The notes under the pieces were generated by a model. It worked only from the letters and a program-made list of their open reading frames with translations, did no database searches and was not told where the DNA came from. A DNA stretch of 64,000 nt from Burkholderiaceae bacterium. GTDB lineage: Bacteria > Pseudomonadota > Gammaproteobacteria > Burkholderiales > Burkholderiaceae_C. The stretch spans positions 417-64,416 of the forward strand of contig JBDHSJ010000001.1 in the NCBI GenBank assembly GCA_039808065.1, written 5' to 3'. Below, piece after piece: positions 1 through 64,000 of this stretch; positions within the stretch are counted from its first letter, which is position 1; each line of letters opens with the position of its first letter. A program made the translations under genes and the position numbers.

Positions 1-1049
1 GGCAGCACGTGGAAACCGTCAAGGCTTGGTGCCAGAGCAGCTACTTCGCCGGGCTGCGCCCAAGCTGGGCGAAGTTGCGTAGCTTGGTGGGCCTGGCGCG
101 CGGCGAGGCTCTGGGTTTGAGCTACTACCGTCACGCCGGTCTGCGCCAATGGGTACAGCGTGCGGCTGACGAAGTTGACGCCGTGTTGGTCTTCTCGTCA
201 ACGATGGCGCAGTACGTTCTCGACCTTGACTTGCCGCTATGGGTCGATTTCGTTGACATGGATAGCGCCAAGTGGCGCGACTATGCACCCCGCCACTCTT
301 GGCCACTGTCCTGGCTTTACGCGCGCGAAGGCCGTGAGTTGCTGCGATTCGAGCGCAGCGTTGCCCGACGGGCGCGTGCCAGCTATTTCGTGACGGATGC
401 CGAGTGTGCGCTCTTTCAGAGTGCCGCTCCGGAGGCGGCGGAGCGTGTGGCTACCTTGTGCAATGGCGTTGACGCGACCTATTTTGATCCTGCAGGCGAG
501 TACCCGAGTCCGTTTGGCGCGGATGAGCAGGCCTTGGTGTTCACGGGCGCCATGGACTACTGGCCCAATGTGGATGCCGTTCAATGGTTTGTTGAGGCGA
601 TGCTGGTGCCGCTGCGCGAGCGCTTTCCGCGCCTACGGTTTCACATTGTTGGAAGGAGCCCGACTCCGGCTGTGCAATCGCTGGCGGGCGAAGCCGTGAG
701 CGTGACCGGGACCGTGCCGGATGTGCGGCCCTACTTGCGCCATGCAGCTGCCGTCGTGGCTCCCTTGCGCTTGGCGCGCGGCATCCAAAACAAGGTACTG
801 GAAGCCATGGCCATGGGACAGGCAGTGGTGGCGGCGCAAACATGTGTGGCCGCCATTGACGCTTGTCCACGACAAGAACTGGCTGGAGCTGAAACTGCTG
901 CGGAGTACGTCGAGCAATTGAGTGAATGGCTCACTCATCCTGATCGAGCTCGTGCCGTCGGATCTGCGGCGCGTCAGCGGGTACTCGCGCGCTATGCCTG
1001 GGCGGCCCAGTTGGCCCCCCTGGACCGCGACCTGGAGGCCCTAGCGTGA
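1..1049 (+). CDS. GT4 glycosyltransferase, PEP-CTERM/XrtA-system type (TIGR03087-like); 5' end lies before the window
   Basis: DFVDMDSAKW, FTGAMDYWPNVDAV and ARGIQNKVLEAMAM GT-B motifs; stop overlaps the exosortase start (GTGA). Confidence 0.88.
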   Translation, partial: QHVETVKAWCQSSYFAGLRPSWAKLRSLVGLARGEALGLSYYRHAGLRQWVQRAADEVDAVLVFSSTMAQYVLDLDLPLWVDFVDMDSAKWRDYAPRHSWPLSWLYAREGRELLRFERSVARRARASYFVTDAECALFQSAAPEAAERVATLCNGVDATYFDPAGEYPSPFGADEQALVFTGAMDYWPNVDAVQWFVEAMLVPLRERFPRLRFHIVGRSPTPAVQSLAGEAVSVTGTVPDVRPYLRHAAAVVAPLRLARGIQNKVLEAMAMGQAVVAAQTCVAAIDACPRQELAGAETAAEYVEQLSEWLTHPDRARAVGSAARQRVLARYAWAAQLAPLDRDLEALA

Positions 1050-2530
1050 ACGAACATCCTTGGCGGCGTGCTGGGCTGGAGTGGCTGTTGGTCAGCTTAG
1101 TCTTGCTGGCCAGTTGGTTCCCGACTGCGGCGGCCATGGCGACCATCTGGTGGCGAAGCGACACATTTGCGCATTGCCTGTTGGTGCCTCCGATCGTGGC
1201 TTGGCTGGTCTGGCGGGACCGTGTCCGCTGGTTGGCGCTGAGGCCTCGACGCTGGGCCTGGGGCCTTGTGCCACTGGCAGCTGCCGCTGTGCTGGGTTTG
1301 TTGGGCGAACTGGCGCAGGTGGCTGCGGCCAGCCAATTGGCCCTGGTTCTGGCCCTACAGGCACTGACCCTGGTGGTCCTGGGGCCAGCCGTGACCCGGG
1401 CTCTGGCTTTCCCCCTGCTGTTCCTCTTGTTCGCCGTGCCCATCGGGGAGTTCATGCTGCCCTGGATGATGGCTTGGACCGCCGACTTCACGATCACGGC
1501 GCTCCGGCTGGTCGGTGTACCCGTCTACCGGGAAGGCCTTCACTTTGTCATTCCTTCCGGGCACTGGTCCGTGGTCGAGGCCTGCTCGGGCGTGCGCTAC
1601 CTGATGGCTTCGGTGATGGTCGGGACGTTGTTTGCCTACTTGAATTTCAAGCGATTGAGCAAGCGTCTTGGATTCGTCGCCGTGGCGGTTGCCGTTCCGC
1701 TGTTGGCCAACTGGCTGCGGGCTTTTGGCATCGTGATGCTAGGCCACTTGTCTAACAACCAATTGGCAACCGGAGTCGACCACTTGGTCTACGGCTGGGT
1801 GTTTTTCGGTCTCGTCATGGCCCTCATGTTTACAGTGGGTGCGCGCTTTGCCGAACCGGTGTCCGGGCCGAGTCCTGTACAGGGCGGGCACAAGCAACCG
1901 TCTGGCTGGATGACCGCGCTGGCTTCCTTGGTGCTGCTCGTCGCTCCTATGCTGGTGGCCGCAACCCTGCGGGGCGGCATGCTTGCTCCCAGCCCGTCTT
2001 CGCTGGAATTGACGGTGCCGGGCTGGGCTCAGCGAGTCGCGCATCCCAACTGGCAGCCTGCGGTCGAAAACCCGCCAGCGAAATGGGCGGCAAGCTTCGA
2101 AAGCCTTGGCGGAGAGGTGCAGTTTTTCGTTGCCTATTACCCACGTCAGCAGGCCGGCTCCAAGGCCGTCAGTGGGGAAAATGTTCTGGTTCGCGCCGAT
2201 GACAGGGACTGGAAGGTCCTGGAGCGAGGGGGCGACGGCTGGCTGGTGAAACGACAAGGCCAGGAGGAGCAGCGATTCTTGCTGCAGCGCCGTCACTGGG
2301 TGGACGGACATCTCATCGAGAGCCCGGCCCTGGCCAAGTTGGCCCATGTCTGGCAGCTGCTTCGCGGAGGAGGGGATGCGGCTGCACTGGTGGTTTTGCT
2401 GACACCGGCGGACGCGCAGGCCCAGGCACGCCTGCAAGCCTTCTGGCAGGCGGCATCCGCCCCCTTGAATGAATGCCTGACGGCGCTCTCCACAGGGGGC
2501 CGAGGCCACAATGCCGGCCGCTGTCGCTGA
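1046..2530 (+). CDS. xrtA: Exosortase A with C-terminal EpsI-like domain
   Basis: Polytopic N-terminus with catalytic Cys (VVEACSG), Arg (ANWLRA) and His (VDHLVYGW); soluble C-terminus with VAYYPRQ..GSKAV, EpsI-like. Confidence 0.92.
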   Translation: MNEHPWRRAGLEWLLVSLVLLASWFPTAAAMATIWWRSDTFAHCLLVPPIVAWLVWRDRVRWLALRPRRWAWGLVPLAAAAVLGLLGELAQVAAASQLALVLALQALTLVVLGPAVTRALAFPLLFLLFAVPIGEFMLPWMMAWTADFTITALRLVGVPVYREGLHFVIPSGHWSVVEACSGVRYLMASVMVGTLFAYLNFKRLSKRLGFVAVAVAVPLLANWLRAFGIVMLGHLSNNQLATGVDHLVYGWVFFGLVMALMFTVGARFAEPVSGPSPVQGGHKQPSGWMTALASLVLLVAPMLVAATLRGGMLAPSPSSLELTVPGWAQRVAHPNWQPAVENPPAKWAASFESLGGEVQFFVAYYPRQQAGSKAVSGENVLVRADDRDWKVLERGGDGWLVKRQGQEEQRFLLQRRHWVDGHLIESPALAKLAHVWQLLRGGGDAAALVVLLTPADAQAQARLQAFWQAASAPLNECLTALSTGGRGHNAGRCR

Positions 2531-2587
2531 GGCCTAGCAAGCCCCGGTGCAGGATTACATCAAGTGCCCCAGAGCGCGGAGAAGCAA

Positions 2588-3868
2588 ATGACGACGTTGG
2601 CAGTGATCGGCCTTGGCTATGTGGGCCTGCCCTTGGTGGTGGAGTTCGGCAAGCAAATCCGTACCATCGGTTTTGACATCGCCCAGTCCAAGGTGGATGC
2701 CTGCTTGCGCGGTACCGACCCCTCGCGTGAACTCAGCGATGAGCAGATGGCGCTGGCGACGCACGCGGTTTACACCTCGGACGGCAAGCTGCTGGCCGAG
2801 GCCGACATCATCATCGTGGCGGTTCCCACCCCGGTTGATGAGGCGCATATTCCTGACTTCCGCCCTCTGATTGGTGCGAGCACCAGCGTCGGTCGTCACA
2901 TGAAGAAGGGTGCCATCGTGGTGTACGAGAGCACCGTCTACCCTGGCGCGACCGAAGAGGTGTGCATTCCCGTGTTGGAAAAGGAGTCGGGCCTGAAATG
3001 GAAGCAGGACTTCTTCGTTGGCTATTCACCCGAGCGCATCAACCCGGGCGACAAGGAACACACGCTGACCAAGATCCTCAAGATCGTCAGTGGTGACACG
3101 CCCGAGACCCTGGAGGCCGTGGCCAAGCTGTACGAGCGCATCGTTGAGCCCGGCGTGCACCGCGCCAGCTCCATCAAGGCTGCAGAGGCCGCCAAGGTGA
3201 TCGAGAACACCCAGCGCGACTTGAACATCGCGCTGATGAACGAATTGGCCATCATCTTCGACAAGATTGGCATCGACACCTCCGAGGTGCTGGAGGCCGC
3301 CGGCACGAAGTGGAACTTCCTCAAGTTCAAGCCGGGTCTGGTGGGTGGCCATTGCATTGGCGTGGATCCGTACTACCTGACCCACAAGGCCGAGATGCTG
3401 GGCTACCACCCGCAGGTGATCCTGGCTGGCCGGCGCATCAATGACGGCATGGCCAAATTCATTGCCGAGCAGACCATCAAGCAGATGATTGCCGCCGGCA
3501 GCCACGTCAAGGGCGCGCGCGTCAATGTGCTCGGATTGACCTTCAAAGAGAACTGCGGTGATCTGCGCAACTCCAAGGTTATCGACATCATCCGTGAGCT
3601 GGAAAGTTACGGCGTGGATGTCTTTGTCGCCGATCCGCAGGCCGAAAGCGAGGAGGCCGTGCACGAGTACGGCGTGCGCTTGACGCCCTGGGAAGATTTG
3701 CCGCGCGCGGATGCCATCGTGGCTGCTGTTTCACACCGTGAGTTCCTGGCCTTGTCGGTCGCTCAGTTGAAGGACAAGCTGCTTCCCGAGGGCGTGTTTG
3801 TCGACGTCAAGGCGGCCTTCGATGCCGAAGCGCTGCGTGCTGCCGGCATCGGCGTCTGGCGTCTCTAA
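2588..3868 (+). CDS. UDP-N-acetylhexosamine 6-dehydrogenase (TviB/WbpO family)
   Basis: GLGYVG Rossmann motif, YESTVYPG, YSPERINPG, GGHCIGVDPYY; ATG 2588 after a GGAG SD. Confidence 0.92.
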   Translation: MTTLAVIGLGYVGLPLVVEFGKQIRTIGFDIAQSKVDACLRGTDPSRELSDEQMALATHAVYTSDGKLLAEADIIIVAVPTPVDEAHIPDFRPLIGASTSVGRHMKKGAIVVYESTVYPGATEEVCIPVLEKESGLKWKQDFFVGYSPERINPGDKEHTLTKILKIVSGDTPETLEAVAKLYERIVEPGVHRASSIKAAEAAKVIENTQRDLNIALMNELAIIFDKIGIDTSEVLEAAGTKWNFLKFKPGLVGGHCIGVDPYYLTHKAEMLGYHPQVILAGRRINDGMAKFIAEQTIKQMIAAGSHVKGARVNVLGLTFKENCGDLRNSKVIDIIRELESYGVDVFVADPQAESEEAVHEYGVRLTPWEDLPRADAIVAAVSHREFLALSVAQLKDKLLPEGVFVDVKAAFDAEALRAAGIGVWRL

Positions 3869-3933
3869 GCCTTCGTCGCGCGCCAAGCTCAGGGCCCCAA
3901 GGCCCTGATTTCGTTTCTGAACCAGGTTTTGTC

Positions 3934-5079
3934 TTGAAGCCGCTGATCCTGCATGTGCTTTACCGCTTCGACACGGGCGGGCTTGAGAACGGGGTGGTCA
4001 ATCTGATCAACCGGCTCGAGGACTATCGGCACGCCGTGCTGGCCATCGACGACTGCGTGCCTGGCTTTTGTGCCCGCGTCCAGCGCAGCGACACCGAGTT
4101 CATCGCGTTGAAGAAGCCACCCGGCCAGACGGTCAAGGTCATGCCGAAATTTCTGCGCGAAGTTCGCCGGCTGCGCCCGGGCGTGGTGCATACCCGCAAT
4201 CTGGCAGCCCTGGAACTGCAGGCGCCGGCCTGGTGGGACGGGACGGCCGCCCGTGTACATGGTGAGCATGGGCGCGACAGCGACGACCTGCACGGTCTAT
4301 CCAAGCGCCACCAGTGGATGCGCCGCATCTACCGCCCCTTCGTGCAGCGCTACGTGGCCCTGTCGGGCGAACTGGAGCAGTACCTGGTGCGGCGCGTGGG
4401 CGTCCCCGCGGCCAAGGTGACGCGCATCTGCAATGGCGTGGACATCGCACGATTTCAGGCGCGCCCACAGCGGCAGGCGCTGGAGGGATCGCCCTTCAAC
4501 GATCCGGGTCTCTTTGTCGTCGGGGCGGTCGGGCGCATGCAGCCTGTGAAGGGCCAGACCCTTTTGGTGCAGTCCTTTATCAAGGCCCTGGCCTCCAAAC
4601 CTTCCCTGCGCCGAACCTTGCGATTGGTGCTGGTGGGCGAGGGGCCCTTGCGCGCTCAATGCCAGCAGATGCTGGAGCAGGCCGATCTGGCGCATCTGGC
4701 CTGGCTGCCGGGCGAGCGGCGCGACGTGCCGCAGCTCATGCAGGCATTCGATGCCTTTGTCCTGCCCTCGCTGGCCGAGGGCATTTCCAACACCATCCTG
4801 GAGGCCATGGCGAGTGGCCGCCCGGTGCTGGCCGCCGACGTGGGCGGCAATGCCGAACTGGTGGCGCATGCGCAGACCGGCCTGTTGGTGCCGGCTGGCG
4901 ATGTGGCGGCCTTTGCCAAGGTGCTGATCGACTGGGCCAGCCAGCCGGCCCAGGCGCGAGCCCTGGGCGAGGCTGGCCTGCGCCGGGCCCAGGAGCGCTT
5001 TAGCCTGGATGCAATGGTCAGCGCCTACGATGCGCTTTACACCGGTCTGCTGCAGGGCCAGCAGCACCGGCAACGTTGA
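3934..5079 (+). CDS. GT4 glycosyltransferase, PEP-CTERM/XrtA type (TIGR03088-like)
   Basis: GGLENGVVNLIN, HGEHGRD, EGISNTILEAMA; TTG start. Confidence 0.88.
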   Translation: MKPLILHVLYRFDTGGLENGVVNLINRLEDYRHAVLAIDDCVPGFCARVQRSDTEFIALKKPPGQTVKVMPKFLREVRRLRPGVVHTRNLAALELQAPAWWDGTAARVHGEHGRDSDDLHGLSKRHQWMRRIYRPFVQRYVALSGELEQYLVRRVGVPAAKVTRICNGVDIARFQARPQRQALEGSPFNDPGLFVVGAVGRMQPVKGQTLLVQSFIKALASKPSLRRTLRLVLVGEGPLRAQCQQMLEQADLAHLAWLPGERRDVPQLMQAFDAFVLPSLAEGISNTILEAMASGRPVLAADVGGNAELVAHAQTGLLVPAGDVAAFAKVLIDWASQPAQARALGEAGLRRAQERFSLDAMVSAYDALYTGLLQGQQHRQR

Positions 5080-5088
5080 GAGAACTCC

Positions 5089-7035
5089 ATGTGCGGCATC
5101 ACCGGACTCTTTGATACCCAGGGCCGACGCGAGGTCGAGCGCGCGCGGCTTTCGCGCATGAACGACTCGCAATGGCACCGCGGCCCGGATGAGGGCGCGC
5201 TCCACCTTGAGCCCGGACTGGGCTTCGGCCACCGTCGCCTGTCGATCATCGACATCGCCACCGGCCAGCAGCCGATCTTCAATGAAGACCAGAGCGTGGC
5301 CCTGGTCTTCAACGGCGAGATCTACAACTACCTCGACCTGATGCAGGAGCTGCGAGCCGCTGGCTACAACTTCCGCACCAAGAGCGACAGCGAAACCATC
5401 GTGCGCGCTTGGGAGCATTGGGGCGAGGACTGTGTGCAGCACCTGCGCGGCATGTTCGCCTTCGCGATCCACGACCGGCGCCGCCAAACCCTGTTCATGG
5501 CGCGCGACCGCATGGGCGTCAAGCCCTTGCACTACGCGCTGCTGCCCGATGGTTGGTTGCTGTTCGGCTCCGAGCTCAAGTCGGTGCTGGCACATGGAGG
5601 CCTGAGCCGCGAGCTCGATCCGCTGGCGATCGAGGAGTACTTCGCGCTCGGCTACGCGGCCGAGCCGCGCACCGCCTTCAAGGGCGCCAAGAAGCTCGAA
5701 CCCGGGCATTGCGTGCTCTGGAAGGTGGGCCAGGGCAGCGAGCCACAGCCGCGCCCCTACTGGGACGTCAAGTTCACGCTCGACAGCAAGATCTCCGAGG
5801 CCGATGCGCTGGTGGAACTGCGCGAGCGCCTGAACGAGTCCGTGAAGCTGCGCCTGCAGTCCGAGCGCACGCTCGGCGCCTTTCTGTCCGGCGGTGTTGA
5901 TTCCAGCGGCGTCGTCGCCAGCATGGCGCAGCTCATGGACGAGCCGGTCAACACCTGCTCGATCGGCTTCGACGACCCGAAGTTCAATGAATCGGCCTTC
6001 GCCCAGCTGGTGGCCGACCGCTACAAGACCAACCACCGCATCGAGGTGGTCAAGAGCGACGACTTCGACCTGATCGACACCCTGGCCCGGCTCTATGACG
6101 AGCCCTATGCGGACAGCTCGGCAATCCCGACCTACCGGGTCTGCCAGCTGGCGCGCCAGCATGTCACCGTGGCCCTGAGCGGCGACGGCGGCGACGAGAC
6201 CTTCGGCGGCTACCGCCGCTACCGCCTGCACCTGATGGAGGAGCGCCTACGTCAGGCCTTGCCTTATGGCGTGCGCAAGCCTGTATTCGGCACCTTGGGC
6301 CAGCTGTACCCCAAGCTGGACTGGGCGCCGCGCTTCCTGCGTGCCAAGACCACCTTCGAGGGCCTGGCGCGCAGTTCGGTGCAGGCCTACTTCCATTCGG
6401 TCTCGATCCTGCGCGGGCCGATGCGCGAGCAGCTGTTCTCGCCCCAGTTCAAGCGCGAGCTGGGCGACTACAACGCTTACGAGGTGTTTGAGCGCCATGG
6501 CGCCAAGGCAGGCACTGAGGACCCGTTGGCGCTGATCCAGTACCTGGACTACAAGACCTACCTGGTCGGCGACATCAACACCAAGGTCGACCGCGCCTCG
6601 ATGGCGCATTCGCTGGAGGTGCGCGAGCCCCTGATGGACCACCCGCTGATCGAGTGGCTGGCCACCCTGCCGTCCAGTCTCAAGATCCGCGGCCAGGAAG
6701 GCAAATACCTCTTCAAGAAGGCGCTGGAGCCCTGGTTGCCCGAGGACGTGCTGTACCGGCCCAAGATGGGTTTCTCCGTGCCGCTGGCGCGCTGGTTCCG
6801 CGGGCCGCTGAAGGAGCGGGTGCGTGACGCCGTGCTGGGCGAGCGCCTCGCCAGCACCGGCTGGTTCAACCCGGCCTATCTGCGCCACCTGGTCGATGCC
6901 CACCAATCGGGCCAGAGCGACTACAGCGCCTCGCTGTGGTCGCTGCTGATGTTCGAGGCCTTCCTGCGTCAGGTCGTGGACCGCGCCGACACCGATGGCC
7001 TGCAGGGCCTGCAAGCCGAGAGGATGACGGCATGA
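5089..7035 (+). CDS. asnB: Glutamine-dependent amidotransferase, AsnB family, XrtA-system type (TIGR03108-like)
   Basis: N-terminal MCGI (Ntn Cys1), HRGPD, HRRLSIID, FNGEIYN, LSGGVDSS, SGDGGDE. Confidence 0.92.
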   Translation: MCGITGLFDTQGRREVERARLSRMNDSQWHRGPDEGALHLEPGLGFGHRRLSIIDIATGQQPIFNEDQSVALVFNGEIYNYLDLMQELRAAGYNFRTKSDSETIVRAWEHWGEDCVQHLRGMFAFAIHDRRRQTLFMARDRMGVKPLHYALLPDGWLLFGSELKSVLAHGGLSRELDPLAIEEYFALGYAAEPRTAFKGAKKLEPGHCVLWKVGQGSEPQPRPYWDVKFTLDSKISEADALVELRERLNESVKLRLQSERTLGAFLSGGVDSSGVVASMAQLMDEPVNTCSIGFDDPKFNESAFAQLVADRYKTNHRIEVVKSDDFDLIDTLARLYDEPYADSSAIPTYRVCQLARQHVTVALSGDGGDETFGGYRRYRLHLMEERLRQALPYGVRKPVFGTLGQLYPKLDWAPRFLRAKTTFEGLARSSVQAYFHSVSILRGPMREQLFSPQFKRELGDYNAYEVFERHGAKAGTEDPLALIQYLDYKTYLVGDINTKVDRASMAHSLEVREPLMDHPLIEWLATLPSSLKIRGQEGKYLFKKALEPWLPEDVLYRPKMGFSVPLARWFRGPLKERVRDAVLGERLASTGWFNPAYLRHLVDAHQSGQSDYSASLWSLLMFEAFLRQVVDRADTDGLQGLQAERMTA

Positions 7036-8252
7036 CCCAGAGAGTGCTCCACGTCTTTGACCATTCGATCCCGCTGCACAGCGGCTATACCTTCCGCAGC
7101 CTGGCCTTGCTCAAAGGCCAGCGCGCGCTCGGCTTCGAAACCTTCCACCTGACCAGTCCCAAGCACACGGCCGGACTCGGCGACAAGGCCGACGGCGCGC
7201 TCGAGAACGAGGTCGACGGTTGGCACTTCTTCCGCACCCCCTCGCTGCCGCGTTCCAGCCTGCCGGGTGTGGGCGAGTACCAGCTGATGCGCAGCCTGGA
7301 AGAGCGCATCGAACAGGTGGCGCGCCAAGTCAGGGCCACAGTCCTGCATGCCCATTCCCCTGTGCTCAATGCCTTGCCTGCCCTCAAGGTGGGCAAGCGC
7401 CTGGGCCTTCACGTGGTCTACGAAGTGCGCGCCTTTTGGGAGGACGCGGCTGTTGACCATGGCTCCACCCAGGAGGGCAGCCTGCGCTACAAGCTGACGC
7501 GGCAAATGGAGAGCCACGCGCTCAAGAAGGCCGACCACGTGTTCACGATCTGCGAGGGGCTGCGCGGCGACATCGTGGCCCGCGGGATCCCGGCCGACAA
7601 GGTCACCGTCATTCCGAATGCGGTGGACATCGGCGCTTTCGAGCCCGGCGGCACGCCCGACGAATCTCTTAAGGCCCAGCTCGGCCTGACTGGCTGCACG
7701 GTGCTCGGCTTCATCGGCTCCTTTTACGCTTACGAGGGCCTGGACCTGCTGATCGCGGCCCTGCCCGTCCTGCTTCAGCAGCACCCTGATTTGCGCGTGC
7801 TGCTGGTCGGCGGCGGACCGCAGGACGCCGCCCTGAAGGCCCAGGCCAAGGAGCTGGGCGTGGGCGACAAGGTCGTCTTCACCGGCCGGGTGCCGCATGC
7901 CGAGGTGGGTCACTACTACGACTTGGTGGACCTGCTCTGCTACCCGCGCCACTCGATGCGCCTGACCGAGTTGGTCACGCCGCTGAAGCCGCTGGAGGCG
8001 ATGGCGCAGGGGCGGGTGCTGCTGGCTTCGGACGTCGGCGGGCACCAGGAGCTGATCCGCGATGGCGAAACGGGCTACCTGTTCAAGGCGGATGACGTGG
8101 CTGCGTTGGCCGCCAAGGTCGAGCAGGCCTTGAAGGAGCGCGGCGGCTGGGCGCAGATGCGTGAGCAAGGCCGCCGTTTCGTCGAGACCGAGCGCAACTG
8201 GGGCGTGTCCACCGCGCGTTACCGCGCGGTCTACGAGGCCCTGTGTCGTTGA
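7032..8252 (+). CDS. GT4 glycosyltransferase, XrtA-associated (TIGR04063-like)
   Basis: HSIPLHSGYTFRS, YEVRAFWEDAAV, ELVTPLKPLEAMA; ATG 7032 overlaps the asnB stop (ATGA). Confidence 0.88.
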   Translation: MTQRVLHVFDHSIPLHSGYTFRSLALLKGQRALGFETFHLTSPKHTAGLGDKADGALENEVDGWHFFRTPSLPRSSLPGVGEYQLMRSLEERIEQVARQVRATVLHAHSPVLNALPALKVGKRLGLHVVYEVRAFWEDAAVDHGSTQEGSLRYKLTRQMESHALKKADHVFTICEGLRGDIVARGIPADKVTVIPNAVDIGAFEPGGTPDESLKAQLGLTGCTVLGFIGSFYAYEGLDLLIAALPVLLQQHPDLRVLLVGGGPQDAALKAQAKELGVGDKVVFTGRVPHAEVGHYYDLVDLLCYPRHSMRLTELVTPLKPLEAMAQGRVLLASDVGGHQELIRDGETGYLFKADDVAALAAKVEQALKERGGWAQMREQGRRFVETERNWGVSTARYRAVYEALCR

Positions 8253-9325
8253 TGGGGTTGACCGGCCTGCGCCTGACGCTAGTTGGTCCGTTGCCGCCAC
8301 CGGCCGGAGGCATGGCCACCCAGACTGCGCAGCTCAAGCGCCTGCTGGAGGGCGAGGGCGTGCAGGTCGAGCTGGTGCAGACGAATGCGCCGTACTGGCC
8401 GACCTGGTTCGGCCGGGTGCCGATGGTCCGGGCGCTGGCGCGGCTGCTGCCCTATCTGGGGGCGCTCTGGCGCGCCTGCGGCCGGGCGCATGTCGTGCAT
8501 CTGATGGCCAACTCGGGTTGGTCCTGGCATCTCTTTGCCGCCCCGGCGATCGCGATTGCCCGTCTGCGTGGCGTGCCGGTGCTGGTGAACTACCGTGGCG
8601 GCGAGGCCGAGGGCTTCTTGGCGCGCTCGCGCGGCATCGTTGGCCTGAGCTTGAACCGCGTGCAGGCGCTGGTGGTTCCTTCGGGTTTCCTGGTCGAGGT
8701 GTTTGCGCGCTTTGGCTGGAAGGCTGAGGTGGTGCCGAATGTGGTGGATCTGAGTCTGTTTCACCCCGGCCCGACGCGCCCGAACGGCCACCACTTGGTG
8801 GTGACGCGCAACCTGGAAGTGCTGTACGACAACGCCAGCGCCATCCGCGCACTGGCCACGCTGCGCCAGAGTTACCCCGACACTCACCTGACTGTGGCCG
8901 GCAGTGGCCCGCAGCGCGCCGAGTTAGAGGAGTTGGTGGTCGAACTGGGCCTGGGCGATGCGGTGCAATTCACTGGCCGGCTGGACCGCCAGGCCCTGGC
9001 GGAGTTGCTGCGCAGCGCGGACGTGTTGCTCAACCCCAGCTTGGCCGACAACATGCCGAACTCGTTGCTGGAAGCCCTGGCCACTGGCGTGCCGGTGGTG
9101 TCGACCCATGTTGGCGGCGTGCCCTTCATGGTGGAGCACGGGCGCAGCGCCTGGTTGGTGCCGCCGCAGGACCCGGCCGCCTTGGCCGCGGCAGTGCAGG
9201 AGCTGTTCGACAATGACGCTCTGCGGCAGTCTCTGCGCGCGACCGGCTTGCTGGAGGCGCAGCGCTACACCTGGCAGCAGGTGGCACCGCGGCTGGCCGA
9301 AGCCTACCGGCAGGCGATGCGCTGA
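8252..9325 (+). CDS. GT4 glycosyltransferase
   Basis: [23 protein letters not shown]; TGATG coupling to the upstream gene. Confidence 0.85.
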
Positions 9326-9381
9326 GTCCTTCGAACGCCTGTCATGTCACGGTCCTAAGGTCCGGCTTTTTTGGGGTTTTC

Positions 9382-10728
9382 ATGCGAGTCACGATCTTCG
9401 GTGCGGGCTATGTGGGCTTGGTGACCGGCACCTGCCTGGCGCAGATGGGCAATCAGGTGGTCTGTCTGGACGTGGACGAAGGCAAGGTGGCCCGTCTGCA
9501 GGCCGGCGAGGTGCCCATTCACGAACCCGGGCTGGACAAGCTTGTGCGCAGCAACGCTGCCGCAAAGCGCTTGCGCTTCACCACGGATGCCGCGGCCGCG
9601 GTGGCGCATGGCAAGCTGATCTTCATCGGTGTGGGCACGCCACCGGACGAGGACGGCTCGGCCGATCTGCAGCATGTGCTTGCGGCCGCACGCACCATCG
9701 GCCTGCACATGCAGGACTTCAAGGTGGTGGTGGACAAGAGCACCGTGCCGGTGGGTACCGCTGACCGGGTTCGTGCCACTCTGGCCGCGGCCCTGGAGGA
9801 GCGCGGTTCGAGCCTGGAGTTTGCCGTGGCCAGCAACCCGGAGTTTCTAAAGGAAGGTGCGGCGGTGGCGGATTTCATGAAGCCCGACCGCATCGTCATT
9901 GGCGCCGAGGACGAGCGCGCCATCCTGCTGCTGCGCACGCTGTATGCGCCGTTCAATCGCAACCACGACCGCGTGCAGCTGATGGACACGCGTAGCGCCG
10001 AGCTGACCAAGTACGCCGCCAATGCCATGCTGGCGACGCGCATCAGTTTCATGAACGAAATGGCCCAGCTGGCCGAGCGCGTGGGTGCGGATGTGGAAAT
10101 GGTGCGGCGCGGCATCGGCAGCGACCCGCGCATTGGCACCCACTTTCTCTATGCAGGTGCCGGCTATGGCGGTTCCTGCTTTCCCAAAGACGTCAAGGCG
10201 CTTATCCACAGCGGACGCCAGCTCGGGCTGGAGCTGGGTGTGCTGCAGGCCGTCGAGGCTGCCAACGAGCGTCAGAAGCAAGTGCTGGTGGACAAGGTCA
10301 GAGCCCGCCTGGGTCCGGACCTGCAAGGGCGCCGCCTGGCAGTCTGGGGCCTGGCCTTCAAGCCCAACACCGATGACATGCGCGAAGCGCCGGCGCGGGT
10401 GGTCATCGGCGCGCTGCTGCGACTGGGCGCGACCGTTTGTGCGCATGACCCGGTGGCGATGGACGAGGCTCGTCGCGTCTTCGGACCGCGCCCGGGTCTG
10501 AGCTATGCCGGCACGCCAGAGGCGGCGCTGGACGGGGCCGACGCGCTCGTGATCCTGACCGAGTGGGCGGTTTTTCGCAGCCCTGATTTCGACCTGTTCA
10601 AGTCCGCGCTGCGCCAGCCCCTGGTGTTCGACGGGCGCAATCTCTTCGATCCCCGCTTGCTGCAGCTGCTGGGCATCGAGTACCACGCCATCGGCCGCGG
10701 CAGCGCGGCCCAACCGCCCAAGCCCTGA
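9382..10728 (+). CDS. ugd: UDP-glucose 6-dehydrogenase
   Basis: [45 protein letters not shown]. Confidence 0.93.
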
Positions 10729-12083
10729 TGTCCCTTTACACCCGCCTGGTCAGTGGCCTGCTGTTTCCGCTGCACGAACACCTGAAGCAGCATGACAGTG
10801 TGCGCATCCGTCGCGCGTTGGAGAAAAGCCAGTGGTGGACGCCGGAACAGCTGCAGACGCTGCAATGGCGGCGCCTGCAGGCGTTGTTGCGCGAAGCCGA
10901 ACAGGTGCCGTATTACCGGGATCGATTTGCCCGCGAAGGCGTGAACGAGAGCGAGCTGCGCGGGTTGCACGACCTGCCCCGCTTACCGCTGCTGACCAAG
11001 GCCGATATCCGTGCCCACGGCAATGAGCTGCGTCATCCGAAGGCGCGCGCCCTGGCGCGCTTCAACACCGGCGGCAGCTCGGGTGAACCGTTGGTGTTCT
11101 ACATTGGCAAAGAGCGGGTCAGCCACGACGTGGCCGCCAAGTGGCGCGCCACACGCTGGTGGGGAGTGGACTATGGTGACCGCGAACTGGTGGTCTGGGG
11201 CTCGCCGATCGAGCTAGGCCGCCAAGACAGGATCAAGGCCGTGCGTGACCGCCTGCTCCGCACAGCGTTGCTGCCGGCTTTCGAGATGAGCGAGGCCAAG
11301 CTGGATGGTTTCGTGGCCGAGATCCGGCGCCAGCGTCCTACCATGCTGTTTGGCTACCCCTCTGCGCTGAGCCTGATTGCTCGCCACGCCCAGGGTCGCG
11401 GTCAGCGCCTGGATGATTTGGGTATTAGGGTGGTGTTTGTGACCTCAGAGCGGCTTTATGAGGAACAACGCCGCGACATAGAACTGGGCTTTGGCGCGCC
11501 GGTGGCGAACGGCTACGGCGGCCGCGATGCCGGATTCATTGCCCACCAATGCCCGAGCGGCGGCATGCACTTGACAGCCGAGGACATCCTGGTCGAAACC
11601 GTGGATGCCGATGGCCGGCCGGTGCCCGAGGGCCAGGCCGGCGAGATCGTGGTGACGCACCTGGCCACACGCGATTACCCCTTCATCCGCTACCGGACCG
11701 GCGACGTGGCGGTGTTGGACTCGCACAGCCGCTGTGCCTGCGGGCGCGGGTTGCCGATGCTCAAGGAAATTCAGGGCCGCACCACCGATTTCGTGGTTGC
11801 TGCCGACGGCACTGTGATGCACGGCTTGGCGCTGATCTACATCATTCGGGATCTGCCCGGCGTGCGGCAATTCAAGATCGTGCAACACAGTCTGGAGGAG
11901 ACCGAGGTCTTCTTGGTGCTGGAGCCCGACTTCGACCGCGCCAGCCTGCCGGGCATCGTGCAGGGATTCCAGCGACGACTCGGCGCGGCCGTCAGGGTGA
12001 CGCTGCGTGAAGTCGAGGCCATCCCAGTCGAAGCCTCGGGCAAGTTTCGCTACGTGATCAGCAAGGTGAACCCGCGTGCGTGA
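10728..12083 (+). CDS. CapK-like / phenylacetate-CoA-ligase-family adenylating enzyme
   Basis: NTGGSSGEP loop, IRYRTGD, GRTTD and SGKFRY ANL motifs; EPS context. Confidence 0.8.
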   Translation: MSLYTRLVSGLLFPLHEHLKQHDSVRIRRALEKSQWWTPEQLQTLQWRRLQALLREAEQVPYYRDRFAREGVNESELRGLHDLPRLPLLTKADIRAHGNELRHPKARALARFNTGGSSGEPLVFYIGKERVSHDVAAKWRATRWWGVDYGDRELVVWGSPIELGRQDRIKAVRDRLLRTALLPAFEMSEAKLDGFVAEIRRQRPTMLFGYPSALSLIARHAQGRGQRLDDLGIRVVFVTSERLYEEQRRDIELGFGAPVANGYGGRDAGFIAHQCPSGGMHLTAEDILVETVDADGRPVPEGQAGEIVVTHLATRDYPFIRYRTGDVAVLDSHSRCACGRGLPMLKEIQGRTTDFVVAADGTVMHGLALIYIIRDLPGVRQFKIVQHSLEETEVFLVLEPDFDRASLPGIVQGFQRRLGAAVRVTLREVEAIPVEASGKFRYVISKVNPRA

Positions 12084-13398
12084 CCTGCTCGTCGTCAGCA
12101 TCGTGCTGCTGGCCGCCTTGGCCGCGCTGCGCCAACCCTGGATCGGTGTGCTGCTGTGGACTTGGCTCAGCATCATGAACCCGCACCGCTACACCTACGG
12201 CTTTGCCTATGACTTTCCGGTGGCCCTGCTGGCGGCGGTCAGCACGCTCATTGGCTTGCTTCTGACCACGCAACGTGACTCTCCGTTTGGCAAGGGCAGC
12301 CCGCCAATCTGGTTGATGCTCTTCATGGTCTGGATGACCCTTTCTTGGGTACTCGGCATGAGCCCGGCGGACGACTACCCACAGTGGGACAAAGTGATGA
12401 AGATCCTGGTCATGGTCATCGTCGCCGTGATGGTGGTGCGCAGCCAGGAGCAGATCTTTGCCTTCATGTGGGTGTGTGCGGGATCGATGGCGCTGATTGG
12501 CATCAAGGGCGGACTGTTCACCATCCTGACCGGCGGCAGCGACCGCGTGTATGGGCCGCCCGGATCGTTCATCCAGGAAAACAATTCGCTTGCCTTGGCC
12601 CTGGTGATGACCATTCCCCTGTTGCGCTTTCTGCAACTGCAGTTGCGCAACCGCTGGGGTCAGCGTGCCATGCTGGCGGCCATGGTCTTGCTGGCGGCCT
12701 CCGCGTTGGGCTCCCACTCCCGCGGTGGTCTGCTGGCCATGGGCGCAATGGCCGCGCTGATGTGGTGGCGCAGCCCCAACCGGGGGTCCATGGGTGCCGT
12801 ACTGGTGGTTGCGGGCATTGCCCTCGTGACCTTCATGCCGGACAACTGGTCCAATCGCATGTCCACCATCGAGACCTATGACGCTGACGCGTCGGCAATG
12901 GGCCGCATTGCGGCATGGTGGACTGCCTGGAATCTGGCCTTCGATCACATCTTCGGAGTTGGCTTCAATGCGGCTCGTCCTGAGCTGTTCATACGCTATT
13001 CGCCCTATGGTCTGCAGTTCGGTACGCCGGCCGCGCACAGCGTCTACTTCCAGATCCTCGGGCACCATGGCTTCATTGGCCTGTTCTTTTGGCTAGGCAT
13101 ATGGGTTAGCGCCTGGCGCCTGGCGACGCGCATCCGCACTCTGGCGGCCACAGTCCCCGAAGCCCGCTGGTGCGTAGATCTGGCCAACATGGCCCAGGTG
13201 TCCATGTTTGGCTACTTCGTCGGCGGGGCTTTCCTGAGCCTGGCCTATTTCGATCTGCCCTACAACGTCATGATCTGCTTGGTCATGGTCTACGCATGGC
13301 TGCAGCGCAAGGCATGGCTGGTGGAGCGGCCGGCCGTCCGCGGGCGCTTTCTGCGCATCCCAGGTATCAGCTATCTGCAGAAGAGGAAGCGGGCATGA
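12076..13398 (+). CDS. Putative O-glycosylation ligase / Wzy-like protein, XrtA-associated (TIGR03097-like)
   Basis: Many TM segments, MNPHR N-terminus, SHSRGG, SAMGRI and AHSVYFQILGHHG Wzy_C motifs. Confidence 0.85.
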   Translation: MRDLLVVSIVLLAALAALRQPWIGVLLWTWLSIMNPHRYTYGFAYDFPVALLAAVSTLIGLLLTTQRDSPFGKGSPPIWLMLFMVWMTLSWVLGMSPADDYPQWDKVMKILVMVIVAVMVVRSQEQIFAFMWVCAGSMALIGIKGGLFTILTGGSDRVYGPPGSFIQENNSLALALVMTIPLLRFLQLQLRNRWGQRAMLAAMVLLAASALGSHSRGGLLAMGAMAALMWWRSPNRGSMGAVLVVAGIALVTFMPDNWSNRMSTIETYDADASAMGRIAAWWTAWNLAFDHIFGVGFNAARPELFIRYSPYGLQFGTPAAHSVYFQILGHHGFIGLFFWLGIWVSAWRLATRIRTLAATVPEARWCVDLANMAQVSMFGYFVGGAFLSLAYFDLPYNVMICLVMVYAWLQRKAWLVERPAVRGRFLRIPGISYLQKRKRA

Positions 13399-14378
13399 GG
13401 CTGGGTGATGCAGCCCTACGGGGGCTCTGGCAACTGGCATCCGGGCGCGGGTCTCAGGCGCGACTGTCGGTACTGACCTTCCATCGTGTGACCGAGTTGC
13501 CCGATCCACTGTTCCCCGGTGAGATGCATGCTGAACGCTTCGATCGGCTGTGCGCCATCTTGGCCCGCACCGCCAACGTGCTGCCGCTCGACGAGGCAGT
13601 GCGTCTGCTGTGCGCGGGCCGCCTGCCAGCACGGGCGCTGAGCATCAGCTTCGATGACGGCTATGCCGACAACCACGATCAAGCGCTGCCCATCCTGCGG
13701 CGCCATGGCCTGTGTGCGACCTTCTTCATCAGCACGGGCTTCATTGGCGGTGGTTGCATGTGGAACGACCGTGTAATCGAGGCTGTCCGGCGCGCCCGCG
13801 TGAACGAGCTCGATCTGGAAGACTGGCAGCTCGGGCGCATCGGTCTACCTCACATCGAGGCTCGGCGCGCGGCGATTGCAACCCTGCTGCGCGCGTTCAA
13901 GTACATGCCGCTGGAACAGCGGCTTGCGCGTTGCACCGCCTTGGCCGAGCGTGCCGGTGTTGCCCTGCCCGATGACTTGATGATGAGCTGGTCTCAAGTC
14001 TGTGCCCTAGCTGAGCAAGGCATGCAGATTGGCGCGCACACTGTCGACCATCCCATTCTTGCCACGCTCAGTGATGAGCAAGTCGGCGCTCAGATCGCAG
14101 GCAGCAAGGCCGAGCTTGAGCGGCAGCTCGGGCAGTCGGTGACCTTGTTCGCCTATCCAAATGGACGCTGGGGTCAGGATGTTGATGAGCGGGTCGTCAG
14201 TTTGCTGAGGCCCATGGGCTTTGCCGCCGCCGTCACGACTGAGGCTGGCGCGGCCCGGCATGACTGTGACCCCTTGCGCATTCCGCGCTTTACCCCGTGG
14301 GATGAGCACCCACGACGATTTGTGCTGCGCCTGGCGCTCAACTGCTGGCAGCGCCGGCGTGCGGGGCTATCGGACTGA
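13395..14378 (+). CDS. Polysaccharide deacetylase (NodB/CE4 family)
   Basis: SFDDGYAD, GAHTVDHP, FAYPNG; ATG 13395 overlaps the upstream stop. Confidence 0.88.
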   Translation: MRLGDAALRGLWQLASGRGSQARLSVLTFHRVTELPDPLFPGEMHAERFDRLCAILARTANVLPLDEAVRLLCAGRLPARALSISFDDGYADNHDQALPILRRHGLCATFFISTGFIGGGCMWNDRVIEAVRRARVNELDLEDWQLGRIGLPHIEARRAAIATLLRAFKYMPLEQRLARCTALAERAGVALPDDLMMSWSQVCALAEQGMQIGAHTVDHPILATLSDEQVGAQIAGSKAELERQLGQSVTLFAYPNGRWGQDVDERVVSLLRPMGFAAAVTTEAGAARHDCDPLRIPRFTPWDEHPRRFVLRLALNCWQRRRAGLSD

Positions 14379-14616
14379 CCCGAAGGCACGGTTTTGTCAG
14401 TGCGACTTCTCCAGAGTTTTGAGCGGTCAAGCAGACGAGAGTGATATTGGCGATGGCAAAACGGGTTGGACCCGCCCTTCCAAGGTGGCCAAGTCTGGAA
14501 TCTTCGCGGACACCAGGGCGCCGCGGTCAGTTAGTCCGAAGGACCCCTACCGGGGCTGAGGAACCTGCACTGCGCCGTGAAGCAGCGTCGGTGTCGCCAG
14601 CGTGCGCGCTACAGGT

Positions 14617-16338
14617 TCAAGCCTTCCAGCTGGCGTGGGGCGCATGCGCGCGCAACCACTGCTCAGCCATCATCAGGATCCAGACCATCTCGCCGTAATA
14701 GCCAGGGTGTGCGGGCAGGTGGTGGGTCAGCAGGGTGTCGACAAAGTCGCCCCGCACGAAACCGCGACTTGCCAAGCTGCGCACCGATTCGCGTGCCAAT
14801 GCGCCCAAGCCCGCATGCTGGACCGCCCACACGCCAAAGGGCAGGCCGAAGCCGTGTTTGCTCTTGGTCAGGATCGCATCCGGCAAGAATCCGCGCAAAG
14901 CGTTCTTGAAGAACCAGCGCAGTTTGAGTCCGCGCAGTTTCAGCGCCGGGTGTAGGCGCAGCGAGAAGTCGAGCAGGTCGTCGCTGAGTAGCGGGAACCC
15001 CACCGATAGACCGGCCAGGCCCGCGCTTCCCACCACCTTGGGCAGATCGCTGTCAGCCAGCGTGAAACGCCAATCGAACGCCAACGTGCGATTGAGCTCG
15101 CCCGCATCCGTCACTTCGTTCCAGACGATTTCCTGTAGGCGTGCTGGACCTTGTGTGTCGATGCGGGCGAGGAAATCAGCGCTCAACACCTCCGTGACGC
15201 CCAGGCGCAGCAGGAGGTTGTACATATTGAGGCGCCCCGGCATGGGGACCCGTGCCTGCTCGACGTAGCTGGCGGCCTTGCGCGCACCGGGCAAACGTCC
15301 AAAGGGTGAGCCGAGCAGCAAGGGCTCAAGCAGCCCACTGCGCAGGAATCCGGGCACACCTTGGTACCAGCCGAACACCTTCTGCTTGGCATAGCGCGCG
15401 TTGCCCCCGAAGAGTTCGTCGCCACCGTCCCCAGCCAGCAGGCGGCTCACCCCATCCGCGCGGGCGCGGTGGGCGCAGATGAAGGCGGGCAGCACGGAGG
15501 AGTTGCCGAATGGCTGGTCGTAATGAGCTGCCACCGCAGGAATGTGAGCGAGTAGCTCGTCCGGTGTCACATAGTGCTCGTGGTGCTCGACACCGAACTG
15601 ACGCGCGGCAATGCGCGCGTACTCCATCTCGTCGTAACCCGCGGCTTCAAATCCGATCGAATACGCCTTCGGAGCAGCCTTGCTCATTCGGGCCAACATG
15701 CCGGCCACGGTGGAGCTGTCGGTGCCGCCACTCAGAAAGCAGGCGGGTGTGCTGCCGTCCAGCTCGGCCCGCACACCCTCCTCGATAAGGCTTAGGAAGC
15801 GCTCGCGCAGCTCCGGCAGTGAGCCTCGTTCATGCTCTTCGAAATGCGGCGTCCAGTACCGCTGCACCCGCAGCCCCTGATCAGCGCACCAGCTCAGGCA
15901 ATGGGCGGCGGGTAGGCGCCGCACCTCGGAAAACACGGTTTCGGGTGCCGGAATGGCGTGAAAGAACAGGTAGCTGAACAATGCCTGCGCGGAAAGCGCG
16001 GCGTCAGGCTGCACCAGCTCCGTTGCTTGGCTGGCAAATGTCACCCCCTGCGCGGTCTGTCGCCAGCACATCGGCAGGCTGCCAAAGCGGTCCACCGCCA
16101 GGCGCACCGAGCCATCGCTGCGGCGCAGGCCAACCGCAAAGCGGCCGCGCACCTGTGCCAGGGCGTCCAACTCTGCGCCACCAAGTGCCGCCCTCCAGGC
16201 TGCCTCGACCCCTTCGGTTTGGGCCAGCCTGGCCCAGGGACTGGCGCTGAAATCGGGGCGGCCGAAGCAGATCAGCTGGTTGGGTTCGGGTGTCATGGAG
16301 AGTGATGCGGCAACGGGGGGCGGAAGTATCCCGGACAC
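14617..16338 (-). CDS. Asparagine-synthase-related amide ligase lacking the Ntn Cys1 (start may be 16296)
   Basis: DRFG, LSGGTDSS, GDGGDELFGG and KHGFGLP synthetase motifs; no N-terminal MCG. Confidence 0.82.
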   Translation of the reverse strand: MSGILPPPVAASLSMTPEPNQLICFGRPDFSASPWARLAQTEGVEAAWRAALGGAELDALAQVRGRFAVGLRRSDGSVRLAVDRFGSLPMCWRQTAQGVTFASQATELVQPDAALSAQALFSYLFFHAIPAPETVFSEVRRLPAAHCLSWCADQGLRVQRYWTPHFEEHERGSLPELRERFLSLIEEGVRAELDGSTPACFLSGGTDSSTVAGMLARMSKAAPKAYSIGFEAAGYDEMEYARIAARQFGVEHHEHYVTPDELLAHIPAVAAHYDQPFGNSSVLPAFICAHRARADGVSRLLAGDGGDELFGGNARYAKQKVFGWYQGVPGFLRSGLLEPLLLGSPFGRLPGARKAASYVEQARVPMPGRLNMYNLLLRLGVTEVLSADFLARIDTQGPARLQEIVWNEVTDAGELNRTLAFDWRFTLADSDLPKVVGSAGLAGLSVGFPLLSDDLLDFSLRLHPALKLRGLKLRWFFKNALRGFLPDAILTKSKHGFGLPFGVWAVQHAGLGALARESVRSLASRGFVRGDFVDTLLTHHLPAHPGYYGEMVWILMMAEQWLRAHAPHASWKA

Positions 16339-16384
16339 GGCTCGCCTCGAAGGCCGGGAGGCCCGCAGGCAGGGGGCTGCGAGC

Positions 16385-17581
16385 CTATGCAGCGCGCCCG
16401 CGCACCCAGTCTTCGAGGCGATGACCCAGATTGCGGAATCGGGCCCGCCACTGATCGGTGGCGGTCCAGCGTGGCAGGGGAGGCGGCAGGTCCGTCAGGC
16501 GGCGGTACTGCGCCAGATAGCGGTCTGGCAGGCCGGACAGGTCAAAGTCGCGCACCGCCACGGCCCGGCCTCGCTGCCCCAATGCACGCAGGGATTCAGG
16601 ACTGTGGCGCGCCAGCACTTCGGCCAGGGCGCCGCGTCGCGCCATGTCGACAAACTCACCCTCCTGCACGATCAGGCGTTGATTCGGGTGGCGGGTGCAG
16701 AACACCGGGAGCCCCATGGCCATGGCCTCGATGTAAACGATGCCGAAGGTTTCGAAGAGGGAGCCCAGGACAAAGGCATCGGCCGCTGCGTAATAGGCAG
16801 GCAGATCGCCGTGGGCCGCTCGTCGGAAGCTGACTCGCTCCCCCAGGCGGCTGCGGCCAAGGGAGCGAATCGCATCGCTTTCGCCGGATTCCTGACCCAC
16901 GATGAGCAGATGCCAATCGGGCAATTGCACGAACTCCTCGATCAGGTGATCCATGCGTTTGTGATGATGGCAGATCGTGCCCACGCTGATGGCCACTCTG
17001 CTGCACTGAGGCGCAATGCCCAACTCGGCACGGCTCAAGGCGGGCACCCCAGGCCGAAAGCGTTGCAGATCCACTCCATGCGGAATCATGAAGGCCTTGT
17101 CGCGGGCTGAGTAACGCCGGTTGTATTCAGTGTGTTCCTGCACAGCGTCACAGGGCGGCAGATCGCGGGCCGGAATGGCACCCCCATTGGAAAAGAGCAG
17201 GCGCGGCGGTCGTTCGAACAGATGCCGCTCGCGGTGAAGGACTGCGCAGACCTCGCGTTCCAGGCAATGAATGACGTCATAGCCGCCCTCCATCAAGGGC
17301 TGCAGCGCGGCATAGGCAAAGGTTTCGGCCTCAATGCGGTGCCGCTCCTGCTCCCGCACCGCATCTGCCCAGCGAGGGTTGGCCTTGGGGTGGACATGGG
17401 CCAGCAACGGGGAGTTGCGCGGGAGGCAGGGCACAACGATTTCACCCTGTCCGGCAGGGCCCCCGCCTTTGAAAAGGGTGTAGTCGCAGCGCTCGCGCAG
17501 CATGGCAAACAACTGGGTAGCAAAGGTTTCGTGGCCACGCAATACATGACCAAGTCCTGAGCAGAGCAGTGCGATTTTCAT
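16385..17581 (-). CDS. GT4 glycosyltransferase
   Basis: PHGVDL, HKRMDH, ETFGIVYIEAMAMG. Confidence 0.85.
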   Translation of the reverse strand: MKIALLCSGLGHVLRGHETFATQLFAMLRERCDYTLFKGGGPAGQGEIVVPCLPRNSPLLAHVHPKANPRWADAVREQERHRIEAETFAYAALQPLMEGGYDVIHCLEREVCAVLHRERHLFERPPRLLFSNGGAIPARDLPPCDAVQEHTEYNRRYSARDKAFMIPHGVDLQRFRPGVPALSRAELGIAPQCSRVAISVGTICHHHKRMDHLIEEFVQLPDWHLLIVGQESGESDAIRSLGRSRLGERVSFRRAAHGDLPAYYAAADAFVLGSLFETFGIVYIEAMAMGLPVFCTRHPNQRLIVQEGEFVDMARRGALAEVLARHSPESLRALGQRGRAVAVRDFDLSGLPDRYLAQYRRLTDLPPPLPRWTATDQWRARFRNLGHRLEDWVRGRAA

Positions 17582-17791
17582 TTTCTTCGAGCGCTGTGGG
17601 ACCGATGGGAAGCAGCGTCAGGCCGCATGAGAGAGCGCCATGCAATGGCGCTGGGGGTGCGTAGCAAACTGACCTCGCAGGCAGTTGGCCAAGGTGGCTC
17701 AGGCGAGCCCTTCGAACCTACGGTTCCCAGGGCTTACAACCCTTCTCGAACCGCTGGCTACCTGATCTGAGCCGCTTGAAGTGGCAGATGT

Positions 17792-20098
17792 TCAAGTTGA
17801 ATGCTTCTGCTTGTTGAACGCGGCAGCTGAACCTACCGGCCGACTGGACTCCAGGATTGTCCGGAATACGGCGGCGCACGCAGCTTCGTTGCGATCTGGC
17901 ATGGCACGTTCCATGCGCTCGCAGTACTGGGAGCTTGGGTGGAGCCCTTCGCAACCAAAGGCGTGGAGCGCAGTCAAGAGCTCTTCGGCATCGCGCGCCA
18001 CGGGGCCGAAGCCATGATCGTCATAGCTGAAATAACCGGGACGCCAGTTGTGGGCGCCGCCGTAAAACTCAGCACGGTCGGGCTGGTAGTAGAAGACGGA
18101 GCGCCGTAGCAGTGCGAACTCGAAGGCCACCGAGGTGTAGTCGGTGACCAGCCCACAGCATTGCACCAACAGCGGCTGAAATCGGTCTTGGCCGGCGCGG
18201 AACACCTCAAACTCGGAGGGCAGCTCAAGGGCATCAAGCACCGGAACCAGATTGGCGTGTGCCATGAACCCAAGCCGCACGCCTGTTTGTCGCGCCCAAT
18301 CCAGAAGACCCGGGTGCTTCAGCACCAGACGCCAGTTGTGAGCGAACTCCGAAGCCCGCACGAGACTCATGCGTTCCTCCTTGCTCAGATCTCCGCTGCG
18401 TTCGTCAAACAGGCTTGCGCGCCACGTGGGCATGAACAACAGCAGAGGTGGCTTGTTCACCTCACTGGGTTTCGCTGCCAGTGCCAGGAGTGCGTCCTGG
18501 CGAGGCAAGCCCAAACAGAAGGCGTCCTGCCGCATATAGCGGTACGGGCTGAAATCGCTCACGATGGATTCGAGTTCAGCCGGACTGGCCACGAAGAAGC
18601 TGGCGAATGGTTCGGCGTTCAGCCAGTTCGATGCGTCGTCCTTGTTGACGCCATGGCAAACGAAGTGGTAGCTGAACCGCATGCGCTCGCCGTGGACCTC
18701 CGGGGCCAGACTGAAATACTGCCCGGCATGCGAGGACACCAAGTGCTCGCAGTTCAGCGCCAGCAACCGCGCCGGCAGACCGGGGTGCACCAGACGAAAA
18801 CCCTCCGCCGCCAAGCGGCGTCCATCCGCCGAACCTGGATCCAGCACGAACCAGGCATTGATTTCAGGATGGTGTTTGCGCACCCAGCGATACAGGTGCT
18901 CGGCACTGTCGTCGGCATCTCCCTCGCGGTCAGTAAACAGCCAGGCCCGGCGATAGCGCCAGCTCATCAGCCTGGCCAGTCCGCGCAGCAGACGGGCTTT
19001 CAGGCCGGTCCGGTTCCAGCCCAAGGGGCGTTGACGGTCGGCCAGATTGCGATACAGCTCGGTTGGCAGCCTTGCCAAGTCAAGGGACGGTGCGGCGTCA
19101 AGCGCGTGCCTGCGGCTGAGTATTCGCAGCGAGGTGGCTTCGCCATTGCGGGCCAGGGTGAGCCGGCCTTGCGGTGGTAGGGCGAGCCAGACAATGCGCT
19201 GGTACAACTGGACCCGCTGGAACAATTTGCAGCTGCGGGTCTTGTGCGCGTGGGGCTCGATGCGGTGGCCATCCAGGCACCAGACTTCCTGCGATTCACT
19301 GGAGCGGATCCAATAGCTTAAGCGCAGCAGACCCCGGCGCAGGTTGCGCTCGTCGACCCAAACTGGACTGGGCGCTGGCCAGTCGGCGTAAGCCAGCAGT
19401 GCCTGGGCCGCTTCGTCATAAAGCTCGGTCAACTCGGCGTGACTTGCGGGGCCCAGGGCGCGGGCCAAATTGGCCAGGCGCTGGCGTAAGGGTTCCAACT
19501 GCTCGGGTCGTTGTGAAATCAGTGGCGTGCCGGGTTTGAGCTCGGTGCGGAGGTAGTGCAAGAGATGCTGGGAGATCGCCTGGCGCAGCCACTCGTGGGG
19601 CTGCGGCCCCCGCAGCAAGTTGAGCCAGCGGTCCAGCCGCAGGCTGTAGCTGTCATCGGCACGCCAATCAGGAGTGCCGGGCTGCCAGGCCGGCAGGCCC
19701 TTGAAGGGCCACCAGCAGTGGCTATGCCCCGCTTGCAGCAGCGCCCAGAGTCGACACTCAGCTTCATCTTGCGGCCTGAGTTGCGCCTCGCCGGCACTTT
19801 CAAACTCACGCAGCGCGGCAAGCTGGATGGCGCAGCAATCCCAGCGCGGGATGTCGGATTGCTCGCCGGGCGCGCAAGCCAGCACGATGTGCGGCAGGTC
19901 ACGTTGAGGACCGCGCCAATGGCGAAACCTCTCAAGCAGTGCATCAAGGGGGCCCGGAGCCTCAGGAGCGCGCTGAAACGCCACCCAGTCGGTCTGGACA
20001 GTTTCCAGCGCCTGCTGCAGGCTGCTGAATTGGCGAGCCGGGGCGCCAACGACCTGCACCGAGTCTGTGCCGAGTCGCAGCAATGTCAGCTCATTCAC
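17792..20098 (-). CDS. TagF-like CDP-glycerol/polyol glycerophosphotransferase with a long divergent N-terminal region
   Basis: ADDSAEHLY, LVSSH, FVCHGV, GLPRQD, FMPTWR and LVTDYTSVAFEF motifs of the TagF GT-B fold. Confidence 0.8.
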   Translation of the reverse strand: MNELTLLRLGTDSVQVVGAPARQFSSLQQALETVQTDWVAFQRAPEAPGPLDALLERFRHWRGPQRDLPHIVLACAPGEQSDIPRWDCCAIQLAALREFESAGEAQLRPQDEAECRLWALLQAGHSHCWWPFKGLPAWQPGTPDWRADDSYSLRLDRWLNLLRGPQPHEWLRQAISQHLLHYLRTELKPGTPLISQRPEQLEPLRQRLANLARALGPASHAELTELYDEAAQALLAYADWPAPSPVWVDERNLRRGLLRLSYWIRSSESQEVWCLDGHRIEPHAHKTRSCKLFQRVQLYQRIVWLALPPQGRLTLARNGEATSLRILSRRHALDAAPSLDLARLPTELYRNLADRQRPLGWNRTGLKARLLRGLARLMSWRYRRAWLFTDREGDADDSAEHLYRWVRKHHPEINAWFVLDPGSADGRRLAAEGFRLVHPGLPARLLALNCEHLVSSHAGQYFSLAPEVHGERMRFSYHFVCHGVNKDDASNWLNAEPFASFFVASPAELESIVSDFSPYRYMRQDAFCLGLPRQDALLALAAKPSEVNKPPLLLFMPTWRASLFDERSGDLSKEERMSLVRASEFAHNWRLVLKHPGLLDWARQTGVRLGFMAHANLVPVLDALELPSEFEVFRAGQDRFQPLLVQCCGLVTDYTSVAFEFALLRRSVFYYQPDRAEFYGGAHNWRPGYFSYDDHGFGPVARDAEELLTALHAFGCEGLHPSSQYCERMERAMPDRNEAACAAVFRTILESSRPVGSAAAFNKQKHST

Positions 20099-21591
20099 GA
20101 CTTCCCCCTTAGCTGCGCCAGGGCCTGCTTGAATTCATGCCAGTAGCGGCGATCGAGCAGGTGCAGCGCCATCAAGTAGATCGCCGCCCCGAAACCCACA
20201 TGCGCAAGCAGCATCAATCCGCTGCGCTCGGTCCACCGCAGCTCGCGCAGGCCCCAGGTGCCGAGCCAGAACAGGGCCGAAGCCAGTGCCGGTGCCGCGA
20301 GGGTGTCGCGCAGCGCCTGCCAGCCCAGGCCAATCAGGCCGAAGGCGGCACGCAGGCTCAGCAGGGAGTAGAGCGAACTCAGTGCCACGCCCGCTGCGAC
20401 TGCGCCGATTCCCATCGGCATGGTCAGTAGCACCGCGAGGATGAGTAGCAGGGTGGCGACGACGTTGTAGCGCAGTGCCAGGCCGACCCGATTGCTGGCG
20501 TTGAACAGGGGTGAGGCAATGGCAGTGCTGGCGCGTAGCGCTGCGCTCAAGCCGAACAGGGACATAACCGGCACCATGGCCAGCCACTGCGACCCGTACA
20601 GCACCGACACGAGCTCCCGGGCATTGGCCGAGACCCCGACTCCGATGGGAATGACGATTGCCGCCAGCAGCCGTGCTGAACGCAGCACCATGGACCTGAA
20701 GCGCTCCGGTTCACCCTGCACCGCCGAGAAGGCTGGGAATAGCACATGCTGGATCGGCATGGCGATGCGGGCACGAATCTCGTCGGTCAGGGAGCGGGCG
20801 TTCTGGTAGTAGCCCAATGCCGTGGCACCGAGGCCGCGACCGATCAGCAACACATCCAGATTGGTGTTGATGTAGTAAAGCGCCGTGTTGCCGAAGTAGC
20901 CGCCGCTGGTTCGCCAGGTGCCTCGCAGAAAGCTCCCCTGAAAGCGCAGCCGGGGGCGATAGGGGACGCACAGAAAGCACAGCAGCGCATTGGCAAGCGC
21001 CCCGATGAGTGCGCCGACAACCAGGCTCCACACCCCCAGTCCGAAGAAGCCCGCCAGTACCGCCGCCAGGATGCGAATGGTGACTGTGCAGATGTTGATC
21101 ACGAATTCGGTGCGGAAGCGAAGCAGGCGGCTGAGCACCACCCAGGGCACGGCATTCAGACTGTTGAGTACGAAACACAGGCAGAGCGCTCGCAGCAGGG
21201 GCGCAACTTCAGGGGCCGGAAACAGAAGGTGCGAACCCAATGACAGCAGGGCAACCACCAGGGCCAACAGGCCGCCCACGCCCAGGGTGGCCCAGAACAC
21301 GGTGTCGAGTTGCAGACGCGAGATGCGCCGGCGCTGGATCAGTACATTGGTGAAGCCGAAAGCACCGAACAGAGCGGCGAACTCGGTCACCACGGTGGCC
21401 ATCGCAATGAACCCGAAATCTGCCGGCTTGAGCAGGCGAGCCAGAATGGCCGTGGAGCCCAGAGTGAGCAGCGTGCGCAGCAGGATGCCAAGGAACTGGA
21501 AACTGGCTCCCGTGGCCACCCGGCGCCCCAATGAGCGGGTGTTGAGGCTCAGCGCTTGCTGAACCAATGTGCGCGCGCGCACCGCGCTCAC
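20095..21591 (-). CDS. wzx: Wzx/PST-family polysaccharide flippase
   Basis: ILARLLKPADFG, LGATALGYYQ, many TM helices; GTG 21591 overlaps the GT2 stop. Confidence 0.88.
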   Translation of the reverse strand: MSAVRARTLVQQALSLNTRSLGRRVATGASFQFLGILLRTLLTLGSTAILARLLKPADFGFIAMATVVTEFAALFGAFGFTNVLIQRRRISRLQLDTVFWATLGVGGLLALVVALLSLGSHLLFPAPEVAPLLRALCLCFVLNSLNAVPWVVLSRLLRFRTEFVINICTVTIRILAAVLAGFFGLGVWSLVVGALIGALANALLCFLCVPYRPRLRFQGSFLRGTWRTSGGYFGNTALYYINTNLDVLLIGRGLGATALGYYQNARSLTDEIRARIAMPIQHVLFPAFSAVQGEPERFRSMVLRSARLLAAIVIPIGVGVSANARELVSVLYGSQWLAMVPVMSLFGLSAALRASTAIASPLFNASNRVGLALRYNVVATLLLILAVLLTMPMGIGAVAAGVALSSLYSLLSLRAAFGLIGLGWQALRDTLAAPALASALFWLGTWGLRELRWTERSGLMLLAHVGFGAAIYLMALHLLDRRYWHEFKQALAQLRGKS

Positions 21592-22553
21592 GCCTTTCCC
21601 CCGCCGATGCGGGAAAGCAGGGACTTGATACCCACCCACCAGGCCAGACGCTGCCACGGCCAGTGCTGCAGCGACAGCCGAGCCGAATGACGGGCCAAGT
21701 CCAGCTGACCCGCCAAGAGCTGCGCGCCGGCAAAGTCAGCCCAACTTCTGGCCAATGTGCGCTGGATTGCGCCGCCTGGCGCCCGGCGACCATCCGGGCC
21801 CTCAAGTCCCCAGCGCGCTAAGGCCCGTTCGATCACTTCGGCCTTGTAATTGCGCTTGGGCAGGGCGCGCGTCGTGCTCTGGGGGTGCAGGCGGTACAGC
21901 GCCAGCGGTTGCTGCACGCGCACGATCGGCGTCACGCGCGAGGCGCGCAGCCAGAGGTCGTAGTCCTCGCCCACCGGCACTCCGGGTTCGAAACCCCCCA
22001 ACTCCAACAGCAGGCGACGCTCGGCCAGCACCGTCGAAGTCCAGACGCAGCAGCCCTGCAGCAGGTCCGGATAGATCCACCCCGAGGGTCCGCAAGGGTG
22101 GGCCGTCGCCGCCGGCTCGCGCCGCACGGCCTCCAGCAGTTGCTGCGGTGGGGTTGGCTCCTGGCTCGCCCAAGTGTCCCAGCCGGCGTAGCACAGGCGA
22201 GCCAAGGGCTGCTGCTGCAGAAGCGCCCGCTGCGCACTCAGCTTGCCTGGCAGCCAAATGTCATCCGCATCGAGGAACGCAATCCACGCATGGCGGGCCT
22301 CTTGCACACCGCGGTTGCGTGCCACGGCAACGCCCTGATTGCTCTGTCGGATCAGGCAGACCTGCGGGTACGCGTGTTCAACAAAATCGGCCGAGCCATC
22401 GGCCGAGCCATCATCGACGACGATGATCTCCAATTGGGCATCCTGCTGGGCCAGCACGGAGTCCAGCGTCGCAGCGATGTAGCGTCTGGCGTTGAAGCAG
22501 GGAATGACGACCGTGATACCAGACGGGCTGGCGCGGGGACTGTCGGTCCTCAT
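21588..22553 (-). CDS. GT2 glycosyltransferase
   Basis: VVIPCFN, VDDGSADGS, FLDADD, GEDYDLWLR; ATG 22553 overlaps the upstream stop. Confidence 0.9.
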   Translation of the reverse strand: MRTDSPRASPSGITVVIPCFNARRYIAATLDSVLAQQDAQLEIIVVDDGSADGSADFVEHAYPQVCLIRQSNQGVAVARNRGVQEARHAWIAFLDADDIWLPGKLSAQRALLQQQPLARLCYAGWDTWASQEPTPPQQLLEAVRREPAATAHPCGPSGWIYPDLLQGCCVWTSTVLAERRLLLELGGFEPGVPVGEDYDLWLRASRVTPIVRVQQPLALYRLHPQSTTRALPKRNYKAEVIERALARWGLEGPDGRRAPGGAIQRTLARSWADFAGAQLLAGQLDLARHSARLSLQHWPWQRLAWWVGIKSLLSRIGGGKA

Positions 22554-23203
22554 TCGGTCGGGTCCCGCCAGTGGCCAGCGGCCTTCAGCCGCTCCTTCAG
22601 CTCGGTCTTCGGCCAACCCAAGGCCAGCGCCTGATGGGCATGTTGCAGCGCTTTATCAGCGGCACCCATTTCGAGATAGACGAGCCCGAGGTTGTAGTGA
22701 CTGATCGGGTTGTCCTTGGCGTGGCCAGCGGCGACGTCCAGTTGCCTCAGTGCCTCCGGCCTGCGCTGCTTGCGGTCCAGAAACTGCGCGTACAGCATGC
22801 GCGCAACCGTGTCGTCGGGGCGAAAGCGCACGGCACGGTCGAAGTAGCACTCCACAGTGCGTGAGGCGCCGGGCGGGGGATCACTCTTGTGCCGCTCAGC
22901 CAGGCGCGAAAAGGTGATGAGCGCGCGGTGATGGTTCGGGAACACATGCAGGGTGTACGCCACATCTTGGGCCATATTGCCCATGGTCGTGGTGCCCGGC
23001 TTGACCATCATTTCGATGCCTTGGGTGAAGTGCACCCTTTCGACCACAAGCCTGGTTTCGTTGGAGGCCGAGCGGTAGTCGTAGGGGCCGTAGTGATTGC
23101 GGAAGGGGTTGCCGCACGGGTGCTGAGTTGCATCGCCACTTTCCACCGCCATCACGGCGGTATTGAGCATGGTGAATGCGATCAGGAGCGTCCAGTGTTT
23201 CAT
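22550..23203 (-). CDS. Secreted protein with C-terminal TPR repeats
   Basis: Signal peptide MKHWTLLIAFTMLNTAVMA after an AAGGA SD; TPR-like SHYNLGLVYLEMG..ALQHAHQALALG. Confidence 0.72.
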   Translation of the reverse strand: MKHWTLLIAFTMLNTAVMAVESGDATQHPCGNPFRNHYGPYDYRSASNETRLVVERVHFTQGIEMMVKPGTTTMGNMAQDVAYTLHVFPNHHRALITFSRLAERHKSDPPPGASRTVECYFDRAVRFRPDDTVARMLYAQFLDRKQRRPEALRQLDVAAGHAKDNPISHYNLGLVYLEMGAADKALQHAHQALALGWPKTELKERLKAAGHWRDPTE

Positions 23204-23331
23204 GGGAATTCCTTGTTTGACTGAACGGTGCTTCAAATGGCGCTCACAGGTGGCAGGCATCATTGAAGCTGAACAAGAAAGTGCGGCTTCCGCGCTCAGA
23301 GAACTGGTAAGGGTGCACATCTGCCTTCCTG

Positions 23332-25293
23332 CTATTGGCCACGAGGAAGGAGCTTGGCTAGGCCGCGGCGTACGGTTGCGCTGAGCATTTGGAGTGACGC
23401 ACACCAAAACGGCTTGGGATCGCCGTGGCCGGCATAGCAAAAGTACTGATGCGCGCGGCGCGGTCGCAAGCTTCGGCTACGCCAAGCCAGCCCTAGGTAG
23501 GCGAGCGGTGCGCGTTCACTGTCATACCAAACGCAGGCCCGCAGCGGCTGACCAGCCTGCGGCCCGCTCCCAAGGGCCAACGCAAATTCTTGCAGCGGCT
23601 GATTGAAGCCGGCACCGATGCAAAGCCCTGCCCAGAAGTCAGTGCGCCCGAGTGTCGGCTCGATGACCCAGAAGCTGCCATCTGGTGCTTGTTTGAGTTC
23701 CAGCGATACGGGGCCAGAGAGACTGAGGCCGTCAAAGAAGCGCTCGGTTGCCACCAGCACCTCTGGTGCGTGCACCGTTTCAGCGATGATGGTTTGGCCG
23801 CGCGCTGGTGGATAAGAGGCGAGCTTGCGGCCGGTCAGGGATTGCACCACCCGGCCCTTGTCCAGGGTCAACGCACCGAAGTAGATGCATTCGTCGCCGC
23901 CTTCGATGTACTCCTGGCCGAGGATGGGAAGGTCCGCTTGGTAGCGGTCCAGCAAACGCTTCAGCTCAGCCGCGTCGCGTGCCATGTGGGTCTTGAACGA
24001 CGACAGGGGCCGCACCGGCTTGATGATCATTGGAAACCGGAAGCCTGAGGCGAGTCCGGCGTCGTCTGGACGGACAAAGACTTGGCTTCGCGGGTAGTTC
24101 AAACCTTGGGCCCGGCAGCGAGCTTCCAGTTGGTCTTTTCGCTGCAAGTGCAGCACCGTGGCAGCTTGCTCTGACCAGGCAATGCGGAAGGCGGGCTTGA
24201 GCTTCGCGTGCATGCTGGCCAGTGCCTCGACTTGACGGTCGTTGATGGCCAGCAGAACGACTTCGTCATGAGCGGCAAGCTTGGCCCGAATGCGTGGAAG
24301 TTCCTGCTCGAGGTGTGAGGCTTCGTAACTGTTGACCGGGAACCAGCCGCGCAAGTAGCGGCTCTGCAGGCCGGGGTTGTGCAGGTCCTTTTCTACCGCG
24401 TAAGTGGCCACGCCTGACTGGGCGAGCGCCCGGACCACGGCCAACCCGTGACTATCGACCCCAAGAACCAGCGCGGCAGGTGATCGTGGCGCAGGGTGAC
24501 GGTTCACTCGCTCAGTTTGCAGCGGTACAACCTCCGCCAGCAGGCCTGAGTCTCGAGGCTGCGCTTCTTGAGCAGGCGGCGCGAGTTCCATAGATGGTGC
24601 CCCTTGTTCGAATGGAGTCGTCAGGCGCAGCGCTGGCCGGCCGATCTGCCCAAGGGCCAGACTCGGCCGCCCCAAATGCCAGCCGAACTGAACCGGCCCG
24701 AGCCTAAGAAAGTAGGCAGACCCGATGCGCCGCGCGCCCATGCGGGTGTGGGCGGTGATTGAGCCGCGATTGAAGAGCGAGATGCGAGAAAGCGACCAGC
24801 GGAAGCCCTGCCGGGTTAAATCTTCATCGACGGCACGCCACATCCGAGCGAAAGTGCGCCCCAGCCTCCAACGCGGAGCCACATAGACATCGAAATCCCA
24901 AACGCTGTCAAAAGGGATCAAGTAATCGCAGGCCACCTCGTCCTCGGCATGGCGTACTGTGCTGATCCAGATGCACCCTGCGAATTCTTCTTTTACCGTG
25001 GTGACATAGCAGTGCGCTCCTTCACGCCAGCGCTCAGCCAGAACCTCGGGCGCGCGGGGCCAGGCCTGGCGAGCGATTTCTGCTGCCAAACTTTGGTGCG
25101 TCGTGGTATTCGGATCCGGTTTCACCACCGATAGCCCGCCGGTGCCCAGTGGCTGCGCGAACAGGCCGTAGGGAACCAGCGCAGCATGTCCACCACTCAA
25201 CCGTTGCAATGCCCGGTGCAGCAGCAGCAGTCCAGTAAGCATGGTTCCAAGTTCAAGCCGCACGCGATTCCAGCGTTCCAGCCAGGCCATCAT
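23332..25293 (-). CDS. GNAT-like acyltransferase fused to an ATP-grasp (carboxylate-amine / D-aspartate-ligase-like) domain
   Basis: N-terminus: DFDVYVAPRWRLG...NRGSITAHTRMG; C-terminus: GLAVVRALAQSG, FPMIIKP, QEYIEG, SLELK...VIEP. Confidence 0.72.
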   Translation of the reverse strand: MMAWLERWNRVRLELGTMLTGLLLLHRALQRLSGGHAALVPYGLFAQPLGTGGLSVVKPDPNTTTHQSLAAEIARQAWPRAPEVLAERWREGAHCYVTTVKEEFAGCIWISTVRHAEDEVACDYLIPFDSVWDFDVYVAPRWRLGRTFARMWRAVDEDLTRQGFRWSLSRISLFNRGSITAHTRMGARRIGSAYFLRLGPVQFGWHLGRPSLALGQIGRPALRLTTPFEQGAPSMELAPPAQEAQPRDSGLLAEVVPLQTERVNRHPAPRSPAALVLGVDSHGLAVVRALAQSGVATYAVEKDLHNPGLQSRYLRGWFPVNSYEASHLEQELPRIRAKLAAHDEVVLLAINDRQVEALASMHAKLKPAFRIAWSEQAATVLHLQRKDQLEARCRAQGLNYPRSQVFVRPDDAGLASGFRFPMIIKPVRPLSSFKTHMARDAAELKRLLDRYQADLPILGQEYIEGGDECIYFGALTLDKGRVVQSLTGRKLASYPPARGQTIIAETVHAPEVLVATERFFDGLSLSGPVSLELKQAPDGSFWVIEPTLGRTDFWAGLCIGAGFNQPLQEFALALGSGPQAGQPLRACVWYDSERAPLAYLGLAWRSRSLRPRRAHQYFCYAGHGDPKPFWCASLQMLSATVRRGLAKLLPRGQ

Positions 25294-26132
25294 TGCGGCG
25301 CCTCGTCGAAGCTCTGGCGCAGCCAGTCAATCAACCCGTCAAACGAGGCCTTTTGCTCATCCCTGAGCGAAAACGTGTGGTCGGCACCCGGATAGCGCTG
25401 GACGGTCAGGCGTGGGCGGTCGGCCCAGCCGCGCCACTCGGGAAAGACTTCACCTGCAGCTTCGAACTCGCGAGCCGTGTGGTCCCGGCCGCTCAATTGC
25501 AGCAGGATCGGGCCGGCAAAGCCCGCGTAGCCGCGGGCCATGCGAAGTTGGAACGCTTCGGCCTCAGTCGGGACAGCGTTCTGGCGTGCAGCTTTGCGGG
25601 TCTGCAGCCACTCCATGAGGGCTGCCAGGCCAACGCCTCCGCGCAGCAGCTTGGCCCAGAAGTCCCGGCTGCGCAGGCGATCGAGGTAATAGTGCTGCAC
25701 CCGTGCGCGGGCCTGGCCTTGCGCAGAGCGGACCCAGGGATTCAGGAGGGCTAACCCCTTCAGCATGGGGTCGCCACTTTGGGCGTACAGAAGGGCAGCG
25801 CTGGCACCGTCGCAAAGGCCCCAAAGCACGATCGCTTGAAGCTGGGGCTGGGCTCGGCGCAGGGCCTTGATGGCGATGTCAATGTCGGTGTCCAGCGCCC
25901 GGAAGTCCGGCAGCGGTCCAGGGCAGTCGCCCACTCCGTGGTGATCGAAGCGCAGGCAGGCGTAGCCAGCGTCAGCGAGGTGGCGGCCGAGTTGGACGAA
26001 GTGGCGATGCGAGCCCGCGCGGTACTGCGGGCCGCCAACGACCACCACCACGGCCACTTGGGCAGGGCGGTGGGGCAGGTCCAGCAGGCCAAAGGACGAG
26101 GCTCCAAACGTCAGCAGCTGGGGCCTGCTCAT
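25290..26132 (-). CDS. Alpha/beta hydrolase 1, exosortase A system-associated (TIGR03100-like)
   Basis: VGGPQYRAGSHR, LWGLCDGASA, LLNPWVR, GADHTFS; ATGA coupling at both ends. Confidence 0.88.
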   Translation of the reverse strand: MSRPQLLTFGASSFGLLDLPHRPAQVAVVVVVGGPQYRAGSHRHFVQLGRHLADAGYACLRFDHHGVGDCPGPLPDFRALDTDIDIAIKALRRAQPQLQAIVLWGLCDGASAALLYAQSGDPMLKGLALLNPWVRSAQGQARARVQHYYLDRLRSRDFWAKLLRGGVGLAALMEWLQTRKAARQNAVPTEAEAFQLRMARGYAGFAGPILLQLSGRDHTAREFEAAGEVFPEWRGWADRPRLTVQRYPGADHTFSLRDEQKASFDGLIDWLRQSFDEAPQ

Positions 26133-26941
26133 GCTGCAGCTCCTTGCGCAGGCCAGCGCTCGTTCAGCCAGCACAGACTGGCCTCGACCAGGGCCGGGCA
26201 GTCCTCAAGTTCCGTGGCATTCCAGGGAGCGGGGCTCTCCAGGGCCAAAGCCTTGATCGCTGGCGGCGCCTTCTGCTGTAGCCACTGCTGGCTGCCAGGC
26301 AGCAACTGGGGCGGCTGCTGGCTGCTGGCCTCCAGCCAGAGGGCAGGGTGCTCGGGGGGGTGCAGGGTTGCAGCCTCGATACCCGCGGCAAGCTCCGGCG
26401 CCAGCAAGTAGCCCGCCACCTCGACAGCATGGCCAGCGGCCAACTCTGCCTTCAGCGCGGCAACCGAAATGCGTTCAGCGCTGTCGAGCTCCGCCGCCAT
26501 GCGGAGGCGCAGAAATTGCTGCAACACGGCGCGACCCTGGGGGCTGGGTTGCCACCAAAGTTGGGCCTCGACATGGGGCGCGAGTGTTGATGCCAGAAGG
26601 CAGCCGGCCCGAACTCCCCAGGCCAGCCGCGGCACACCGCGGAACTCTTGATCCAGCAGTCCCACCCCTAGCTGCTCGAAGTCCTGCAGCCAAGCGGTCC
26701 AGCTGGCGTCGCTGAAATCGCCGGCGCTGTCGCCGCAGCCCAAGGGGTCGATCTGTAGCACCGCAAACCCCGCCTCCGCAAATGCGTGTGCGGCTTGGCA
26801 GAGCGCGCGGCGGGTCTTGTTCAGTTCCTCGGCAAAGGGCGGCAGCAGCAGCAGGGCGGCGCGCACCTTCTGGCTTGGGCGATAAAGCAGGGCGAAACGG
26901 TGCTGCCCGCCACGCTCCAGCAACAGAGGCTGAGCAGACAC
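26129..26941 (-). CDS. Alpha/beta hydrolase 2, exosortase A system-associated (TIGR03101-like)
   Basis: PPFAEELNKTRR, GCGDSAGDF, WGVRAG, WQP, VEVAGY. Confidence 0.88.
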   Translation of the reverse strand: MSAQPLLLERGGQHRFALLYRPSQKVRAALLLLPPFAEELNKTRRALCQAAHAFAEAGFAVLQIDPLGCGDSAGDFSDASWTAWLQDFEQLGVGLLDQEFRGVPRLAWGVRAGCLLASTLAPHVEAQLWWQPSPQGRAVLQQFLRLRMAAELDSAERISVAALKAELAAGHAVEVAGYLLAPELAAGIEAATLHPPEHPALWLEASSQQPPQLLPGSQQWLQQKAPPAIKALALESPAPWNATELEDCPALVEASLCWLNERWPAQGAAA

Positions 26942-26942
26942 G

Positions 26943-27197
26943 TCAACCCAGCTTGCTGCGTAGGAAATCCGTTAGCGAGCCCACCGTTGCGAACACATCG
27001 CCGCCAATTTCATCGTCGTCGATGCTGATGCCCAATTGCTCCTCCATGGCAGTGATGAGGGAGACCACTGCCATGGAGTCCAATTCAGGAACAGCCCCAA
27101 GCAGCGCGGTTTCACGCTGGAACGACTGAGCGCGGCCGGCCAGGCTCAAAACATCATCGAGAAGGCGCAGGACTTGGGCCTGAAGGTCAGCGGGCAT
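26943..27197 (-). CDS. Acyl carrier protein
   Basis: 84 aa, acidic, PELDSMAV phosphopantetheine-Ser motif, FATVGSL. Confidence 0.88.
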   Translation of the reverse strand: MPADLQAQVLRLLDDVLSLAGRAQSFQRETALLGAVPELDSMAVVSLITAMEEQLGISIDDDEIGGDVFATVGSLTDFLRSKLG

Positions 27198-27294
27198 GGT
27201 GCAATCAAAGGAGAGGACGGGTCGGCACGCCCTGGAATGGCGTGTCAAAGGCAGAGGCGAAATCTTACGTGTGCAAGCCCCCGCGCCCTCGGGG

Positions 27295-27309
27295 TGGCCC
27301 CCATCTTGC
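27295..27309 (+). promoter_or_regulatory. Possible sigma54 -24/-12 element upstream of the AMP-ligase
   Basis: TGGC-CCCCATC-TTGC (TGGC-N7-TTGC), 50 nt upstream of ATG 27359; a TACATT sigma70-like -10 also lies at about 27324. Confidence 0.3.
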
Positions 27310-27358
27310 GGGGGGCGCTGCGCTACATTGGCGACGCCCAGTCACCCCCTCGTTACCG

Positions 27359-28966
27359 ATGTCGACCCGCGAAGCTCACCTGCTGCATGACCTGATCGAA
27401 CGCAGCGCCGCGCGTACGCCCGAAAGCGCTGCGCTCGGCTACCGGGGGGTAGAGCTGAGTTACGCCGAGCTCTGGACCCAGGTCCAGGGCTTTGCCCATG
27501 CCTTGTTGGATCTCGGCCTGCAGCGTGGCGACCGGGTGGGCATTTACCTCGAAAAGCGTTTCGAGACGGTCGTGGCCAGCTTCGGCGCGCCCGCGGCGGG
27601 CGGCGTTTTCGTGCCCATGAACCCCTTGCTCAAGCCCGAGCAGGTTGGCTTCATTGCCCGCGATTGCGGTGTGCGGGTGCTGGTGACATCTGGCGATCGC
27701 TACCTCCAACTGCTGCCCGTGCTGGCCGAGTGCCCGGAGCTGCGCGCGGTGATCCTGACGGAAGGCGCCGCGGAGCAATCCGCCCAGCCCTGGGCCGTGC
27801 TGGACTGGACGCAAGCCTTGCAGTCCGGGGCGCGCAGGCCGCATCGTGTCGTGGACAGCGATGTGCTGTCCATCCTTTACACCAGCGGCAGCACCGGCCG
27901 GCCCAAGGGCGTGGTGCTGAGCCACCGCAATATGGTGGCCGGGGCCAAATCCGTGGCCAGCTACTTGGGCAACCACGCGGGCGACAGCTTGCTGGCAGCC
28001 TTGCCCCTTTCGTTCGATGCCGGCTTCAGCCAGCTCACCACCGCGTTCCACGCAGGCGCCCGCGTCGTGCTGCTGAACTACCTGCTGCCACGCGACGTGC
28101 TGCGGGCGCTGGAGAAGGAGCGCATCACCGGCCTGACCGCCGTGCCCCCGCTCTACATTCAGCTCACGCAGCTGGAGTGGCCGGCGGCAGTGAATGAGCA
28201 CCTGCGCTACTTCGCCAACACCGGCGGACGCATGCCGCGCGAGACCCTGCAGGCTCTGCGCCAGCGGGTTCCTGCCGCCAAGCCCTTCCTGATGTACGGC
28301 CTCACCGAGGCCTTCCGTTCCACCTACCTGCCGCCCGAGGAAGTCGATCGCCGTCCGGATTCGATCGGCAAGGCGATTCCGAACGCCGAGATCCTGGTGC
28401 TGCGCGAGGACGGCAGCGAGTGTGGTCCGGACGAGCCGGGCGAGCTGGTGCACCGAGGCGCGCTGGTGGGCATGGGCTACTGGGGTGACCCGGAAAAGAC
28501 CGCCGAGCGCTACAAGCTGCTGCCGCCCTCGACGGCGGCCCGGCTGTCCGGCCTCCAACTGCCGGAGTACGCGGTGTTCAGTGGCGACACCGTGCGCAAG
28601 GACGCCGACGGCTTTCTGTACTTCATCGGCCGGCGCGACGAGATGATCAAGACCAGCGGCTACCGCGTCAGCCCTACCGAGGTGGAGGAGGTGCTGTACG
28701 CGACCCAGCTGGTGGGCGAATGCGCGGCCTTTGGCGTGGATCACCCGCAGCTGGGCCAGGCCATCTACGTGATCGCCACGCCGCCGGCGGGGCAGGAGCA
28801 CATCGACCAGGCGGCCTTGCTGGCGCAATGCCGCCAGCAGATGCCGGCCTACATGGTGCCCGCCACCATCGAGGAGCGCGCCGGCCCGCTGCCACGCAAT
28901 CCGAACGGCAAGATTGACCGGAGCAGCCTGGCCAAGGCCCTCCACGAGCCCAAGGGCAACGCATGA
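27359..28966 (+). CDS. Acyl-CoA ligase-like AMP-forming enzyme, exosortase A-associated (TIGR03098-like)
   Basis: YTSGSTGRPKG, YGLTEAFRS, SGD, GRRDEMIKTSGYRVSPTEVE, PRNPNGKIDR. Confidence 0.9.
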   Translation: MSTREAHLLHDLIERSAARTPESAALGYRGVELSYAELWTQVQGFAHALLDLGLQRGDRVGIYLEKRFETVVASFGAPAAGGVFVPMNPLLKPEQVGFIARDCGVRVLVTSGDRYLQLLPVLAECPELRAVILTEGAAEQSAQPWAVLDWTQALQSGARRPHRVVDSDVLSILYTSGSTGRPKGVVLSHRNMVAGAKSVASYLGNHAGDSLLAALPLSFDAGFSQLTTAFHAGARVVLLNYLLPRDVLRALEKERITGLTAVPPLYIQLTQLEWPAAVNEHLRYFANTGGRMPRETLQALRQRVPAAKPFLMYGLTEAFRSTYLPPEEVDRRPDSIGKAIPNAEILVLREDGSECGPDEPGELVHRGALVGMGYWGDPEKTAERYKLLPPSTAARLSGLQLPEYAVFSGDTVRKDADGFLYFIGRRDEMIKTSGYRVSPTEVEEVLYATQLVGECAAFGVDHPQLGQAIYVIATPPAGQEHIDQAALLAQCRQQMPAYMVPATIEERAGPLPRNPNGKIDRSSLAKALHEPKGNA

Positions 28967-30192
28967 GCCAGATTCCCCAGCATGTGGCGATGGACCAGTT
29001 CGCCAGCGCCGGCAGCGAGCTGCTGATCAATGGGCAACCGCTGAGCCGCATTGCCGCGCGCGTCGGCAGCACGCCCTTTTATGCCGTGGATCGCAGCCTG
29101 CTGGACCGGCGCGTGGCCGAGCTGCGTGCCGTCCTGCCGCAGGGCCTGAAGCTGCACTACGCGATGAAGGCCAACCCCATGCCGGCCCTGGTGGCCCATA
29201 TGGCGCGTCTGGTGGATGGCATTGACGTGGCCTCGGCCGGTGAGCTGAAGGTGGCGCTGGATGCTGGCGCCGACCCGCATGAGATCAGCTTTGCCGGGCC
29301 TGGCAAGCGCGATCCCGAGCTGCTGCAGGCCGTGGCCGCAGGCGTGCTGGTGAACGTGGAATCGGCGCGCGAACTGGCCGTGCTGCAGCGCGCCGCCGAG
29401 CAACTCGGTCTGCCGGCGCGCGTGGCCCTGCGCGTCAACCCGGATTTCGAGCTCAAGGGCTCGGGCATGAAGATGGGCGGCGGGCCCAAGCAGTTCGGCG
29501 TGGACGTGGAGCAGGTGCCGGCGGTGCTCGACGAGATGCGCGCGCGCGGCCTGCAGTTTGAAGGCTTCCATCTGTTCGCCGGCTCGCAGAACCTGAAGCC
29601 GGAATCGATCTGCGAGGCACAGCAGAAGAGCTATGAGCTGGCGCTGCGCCTGGCGGCGCAGACGCCGCAGCCGATCCGCTTCCTGAACCTGGGCGGTGGC
29701 TTTGGCATTCCCTACTTCCCCGGCGAGCAACGCCTGGATCTGGCGCCGATCGGGGCGAATCTGGCGGCGCTGCAGGAGCGAGCGCACCGCGAGCTGCCCG
29801 AAGCCGAGCTGGTCATTGAACTGGGCCGCTACCTGGTGGGCGAGGCCGGTGTCTATGTCACCCGGGTGGTGGACAAGAAGATTTCTCGCGGTCAGACCTA
29901 TCTGGTCTGTGACGGCGGCCTGAACCATCATCTGAGCGTCTCCGGCAATTTCGGCCAGGTGATCCGCAAGAACTACCCGGTCACGATCGGGAACCGCCAA
30001 GGGGCCCCGAGCGAGGCGGTGTCGGCCGTCGGACCGCTGTGCACCCCGCTGGATCTGCTGGCCGACAAAATGGCCCTGCCGCAGGCCGAGATCGGTGACC
30101 TGGTGGTGATTTTTCAGAGTGGGGCCTATGGCGCCAGCGCCAGCCCGGCGGCCTTTCTCGGTCACCCCGCGGTGACCGAGGTGCTCGTCTAG
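28963..30192 (+). CDS. PLP-dependent group IV decarboxylase, exosortase A-associated (TIGR03099-like; LysA/BtrK fold)
   Basis: YAMKANP (PLP Lys), DVASAGE, HLFAGSQ, NLGGGFG, ELGRY, GPLCTPLD, GAYG. Confidence 0.9.
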   Translation: MSQIPQHVAMDQFASAGSELLINGQPLSRIAARVGSTPFYAVDRSLLDRRVAELRAVLPQGLKLHYAMKANPMPALVAHMARLVDGIDVASAGELKVALDAGADPHEISFAGPGKRDPELLQAVAAGVLVNVESARELAVLQRAAEQLGLPARVALRVNPDFELKGSGMKMGGGPKQFGVDVEQVPAVLDEMRARGLQFEGFHLFAGSQNLKPESICEAQQKSYELALRLAAQTPQPIRFLNLGGGFGIPYFPGEQRLDLAPIGANLAALQERAHRELPEAELVIELGRYLVGEAGVYVTRVVDKKISRGQTYLVCDGGLNHHLSVSGNFGQVIRKNYPVTIGNRQGAPSEAVSAVGPLCTPLDLLADKMALPQAEIGDLVVIFQSGAYGASASPAAFLGHPAVTEVLV

Positions 30193-31984
30193 GGGGCCGC
30201 GCGCAGCGCCGCTTCGCTCAGCCCCTCCGGCTGATGGAAGTGATACCCCTGCGCGTACTGCACCCCCAGATCGCGCAGCGCAGCGGCAATCCGGGCCGAC
30301 TCGACAAACTCCGCCACCACCGGCAGACCCAGCGCCTGCGCCATCTGCACCATGGAGCGCACCATCGTGGCGTTGGCCTCGTCATGGTCCATGTCGCGCA
30401 CGAAGGCGCCATCCAGCTTCAGGCTGTCGAAGGGCAGGCGTTTCAGGTACGCGAAGCTGGCAAAGCCGGTGCCGAAGTCGTCGAGCGAGAAGCGCAGGCC
30501 GGCAGCCTTGAGACGGTGCATGAAGGTCTGCGCCACCTCCAGGTTGACGATGGCCTCGGTCTCGGTGATCTCGAAGCAGAGCTTGCTGGGGGCGCAAGGA
30601 TGATCGGCCAGCAGGCCGAGGATGAAGTCGGCCAGGCCGGCATCACGCAGGGAATAGGCCGAGAGGTTGATGCTGACCAGTTCGATGCGCTGCAAGAGTT
30701 CGGCGGGCAGCGCGGCCAGTTGGCCGAGTACAGCCCGCAGCATCCAGCGGTCCACTTGATCGATGATCTGGTAGCGCTCGGCCGGGCCGATGAAGACGGC
30801 CGGGCTGATGACGCGCTGCTGCTCCGGGTCCCACAGCCGGATCAGGGTCTCGAAGCGCAAACCCGTGGGCAGTTCGTCTTGCAGCGGCACGATGCGCTGG
30901 AAGAAGACGCGGAAGTGATCGGACTTGAGCGCGTCCAACAGGCGGTAGGCCCAGTTGACGGACTCGCGCGGGTCCGCTTCGCGAGGGGAGGGCTGGTGCA
31001 GGCGCACGCCGGGGCCACCTTCCCGGCGCGCCAGGTAGCTGGCTTCGTCGGCCTTGGCCATCACCTGCTCGAACGAGTAGTACTCGGTACCAATCGGCAC
31101 CACTGCCACGCGCGCGTCCACCGAATAGGGGCGGCCGTCCCAATAGAACACAAACCCTTCGAAGGCGCGCTTGATCCGTTGGCCCAGGGCCAGCACGGTG
31201 TCGGTGCTGCGCGAGCAAATGATGGCGAAGCGGTCGCCGCCCAGCCGGGAGATGAAGTCGTCACTGGCAGCCAGCGCGGCCAGCAGATCGGCCACCTGAC
31301 GCAGCAATTCATCGCCGGCGATGTAGCCGCAGGCGTCATTGACGATGGAGAAGCGTGCCAACTCGACCAGCACGATGCAGGCGCTGTCGTCGACCCGGCT
31401 GGCCTGGCCCAGCAGGCCCTGCACATGGGTCTCGAGCGCGTCGCGGTTGTAGAGCCGGGTGACGAAGTCGTGTGTGGCCAGGTAGGAGAGCCGGTCCTGC
31501 ATGAAGCGGCGCTCGTTGATCTCTTCGCGCAGCTGGCGGTTGGCCTGCACCAGCTCCTGGGTGCGCTCGCGCACGCGGGCTTCGAGCTGGGCATTCAGCT
31601 GCTGTAGATCACGCAGCAGGCGGCGCTTCTCCAGATGGTGGTGCACGCGGGCGCGCACTTCGTCGGCGCGCACCGGCTTGGCGATGTAGTCCACGCCGCC
31701 GGCGGCAAAGCCCTGGCTGGTGTCCTCGGCGCGGGCGGTGACGAAGATCACCGGCAGGTCCTGGCCGCCCGGAAGGGTGCGCAGGCGGCGGCAGGTTTCA
31801 AAGCCGTCTATGCCCGGCATCATCACGTCCAGCAGCACCAGGTCCGGCTGCGTGCGCGGCACCAGCTCCAACGCGCGCTCGCCGCTGTTGGCGGCCAGGA
31901 TGTCGAGTTCGGCACCGGCCAGGATGGACACCAGCAGGTCGATGTTCTCCGGCGTGTCATCAACGATCAGCAGCTTGGCTTTGC

Positions 31985-31988
<4 letters not shown>
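30189..31988 (-). CDS. Response regulator REC-GGDEF(degenerate)-EAL, probable c-di-GMP phosphodiesterase
   Basis: IVDD..LLDVMMPG..YIAKP receiver; RLGGDRF; FETLIRL, FEITETE, LDDFGTG, LKLDG, VAEFVE, QGY. Confidence 0.88.
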
Positions 31989-35878
<3,890 letters not shown>

Positions 35879-35979
35879 GAGCGATGCTAGACGAGGGGTT
35901 GTTGCCCCTTCGATTGGAGTGCATCCTCCAAGGCCCTTAAGGGCTTGCCCTAGGCGGCCCTGGCAGGGGGGCTCGTCCT

Positions 35980-35985
35980 TAGAAT
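35980..35985 (+). promoter_or_regulatory. Putative sigma70 -10 element for the nucleoside operon
   Basis: TAGAAT followed by GC-rich GGCGCCC, 27 nt before ATG 36013. Confidence 0.5.
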
Positions 35986-36012
35986 GGCGCCCTTTTGTAT
36001 ACAGTTTTCGCC

Positions 36013-36990
36013 ATGGCTCTCTCGATGCGTCCCCTGTTCGCCGTGCTCGCCCTGTTGGTTTCGGGCAGCACCCTGGCCGCACCGGCCGTCATCTTTGACA
36101 TGGGCGGCAAGTTCGACAAGAGCTTCAACGAGTCCGGCTACCGCGGGGTCGAGAAGTGGAAGGCCGAGACTGGCAAGAACTATCTCGAGTTCGAGATCAG
36201 CAATGAGACCCAGCGCGTGCAGGCCCTGCGCCGCATGGCCGAGCGCGGCGCCTCGCCCATCATCTCGATCGGCTTCGCCCAGGCCTCGGCGCTGGAGCAG
36301 GTGGCCAAAGAGTTCCCCAAGATCCAGTTCGCCATCATTGACGGCGTGGTCAACCTGCCCAATGTGGCCTCGATCACCTTCAAGGAGCATGAGGGCAGCT
36401 ACCTGGTGGGCGTGGCCGCGGCGCTGAAGAGCAAGAGCGGCAAGGTGGGCTTCGTGGGCGGCATGGACATTCCGCTGATCCGCAAGTTCCAGTGCGGCTA
36501 CGAGCAGGGTGTGAAGGCCACCAACCCGAAGGCCGAGGTGCTGGCCAACATGACGGGCACCACCGCCACCGCCTGGAATGACCCCACGCGTGGCGCCGAG
36601 CTGGCCAAAGCCCAGTTCGCCAAAGGCGTGGACGTGGTCTTTGCGGCCGCCGGCGGCACCGGCACGGGTGTTTACCAGGCGGCCAAGGACGCCGGCAAGT
36701 TGGCGATCGGCGTGGACAGCAATCAAAACCACCTGCAGCCCGGCACCATGCTGACCTCGATGGTCAAGCGCGTCGACGTGGCCGTCTACAACGTGTTGAA
36801 GGACTTCAAACCCGGCGTGCGCGCCCTGGGCCTGAAGGAAGAGGGTGTGGCCCCGGCCATGGACGAGCACAACGCCAAGCTGGTGGACGCCGCGCTCAAG
36901 GCCAAGCTGGACGCCGCGCGTGCCGACATCGTGGCCGGCAAGATCAAGGTCAATGACGCCATGGCCGACCCGGCCGCCTGCAAGAAGTAA
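36013..36990 (+). CDS. BMP-family nucleoside ABC transporter substrate-binding protein
   Basis: Signal peptide, GGKFDKSFNE, FKEHEGSYL, AIGVDSNQ, LTSMVKRVD. Confidence 0.9.
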   Translation: MALSMRPLFAVLALLVSGSTLAAPAVIFDMGGKFDKSFNESGYRGVEKWKAETGKNYLEFEISNETQRVQALRRMAERGASPIISIGFAQASALEQVAKEFPKIQFAIIDGVVNLPNVASITFKEHEGSYLVGVAAALKSKSGKVGFVGGMDIPLIRKFQCGYEQGVKATNPKAEVLANMTGTTATAWNDPTRGAELAKAQFAKGVDVVFAAAGGTGTGVYQAAKDAGKLAIGVDSNQNHLQPGTMLTSMVKRVDVAVYNVLKDFKPGVRALGLKEEGVAPAMDEHNAKLVDAALKAKLDAARADIVAGKIKVNDAMADPAACKK

Positions 36991-37002
36991 AGCGTTTCCT
37001 CA

Positions 37003-38532
37003 ATGTCTGCAGTCGCCCTGAAGGGCATCAAGAAGCGCTTCGGTGCGGTGCAGGCCAATGACGGTGTCGACCTGGTGGTCGAGGCCGGCACGGTGCACGC
37101 GCTGATCGGCGAGAACGGCGCCGGCAAGTCCACGCTGATGGCCATCCTCTACGGCTACTACCAGGCCGACGAGGGTGCCATTGAGGTGAACGGCCAGACC
37201 GCCCAGATCCGCAACTCGCACGAAGCGATTGCCCTGGGTATCGGCATGGTTCATCAGCACTTCATGCTGGTGGACACGCTGACCGCCCTGGACAACGTGC
37301 TGCTCGGCGCCGAGCCGCATGGCTATCTGCCCAAAGCGCAGGCCCAGGTGCGCGCAGGCCTGGAAAAGCTGATGGCCGAGACCGGTCTGCAGGTGCATCT
37401 GGACGCCCGCGTGGACAGCCTGCCGGTGGGTGAGCTGCAGCGCCTGGAGATCCTGAAAGCCCTGTACCGCGGTGCCAAGATCCTCATCCTGGATGAGCCC
37501 ACCGCGGTGCTGACGCCGCAGGAAACCCAGCAGCTTTTCGAGGTGCTGCGCGGCCTGCGCGCGCGGGGTACGACGATCATCCTGATCACCCACAAGCTCA
37601 AGGAAGTGATGGCGCTCTCGAACGCCATCACCGTGATGCGCACCGGCCGCGTGGTGCACCGCTGCGCCACGGCCGACACGGACGAAGCCCAGCTGGCCGA
37701 GGCCATGGTGGGCCGCAAGGTGGTGCTGGGCCGCGATGGCTCGGCCGCCCACCACCCGGACAGCGAACCCTTGCTGGAAGCCGAGGGCCTGGCCTTGCGC
37801 AACGGCCAGGGCGTGCCGGTGCTGAATTCGGTGAGCCTGCGCCTGCGGGCCGGCGAGATCGTCGGCGTGGCAGGCGTCTCGGGCAATGGCCAGACCGAGC
37901 TGCTGGAAGTGCTGTCCGGCCTGCATGCCCCCGACGCCGGCCGCCTGAACCTGGGCGGCAAGAGCTTCGGCCCCGCCGCCTGGCTGCACCCGAAGCAGGC
38001 GCGCGAGCTGGGCCTGGCCCATGTGCCCGAAGACCGCCATGCCTGCGGCCTGGTACTGGGCTTTCCGGCCTGGGAATCGGCCGGCCTGGGCTACCAGAAC
38101 CTGCCCAAATACCGATCGGGCCTGTTCGGCCTGAACCGCAAGGCGCTGCGAATGGCCACCGCGGCCATGATGGAGCGCTTTGATGTGCGCCCGCGCAACC
38201 CCGAGCTGGGTTCGAGCAAGTTCAGCGGCGGCAACCAGCAGAAGCTGATCCTGGCGCGCGAGATCGGCGAGAACCCCAGGATCCTGCTGGTCGGCCAGCC
38301 CACGCGCGGCGTCGACATCGGCGCCATCGAATTCATCCACAACCAGCTGCGCGCGCTGCGCGATGCCGGCTGTGCGGTGCTGGTGGTGTCGAGCGAACTC
38401 GACGAGATCCTGGCCCTGGCCGATCGCGTGCTGGTCATGAACTGCGGCCGCATCACCGGCGAACTGCCGATCGAAGACTGTGACGAACGCAAGCTGGGCC
38501 TGCTGATGGCGGCCCAGGCAGAAGCCGCCTAA
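37003..38532 (+). CDS. Nucleoside ABC transporter ATP-binding protein (duplicated ABC domain)
   Basis: GENGAGKST, HQHFML, LDEPTAVL, FSGGNQQK, QPTRGVD. Confidence 0.92.
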   Translation: MSAVALKGIKKRFGAVQANDGVDLVVEAGTVHALIGENGAGKSTLMAILYGYYQADEGAIEVNGQTAQIRNSHEAIALGIGMVHQHFMLVDTLTALDNVLLGAEPHGYLPKAQAQVRAGLEKLMAETGLQVHLDARVDSLPVGELQRLEILKALYRGAKILILDEPTAVLTPQETQQLFEVLRGLRARGTTIILITHKLKEVMALSNAITVMRTGRVVHRCATADTDEAQLAEAMVGRKVVLGRDGSAAHHPDSEPLLEAEGLALRNGQGVPVLNSVSLRLRAGEIVGVAGVSGNGQTELLEVLSGLHAPDAGRLNLGGKSFGPAAWLHPKQARELGLAHVPEDRHACGLVLGFPAWESAGLGYQNLPKYRSGLFGLNRKALRMATAAMMERFDVRPRNPELGSSKFSGGNQQKLILAREIGENPRILLVGQPTRGVDIGAIEFIHNQLRALRDAGCAVLVVSSELDEILALADRVLVMNCGRITGELPIEDCDERKLGLLMAAQAEAA

Positions 38533-38535
38533 TTC

Positions 38536-39648
38536 ATGAGCACCCCCACAACCCTGCCGCGCTGGATCGAGCTCGGCGTCCTGCCACTATGGAATCTGCT
38601 GGTGGCCCTGGCCGTGGCGGCCCTGGTGGTCAAGGTCATCGGCCACAGCCCGCTGCAGGCCTTCGATGTGCTGGTCAATGGTGCGCTCGGCAGCCCGCGT
38701 GGGCTGGGCTACACGCTGTACTACGCCACCACCTTCATCTTCACGGGCCTCGCGGTGGCGGTGGCCATCCATGGCGGCTTGTTCAACATCGGTGCCGAGG
38801 GTCAGGCCACCTTTGCCGGCCTGGGCGTGGCGCTGGCCGCGCTCTATCTGGGTGCCAGCCTGCCGGCCTGGTTGCTGATCCCCTTGGTGGTGCTGGGTGC
38901 GGGCCTCTTTGGCGCGGCCTGGGGCCTGGTGCCGGGCTACCTGCAGGCCTGGCGCGGCAGCCACATCGTCATCACGACGATCATGTTCAATTTCATCGCC
39001 GCCAGTCTGAACGTCTACCTGCTGGTGAACGCGCTGCGCGTGGGCGGTGGTTCGATGGTGGTGGAGAGCGAGCCTTTCCCGGATGCCGCCCGCATGCCGG
39101 CGCTGCACGAATGGGCCGCCAAGTTTGGGTATGAACTGCCCAGCTCGCCGCTGAATGCGGCCTCGCTGCTGGCCGTCGCGGCCTGCTTCTTCGTGGCGTG
39201 GTTTCTGTGGCGCAGCCGGGCCGGGTATGCACTGCGGGCGGTGGGCAGTGCACCGCGCGCGGCGCAGTTTGCGGGCTTGAATCCCAAGGCCCAGGTGCTG
39301 GTGGCGATGGGCATTTCGGGCGCGCTGGCCGGCCTGGTGGCGGTGAACGAGCTTTCGGGCGTCCAAGGCAAGCTCACGCTGGATTTCGTGGCTGGCGCCG
39401 GTTTCACCGGCATTGCGGTCAGCCTGATGGGGCGCAACCACCCGTTCGGCATCGTGCTGGCGGCGCTGCTCTTTGGTGTGCTCTACCAGGGCGGCGTGGA
39501 AGTCGCCTTCGAGCTTCCTGGGTTCTCGCGCGAGATGGTGGTGACGGTGCAGGGTCTGATCGTGCTCTTCGCGGGCGCCATGGCGACGGTGAGCGCTCCC
39601 TTGTTCGCCAAGCTGTACGCAGTGGTCAAGGGGGCGAACCGTGGATGA
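38536..39648 (+). CDS. Nucleoside ABC transporter permease
   Basis: LFNIGAEGQ, HIVITTIMFN, GFTGIAVSLMGRNHP. Confidence 0.9.
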   Translation: MSTPTTLPRWIELGVLPLWNLLVALAVAALVVKVIGHSPLQAFDVLVNGALGSPRGLGYTLYYATTFIFTGLAVAVAIHGGLFNIGAEGQATFAGLGVALAALYLGASLPAWLLIPLVVLGAGLFGAAWGLVPGYLQAWRGSHIVITTIMFNFIAASLNVYLLVNALRVGGGSMVVESEPFPDAARMPALHEWAAKFGYELPSSPLNAASLLAVAACFFVAWFLWRSRAGYALRAVGSAPRAAQFAGLNPKAQVLVAMGISGALAGLVAVNELSGVQGKLTLDFVAGAGFTGIAVSLMGRNHPFGIVLAALLFGVLYQGGVEVAFELPGFSREMVVTVQGLIVLFAGAMATVSAPLFAKLYAVVKGANRG

Positions 39649-40624
39649 GTTGGTGCTGATTGGCTCGGTGCTGGGCTCGACCCTGCGCCTGACTGCCCCC
39701 CTGCTGCTGGTGGCCCTGGCGGGTCTGATCAGCGAGCGCGCGGGCGTGATCGACCTGGGGCTTGAGGGCAAGATGCTGGCCGCCGCCTTTGCCGCTGCCG
39801 CGGCCACCGCGGCCAGCCAGTCGGTGCTCATCGGTTTGGCTGCTGCCATCGGCGTGGCCGCCGCCATGGCCTTGATCCACGGCTTTGCCTGCATCAGCCA
39901 CCGGGGAGACCAGGTGGTCTCCGGCGTGGCCCTGAACATGGTGGCCGCGGGCCTGACCGTGGTGCTGGGCATTGCCTGGTTCAAGACGGGCGGCCAGACG
40001 CCCACCTTGCCCGCGGAACTGCGCATCACGGCACTCGTGCCCGCGCTGGCCGAGCCGGCCGCGGCGGCGCAGGCTCACGGAGGCTTGCTGGGTGGCCTGC
40101 TGGGCCATGCGCTGTTCAGTCACAACCTGCTCGTCTACGCCGCTTTCGGCGCCGTGCTGGCGGTCTGGTTCCTGCTGGAGCGCACCCGTCTGGGTTTGAG
40201 ACTGCGCGCCGTGGGCGAGAACCCGGCCATGGTGGATGCTGCCGGGGTCTCGGTGCCTCGCCTGCGCTACACGGCGTTGATGATCGGTGCGCTGCTGTGC
40301 GGCTTGGCCGGGGCCTACCTGTCGATGGCGCAGAACGCGAACTTCAGCCCCAACATGACGGCCGGACGGGGCTACATCGCCCTGGCGGCCATGATCTTCG
40401 GCCGCTGGAAGCCCATCCCCACCTTGTTCGCCTGCTTGCTGTTTGGTCTGCTGGACGCGCTGGCCATCCAGTTGCAGGGCGTGGCCTTGCCGGGTATCGG
40501 CGAGATTCCGGTGCAGCTGATCCAGGCCTTGCCTTATGTGCTGACGGTGGTGCTGCTGGCCGGCTTCATCGGCCAGGCCATTGCGCCCAAGGCGCTGGGC
40601 CGGCCCTACCTGAAAGAGCGCTGA
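39641..40624 (+). CDS. Nucleoside ABC transporter permease
   Basis: SERAGVIDLGLEG, RLRAVGENP, GRGYIALAAMIFGRW. Confidence 0.9.
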   Translation: MDELVLIGSVLGSTLRLTAPLLLVALAGLISERAGVIDLGLEGKMLAAAFAAAAATAASQSVLIGLAAAIGVAAAMALIHGFACISHRGDQVVSGVALNMVAAGLTVVLGIAWFKTGGQTPTLPAELRITALVPALAEPAAAAQAHGGLLGGLLGHALFSHNLLVYAAFGAVLAVWFLLERTRLGLRLRAVGENPAMVDAAGVSVPRLRYTALMIGALLCGLAGAYLSMAQNANFSPNMTAGRGYIALAAMIFGRWKPIPTLFACLLFGLLDALAIQLQGVALPGIGEIPVQLIQALPYVLTVVLLAGFIGQAIAPKALGRPYLKER

Positions 40625-40627
40625 GCC

Positions 40628-41038
40628 GTGCTGACCGAAGCGCTGAAGACCGAGATGCTGACCGTGGCCCGCGCGGCCCGTGCCGCTGCCTATGCGCCGT
40701 ATTCCCACTATTTCGTCGGCGCCGCAGTGCTGGGCGAAGACGGCCGCATCTTCGGCGGCTGCAATGTCGAGAACGCCGCCTTCCCCGAGGGCGTGTGCGC
40801 CGAAGCCGGCGCGCTCTCGGCCATGGTGCTGGCCGGCGTGCGCAAGGCCAAGGCCGTGCTGGTGGTGGGGGCGGGCAGCCACCTGATCACCCCTTGCGGC
40901 GGCTGCCGCCAGAAGCTGCGCGAGTTTGCGCAGCCCGAAGCTTTCCAGGTCCTGGCCGTCAACGAGGACGGCCAAGAACAGCAATGGACCCTGGCCGATC
41001 TGCTGCCCCACAGCTTCGGCCCCGAACATTTTTCCTAA
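40628..41038 (+). CDS. cdd: Cytidine deaminase (homotetrameric type)
   Basis: AYAPYS, GCNVENA, CAE and PCGGCRQ zinc motifs. Confidence 0.93.
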   Translation: MLTEALKTEMLTVARAARAAAYAPYSHYFVGAAVLGEDGRIFGGCNVENAAFPEGVCAEAGALSAMVLAGVRKAKAVLVVGAGSHLITPCGGCRQKLREFAQPEAFQVLAVNEDGQEQQWTLADLLPHSFGPEHFS

Positions 41039-41048
41039 GGACAAGACC

Positions 41049-41906
41049 ATGAGCAGTCCCTACCTCCAGGGCGAAGCCCTGGCTTCCGCCATTGCGCAAT
41101 CTGCCGCCAAGCTGAAGGCGGTGTTTGGCGATGCCCCGGCGATTGCCGTCGTGCTCGGCTCGGGCTGGTCCGGCGCTAGCGAGCAGCTGCAAAACCCGCA
41201 GCGCCTGAGCTACGCCGACCTGCCCGGCTGGCCGCTGCCCAAGGTGGAAGGGCATGTCAACGAGGTGGTGGTGGGTACCACCGCCGGTGGCCAGCGCGTG
41301 GCCATGCTGCGCGGCCGCGCCCACACTTATGAAAGTGGCGACTGCACCGGCATGGCCGCACCCATCCGCAGCCTCAAGGCCTGGGGCGTGCAGGTGCTGC
41401 TCTCCACCAATGCCTCGGGCTCGCTGCGCCAGCACCAGCCGCCGGGCAGCCTGATGCTGATCAGCGACCACATCAACGCGCCGCAGCGCTCGCCCCTGGT
41501 CGGCCTTTCGGGCAGCGACCGCTTCTGCGACATGAGCACCGCCTACGACCTGGAGCTGCGCCAGACCGCCAAGGCCCTGGCTCAGGAGGTCGACCAGCGC
41601 CTGTGCGAGGGCGTGTACTGCTGGGCCCTGGGGCCGCAGTTCGAGACGCCGGCCGAGATCCGCATGTTTGCCGCCTGGGGCGCTGATGCGGTGGGCATGT
41701 CCACGGTGCCCGACACCATCCTGGCCCGCCATGCCGGCCTGCGCGTCATGGGCCTGGCACTGATCACCAATATGGCGGCCGGCTTGTCGGCTGAAGCGCT
41801 GACCCACGAGCTGACGCTGCGCGAGGCCAAGGACAGCGGCGAGCGCGCTTCGAAGTTCCTGGGCCAGTTGCTGGACCGCTTGATGAAGCTGAGTTCCCTG
41901 CAATGA
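41049..41906 (+). CDS. punA: Purine nucleoside phosphorylase (trimeric PunA/XapA type)
   Basis: VLGSG, VEGH, GRAHTYE, GPQFETPAE, GMSTVP, ITNMAAG. Confidence 0.88.
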   Translation: MSSPYLQGEALASAIAQSAAKLKAVFGDAPAIAVVLGSGWSGASEQLQNPQRLSYADLPGWPLPKVEGHVNEVVVGTTAGGQRVAMLRGRAHTYESGDCTGMAAPIRSLKAWGVQVLLSTNASGSLRQHQPPGSLMLISDHINAPQRSPLVGLSGSDRFCDMSTAYDLELRQTAKALAQEVDQRLCEGVYCWALGPQFETPAEIRMFAAWGADAVGMSTVPDTILARHAGLRVMGLALITNMAAGLSAEALTHELTLREAKDSGERASKFLGQLLDRLMKLSSLQ

Positions 41907-42661
41907 ATGCCCAAGAGACGGCGCGCAGCCTGCTGCGCTGTTTGGACCTGACCAGCCTGAACGATGGCGACACGGCCGAGAGCACGGCCGCCCTGTGCGC
42001 CAAGGCCCAGACCGCCCACGGTCCGGTGGCGGCCGTGTGCGTGTGGCCGCGCTTTGTCACCCAGGCCCGTGCTTCGCTACCGCCCGTGGTCCGCGTGGCC
42101 GCGGTGGCCAATTTCCCCGACGGCGCGCTCGATCTGCCGCGTGCACTGGCCGACATCGAGGCGATCGCCCAGGCGGGCGCGCAGGAGATCGATGTGGTGC
42201 TGCCCTGGCGGGCGCTGAAGGCCGGCCAGGTGCAGGAAGTGGCGGAATTTCTGGCCGAGGTGCGCCACGCCAGCCGGCCGCTGACGCTCAAGGTCATCAT
42301 TGAATCGGGTGAGCTGAAGGACGAGGCGCTGATCCGCCGTGCCACCCAGCTCAGCCTGAACGCAGGCGCCGACTTCATCAAGACCAGCACCGGCAAGACC
42401 GCGGTGTCGGCCACGCCCGAGGCGGCGCGCGCGATGCTGGACGAGATCGCTCACAGCGGCTTCTCGGCCGCGGGCTTCAAGGCCTCGGGTGGCATCCGCA
42501 CGGTAGAGCAGGGCGCGGCCTACCTGGATCTGGTGCGCGCCAGCCTGGGTGAGGGCGGCCTGAACCCGCAGCGCCTGCGCTTCGGAGCTTCCGGCCTGCT
42601 GGACGACATCCTGGCCGTACTGGATGGCAAGACGGCCGCGCCGGCCAAGGAAGGGTATTGA
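41903..42661 (+). CDS. deoC: Deoxyribose-phosphate aldolase
   Basis: LDLTSL, VANFPDG, EIDVV, LKVIIESG, FIKTSTGK, FKASGGIR, RFGASGLL. Confidence 0.94.
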   Translation: MNAQETARSLLRCLDLTSLNDGDTAESTAALCAKAQTAHGPVAAVCVWPRFVTQARASLPPVVRVAAVANFPDGALDLPRALADIEAIAQAGAQEIDVVLPWRALKAGQVQEVAEFLAEVRHASRPLTLKVIIESGELKDEALIRRATQLSLNAGADFIKTSTGKTAVSATPEAARAMLDEIAHSGFSAAGFKASGGIRTVEQGAAYLDLVRASLGEGGLNPQRLRFGASGLLDDILAVLDGKTAAPAKEGY

Positions 42662-42662
42662 G

Positions 42663-43973
42663 ATGCTGGCCCAGGAAATCATCCGAACCAAGCGCAACGG
42701 CGGCACGCTGACCGAGGCGCAGATCCAATCCTTCGTCAAAGGCCTGACCGACGAGAGCTGGAGCGAGGGCCAGGTGGCCGCGCTCGGCATGGCCGTGTTC
42801 CTCAAGGGCATGAACCGCGACGAGGCCGTGGCCTTGACCCTGGCCATGCGCGACTCCGGCCGCGTGATGCGCTGGCCCGACATGCCCGGCCCGGTGGTGG
42901 ACAAGCATTCCACCGGCGGGGTGGGCGACAAGATCAGCCTGATGCTGGCGCCCATGGTGGCGGCCTGCGGTGGCTATGTGCCGATGATTGCCGGCCGCGG
43001 CCTGGGCCACACCGGCGGCACGGTGGACAAGCTGGAAGCCATCCCCGGCTACCAAACCCGCCCCGATGCCGCGCTGTTCGACGCCACGGTGCGCCGTCTG
43101 GGCTGCGCCATCATTGGCCAGACGGCGGACCTCGCGCCGGCCGACAAGCGCTTCTATGCCACGCGCGACGTCACGGCGACGGTCGAGTCGGTGCCCTTGA
43201 TCACCGCCTCGATCCTCAGCAAAAAGCTCGCCGCCGGCCTGCAGGGCCTGGCCATGGACGTGAAGTACGGCAGCGGCGCCTTCTGCGATTCCTTGAGCAT
43301 GGCGCGTGAACTGGCCGAGAGCATCGTGGCCGTGGGCAATGGCGCCGGCATGAAGACCCGCGCCCTGATCACCGACATGAACGAGGTGCTGGGCCTCACC
43401 GCCGGCAATGCGCTGGAAGTGCTGGAGGCGGTGAACTACCTGCGTGGGCTGAACGTCGAACCCCGCCAGCACGAGATCACCCTGGCCCTGTGCAGCCAGA
43501 TGCTGCTGTTGGGTGGCCTGGCCGCCACAGAAGCCGAGGCCCGCACCAAGCTGCAGGCGGCGCTGGACAGCGGCGCCGCTTCCGAGCGCTTCGGTCAGAT
43601 GGTGGCGGCCCTGGGGGGGCCGGCCGATCTGATGGAGCACCCTGAGAAGCATCTGCAGTTGGCGCCGGTGAAGAAGCCCGTGCCCTGCCCGCGCGCTGGC
43701 GTGCTGGCCGCTCAGGACACCCGCGCCATCGGCATTGCCGTCATCGAGCTGGGCGGTGGGCGCCGTTTGGCCAGCGATGCGATCAACCACCGCGTCGGCT
43801 TCTCGGCCGTGCGACCGCTGGCGCGCTTGATCGACGAGTTCGAGCCCCTGGCCTATGTGCATGCCATGGACGAGGCTTCGGCCGACCGTGCCATTGCCGC
43901 CTACCAGGCCGCCTGCGTCATTCACGAGCGCCCCGAGCCCGCCACCCCCTTGATTGCCGAGGTCATCGGATGA
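42663..43973 (+). CDS. deoA: Thymidine phosphorylase
   Basis: [50 protein letters not shown]. Confidence 0.94.
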
Positions 43974-44665
43974 GCGAGGAGCTGAGCGACAAGCCGGTGC
44001 ACGAGCGCCGCATCAAGAGCTTCGTCAAGCGCGGTGGCCGCATGGGCACGGGGCAGATCAAGGCCCTGCAGGAGCTGGCGCCCAAGTACGTGCTGCCCTA
44101 CAGCACCCAGGCGCCCGACTGGGATGGGGTGTTCGGCCGCCAGGCCCCACGCGTGCTCGAGATCGGCTTCGGCATGGGCGACGCCACCGCCAAGATCGCC
44201 GCCACGCTGCCCCACATCGACTTCATTGGCTGCGAGGTGCACGAGGCCGGCGTGGGCGCGCTGCTGCAGCGCATCGAAGAAGGCCAGCTCAGCAATCTGC
44301 GCATCGTCCAGCACGATGCCGTGGAGGTGCTGGCCACCATGATCCCGAAGGGCAGCCTGCACGGCGTGCACCTGTTCTTTCCCGACCCTTGGCACAAGAA
44401 GCGGCACCACAAGCGCCGCCTGGTGCAGCCGGCCTTCATTGCCGAGCTGGTGCAGTACATCCAGCCCGGCGGCTACTTCCATGCGGCCACCGATTGGGAA
44501 CCCTATGCCCAGCAGATGCTGGAGGTGCTGAGCGCCGAGCCGCAACTGGAGAACACGGCGCCTGGCTATGCGCCCAAGCCCGAGTACCGCCCGCTGACCA
44601 AGTTCGAGGCGCGCGGCCTGCGCTTGGGCCATGGCGTGTGGGATCTGGTGTTCAAGCGCCGCTGA
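43970..44665 (+). CDS. trmB: tRNA (guanine-N7)-methyltransferase
   Basis: [37 protein letters not shown]. Confidence 0.95.
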
Positions 44666-44695
44666 AAGGGCGCTGCCCCGCACAATGCGCGGGCC

Positions 44696-45745
44696 ATGCT
44701 GAGCTTCTTCTCCCTCACCCATACCGAGCACGCTCCCAGCCACGAGTTCTTCCGTGGCCAGCTGGTGCCCTGCCACGAAACCCCGGCGCGGGCCGAGCAG
44801 GTCCACCAGGCCCTGCTGGCCGCCGGGCATCGCATTGAATCCGCCGGTTTCCCGGACAGCCGCGCGCTCCTGGGCCAGGTCCACGCCGAGCGCTACCTGC
44901 GCTTTCTGCAGGGGGCCTGGGCCGACTGGCTGGCCCGTGACCCGGCCAATGCGCAGCGCCAGCCCTGGCCCTCGACTTGGCCGGTGCGCAGCCTGCGCAG
45001 CGACATCGAACCGCGCGAGTTCAGTGCCCGCCTGGGTCTCTACAGCTTTGACAACGGCACCCCCCTGAGTGCCGGCAGTTGGGCGGCCGCCAAGGCCGGC
45101 TGCGACGCCGCGTTGGCCGCCGCTCAGGCGCTGGCGACGGGTGAACGCGCCGCCTTTGTGGCCAGCCGCCCGCCCGGCCACCATGCCGGGCCGGATTTCA
45201 TGGGCGGCTACTGCTTCCTTAACCAAGCCGCCGTGGCTGCCCAGGCCCTGCGTACCCAGGGCCGTGCCCGCGTGGCGGTGCTGGACGTGGACTACCACCA
45301 CGGCAACGGCACGCAGGCGATCTTCTACGGTCGCAGTGACGTGTTCTTCGCCAGCCTGCATGGCGATCCGGAGACCGAATACCCGTTTTTTCTGGGTCAT
45401 GCCGACGAAGAAGGCGAGGGCGAGGGGCTGGGCTACAACCTGAACCTGCCGCTGCCGGCCGGCACCACGGCCGAGCGTTGGTTCGAAGCCTTGGAGCTGG
45501 CCTGCGCCCGTGTGCAGGCGGTGGGCGCCAGCGCCCTGGTGGTTTCGCTGGGCTTGGATACCTTCGAGGGTGACCCCATCTCCAAGTTCAAGCTGACTCG
45601 CGCCGATTTCGGCAACCTGGGTGCGCGTCTGAAGCGCTTGGGGCTGCCGACGGTGTTCGTGCTGGAAGGGGGCTATGCCACCGCCGACCTGGGCCAGAAC
45701 GCGGTGGCCGTGCTCGATGGCTTTGAGCGTGAAGGAGGGGGCTGA
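44696..45745 (+). CDS. Histone-deacetylase-family amidohydrolase (acetylpolyamine amidohydrolase-like)
   Basis: RPPGHHA, GYCFLN, DVDYHHGNG, SLGLD, LEGGY. Confidence 0.88.
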   Translation: MLSFFSLTHTEHAPSHEFFRGQLVPCHETPARAEQVHQALLAAGHRIESAGFPDSRALLGQVHAERYLRFLQGAWADWLARDPANAQRQPWPSTWPVRSLRSDIEPREFSARLGLYSFDNGTPLSAGSWAAAKAGCDAALAAAQALATGERAAFVASRPPGHHAGPDFMGGYCFLNQAAVAAQALRTQGRARVAVLDVDYHHGNGTQAIFYGRSDVFFASLHGDPETEYPFFLGHADEEGEGEGLGYNLNLPLPAGTTAERWFEALELACARVQAVGASALVVSLGLDTFEGDPISKFKLTRADFGNLGARLKRLGLPTVFVLEGGYATADLGQNAVAVLDGFEREGGG

Positions 45746-45746
45746 G

Positions 45747-46145
45747 ATGGGATGGCATCTGCTGGTCTGGATTCCGCTGGCTCTGCTGGGCCTGTTCTGG
45801 TCCTTGTTGTGCTGGGCGGCCAAGGGGTTGATCAACTGGGAAGGCTGGCGCAAGGGCGTCGAGATCACCCAGGAGGTGCCGCTGTTCGAGTTCCCCGAGT
45901 GGCTGAAAGACCTGCTCGGCATCGGCTGGATCGAGGAAATCCAGGCCGCGCTCGTGAGCTTCTGGCCTCAACTGCATGAGTGGTTGCTGAGCTGGCCCGA
46001 TCTTGGCGCCTGGTTCACCGTGGCGCTGTGGCTGGTCTGGGGTGTGGGCATGGTGCTGCTGCTGGGCGCAGGCGGGTTGCTGAGCCTGCTGATTGCTTTG
46101 GGTCGGCGTGCGCAGCCACAGCGGCCGGTGGGAGTGGGCGCATGA
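45747..46145 (+). CDS. Hypothetical Trp-rich membrane protein (2 TM)
   Basis: Hydrophobic N- and C-terminal segments, GGAGG SD, stop overlaps the coaBC start. Confidence 0.65.
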   Translation: MGWHLLVWIPLALLGLFWSLLCWAAKGLINWEGWRKGVEITQEVPLFEFPEWLKDLLGIGWIEEIQAALVSFWPQLHEWLLSWPDLGAWFTVALWLVWGVGMVLLLGAGGLLSLLIALGRRAQPQRPVGVGA

Positions 46146-47356
46146 TCGACGTGTTGCGGGGCCGGCGCATCCTGCTGGCGCTCTCGGGCGGCATCGCCGG
46201 CTACAAGGTTGCGGAGCTGACGCGCCTGCTGGTCAAGGCCGGTGCCCAGGTGCAGGTCATGATGAGCCAGGCGGCGACGCAGTTCATCACCCCGGTGACG
46301 ATGCAGGCGCTCTCGGGCCGGCCGGTCATCCTGGACCAGTGGGACGGCGCCGCGCCCAACAACATGCACCACATCAACGCCGGCCGCGAGGCCGAGCTGA
46401 TGCTGATCGCCCCGGCCAGTGCCGACCTGATCGCCAAGCTGGCGCAGGGCAGGGCTGACGAGATCGTGTCGCTGACCGCGCTGGCGCGGCCGATCGAGCG
46501 CTGCCCATTGCTGGTGGCGCCGGCCATGAACCGTGAGATGTGGGCGCATCCGGCCACGCAGCGCAATGTCGACCAAATCGAGGCCGATGGCGCGCTGATT
46601 CTTGGCCCCGCAGCGGGCGATCAGGCGTGCGGCGAAATCGGCGACGGCCGCATGCTCGAACCGGCGGAATTGTTCGAGGCCCTGGTCAACCAGTTCACGC
46701 CCAAGCTGCTGGCCGGGCGCTCGGTGCTGATCACCGCCGGCCCCACCTTCGAGGCCATCGACCCGGTGCGCGGCATCACCAACCGCAGCAGCGGCAAGAT
46801 GGGTTTTGCCATTGCCCAGGCTTGCGAGCGCGCCGGCGCGCGCGTGACCCTGGTGGCCGGCCCAGTCGCCCTGCCCACGCCGGCCGGCGTGGAGCGGATC
46901 GATGTGCAGTCGGCGCAGGCCATGCTGGAGGCAGTGCTGCCGCGGGCCCGGGGCCATGAGGTTTTCATCGCCACCGCGGCGGTCGCCGATTGGCGCCCCG
47001 CCCAGTGCGCCGAACACAAGATCAAGAAAGACGGCAGCGGCCAGACACCGACGCTGGCTTTCACCGAGAACCCTGAAATCCTGGCCACCGTGGCGGCGCT
47101 GGCAAACCCGCCCTACTGCGTGGGTTTCGCGGCCGAAAGCGAGAAGCTGCTGGAGCACGCCCAGGCCAAGCGCGCGCGCAAGCGCATCCCGCTGATCGTG
47201 GCCAATCTGGGCCCCGCCACCTTCGGCCAGGACGACAACGCCCTGCTGCTGGTGGACGCCGAAGGCGCGCGCGAGCTGCCGCGTGCCCCCAAGACCGAAC
47301 TGGCCACCCAACTGGTGGCCGAACTTTCCCAGCGCCTGAACGCAAGAACCGCCTGA
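46142..47356 (+). CDS. coaBC: Bifunctional PPC decarboxylase/synthetase
   Basis: [50 protein letters not shown]. Confidence 0.95.
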
Positions 47357-47805
47357 TGCACACCGTCGACCTGAAGATCCTGGATTCGCGCATGGCCGAA
47401 AGCCTGCCGGCCTACGCCACTCCCGGCAGCGCCGGCCTGGACCTGCGCGCCGCGCTGGCCGAAGCGCTGACTTTGCAGCCGGGCCAGACCGAGCTGATCC
47501 CCACCGGCATCGCCATCCATCTGGGCGACCCCAACCTGGCTGCGCTGATCCTGCCGCGCTCGGGCCTGGGTCACAAGCACGGCATCGTGCTGGGCAATCT
47601 GGTCGGGCTGATCGACTCCGACTACCAGGGTCCGCTGATGGTCAGCGCCTGGAACCGCGGTTCTGCCGCGTTCACCATCCAGCCGATGGACCGGCTGGCG
47701 CAACTGGTCATCGTGCCCGTGCTGCAGGCGCAGTTCCGGGTGGTCGACGACTTCGACGCCAGCCACCGCGGGGCCGGAGGCTTCGGCTCAACCGGCCAGG
47801 CTTAG
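47356..47805 (+). CDS. dut: dUTP diphosphatase
   Basis: [30 protein letters not shown]. Confidence 0.96.
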
Positions 47806-48326
47806 TGGAGTGATTCGTCCGGGCCGGCGCCTTCCAGCACCTGGACGAAGCTGTCGCCCACGCTGCGCGCGTCGATCTCGTCCTGGCTGGCTTCGCGCAG
47901 CGCCTGCACCTTCAGGTGCAGACGCAGACCGATGCCCGCCAGCGGGTGGTTGCCATCCAGCACCACATGCTCGGGATACAGCTCGGTCACGGTGTAGATC
48001 GCCTCGCCCGGCATGTCGGGCGTCTGCGCCCCTTCGGGCAGGCCTTCGAAACGCATGCCGATCTCGATGTCCTCGGGGAACAGATGGCGCGGTTCAAAAC
48101 AGACCAGCTCGGCTTCATAGTCGCCGAAGGCGTCGGCCGGCTCCAGCGCCAGGCTGAGCTCGGCACCGACAAATTGACCCAGCAGGGCCTGCTCGACCTT
48201 GGGCAGCAGGTCTTCGCCGCCAACCAGAAACTCGGTCGGCTCATCGAGGGTGTCGATCAGTTCGCCTTGGGCGTCTTCAAGGCGCCAGGTCAGGCTGACC
48301 ACGCAGGGGGATAGCACTTCTTCCAT
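47802..48326 (-). CDS. FKBP-type peptidyl-prolyl isomerase (SlyD-like, no His-rich tail)
   Basis: [19 protein letters not shown]; ATG at 48326. Confidence 0.85.
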
Positions 48327-48362
48327 CGCGGCATGTTCGCACAGGGCCTGGACAATGCCCGG

Positions 48363-49499
48363 ATGCACGCTCCCTTCGATACCCCCTGGCCGCTCCTCGG
48401 CGGCCTCAGTCCCGATCAGTTCATGCGCCGCCACTGGCAGCGCAAGCCCGCCGTCTTGCGCCAGGCTGCGCTGCCCTGGGTCGGCCGGCTGGATCGTCCG
48501 GCGCTGTTCGCGCTGGCCGAGCGCGAGGACGTCGAATCCCGCCTGGTGCAGGGCAATGAGGCGCGGGCCTGGAAGCTCTCGCACGGGCCCTTTCCGCGCA
48601 GACGTTTGCCTTCGCTCAACAAGCCCGGCTGGACCCTGCTGGTGCAGGGCGTCGAGGCCCTCCACCCGGCCGCGCGCGAGTTGATCGACGCCTTCCGCTT
48701 CCTGCCCGAGGCACGCCTGGATGACGTGATGGTCTCCTGGGCCAGCGACCAGGGCGGCGTGGGCCCGCACACCGACGCGTATGACGTCTTCCTCTGCCAG
48801 CTCAGTGGCCGGCGGCGCTGGCGGGTTTCAAACCAGAAGAAGCTCGAATTGGTGGAAGGCCTGCCCGTCAAGATCCTGCGTGAGTTCGAGCCTCAGTTCG
48901 AATGGGTGCTGGAACCCGGTGACATCCTCTACCTGCCGCCCAACTGGGCGCACGATGGTGTGGCCCTGGGAAGCGACTGCGTGACCGCCTCGGTGGGGCT
49001 GCGAACCCCATCGCGCTGGGAGCTGGCCGATGCCTTGCTGGCGCGCCTGCTCGACCCCGAGGACGAGCCCAGCTCATCCCTGCAGCAGCATTACACCGAC
49101 GCTGGCGCGGCACCCAGCCTGCAGCCGGCGCAGATCCCGGCGGACCTGCAGAACTTCGCCCACGACGCCCTGCAGCGCGTGATGCAAGACCCGCAGCGCC
49201 TGGCGCGTGCACTGGGCGAGTACCTGAGTGAACCCAAGCCGCAGCAGCTCTTTGAGCCCGCCGCTGCAGCTCCCGGTGACGTCCAGCTGGCCCCGGCCAG
49301 CCGCATGCTCTACGACCGCTGGCATGTGTTCCTGAACGGCGAGGCCTACCGCGCTGCCGGTCAGGATTTCCGCCTGATGCGTGGCCTGGCCGACCGGCGC
49401 ACACTGGCGGCCGCCGAGCGCGCCCGCCTGAGCGAAGGTGCGCAGGCCCTGGTCAACGACTGGATGGAATGGGGGTGGTTGTGTCCGATACCGTCATGA
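48363..49499 (+). CDS. JmjC/cupin 2-oxoglutarate oxygenase, RoxA/YcfD-like (uL16 arginine hydroxylase)
   Basis: WQRKP, WTLLVQ, RLDDVM, GPHTDAYDVF (HxD), LEPGDILYLPP..AHDG. Confidence 0.85.
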   Translation: MHAPFDTPWPLLGGLSPDQFMRRHWQRKPAVLRQAALPWVGRLDRPALFALAEREDVESRLVQGNEARAWKLSHGPFPRRRLPSLNKPGWTLLVQGVEALHPAARELIDAFRFLPEARLDDVMVSWASDQGGVGPHTDAYDVFLCQLSGRRRWRVSNQKKLELVEGLPVKILREFEPQFEWVLEPGDILYLPPNWAHDGVALGSDCVTASVGLRTPSRWELADALLARLLDPEDEPSSSLQQHYTDAGAAPSLQPAQIPADLQNFAHDALQRVMQDPQRLARALGEYLSEPKPQQLFEPAAAAPGDVQLAPASRMLYDRWHVFLNGEAYRAAGQDFRLMRGLADRRTLAAAERARLSEGAQALVNDWMEWGWLCPIPS

Positions 49500-50005
49500 G
49501 CCTCGAGGGTGAAAGTGGGAGGCTGGAGGGCTGGGTGGCGATCGAGGCCGGTCTGAAGGCCTTGCTGCTGGAGGCCTTGAACGAAGGCAACCGCCGCCTG
49601 GTGGTGCTGGATCCGGACTTCGTGCACTGGCCTTGGTCCGACCCGGCGGTGCTGGAGGCCCTGGGCCACTGGGGCCGGGGCGGGCGCCACCTGGAGATGC
49701 TGGCGCCGGATTACCAGGCCTGTGCGCGCCGCCACCCGCGTTTCATGCAATGGCGGGCCCATTACGACCATGTGCTGCGCATTGGCGACTTCGACCCGGG
49801 TGAGGTGGGGCCGGATTGGCCGACCGGCCTGCTGGCCAGCGACCATGGCCCGGTGCTGCGCCTGCTGGAGCTGGAGCACGGCCGGGCGCGCTGGACTCGC
49901 GCCGGCCCTCATCTGGCCGCGGATCGGCACGCAGCCATCGAGCTGTTTGATGCAATTGCACAACGGTCTTCGCCGGCCTGGCCATTCACCCAACTGGGCC
50001 TTTAA
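49496..50005 (+). CDS. Conserved hypothetical protein coupled to the RoxA-like gene
   Basis: ATGA overlap with the cupin stop, typical codon usage, DPDFVHWPW...RHPRF. Confidence 0.65.
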   Translation: MSLEGESGRLEGWVAIEAGLKALLLEALNEGNRRLVVLDPDFVHWPWSDPAVLEALGHWGRGGRHLEMLAPDYQACARRHPRFMQWRAHYDHVLRIGDFDPGEVGPDWPTGLLASDHGPVLRLLELEHGRARWTRAGPHLAADRHAAIELFDAIAQRSSPAWPFTQLGL

Positions 50006-50031
50006 GAAGCGGTGTTTTCCCTTCCTATAAT
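50002..50031 (+). promoter_or_regulatory. Sigma70 promoter for the small lipoprotein transcript
   Basis: Perfect TATAAT at 50026-50031, TTAAGA 18 nt upstream, GC-rich discriminator GGCGGGC. Confidence 0.65.
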
Positions 50032-50182
50032 GGCGGGCTAGGCAGTAGAGGCGCTCGAGGTTTCTGTTGTCTTGCTTGGCCGGTGGGAACACCGGCTGGG
50101 TTTGGACCCCACGCCGGTTGGTGCGGGTTCCGCGAAATTACCGGTGATTTTGTTTTTCCATCCTGTCTTCTAGAGGACCCCA

Positions 50183-50389
50183 ATGAAAAAGTCGATCCTG
50201 ATGGCTTCCCTGCTGGCCGCCGTCGCCCTCGCCGCTTGCAGCAAGAAGGAAGAAGCTCCGGCTCCGGCTGCTGAGCCCGCTCCGGTTGCGGCCCCGGCTC
50301 CCGCTGCTTCGGAAATGGCTTCGGCCCCCGCCGCTGACGCTTCGGCTCCCGCCGCTGCTGAAGCTGCCTCGGCTCCCGCCAGCAACTAA
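50183..50389 (+). CDS. Small Ala/Pro-rich lipoprotein (68 aa)
   Basis: Lipobox LAAC, GAGGA SD, low-complexity mature part, many GCT codons. Confidence 0.85.
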   Translation: MKKSILMASLLAAVALAACSKKEEAPAPAAEPAPVAAPAPAASEMASAPAADASAPAAAEAASAPASN

Positions 50390-50432
50390 GAAGCACCAGA
50401 TCGCGGACCCGGCATTGCCGCCGGGTCGCATC

Positions 50433-50470
50433 AAGACAAAGGCCACCCCAGGGTGGCCTTTGTCTTTCTT
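50433..50470. terminator. Intrinsic (probably bidirectional) terminator
   Basis: Perfect 15-bp inverted repeat AAGACAAAGGCCACC-CCAG-GGTGGCCTTTGTCTT followed by T-rich sequence, between convergent genes. Confidence 0.85.
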
Positions 50471-50488
50471 GGCACTGCACGCACCAAG

Positions 50489-50522
50489 AAAAACGGCCGG
50501 GTCCGTCTCCGGAACCGGCCGT
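50489..50522 (-). terminator. Intrinsic terminator after bamC
   Basis: Minus strand reads ACGGCCGG-TTCCGGAGACGGAC-CCGGCCGT followed by a T run. Confidence 0.65.
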
Positions 50523-50539
50523 CCGTCAAGCGTCTAGGT

Positions 50540-51664
50540 TCAGCGCAAGTCTTGCAGCAGCAGGGCCAGGATGCGCTTGGCGTTGTCGTTGGTCTGCTGC
50601 ACGCCTTGGCTGTCTTGCACGCTGACGACCGAGCCGTTGGCATCACTCTTGACCGCCACGCGGTAGCGGCCGGTGGTCGGGCCCTTGTCGGACGAGAACA
50701 GGCGCTGCAGGAAGTTGGGCTCGTCCTTGCCGGCCTGACTCGGATCGGCGTAGCGCAGGAAGAAGAGGCCGGCGCGACGGTCGCGGTCTTCCACGGTGAA
50801 GCCATGGCGATCGAGCGACTGGCCGACGCGGCGCCAGGCCTTCTCGAAGTCGTCACCGAGCTTGATCTCGTTGGGCACCTCGCTGAGTGCCAGCTTGGCC
50901 GGATCGGCGGCCGGGGCGCTGGGCATGCTCGCCGCCGGTGCCTTGCTGGCATCGGCCAGGGCCACAGGGGCCTTGCCGCCCAGGCGCAGCAGCAGGCGAC
51001 TCAGCATCTCGGCTTCAAGCTCTGGATCAGCCGGACGCGGGGTCCACACCACCTGGTCGCGCTGGGCATTCGTGTAGACCTCGTGCATGCCGCGGTGCGT
51101 CACGGTGATTTCGGTCTTGCCATCCACGCGCTCCAGGCGGGTGCGGAACTGGTCGCGCTCGCCAGTGGAGTACAGACCTTCCAGCACCGTACCGATGGTG
51201 CGACGGATGAAGTCCTTCGGCAGCTTCGCGCGGTTTTCTTTCCAGTCGGTTTCCAGCACGCCCACGTCGGCCTGGTCTTTGGGCAGGTCAAAGCCCAGTT
51301 CGGTCCAGAAGGCGCGGGTCACGGGCCAGACTTCCTCGGGGCTCATGCTGGTACGGATGAGGCGCACGGCACCCACGCGCACGATCTCCGCGCCCGGCAC
51401 GCTGTTCAGTGCCACCTGATTGGTGTTCACGGCCACGGCGGTGGGCTGGGTGGCCAGGGCCGCAGCGCTGACGCTGCCGGCCGCGCCCAGCGGGGCCTGG
51501 CGCTGCAGCTGGCTCAGGTCCGGCGGAACCTCCAGGCCAGGAGTCTGCTTGGACTGGGTGCGGTAGTCGACCTTGTCGCTGTTGAACAAGGGGTCGAACG
51601 AGCTGCAGCCGCCCAGTGCGGCGGCAAGGGCAAGACTCAGGGCACGAAGGGGAAAACGCGTCAC
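50540..51664 (-). CDS. bamC: Outer membrane protein assembly lipoprotein BamC
   Basis: Lipobox LGGC, LEVPPDL, GVLETDW.ENRAKLP, AWRRVG..LDR.GFTVEDRDR; follows dapA. Confidence 0.9.
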   Translation of the reverse strand: MTRFPLRALSLALAAALGGCSSFDPLFNSDKVDYRTQSKQTPGLEVPPDLSQLQRQAPLGAAGSVSAAALATQPTAVAVNTNQVALNSVPGAEIVRVGAVRLIRTSMSPEEVWPVTRAFWTELGFDLPKDQADVGVLETDWKENRAKLPKDFIRRTIGTVLEGLYSTGERDQFRTRLERVDGKTEITVTHRGMHEVYTNAQRDQVVWTPRPADPELEAEMLSRLLLRLGGKAPVALADASKAPAASMPSAPAADPAKLALSEVPNEIKLGDDFEKAWRRVGQSLDRHGFTVEDRDRRAGLFFLRYADPSQAGKDEPNFLQRLFSSDKGPTTGRYRVAVKSDANGSVVSVQDSQGVQQTNDNAKRILALLLQDLR

Positions 51665-51697
51665 GGCAGGGCAGTCCTGACTTGGGAAAGAGGCGGA

Positions 51698-52579
51698 TTA
51701 GAGCAAATGCGCGTCGCGCATCGCCGCTTCGACCAGAGCCTGGCCGGCGGGAGTGAGCGGCAGCAGGGGCAGGCGCAGGTGGTTCTCGATGTGGCCCAGA
51801 CGGCTCAGGGCCCACTTGGTGGGCGCCGGGCTGGGTTCGCAGAACAGCTGCTTGTGCAAGGCCAGCAACTGGAAGTGCAGGGCGGTGGCCTTGGCCACCT
51901 CGCCGGCGCGGGCGGCGGCGCACATCTGGGCCATCAGCTTGGGGGCGACGTTGCTGGTGACGCTGACCACGCCAGCGCCGCCCATGAGCATCAGGGCCAG
52001 GGCGGTGCCGTCGTCGCCGCTGTAGATGGAAAAGCCCTTGGGCGCATGCTTGATCAGCCAGGCGGCGCGCTCGATGTTGCCGGTGGCTTCCTTGATGCCG
52101 AGCACGCCCGGCAGCGCGGCGCAGCGCAGGGCGGTCTCAGGGGCCATATCGGCCACGGTGCGGCCGGGCACGTTGTAGAGCATCAGCGGCAGGTCCACGG
52201 CCTCGGTGATGGCCTTGAAGTGGGCGTAGATGCCGTCCTGGCTGGGCTTGTTGTAGTAGGGCACCACGCTGAGATGCGCGGCGGCGCCGACCTGCTTGGC
52301 ATAGCGCGCCAGCTCGATGGCTTCGCGCGTGGCGTTGGCGCCGGTGCCGGCCAGGATGGGCACGCGACCCGCCGCATGCTCGACCGCGACACGAATGACC
52401 TCGCAGTTCTCTTCCATGCTCACCGTGGGCGATTCGCCTGTGGTGCCGACCACGCCGACGACATTTGTGCCTTCGGCGATGTGCCAGTCGATCAGGGAAC
52501 GCAGCTTGGCGTAGTCGATCGCGCCATCGGCGTGCATGGGGGTGACGAGGGCGACGATGCTGCCGTGGATGGATGTCAT
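51698..52579 (-). CDS. dapA: 4-hydroxy-tetrahydrodipicolinate synthase
   Basis: [30 protein letters not shown]. Confidence 0.95.
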
Positions 52580-53124
52580 GGGGCGGATTCCTGGGGAGCC
52601 GGAGATTCTAGGAGCGGCCATTGAGAGGCTCGCAGGCGGCGCGCGGCAACGCGCTGGATGCGAGTGCCGTTGACGACGCCGTCTTCGTAGGCCAGCACAT
52701 GGAGCTTGCCCTGGCACGCAGCCAGCAGCTCACCCGGTTGCAGCAGAAAGTCCGGGTTGCGGGGCCGCCCGAACTGCTCCTGGCCGACGGCGAAGGTCTC
52801 GTAGACCAGCCAGCCGCCCTCGGCCACGGCCCCGACGATCAGCGGCAGCAGCGGCCGCCAGAGGTAGTTCGTCACCAGAACCAGATCAAAGCGCTCGCCG
52901 CCCAAGGGCCAGGGGCCGTCCTCCAGGTCGGCGCAGAGCACCCGGGCGGGCTCGGGGATCTGCAGCAGCGCTTGGGCATCGCGGTCGACTGCCGTGAGCT
53001 GCAGTCCCAGCTCGAGCAGCACGCGGCTGTGGCGGCCGCTGCCGCAGGCCAGGTCCAGCGCGCTCAAGCCGGCCCGCCACTGCGGCGCCCAGCGCAGCAC
53101 CCACTCAGAAGCAGCCACGCACAC
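52576..53124 (-). CDS. Class I SAM-dependent methyltransferase (TehB-like)
   Basis: [30 protein letters not shown]. Confidence 0.82.
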
Positions 53125-53224
53125 CCTCCGCCAAGGCCTGCATCAAGGCCGGATCGATCCAGGCCAGCAGCACAGCGCCCAACACCAGCAGGGCCAGCAA
53201 GCCAAGCAGCAGCCTGCGCAGCAT
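53105..53224 (-). CDS. 39-aa single-pass membrane microprotein
   Basis: [39 protein letters not shown]; TGATG coupling to the MFS stop; fills the gap exactly. Confidence 0.6.
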   Translation of the reverse strand: MLRRLLLGLLALLVLGAVLLAWIDPALMQALAEGVRGCF

Positions 53225-54426
53225 CAGGCCCTCACCGGCTGGCGCTGCAGCGCCTGCTCGCGCACGGGCAGATTGGCGAGCGCGGCGAACACGCCCAGCG
53301 CCACCGCAATCCACCAGACGATCTGATAGCTGCCCGTCTGCTCATACAGCAAGCCGCCCAGCCACACACCCAGGAAGCTGCCGATCTGGTGACTGAAGAA
53401 CACCAGGCCGCCCAGCATCGAGAGGTGGGCGACGCCAAAGATCTGTGCCACCGTGGCATTGGTGGGCGGGATGGTGGAGAGCCACAGCAGGCCCATCACG
53501 GCCGAAAACACATACACGGTGGCCGGGCTGATGGGCAGGCTGATGAAGGCCACGATGGCGACCGAGCGCGCCGCGTAAATGAAGGACAGGATGTAGCGCT
53601 TCGGGAACCGCTGGCCCAGCGCGCCTGCGGCATAGGTGCCGAATACATTGAACAGCCCGATCAGGGCCAGCGCCCAGGTGGCCACGCCGGCCGAAAGGCC
53701 CTGGTCCTTCAGATAAGCGGGCAGGTGCACGCCGATGAACACGACCTGGAACCCGCAGACGAAGTAGCCTGCCGTCAGCCACAAAAAACTGGGTGTGGCG
53801 ATGGCCTCCTTCAGCGCCGCCAGCGCGCCCTGGCGCGGCCCGCTGGCCTGCAAAGGCGGTTCGCGCAGGCCCAGGGCCAGGGGCAGGATCAGCAGCACGG
53901 CGCCGGCCAGCAGGAACAGGCTGGGTTGCCAGCCGAAGGACTCGATCAGGCGGTGTTCGACGGGCAGCATCAGGAACTGGCCGAAGCTGCCGGCACTGGC
54001 CGTCACGCCCATGGCCCAGCTGCGCTTGGCGGGGTCCAGCTGGCGACCAATGACGCCGTACACCACGGCGTAGGTGGTTCCGGACTGTGCGACGCCGATC
54101 AGCAGCCCTGCCGCCATGGCGAACAGGGCGGGCGTGTTCGCCAGGCCCATGCCGGCCAGGCCGAGGGCATACAGCAAGGCGCCGGCCAGCAAGGGCTTCA
54201 GCGCTCCGACCCGGTCGGCCCACATCCCGATCCACGGGCCGATCGCGCCCCAGACCAGGTTCTGTAGCGCCAGGGCAAGGGCGAAGTCCTCCCGCGTCCA
54301 GCCTCGCTCCAGGGTGATGGGCTGAAGCCACAGGCCGAAGCCATGCCGGCTGCCCATCGACAGGGTGACGATGGCGGCGCCACAGGCCAGGATCTGGGTG
54401 GCGGAAGGGTGCTTGGGGTGCGACAT
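53224..54426 (-). CDS. MFS transporter
   Basis: About 12 hydrophobic segments, GMWADRVG motif A, YFVCGFQ, SHQIGSFLG. Confidence 0.9.
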   Translation of the reverse strand: MSHPKHPSATQILACGAAIVTLSMGSRHGFGLWLQPITLERGWTREDFALALALQNLVWGAIGPWIGMWADRVGALKPLLAGALLYALGLAGMGLANTPALFAMAAGLLIGVAQSGTTYAVVYGVIGRQLDPAKRSWAMGVTASAGSFGQFLMLPVEHRLIESFGWQPSLFLLAGAVLLILPLALGLREPPLQASGPRQGALAALKEAIATPSFLWLTAGYFVCGFQVVFIGVHLPAYLKDQGLSAGVATWALALIGLFNVFGTYAAGALGQRFPKRYILSFIYAARSVAIVAFISLPISPATVYVFSAVMGLLWLSTIPPTNATVAQIFGVAHLSMLGGLVFFSHQIGSFLGVWLGGLLYEQTGSYQIVWWIAVALGVFAALANLPVREQALQRQPVRA

Positions 54427-54435
54427 AGAGGCGCG

Positions 54436-54456
54436 ATTCTGGGCGCTTCCTAGAAT
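54436..54456. promoter_or_regulatory. Divergent -10 elements for the MFS gene (-) and parE (+)
   Basis: TAGAAT at 54451-54456 (+) and CAGAAT at 54441-54436 (-), each followed by a GC-rich discriminator. Confidence 0.45.
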
Positions 54457-54479
54457 CCGCGCCCTTCACTGGGACAGTC

Positions 54480-56435
54480 ATGGCAGTAACCCCTCAATAC
54501 GGCGAAGCCTCGATCCGCGTGCTCAAGGGCCTGGAGCCCGTCAAGCAGCGGCCGGGCATGTACACCCGCACCGACAACCCCTTGCACATCGTGCAAGAGG
54601 TGCTGGACAACGCAGCGGACGAGGCCCTGGCGGGCTTTGGCAAGCGCATTGCGCTCACGCTCCACACCGATGGCTCGGTGACGGTGGAGGACGACGGCCG
54701 CGGCATTCCTTTCGGTCTGCATCCGGAAGAAGGCGTGCCGGTGGTCGAGATCGTCTTCACCCGGCTGCACGCCGGCGGCAAGTTCGACAAGGGCGCTGGC
54801 GGCGCCTACAGCTTCTCGGGCGGCTTGCACGGCGTGGGTGTGTCCGTGACCAATGCGCTGTCCAAGCGCCTGGAAGTGACGGTCCAGCGCGAGGGTCAGA
54901 CCGCCAGCATCGTGTTCTCCCACGGCGACGTGATCCAGCCCGTGACGGTGGCACCGGGTGCGTCGCGCAAGCAGGGCACCAGGGTGCGCGTCTGGCCGGA
55001 AGCCAAGTACTTCGACGCCCCCGAGTTGCCGCGTGGCGAGCTGGTGCACCTGCTGCGCAGCAAGGCTGTGCTGATGCCGGGCGTGACCGTCACGCTGACC
55101 GACGAAAAGAAGGGCGAGACGCAAACCTGGCTCTACAAGGGCGGCCTGCGCGAGTACCTGCAGGGCAGCCTGAATGCCGAACCCATCGTCGAGCTGTTCG
55201 AGGGCGCCCATTACGCCAAGGCCAGCGACACCGAGAACTTCGCCGAAGGCGAGGGCGCGGCCTGGTGCGTGGCCTTCACCGAAGAGGCCGCCAGCCAGCG
55301 CGAGAGCTATGTCAACCTGATTCCCACCGTGGCTGGTGGCACGCATGAAGCCGGGCTGAAGGACGGCCTGTTCCAGGCGGTTAAGACCTTCATCGAACTG
55401 CATTCGCTGCTGCCCAAGGGCGTCAAGTTGATGCCCGAGGATCTGTTTGGCCGCGCCAGTTTCGTGCTGAGTGCCAAGGTGCTGGACCCGCAATTCCAGG
55501 GCCAGACCAAGGAGCGCCTGAACAGCCGCGACGCCCTGCGCCTGGTGGCCGGCTATGTGCGCCCGGCCTTTGAGCTGTGGCTGAACCAGCATGTCGAGCA
55601 AGGCAAGAAGCTCGCCGAGCTCGTTATCAAGCAGGCTCAGAGCCGCCAGCGCGCGGCGCAGAAGGTCGAGAAGAAGAAGGGCAGCGGCGTGGCCGTGCTG
55701 CCCGGCAAGCTCACCGATTGCGAGAGCCGTGACCTGAACGTCAACGAGCTCTTCCTGGTGGAGGGCGATTCGGCCGGCGGCAGCGCCAAGATGGGCCGCA
55801 ACAAGGAAACTCAGGCCATCCTGCCCCTGCGCGGCAAGGTGCTGAACACCTGGGAGGTTGAGCGCGACCTGTTGTTCAAGAACACCGAGGTGCATGACAT
55901 CGCGGTGGCCATCGGCGTCGACCCGCACGCGCCTGACAGCAACCCCGACCTCAGCGGTCTGCGCTACGGCAAGGTCTGCATCCTCTCAGACGCCGACGTC
56001 GACGGTGCCCACATCCAGGTGCTGCTACTGACCCTCTTCCAAAAGCATTTTCCGGCGCTGGTGCAGGCGGGCAACGTTTACGTCGCCCGCCCGCCGCTGT
56101 TCCGCGTCGACGCCCCGGCACGTGGCAAGAAGCCGCCGGTGAAGATGTACGCGCTCGACGAAGGCGAACTCACCGCCATCCTCGACAAGCTGCGCAAGGA
56201 AGGTGCGCGCGAAGGCAGCTGGACCATCAGCCGCTTCAAGGGCCTGGGCGAGATGAATGCCGAGCAGCTCTGGGACACCACGCTGAACCCGGATACCCGA
56301 CGTCTGCTGCGCGTCTGCGCCCCGGACGCTGAAGCGGCGGCCCAGGTGCTGACGCAACTGATGGGCCGCAATGAGGCCGCAGCGCGGCGCGAGTTGATGG
56401 AGCGGCATGGGGACGCGATCGAGGTGGACATCTGA
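54480..56435 (+). CDS. parE: DNA topoisomerase IV subunit B
   Basis: GLEPVKQRPGMY, EVLDNAADE, HAGGKF, SGGLHGVG, VEGDSAGGS, PLRGKVLN, DADVDG, RFKGLGEM; 651 aa. Confidence 0.95.
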   Translation: MAVTPQYGEASIRVLKGLEPVKQRPGMYTRTDNPLHIVQEVLDNAADEALAGFGKRIALTLHTDGSVTVEDDGRGIPFGLHPEEGVPVVEIVFTRLHAGGKFDKGAGGAYSFSGGLHGVGVSVTNALSKRLEVTVQREGQTASIVFSHGDVIQPVTVAPGASRKQGTRVRVWPEAKYFDAPELPRGELVHLLRSKAVLMPGVTVTLTDEKKGETQTWLYKGGLREYLQGSLNAEPIVELFEGAHYAKASDTENFAEGEGAAWCVAFTEEAASQRESYVNLIPTVAGGTHEAGLKDGLFQAVKTFIELHSLLPKGVKLMPEDLFGRASFVLSAKVLDPQFQGQTKERLNSRDALRLVAGYVRPAFELWLNQHVEQGKKLAELVIKQAQSRQRAAQKVEKKKGSGVAVLPGKLTDCESRDLNVNELFLVEGDSAGGSAKMGRNKETQAILPLRGKVLNTWEVERDLLFKNTEVHDIAVAIGVDPHAPDSNPDLSGLRYGKVCILSDADVDGAHIQVLLLTLFQKHFPALVQAGNVYVARPPLFRVDAPARGKKPPVKMYALDEGELTAILDKLRKEGAREGSWTISRFKGLGEMNAEQLWDTTLNPDTRRLLRVCAPDAEAAAQVLTQLMGRNEAAARRELMERHGDAIEVDI

Positions 56436-56481
56436 GTTCAATCGCGCGTCGGACCTGCCTGCCGTTCTGCTGCAGAACCCA

Positions 56482-57486
56482 ATGAGTGATCTGATGGAGG
56501 AAAACCAAGGCAAGGTTGAATTGCAGTCCAGACTGGCCGGCTTGCGCTTGGTTTCGAAGGGGATGTGGGTTGCCGCCACCGCCATGGCTTTGCTCGCGTT
56601 GGCTGCAGTTCTGATGGACTTCAGCGAGGTCTGGTTGCTGCCCAGCCTCGTCGTGGCGTTAGTGGCTTTCGGGCTGGATCGGCGCGCGGCGATGTGGGCT
56701 CGTGAACTTGGACGCGCGACTGAGGATGGTCATGCGACTCCGTTCGTCCTTCCATCGAAGTGGCCGTTGCGACTCATCCCCCTGGGGCTGACTTCGCTCA
56801 TCTTCAGCGAGTATCAGCAACCCCTCATTGGATATCTTGGACTGTTCTGGCGGGATGGGTTTGATGGGGGTTTAGGTGCCAACGCGGTCAAGGTCCTGCT
56901 TACTGCGGTCTGGCTCCTCCTTGTGCTCGGCGTTTGGCACTACTGCGTCCACTTGGCGCGTTTGCTGGGAGATGGGTTTCTGCTGCGGCTGGATCGCTTT
57001 GGCATCCAAGGTGGTGGCCGGCTGTTTGTCCCATGGCGAGAAGTCGAGGGCGTGGATGTATTTGAAGGCGAGAAGGGGCAAATCCTTCTGAGGCTGAACG
57101 TGCCCAGCTACCGGCCGACGGGACGCGACAAGCTTTTGGCCCTGATCAATGGCCCGTTCTTCTTGCTGCTTGATCGAGCTGGTGTCATCAACATTGAATG
57201 CTCCGGCGGAGGGCTGAGCGCGGCGGAGTTGCAGGTGGAAGTTCAAAGGTGGGTGGGTGGAGGCAGGGGCGGGCACCAACCCCTGGAAGGCGCAAACGAG
57301 CTTCCGGTCGAGGACGGCATCGATCGCGGAGCACTGGAGTTGGCCGAGGTGGCCCTGCACGAGGCGAACCGCCGCTTGATTGCCGCAGCCGCTCAGCCGA
57401 AGTCCTTTGCGTACAGGGAGGCGATCATGGACGTGGACAAAGCCCGCGCTGCGCGCGATTCGATCAAGAGCGGAGCAAGGCGGTGA
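56482..57486 (+). CDS. Hypothetical membrane protein (about 4 TM plus a possible bacterial PH-like domain), atypical composition
   Basis: Hydrophobic N-terminal half; LRLDRFGI...FVPWREVEGV strand pattern; stop overlaps the GNAT start (GTGA). Confidence 0.6.
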   Translation: MSDLMEENQGKVELQSRLAGLRLVSKGMWVAATAMALLALAAVLMDFSEVWLLPSLVVALVAFGLDRRAAMWARELGRATEDGHATPFVLPSKWPLRLIPLGLTSLIFSEYQQPLIGYLGLFWRDGFDGGLGANAVKVLLTAVWLLLVLGVWHYCVHLARLLGDGFLLRLDRFGIQGGGRLFVPWREVEGVDVFEGEKGQILLRLNVPSYRPTGRDKLLALINGPFFLLLDRAGVINIECSGGGLSAAELQVEVQRWVGGGRGGHQPLEGANELPVEDGIDRGALELAEVALHEANRRLIAAAAQPKSFAYREAIMDVDKARAARDSIKSGARR

Positions 57487-58025
57487 GCATTACCCAAGTT
57501 CCAGGTGTTTCCCAACCACGCCTGCGCCCCACCATGCTGAGCGATCTCGACTGGGTCGTCGGCGTGGAGCAGGATGGCGCCAATCGCCCCTTCATCACTC
57601 CCTGGGACCGCACCCAGCACGAGGGTGCGATCCGCTTTCCTGACAGCCGTCACTTCATCGTCGAGAGCCCGGACCAACAACGTCTGGGCTTCGTCATCCT
57701 GCAGGGTTGCCGGAATCCGCATGGCTCGATCGAGCTCAAGCGCATCGTGCTGCAGACCAAGGGCCAGGGCCTGGGGCGTGCCTGTGTGCGCTTGCTGAAG
57801 GCGATGGCCTTTTCACAGCTGAAGGCGCACCGCTTCTGGCTGGACGTGAAGGCGCTGAACGAGCGCGCGCACCAGCTCTATCTCAGCGAAGGCTTCGTGG
57901 AGGAGGGGCGGTTGCGCGAGTCGGTACGTGTCACCTTGGACGGCGCCGATGGCTATGACAGCTTGGTCGTGATGTCCCTGCTGGATCGCGAATACCAGGC
58001 CCGGGTGGCGATGGGCCTGGAATAG
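57483..58025 (+). CDS. GNAT-family N-acetyltransferase (RimJ/SpeG-like)
   Basis: KGQGLG motif A, FWLDV..NERAHQLYLSEGFVEEGRLRE. Confidence 0.85.
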   Translation: MSITQVPGVSQPRLRPTMLSDLDWVVGVEQDGANRPFITPWDRTQHEGAIRFPDSRHFIVESPDQQRLGFVILQGCRNPHGSIELKRIVLQTKGQGLGRACVRLLKAMAFSQLKAHRFWLDVKALNERAHQLYLSEGFVEEGRLRESVRVTLDGADGYDSLVVMSLLDREYQARVAMGLE

Positions 58026-58027
58026 GG

Positions 58028-60337
58028 TCAGCGTCGCGGCGCCGTGCTGTGCCAGCCCGGCGGGGCAGGCGGCAGGGGTTTGTCGGGGCCGCTATGGCGC
58101 ATGCGCATGACGCGTTGCTCCGCTTGCACTTGCTGCCATTGCTCCAGGGTGGGGAGGGCCGCCTGGGCTTTGACACGCGGTGTCGCAGCGGGTTGCTCCA
58201 GATTGGCCGTCCAACTCTCACCGGCACGCATGGGGATGGGCGCGGGCAGCAGGTCGACTTCGTTCTCGCCCGCCCAGGGCGCCAGTTCGGCCACCACGGC
58301 ACGGGCACGTGGGCGGATGGCGGGTTCGCCGATGCGGCCGCGCTGGCCCCAGCGCACCACGATGTTCGAGCCGGTGGTGCCCGTCGGGAAATCGTCGGAG
58401 ATGGCGAAATCGCGTCGGATGCCCTGGCGGCGCTGCATCAGGAACTCCTCCAGCGTCATCGCGGTGTCCTCGCGCGAAGTGGAGTAGGCGTAGTCGTCCG
58501 TGGCCAGGTCGGGGGCGAAGAAGCCGGCGATGTCGGCGGGTGTGTAGGCCTTTTGCTGGGCGGTGGCCGTCTTGCCGCGGAACAGCACGTCGCCCAGGGC
58601 CAGCATGGGCTGGGAGCTCAGCGGGTACTGCGCCTGCACCCGGTCCGAGGTCAGCTGGTAGTTCGCAAAGCGCGGGTAGATGCTTTCCCAGGCACTGCGG
58701 TAGTTCTGCAGGCTGGCGTAGGCAGACGGGGGCATGAAATCCAGCGCATGGGTCAGCTCGTGGAACATCAGCCAGGTGGCCTCGTTGCGCACGTCGTCCA
58801 GCGGGCGGGTGATGCGCGCGGCAGGGTCGTAGTACTTGAACAGGCGCTGGTTGTCCTTGGTGTAGCGCCACAGCGTGTCGAACTGCAGGGCGTTGCCGAA
58901 CTCGCTGCGGTAGTCGGGCGCCTCGTTCATGGTGTCGCGCTCTTCGGGCGTCAGCCAGAAGGACTCGCCGTCGAGGTAGATCGCCCCGGTGCCGGCGTAG
59001 TAGAACGAGGGCCGGATGTGGGTGGAGAGCACGATGGCGGTGACGCTGCCGAGCATGCGACGCATGTCTCCATTCGCGTCGTGCTCGCGCAGGAAGGCCT
59101 CGAAATTGCGGCCCAGCCAGTCGTGCGAGACCAGCACCCGGTCCATCACCTCGTCCACCGTCGGGGTGGCGCCGCCCTTTTGCTGGGCAATGAAAGGCAG
59201 GGTTCCGAGCACGCAGACGTTGTAGCGCGGCCCTGAGTGGTAGATGCCGGGGTCGTACACGCAGTTGCGCAGCACGCTCGCATAGGGGCCGTTGGGCTTG
59301 TACGGGTACGTGCGGGAGATCTGGTCGCCTGCCCACATGGCATTGCTGTCGCTGGCGGGGGCTTGCTGCTTGTATTCCACCAGCACCATGGCCTCGTCGC
59401 TGTCCACCTTGCCCTGCGTGGTGTAGAGCGTGGCGCGCAGGCGGATCAGGGTGTCGCGCGACACGGTGGGTGCGGTGAACAGGGCCTGGCGCGGGTTGCG
59501 CGTGTCCAAGGTGACCGCCGGGCCTTCCAACTGGGTCCAGACGATGGTCTTGAGGCTGTCGCCCTCGGGCAGGCTGGGCCAGGCGCGCAGCGAGACCTTG
59601 CCGCCCATGCGCACCGAGTGGCTGGCCCGTACGGTCAGGCGTGCGGTCTCGCTACTGGGGGCGGCTGCCACCTGCAGGGTTTGCGCTTCCTTGCGCTCGA
59701 CGCCGAACGCATCCTTGTAGGTCACTTCGAAGCCGTAACTGCCGGGCTCCGGCGGGTCGAAGCTGATGGTTTGAGTCTTGTCGGCGGGGAGCGGCACGCT
59801 GGCACCGCCCGTTTGACGCCATTGCACCGAGGCGATGGCGCTGCTGCAGCCGGCCACCGTCACCCCGGCGTTCTTGCCCACCTGGGGGGCAAAGCTGGCG
59901 AAGCGCTCGAACCCGGCCCCGGAATCACACAGCCGCGAGGCCGTGCGGGGCAGGGGCGTGATGAATTGAGACAGGGCCCCGACCGGCTTGACCTCGTTGC
60001 CAAAGAAGCCGCCGAGCACGTAAACCTGGCCCTCGCGCACGCCCAGGTAGATGCCAGTGCTCTCGTAGTAGCGGTACAGATAGCCCAGCGCGCTGGCGGT
60101 CGCTGGCGTGCCGGGGAAGTACTCGGGGTAGTAGACCTGCGCGAACTCGAACAGCTGACGCGCGGCCTCCTCGGGTTCCACCGCTGCGCTGTCAGTCGGC
60201 GTGGCAGCCAGGGCGCGCGCGCGCAGGGCTGTTGCAGCCAACTCCACGGCTGAGGGTTCCGGAGCCGATTGCCCCCCGCCGCAACCCGTCAAGAGCAGGC
60301 CGCTGCCCAGAATGGCGCCGCACAACCAGCGCTGCAT
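58028..60337 (-). CDS. Large lipoprotein with PKD/Ig-like repeats and an HExxH zincin-like domain
   Basis: Lipobox LTGC-GGG; VQWRQTGG and IVWTQLEGP..FTAP repeats; MFHELTHALD. Confidence 0.7.
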   Translation of the reverse strand: MQRWLCGAILGSGLLLTGCGGGQSAPEPSAVELAATALRARALAATPTDSAAVEPEEAARQLFEFAQVYYPEYFPGTPATASALGYLYRYYESTGIYLGVREGQVYVLGGFFGNEVKPVGALSQFITPLPRTASRLCDSGAGFERFASFAPQVGKNAGVTVAGCSSAIASVQWRQTGGASVPLPADKTQTISFDPPEPGSYGFEVTYKDAFGVERKEAQTLQVAAAPSSETARLTVRASHSVRMGGKVSLRAWPSLPEGDSLKTIVWTQLEGPAVTLDTRNPRQALFTAPTVSRDTLIRLRATLYTTQGKVDSDEAMVLVEYKQQAPASDSNAMWAGDQISRTYPYKPNGPYASVLRNCVYDPGIYHSGPRYNVCVLGTLPFIAQQKGGATPTVDEVMDRVLVSHDWLGRNFEAFLREHDANGDMRRMLGSVTAIVLSTHIRPSFYYAGTGAIYLDGESFWLTPEERDTMNEAPDYRSEFGNALQFDTLWRYTKDNQRLFKYYDPAARITRPLDDVRNEATWLMFHELTHALDFMPPSAYASLQNYRSAWESIYPRFANYQLTSDRVQAQYPLSSQPMLALGDVLFRGKTATAQQKAYTPADIAGFFAPDLATDDYAYSTSREDTAMTLEEFLMQRRQGIRRDFAISDDFPTGTTGSNIVVRWGQRGRIGEPAIRPRARAVVAELAPWAGENEVDLLPAPIPMRAGESWTANLEQPAATPRVKAQAALPTLEQWQQVQAEQRVMRMRHSGPDKPLPPAPPGWHSTAPRR

Positions 60338-60491
60338 TGCGATTGCCACCTTGTGTTCCCGTTCTGTCTTCGGCATAGGGCCATGAGGGTAGCAGCCAGT
60401 CCGTCCCCCCTGGCGCGCCGGCCCCGGGGCGGGCGTGCGCTTTGCCGCAGCGTGCATTGGAGACAATGCGCGCCCTCCCGAGGTGACCCCG

Positions 60492-62849
60492 ATGCCCGAG
60501 CAGTTGAGTTTGATGGATGAAGTGCCCCCGCCCCAAACCCCCCAAGGTGGCGGGGGCGGCGAAGACGGCGATGCCCTGAACCTGGGCGAATACGCCCAGC
60601 GCGCCTACCTGGAGTACGCACTCTCGGTCGTCAAGGGCCGGGCGCTGCCGGTCGTCAGCGACGGCCAGAAGCCTGTGCAGCGGCGCATCCTCTACGCCAT
60701 GTTCCGCATGGGCCTGGCCTGGAGCGGTGCGAATGGTGCCAAACCGGTGAAGAGTGCCCGCGTGGTGGGTGATGTGCTGGGCCGCTTCCACCCGCACGGC
60801 GACCAGGCCGCCTATGACGCCCTGGTGCGCATGGCGCAGGACTTCGCCCAGCGCTACCCGCTGGTCGATGGCCAGGGCAACTTCGGCAGCCGCGACGGCG
60901 ATGGCGCGGCGGCGATGCGGTACACCGAAGCCCGCCTGACCCCACTGGCGCGCCTGCTGCTGGAAGAAATCGACGAAGGCACGGTCGACTTCACGCCGAA
61001 CTACGACGGCTCCACCGAAGAGCCGCAGGCCCTGCCGGCGCGCCTGCCCTTTGTGCTGCTGAATGGTGCGAGTGGCATTGCCGTGGGCATGGCCACCGAG
61101 GTACCCAGCCACAACCTGCGCGAAGTGGCCGAGGCGGCCGTGAAGCTGCTGCGCGACCCCAAATTGGCTGACGACGAGCTGTACGCCGCCATTCCCGGGC
61201 CTGATTTCCCCGGTGGCGCGCAGATCATCTCCAGCCCGGACGACATCCGCGCCGCATACGCCAGTGGGCGCGGCTCGCTGAAGCTGCGCGCGCGCTGGAA
61301 GGTCGAGGACCTGGCGCGCGGCCAGTGGCAGCTGGTCATCACCGAGCTGCCGCATGGGGTGTCCAGCCAGAAAGTGCTGGAAGAGATCGAGGAGATCTCC
61401 AACCCCAAGGTCAAGACCGGCAAGAAGGCCGTCACGCCCGAGCAGCTGCAGCTCAAGAACACCTTGCTGGCCGTGCTGGACGGGGTACGTGACGAGAGCA
61501 GCAAGGATGCACCGGTGCGCCTGGTGTTCGAGCCCAAGAGCCGCAGCGTGGCCGTGGACGAACTGACTCAGGTGCTGCTGGCGCATACCAGCCTGGAAAC
61601 CAGCTCGCCCATCAATCTGACCATGGTGGGCCTGGACGGCAAGCCGGTGCAGAAGACCCTGCGCGAGCTGTTGATCGAGTGGCTGCAGTTCCGCCAGACC
61701 ACGATCGAACGGCGCAGCCAGCACCGCCTGCAAAAGGCCGAAGACCGTATCCACATCCTCGAAGGTCGGCAGATCGTGCTGCTGAACATCGACGAGGTGA
61801 TTGCCATCATCCGCGCCAGCGACGAGCCCAAGGCCGCGCTGATCGAACGCTTCAAGCTCAGTGACCGCCAGGCCGAGGACATTCTTGAGATCCGCCTGCG
61901 CCAGCTGGCGCGCCTGGAGGCGATCAAGATCGAGCAGGAGCTGAAGAACCTGCGCGAGGAAGCCGACAAGCTGCGCGACATCCTGGGCAACCCGGCCTCG
62001 CTCAAGCGTCTGATGGTCAAGGAGATCGAGGCCGACGCCAAAGCTTTCGGCGACGAACGCCGCACCCTGATCCAGGCCGAGAAGCGCGCCGTGGCCGAGC
62101 TCAAGGTGGTGGACGAGCCCGTCACCGTGGTCATCAGCCAGAAGGGCTGGGCACGCGCGCTCAAGGGCCATGAAGTGGACATCAACGGCCTGGGCTTCAA
62201 GGCCGGCGACGCGCTCTACGGCGCCTTCCGCTGCCGCTCGGTCGATACCTTGATCGCGCTGGGCTCCAGCGGGCGCAGCTACTCGGTGGCCGTCTCGGCC
62301 CTGCCGGGCGGCCGTGGTGACGGCGCGCCGGTGACCAGCCTGATCGAGTTGGAGGCCGGCACCCAGCTGCTGCACTTCATCGCCGGCCCGGCCGGGCAAT
62401 CGGTGGTGCTGGCCGGCAGCGGCGGCTATGGCCTGGTGGCCACGATCGGCGACCTGACGGCTTCCAAGCGTGTCGGCAAGGCCTTCCTGACGCTGGAAAA
62501 GGACGAGCTGCCGCTGCGCCCCTGCATGGTCAGCCCCGTGCAGCCACAACTGGCCTGCCTGGCCAGCGATGGCCATCTGCTCACCTATGCCGTCACCGAG
62601 CTCAAGCTGCAGCCCAAGGGCGGCCGCGGCCTGATGCTGATGGAGCTGGCGCCCAAGGAAACGCTGCAGGCGGTGTGCTGCTTCGCCAGCGGCCTGCTGC
62701 TCAGTGGCGTGGCGCGCGGCAACAAGCCCAAGGAAGAGCTGCTGCGCCTCTCGGGTCTGGCGGCCCACGCCGGCAAGCGGGCGCGCAAGGGCAAGCCGGT
62801 CGAAGGCTTCAAACAGGTCACCGGCATGGTGGCGGGGGTCAAGGAATGA
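60492..62849 (+). CDS. parC: DNA topoisomerase IV subunit A
   Basis: [35 protein letters not shown] (catalytic Tyr), GIAVGMAT; GAGGTG SD. Confidence 0.95.
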
Positions 62850-63118
62850 AGGCGATCTGGAACGGCGTGGTGTTGGCTGAGAGTGCCGACACCCTGGTGA
62901 TGGACGGCAACCACTACTTCCCCGCCGCCAGCCTGAAGCGGGAGTTCACCACCTTCAGCAACCACCGCTCGCGCGGCGTATATGGCGACGAGCAGTGGCT
63001 CAGCCTGTTCGTCAACGGCGACCTGCTGCCGGATGCGATCTGGTTCCACCCCGATCCCAGCCTGGACGCGCTGAAGGACCGTGTGGCCTTCGTGCGCGGG
63101 GTGCAGATCAGCGAGTGA
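62846..63118 (+). CDS. DUF427-family protein (divergent)
   Basis: [20 protein letters not shown]...AIWF..P...RVAF; ATGA overlap with parC. Confidence 0.78.
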
Positions 63119-63119
63119 C

Positions 63120-64000
63120 TCAGCTCGGCGCGCCTGCCTGCTGCAGCAGCCACTGCTCGAAGGCGCGCACCGCCGGGCGCTGGCGCGCGGCCGGGTCCAT
63201 CACCAGCTGATACGCGCGGGCCGAGGCGATCGGCCCCTCGAACGGCGTGACCAGCTGGCCGCTCGCCAGCAGCCCATCCACCAGCGGGCGCCGGCCCAGC
63301 GCCACGCCCTGGCCGGCCACGGCGGCGGCCACCGCCTCGGCGTAGCTGGTGAAGCTCAGGCGCGCAGCCGGGCGCAGATCGGCCAGGCCCAGGGCGCCCA
63401 GCCAGGCCTCCCACTCCACCGGCATGCCGGCGGCGTCGCCATCCAGGGCGATGTGCAGCAGGGTGTGGTGGGTCAGGTCGGCCGGCTCGCGCAGCGGCAG
63501 GTCCAGCTCGCTGACCAGGCGCGGGCTGCACACGGGTTGCATGGCCTCGGCGAACAGCAGGCGCGCGCCAGCCCCGGCCGCGCCCAAGCGGGCGTAGCGC
63601 ACCGCCAGGTCAAAGCCGTCTGCGGCCAGATTGCGGTTCTCCAGCGTGGCGTCGATGCGCACGTCAATGCCCGGATGGGCACGCGTGAAGGCGGTCAGGC
63701 GCGGGATCAGCCAGAGCGCAGCAAAGCCCGGCGTCGTCGTCAAGGCCAGCAGCTCGCGCCGGTGCGGGGCGCGGATCTCGCGCAGCGCGCCGCGCAGCTG
63801 GCCCAGTGCGTCGCCGCAGGCGGCGAACAGGCGCTGGCCGTCGGCCGTCAGCACCAGGGCGCGGTGCTTGCGCACGAACAGGGGCAGGCCCAGTTCCTCT
63901 TCCAGCGCGCGCATCTGCCGGCTGATGGCCGATTGCGTCACAAAACGCTCGGCCGCAGCCTTGGTGAAGCTCAGGTGCCGGGCCGCGGCCTCGAAGGAGA
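63120..64000 (-). CDS. LysR-family regulator, GcvA-like (start lies beyond the window end)
   Basis: FEAAARHLSFTKAA..FVTQSAISRQ HTH, WLIPRL, DLAVRY, GQGVALG. Confidence 0.9.
   Translation of the reverse strand, partial: SFEAAARHLSFTKAAAERFVTQSAISRQMRALEEELGLPLFVRKHRALVLTADGQRLFAACGDALGQLRGALREIRAPHRRELLALTTTPGFAALWLIPRLTAFTRAHPGIDVRIDATLENRNLAADGFDLAVRYARLGAAGAGARLLFAEAMQPVCSPRLVSELDLPLREPADLTHHTLLHIALDGDAAGMPVEWEAWLGALGLADLRPAARLSFTSYAEAVAAAVAGQGVALGRRPLVDGLLASGQLVTPFEGPIASARAYQLVMDPAARQRPAVRAFEQWLLQQAGAPS

Follow-up and report, generated by a model that had tools for sequence, protein, structure and literature searches.

A candidate thiotemplated amino-acid tailoring cassette inside an exosortase A glycan locus

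What chemistry might be encoded by the six tightly coupled genes at 23332-30192 of the window (the whole stretch of DNA analysed, 64,000 nucleotides)? Lying within an exosortase A (XrtA) locus, they include members of the NCBIfam/TIGRFAM 'exosortase A system-associated' set (TIGR03098, TIGR03099, TIGR03100 and TIGR03101), three over the family cut-off and one, hydr2, 3.3 bits under it, but the family names rest on association only. A literature search found no paper giving chemistry or biochemical data for members of the cassette or for these families. The initial annotation proposed a butirosin-like logic (BtrI/J/K) for the locus. We read the genes as a whole as a putative thiotemplated amino-acid tailoring cassette resembling the Vin, Flv, Btr and Cta systems, with a probability of about 0.6. 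If this is true, chemistry familiar until now from antibiotic pathways would be at work in a slime-polysaccharide cluster.

The window ORFs bore out the coordinates and strands of the six genes and their arrangement as a divergent pair of operons with overlapping or 1-nt junctions. On the minus strand, 1 nt lies between the stop of the ACP gene (26943..27197) and the start of hydr2 ('Hydrolase 2', 26129..26941); the stop of hydr2 is overlapped by the ATG of hydr1 ('Hydrolase 1', 25290..26132) at 26132, and the stop of hydr1 by the ATG of a gene for a 653-aa protein (23332..25293) at 25293. On the plus strand, the ligase gene (27359..28966) and the decarboxylase gene (28963..30192) share 4 bp, the ATG of the latter overlapping the stop of the former. 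The longest ORFs reach to 27248 for the ACP, to 26174 for hydr1 and from 27242 for the ligase. A divergent intergenic region of 161 bp (27198..27358) separates the ACP operon from the ligase operon, and no sigma-70-like site was found in it. The placement inside an exosortase A glycan locus was also correct: upstream of the cassette are XrtA-EpsI (1046-2530), three XrtA-system glycosyltransferases, an XrtA amidotransferase and a TIGR03097 ligase-like protein.

This arrangement is not due to chance, because 46 of 57 related loci in which 6 kb or more were available upstream of the decarboxylase gene carried the ACP, hydr1, hydr2 and ligase genes together, and the order and orientation were as here in 45 of these 46 complete loci. 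Of 20 distant loci, 18 had all three of the ACP, ligase and decarboxylase genes.

The decarboxylase is a PLP-dependent protein of fold-type III (TIGR03099, 629.4 bits; cut-off 478.45) that resembles BtrK and CtaF, and also VinO and FlvO, to which it was likened by their descriptions; it is a candidate carrier-tethered aminoacyl decarboxylase. At face value, the gene names would give an independent decarboxylase acting on free DAP, Orn or Lys, with polyamine or lysine as product, next to a fatty-acyl-CoA/ACP ligase for lipid or acyl modification. The match of the decarboxylase to the lysA model (about 254-255 bits) is compatible with this, but it is under the cut-off (297.9), and a true lysA, over the cut-off at 382.8 bits, is present on another contig of the same genome. 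The comparison of BtrK with LysA came out on the side of BtrK, which was the best solved relative in the PDB search (7ru7, 265.7 bits, E 8.9e-78; 2j66, 264.2 bits), about 100 bits ahead of the best LysA (2p3e, 164.9 bits). The protein carries CTPLD and DGGLNHHLSVSGNFGQ. In alignments with LysA and BtrK, it had the BtrK-like CTPxD and DGGxxHH... motifs where LysA has CE(S/T)GD and RPxxY, and RPxxY, which we take to be the distal-site element of LysA for DAP, was not present. The genome's own LysA carries RPAMY and CESGD, while the BtrK-like signature was seen in 20 of 20 distant ligase-associated homologues.

The other half of the face-value reading concerns the ligase, a stand-alone enzyme named 'acyl-CoA ligase' in TIGR03098 (772.7 bits; cut-off 592.35). 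It does match two NCBIfam fatty-acyl-CoA synthetase subfamily models (291.5 and 290.3 bits), but over its whole length the PDB ranked the LgrA A-domain (269 bits) and VinN (208.6 bits) above acyl-CoA synthetases (at most 156.7 bits), and it has the NRPS A4 motif, FDAGFSQ, with the Asp of amino-acid-activating enzymes. For the 165-aa pocket core, VinN was the sole PDB match at E <= 1e-8 (2.8e-18). The alignment to VinN had no gaps between the A4 Asp and the end of the beta13-beta14 loop; the loop length was equal, and D230 and R331 of VinN were retained as Asp and Arg. Of 85 aligned ligases, 84 conserved the loop, MYGLTEAFRST, and its Arg; the remaining one is a 26%-identity mis-hit. By its sequence, then, the ligase is an NRPS-type adenylation enzyme and not an ATP-grasp enzyme of the BtrJ type. 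Together with the persistence of the overlapping ligase and decarboxylase genes as neighbours in distant taxa, these features make the face-value reading very improbable.

According to a review, K330, R331 and a loop one residue shorter allow VinN to bind 3-methylaspartate as a beta-amino acid (PMC11253843, partial text). F231, S299 and K330 of VinN are replaced by Ala, Thr and Phe in the window ligase, so its substrate may differ from that of VinN; the first two positions are Ala and Thr in the clade of the window ligase and Tyr and Ser in distant clades. The substrate may be Asp, Glu or a different acidic amino acid.

The presumed carrier is a stand-alone acyl/peptidyl carrier protein of 84 aa with a likely start at MPADLQ. 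The LDSM motif described for it was present, with the Ser in PELDSMAVV, and the protein matched PF00550 (E 3.4e-5), with 2lki as best PDB match (E 2e-17); D40-S41-M42 were conserved in at least 95% of 63 aligned sequences. By homology, the ligase, as an enzyme of the VinN/FlvN type, would activate L-Asp or L-Glu at the side-chain carboxyl and thioesterify it to the phosphopantetheine arm of this ACP, and the TIGR03099 enzyme would then remove the free alpha-carboxyl on the carrier, giving beta-alanyl-S-ACP or gamma-aminobutyryl-S-ACP. The proposal that an acidic amino acid is loaded on the ACP and converted to an omega-aminoacyl thioester by a BtrK-like decarboxylase is thus supported by the similarity to BtrK and by the VinN-like pocket, and we consider these two steps highly probable. 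Decarboxylation of a carrier-bound substrate has precedents, as excerpts of the literature describe, in VinN/VinL/VinO (PMC11284099) and in BtrJ/I/K, CtaD/E/F and FlvN/L/O (PMC11350588); free Asp is not a substrate of CtaF in the excerpted text of PMC7183216.

Among these systems, the closest analogue is, judging from the comparison, vicenistatin/fluvirucin rather than butirosin, because the loader of the window is an NRPS-type adenylation enzyme. As far as partial descriptions go, vicenistatin and fluvirucin share with the window a stand-alone A-domain loader (VinN/FlvN), an ACP that also stands alone (VinL/FlvL) and a fold-type III PLP decarboxylase (VinO/FlvO). They differ in context, a polyketide synthase instead of an EPS locus, and in off-loading, for which the window has an alpha/beta hydrolase with a Cys-His-Asp triad and a paralog without one; counterparts of VinM, VinK and VinJ were not found. 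The butirosin-like logic of the initial annotation is therefore supported for the decarboxylase but not for the loader. The butirosin AHBA pathway also resembles the window in that its product goes to a sugar and in that an ATP-grasp enzyme adjoins the cassette in this strain; however, this enzyme is a variable accessory, whereas the ATP-grasp enzyme BtrJ is the loader in butirosin, and a BtrH-type transferase, BtrG and BtrO/V were not seen among the window ORFs scanned. In the closthioamide pathway (CtaD/CtaE/CtaF), Asp is loaded on a carrier and decarboxylated there to beta-alanine, but CtaD serves both to load and to extend, a free thioamide antibiotic is made, and there is neither an A-domain loader nor an alpha/beta-hydrolase pair.

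A carrier-protein route is also used to decorate a surface polymer in the D-alanylation of teichoic acids by DltA/DltC, where transfer uses DltB and DltD. As proposed for the cassette, an adenylating enzyme charges a small carrier protein with an amino acid destined for a cell-surface glycopolymer, and DltA (127 bits, ligase) and DltC (E 0.11, ACP) were among the weaker PDB matches. In contrast to the reading proposed here, Dlt has no decarboxylation step, and DltB/DltD homologues were not seen in the window.

How would the aminoacyl group leave the carrier? The hydrolase-fold pair of the initial annotation is present, but it consists of one enzyme with a Cys-His-Asp triad and a triad-less paralog that probably binds to it. 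The first, hydr1, is an alpha/beta hydrolase (TIGR03100, 284.3 bits; cut-off 168.45) and a candidate thioester-accepting acyl transferase or thioesterase. Its triad, Cys107-Asp217-His252 (numbering from MSRPQ), was invariant in aligned homologues, with the Cys conserved in all 48 close and all 6 distant ones. In the structural model, the three residues occupy canonical topological places: the Cys between strand 100-106 and helix 108-119, the Asp after strand 209-214 and the His after strand 242-247. Its paralog hydr2 is similar to TIGR03101 (199.4 bits; cut-off 202.75) and has Arg111 at the nucleophile position, aligned to the Cys of hydr1 by hhalign; all 51 close and all 6 distant homologues had this Arg, and no conserved catalytic His was found. 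It is a candidate non-catalytic or substrate-binding partner. A heterodimer of the two proteins is predicted (ipSAE 0.90, 0.91 and 0.90, against 0.00 for the best of 3 controls); dimer geometries that are common among alpha/beta hydrolases may have favoured this prediction. Of 157 solved complexes, 116 attained the ipSAE mark, as did 2 of 215 mismatched pairs. The runs had at least 96% of contacts in common, with a partner pLDDT of at least 90, and in one genome hydr2 and hydr1 form one open frame of 620 aa. The hydr1 triad, the triad-less hydr2 and the predicted heterodimer are new here.

We suggest that the acyl group passes to Cys107 of hydr1 by transthioesterification within the heterodimer and from there to an acceptor, with the Arg of hydr2 and the conserved interface Glu, Asn, Arg and Trp supplying carrier or acceptor binding. 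The likeliest acceptor would be a sugar hydroxyl or amine on a lipid-linked or nucleotide-activated EPS repeat unit before flipping by Wzx; signal peptides were absent from the cassette parts, so off-loading would be cytoplasmic. No acceptor-specific transferase of the BtrH or VinK type was found among the window ORFs scanned. We hold a glycan acceptor for the omega-aminoacyl group tentatively, at slightly under even odds. Transfer to EPS or PEP-CTERM glycoproteins was also proposed in the initial annotation, and it stays conjectural.

Alternatively, hydr1/hydr2 may be a thioesterase that hydrolyses the carrier thioester and releases a free small molecule, for which beta-alanine, GABA, oligo-amides, signals and compounds resembling polyamines or siderophores are candidates. 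By fold, hydr1 comes closest to plain esterases and lipases, a finding as compatible with hydrolytic release as with transfer; the best NCBIfam match of the ACP is AsbD, the petrobactin carrier, and closthioamide CtaD/E/F makes a free oligo-beta-alanine product. However, a Cys nucleophile with an obligate partner would be unusual for a simple thioesterase, and the cassette is embedded in EPS loci, in some of which sugar-modifying genes (UDP-glucose dehydrogenase, O-acyltransferase and AsnB-like genes) are inserted within it. Compared with the nearest relative, the donor genes had 95-97% protein identity and the ACP, hydr2 and hydr1 had 80%, 59% and 51%; nucleotide identity was about 90% and dropped to 62-74% left of about 27.6 kb, so the off-loading genes vary together with the strain-variable glycan genes. 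Release of a free product is therefore unlikely, and we prefer transfer to a glycan.

The relation to XrtA was examined in a sample of 301 genomes, in which TIGR03099 and XrtA were each scored against the family cut-off. XrtA was over its cut-off in 13 of the 15 genomes with TIGR03099 over its own, which again speaks against a free product, and 13 of the 17 genomes with XrtA had both. The triad of ACP, ligase and decarboxylase genes also occurs without hydr1/hydr2, and in one complete genome without an exosortase of any kind. The XrtA link of the cassette is thus not obligatory, and such triads outside XrtA contexts lend some weight to the free product. This bears also on a further possibility, that the omega-aminoacyl product is a primary-amine acceptor for exosortase A, joining PEP-CTERM proteins to a polysaccharide or lipid. 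The strong if incomplete co-occurrence, the restriction of hydr1/hydr2 to XrtA-positive genomes among those examined and the free primary amine that the product would bear are in its favour; yet 4 of the 17 XrtA genomes were without the decarboxylase, the triad can exist without any exosortase, and the cassette proteins appear to be cytoplasmic while exosortase would act at the membrane or its periplasmic face. We regard this possibility as improbable and retain transfer to a glycan by the hydrolase pair.

The 653-aa protein is a real fusion of a GNAT-like part (about residues 1-229) and an ATP-grasp carboxylate-amine ligase (about 270-653), as initially annotated, but it does not belong to the conserved cassette. 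Of 80 related loci, only 10 had a homologue of one half or the other, and the nearest relative had none, which makes the protein a strain-variable accessory; the two halves are separate genes in other loci. Its model had a pLDDT of 87.7 and a disordered linker (230-269). The ATP-grasp half was confirmed by its modelled fold, for which Foldseek returned biotin carboxylase, L-amino-acid ligases, PylC and PurK (E about 1e-15 to 1e-14). Evidence for the GNAT half was weaker (Pfam E 0.031; Atlas clusters with PF00583 in 23-79% of members). In this strain only, the ATP-grasp half might extend or protect the free omega-amine with another carboxylate, as with BtrJ and with the ATP-grasp enzyme CtaD, which re-extends the free amine in closthioamide, and the GNAT half might N-acylate this amine.

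Beyond the 653-aa gene on the same strand lies a gene for a small secreted protein (22550..23203) with TPR Pfam matches, whose likely start, MKHWTLL, has a signal peptide. Its membership in the pathway is uncertain; 24 of the 46 complete loci had a TPR protein gene on the hydr1 strand no more than 1.5 kb downstream of hydr1, often as the next gene.

The six genes of the cassette were all found where the initial annotation had placed them, at 23332-30192: the carrier protein (ACP), hydrolase 2 (hydr2), hydrolase 1 (hydr1) and a 653-amino-acid protein on the minus strand, and the ligase and the decarboxylase on the plus strand. With the likely starts (MPADLQ for ACP, MSRPQ for hydr1 and MSTREA for the ligase), the junctions within the cassette were three 4-bp overlaps and one 1-nt gap, and the divergent spacer between the two operons was 161 bp. 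A promoter scan of 22400-30400 gave no sigma-70-like site, and terminator-like sites in the same region were at chance level in number.

The cassette lies in an exosortase A (XrtA) locus with a high GC content (63-70%). Upstream of it are a TIGR03087 glycosyltransferase, XrtA-EpsI (1046-2530), two nucleotide-sugar dehydrogenases, glycosyltransferases of families TIGR03088 and TIGR04063, the XrtA amidotransferase and a TIGR03097 ligase-like protein. These are followed, before the cassette, by a Cys-less AsnB-like protein, a glycerophosphotransferase-like protein, a Wzx flippase and a GT2 glycosyltransferase. Downstream are a response-regulator-GGDEF-EAL protein and a hybrid histidine kinase, and housekeeping genes follow from about 36 kb on. 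No window ORF matched a regular expression for PEP-CTERM tails, a pattern too crude to prove their absence.

The decarboxylase scored 629.4 bits with TIGR03099 (cut-off 478.45) and matched PF02784 and PF00278. Against all PDB sequences, its best matches were the two BtrK entries (265.7 and 264.2 bits, E about 1e-77), annotated as L-glutamyl-[BtrI acyl-carrier protein] decarboxylase, and the best diaminopimelate decarboxylase (LysA) reached 164.9 bits. By this measure the protein, a PLP enzyme of fold-type III, is closer to BtrK than to LysA/ODC. The alignments contained the PLP lysine (YAMKAN) and the GGGFG and SGAYG motifs. The decarboxylase and BtrK had CTPxD and DGGxxHH...G in common where LysA has CE(S/T)GD and DAGMNDLIRPxxY; we take the RPxxY of LysA to contact the distal end of DAP. 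RPxxY and CE[ST]GD were missing in the window decarboxylase and in all 20 distant homologues, and the BtrK-like signature was found in all 20. A housekeeping LysA was considered and ruled out, as the genome encodes a separate true LysA on another contig (382.8 bits, over the cut-off), which carries the LysA signature. Together, the closest match to BtrK, the BtrK-like signature and the separate LysA argue strongly that the decarboxylase is not a lysine-pathway enzyme. It is encoded beside a stand-alone carrier protein and a loader. BtrK, CtaF and FlvO act on Glu or Asp that is bound to a carrier by the side-chain carboxyl, and decarboxylate it there (PMC11350588); another report describes CtaF as not taking free Asp (PMC7183216).

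The ligase scored 772.7 bits with TIGR03098 (cut-off 592.35) and carried the A3 motif YTSGSTGRPKG, an A4 motif of the amino-acid type (FDAGFSQ) and the A10 lysine. When its full length was compared with PDB sequences, the LgrA adenylation domain (269 bits) came first and VinN (3wvn, 208.6 bits) second; HitB, IdnL1, CmiS6 and SlgN1 were also high among the matches, in which acyl-CoA synthetases reached 156.7 bits at most. For the 165-residue substrate pocket, VinN was the sole match at E <= 1e-8 (2.8e-18), and no gap occurred in the stretch that runs from the A4 Asp to the end of the beta13-beta14 loop (the VinN chain numbering is offset by 16 in this alignment). In VinN, D230 holds the amine of the substrate, and a loop one residue shorter, K330/R331 and the bulky F231/S299 opposite allow 3-methylaspartate to be taken as a beta-amino acid (PMC11253843). 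VinN residues D230, F231, S299, K330 and R331 correspond to Asp, Ala, Thr, Phe and Arg in the window ligase. Of the VinN-type features, the Asp, the short beta13-beta14 loop and the basic residue at R331 were therefore kept, and the bulky F231/S299 were not, being Ala/Thr in the window clade. A motif-based placement of the ligase Arg at GrsA position 330 was dropped; the residue aligns with VinN R331.

Of 85 aligned ligases, 84 had the loop MYGLTEAFRST with its Arg; the remaining one was a 26%-identity mis-hit in one related locus (L021). Opposite the loop there were two pocket types. Ala/Thr was found in 67 sequences, including those of the window and of locus L089; a further 17 sequences, all from distant loci, had Tyr (Phe in one case) paired with Ser or Thr, a type nearer to VinN. 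Our reading is that all these ligases would activate the side-chain carboxyl of an acidic amino acid. One may speculate that the two pocket types reflect different chain lengths or substrates, for example Glu versus Asp.

The carrier protein (84 amino acids) matched PF00550 and had the motif PELDSMAVV, of which D40-S41-M42 was conserved in 95% or more of the 63 sequences aligned. Its best solved relative was 2lki (E 2e-17), deposited as an uncharacterised protein, which we take to be a Nitrosomonas europaea holo-ACP. One PPTase gene was found in the genome, which is 89% complete. The proposed loading of Asp or Glu on the ACP through the side-chain carboxyl, and the proposed decarboxylation on the carrier to beta-alanyl- or GABA-S-ACP, are well supported by these sequence comparisons; the off-loading step and the acceptor we infer.

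The cassette was real and conserved. We fetched 80 related loci, all betaproteobacterial and with 71-97% identity in the decarboxylase, the nearest (L001) from a record titled Inhella proteolytica. ACP, hydr1, hydr2 and the ligase were all present in 46 of the 57 loci with 6 kb or more of sequence before the decarboxylase, and 45 of these 46 complete loci had the gene order and orientation of the window. The distance between ligase and decarboxylase was below 200 bp in 53 of 65 loci. In a phylum sample of 301 genomes, TIGR03099 was over its cut-off in 15 and XrtA in 17, with both in 13; the genomes are interrelated, and these counts show association, not statistics.

Distant loci separated the genes into two sets. 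Among 20 further loci (8 over and 12 under the TIGR03099 cut-off), 18 had a ligase homologue and the same 18 had an ACP. Both hydr1 and hydr2 were present in six of the eight over-cut-off loci and in none of the 12 others. One complete genome (G168) had ACP, ligase and decarboxylase with no exosortase and no hydr1 over cut-off, and another (G245) had a generic exosortase and no hydr1. Because of this distribution, we regard ACP, ligase and decarboxylase as an autonomous donor-making core, and hydr1/hydr2 as a module specific to XrtA-type loci.

The initial annotation had likened the cassette to the butirosin BtrI/J/K system, with the 653-amino-acid GNAT-ATP-grasp protein as one of its working parts. 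The model of this protein (pLDDT 87.7, pTM 0.73) had two domains joined by a disordered linker (residues 230-269). The C-terminal domain has an ATP-grasp fold, as claimed: Foldseek matched it to biotin carboxylase, the L-amino-acid ligases RizA, BL00235 and YwfE, PylC and PurK (E 2.6e-15 to 1e-13; TM by target 0.5-0.74). By sequence, matches of the 653-amino-acid protein to the PDB were weak (best E 0.0036), and a profile search added D-Ala-D-Ala ligase (8.3e-7). The N-terminal domain (residues 1-229) appears GNAT-like, on weaker grounds than the ATP-grasp half. It matched PF00583 under the cut-off (E 0.031) and the PDB weakly (E 0.04), a stand-alone homologue in one locus (L054) matched PF00583 at 1.1e-5, and 23-79% of the members of Atlas look-alike clusters carried this domain.

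The protein proved strain-variable and lies outside the conserved cassette. It was missing from the nearest relative; a homologue of the N-terminal half alone was found in 9 of the 80 loci, and one of the C-terminal half alone in a single locus, between ligase and decarboxylase. Among the 301 genomes, nine had a homologue, seven of them (the genome of the window included) within a decarboxylase or exosortase locus. Public proteins included about 25 full-length fusions, many stand-alone ATP-grasps, and fusions of ATP-grasp with a FemAB-like GNAT. BtrJ and CtaD are ATP-grasp precedents that acylate a carrier-bound omega-amine (PMC7183216).

The likeness to a butirosin-type cluster did not extend to the loader or the transferase. 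In butirosin the loader is the ATP-grasp BtrJ, whereas the conserved loader here is an AMP-forming enzyme; the ATP-grasp half was present in 1 of 80 loci and the GNAT half in 9, and no BtrH-like transferase was found among the scanned window ORFs. The closest known systems are those of vicenistatin and fluvirucin (Vin/Flv), because both have an A-domain loader, as the window does. Asp or Glu is known to be decarboxylated on a carrier in the butirosin, vicenistatin/fluvirucin and closthioamide pathways, and the window system would work in the same way. It is not a member of those clusters, having no PKS, no BtrH/G/O/V and no VinK/M/J among the ORFs scanned; its ligase, decarboxylase and hydr1 are members of catalogued XrtA-associated families, and hydr2 is a likely one.

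Of the hydrolase-fold pair proposed for transfer, only one partner had a catalytic triad. The hydr1 protein scored 284.3 bits with TIGR03100 (cut-off 168.45) and has the fold of small esterases and lipases. Its nucleophile elbow, G-L/N-C-D-G/A, had Cys in place of Ser in all 48 close and all 6 distant homologues, and Cys107, Asp217 and His252 were all invariant. In the AlphaFold model (pLDDT 86.3), the triad residues followed strands 100-106, 209-214 and 242-247, their canonical places. A Foldseek search with this model returned generic esterases and lipases and no transferase-specific relative. The Cys nucleophile would suit taking over a thioester-bound acyl group, followed by transfer or hydrolysis.

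The other partner, hydr2, lacked a triad. It scored 199.4 bits with TIGR03101, 3.3 under the cut-off of 202.75; its place between ACP and hydr1 and the invariant residues common to 50 orthologues argue for membership of this family. By hhalign, it is a hydr1 paralog (probability 97.5%), and its Arg111, which aligns with the hydr1 Cys, was found in all 51 close and all 6 distant homologues. No invariant His was present among the aligned homologues; the conserved residues were E39, N41, R44, W240 and E244. A HMMER alignment to MHETase put Ala at the nucleophile position, an assignment disfavoured by ortholog conservation and by hhalign; under either alignment the position has no Ser or Cys.

The two proteins were predicted to form a complex. 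The ipSAE values were 0.90, 0.91 and 0.90 (best of three controls, 0.00). In calibration, 116 of 157 solved complexes attained this mark, as did 2 of 215 mismatched pairs; this calibration is rough, as own alignments were used, and the score was possibly helped by dimer geometries of solved alpha/beta hydrolases. The runs had at least 96% of contacts in common, and partner pLDDT was at least 90. On hydr1, the predicted interface comprised conserved loops after strand 3 and round the His (34-43, 66-71, 251-260), and on hydr2 the counterpart loops (37-52, 68-76, 174-179, 242-245). Because the interface uses these conserved loops, the model suggests that the two active-site mouths face one another. 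In L090, a locus from a distant XrtA genome (G219), hydr2 (49-295) and hydr1 (355-616) were in one 620-amino-acid open frame (6584-8443, plus strand). If the reading is right, this pair of a Cys enzyme and a pseudo-enzyme would be a novel way of off-loading acyl groups from a carrier.

The two sets of genes also differed in strain variation. Compared with the nearest relative, the ligase, the decarboxylase and the downstream regulator were 95-97% identical in protein, and ACP, hydr2 and hydr1 were 80%, 59% and 51% identical. The boundary was sharp: nucleotide identity was 88-97% right of about 27.6 kb and 62-74% across ACP, hydr2 and part of hydr1 (25618-27617), and blastn gave no match to this relative left of 25618. 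It coincides with the start of the ligase gene and with the divergent promoter. The off-loading genes are thus in a strain-variable glycan zone and the donor-making genes in a conserved one, as expected if hydr1/hydr2 recognise a variable acceptor. Inserts inside the cassette in other loci were mostly sugar-modifying genes: UDP-glucose dehydrogenase in four, FemAB-like GNAT in two, AsnB-like in two (L018 and L077), and O-acyltransferase with SASA esterase in one. A signal peptide was seen only in a small TPR protein encoded downstream, and the other proteins had none. The product may go to an acceptor on the glycan.

Among environmental bacteria that form flocs and biofilms, exosortase A loci are widespread, and four of the marker families of these loci are named only as 'associated'. 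In main texts, we found no published chemistry for the XrtA-associated families and no paper that connects exosortase or XrtA with the chemistry of the ACP, the ligase or the decarboxylase. By term look-up, none of these genes turned up in the main texts of Haft 2006, the Curvibacter, Dechloromonas, Acidovorax and Aquincola papers or the epsSMASH preprint; in a B. cenocepacia paper, TIGR03100 occurs only as a listed annotation. New here are the residue-level match to VinN, the predicted heterodimer of a Cys-His-Asp protein and its Arg paralog, with a fusion in one genome, the split into donor and off-loading modules, and the recombination boundary. If the reading is right, thiotemplated amino-acid chemistry of the antibiotic type would serve the decoration of a matrix polysaccharide, and an amine-bearing substituent would change matrix charge, cross-linking and protein attachment.

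A bolder scheme is a long shot, to which we give roughly one chance in twelve. The cassette would put a free primary amine (beta-alanyl- or GABA-type) on a lipid-linked glycan, and this amine would serve as the long-sought nucleophile resolving the exosortase A acyl-enzyme, so that PEP-CTERM proteins become covalently joined to the exopolysaccharide. The hydr1 Cys and the hydr2 Arg would then belong to a composite-site acyltransferase of a new kind, reading both the carrier and the strain-specific glycan.

Several other genes of the locus deserve mention. A second adenylating enzyme, PaaK/DVU_1553-like (E 2.2e-41), is encoded at 10728-12083 (plus strand), and its gene overlaps, at the 3' end, the beginning of the TIGR03097 O-antigen-ligase-like gene. 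The AsnB-like protein (14617-16338, minus strand; N-terminus MTPEPNQ...) has no Cys2 nucleophile and aligns with the XrtA amidotransferase model from position 100 onward only; it is a candidate amide ligase using an amine other than glutamine-derived ammonia. The exopolysaccharide locus also encodes a 768-amino-acid protein with a CDP-glycerol glycerophosphotransferase domain (17792-20098, minus strand) and a polysaccharide deacetylase (13170-14378, plus strand). Glycerol phosphate and free amino sugars may both be part of the polymer, and the latter could be N-acyl acceptors.

The gene for the small secreted TPR protein, which has the signal peptide, is at 22550-23203 (minus strand). It followed hydr1 in 24 of the 46 complete loci; in the window, the GNAT-ATP-grasp gene is inserted between them. 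On the other side, the genes for the response-regulator-GGDEF-EAL protein and the MASE1-CHASE-PAS hybrid histidine kinase (30189-36082, minus strand) run towards the 3' end of the decarboxylase gene, and their products have 97% protein identity to the nearest relative. In other loci, a UDP-glucose/GDP-mannose dehydrogenase was found between ligase and decarboxylase (L043:2608-3963, L044:4055-5410 and L046:8498-9934) or between hydr2 and ACP (L038:6580-7902). In two loci of the Rhodocyclales type (L073:4769-7881 and L074:5906-7999), a 2-oxoacid dehydrogenase pair, E1 (fused alpha/beta) and E2-like, was present between hydr2 and ACP.
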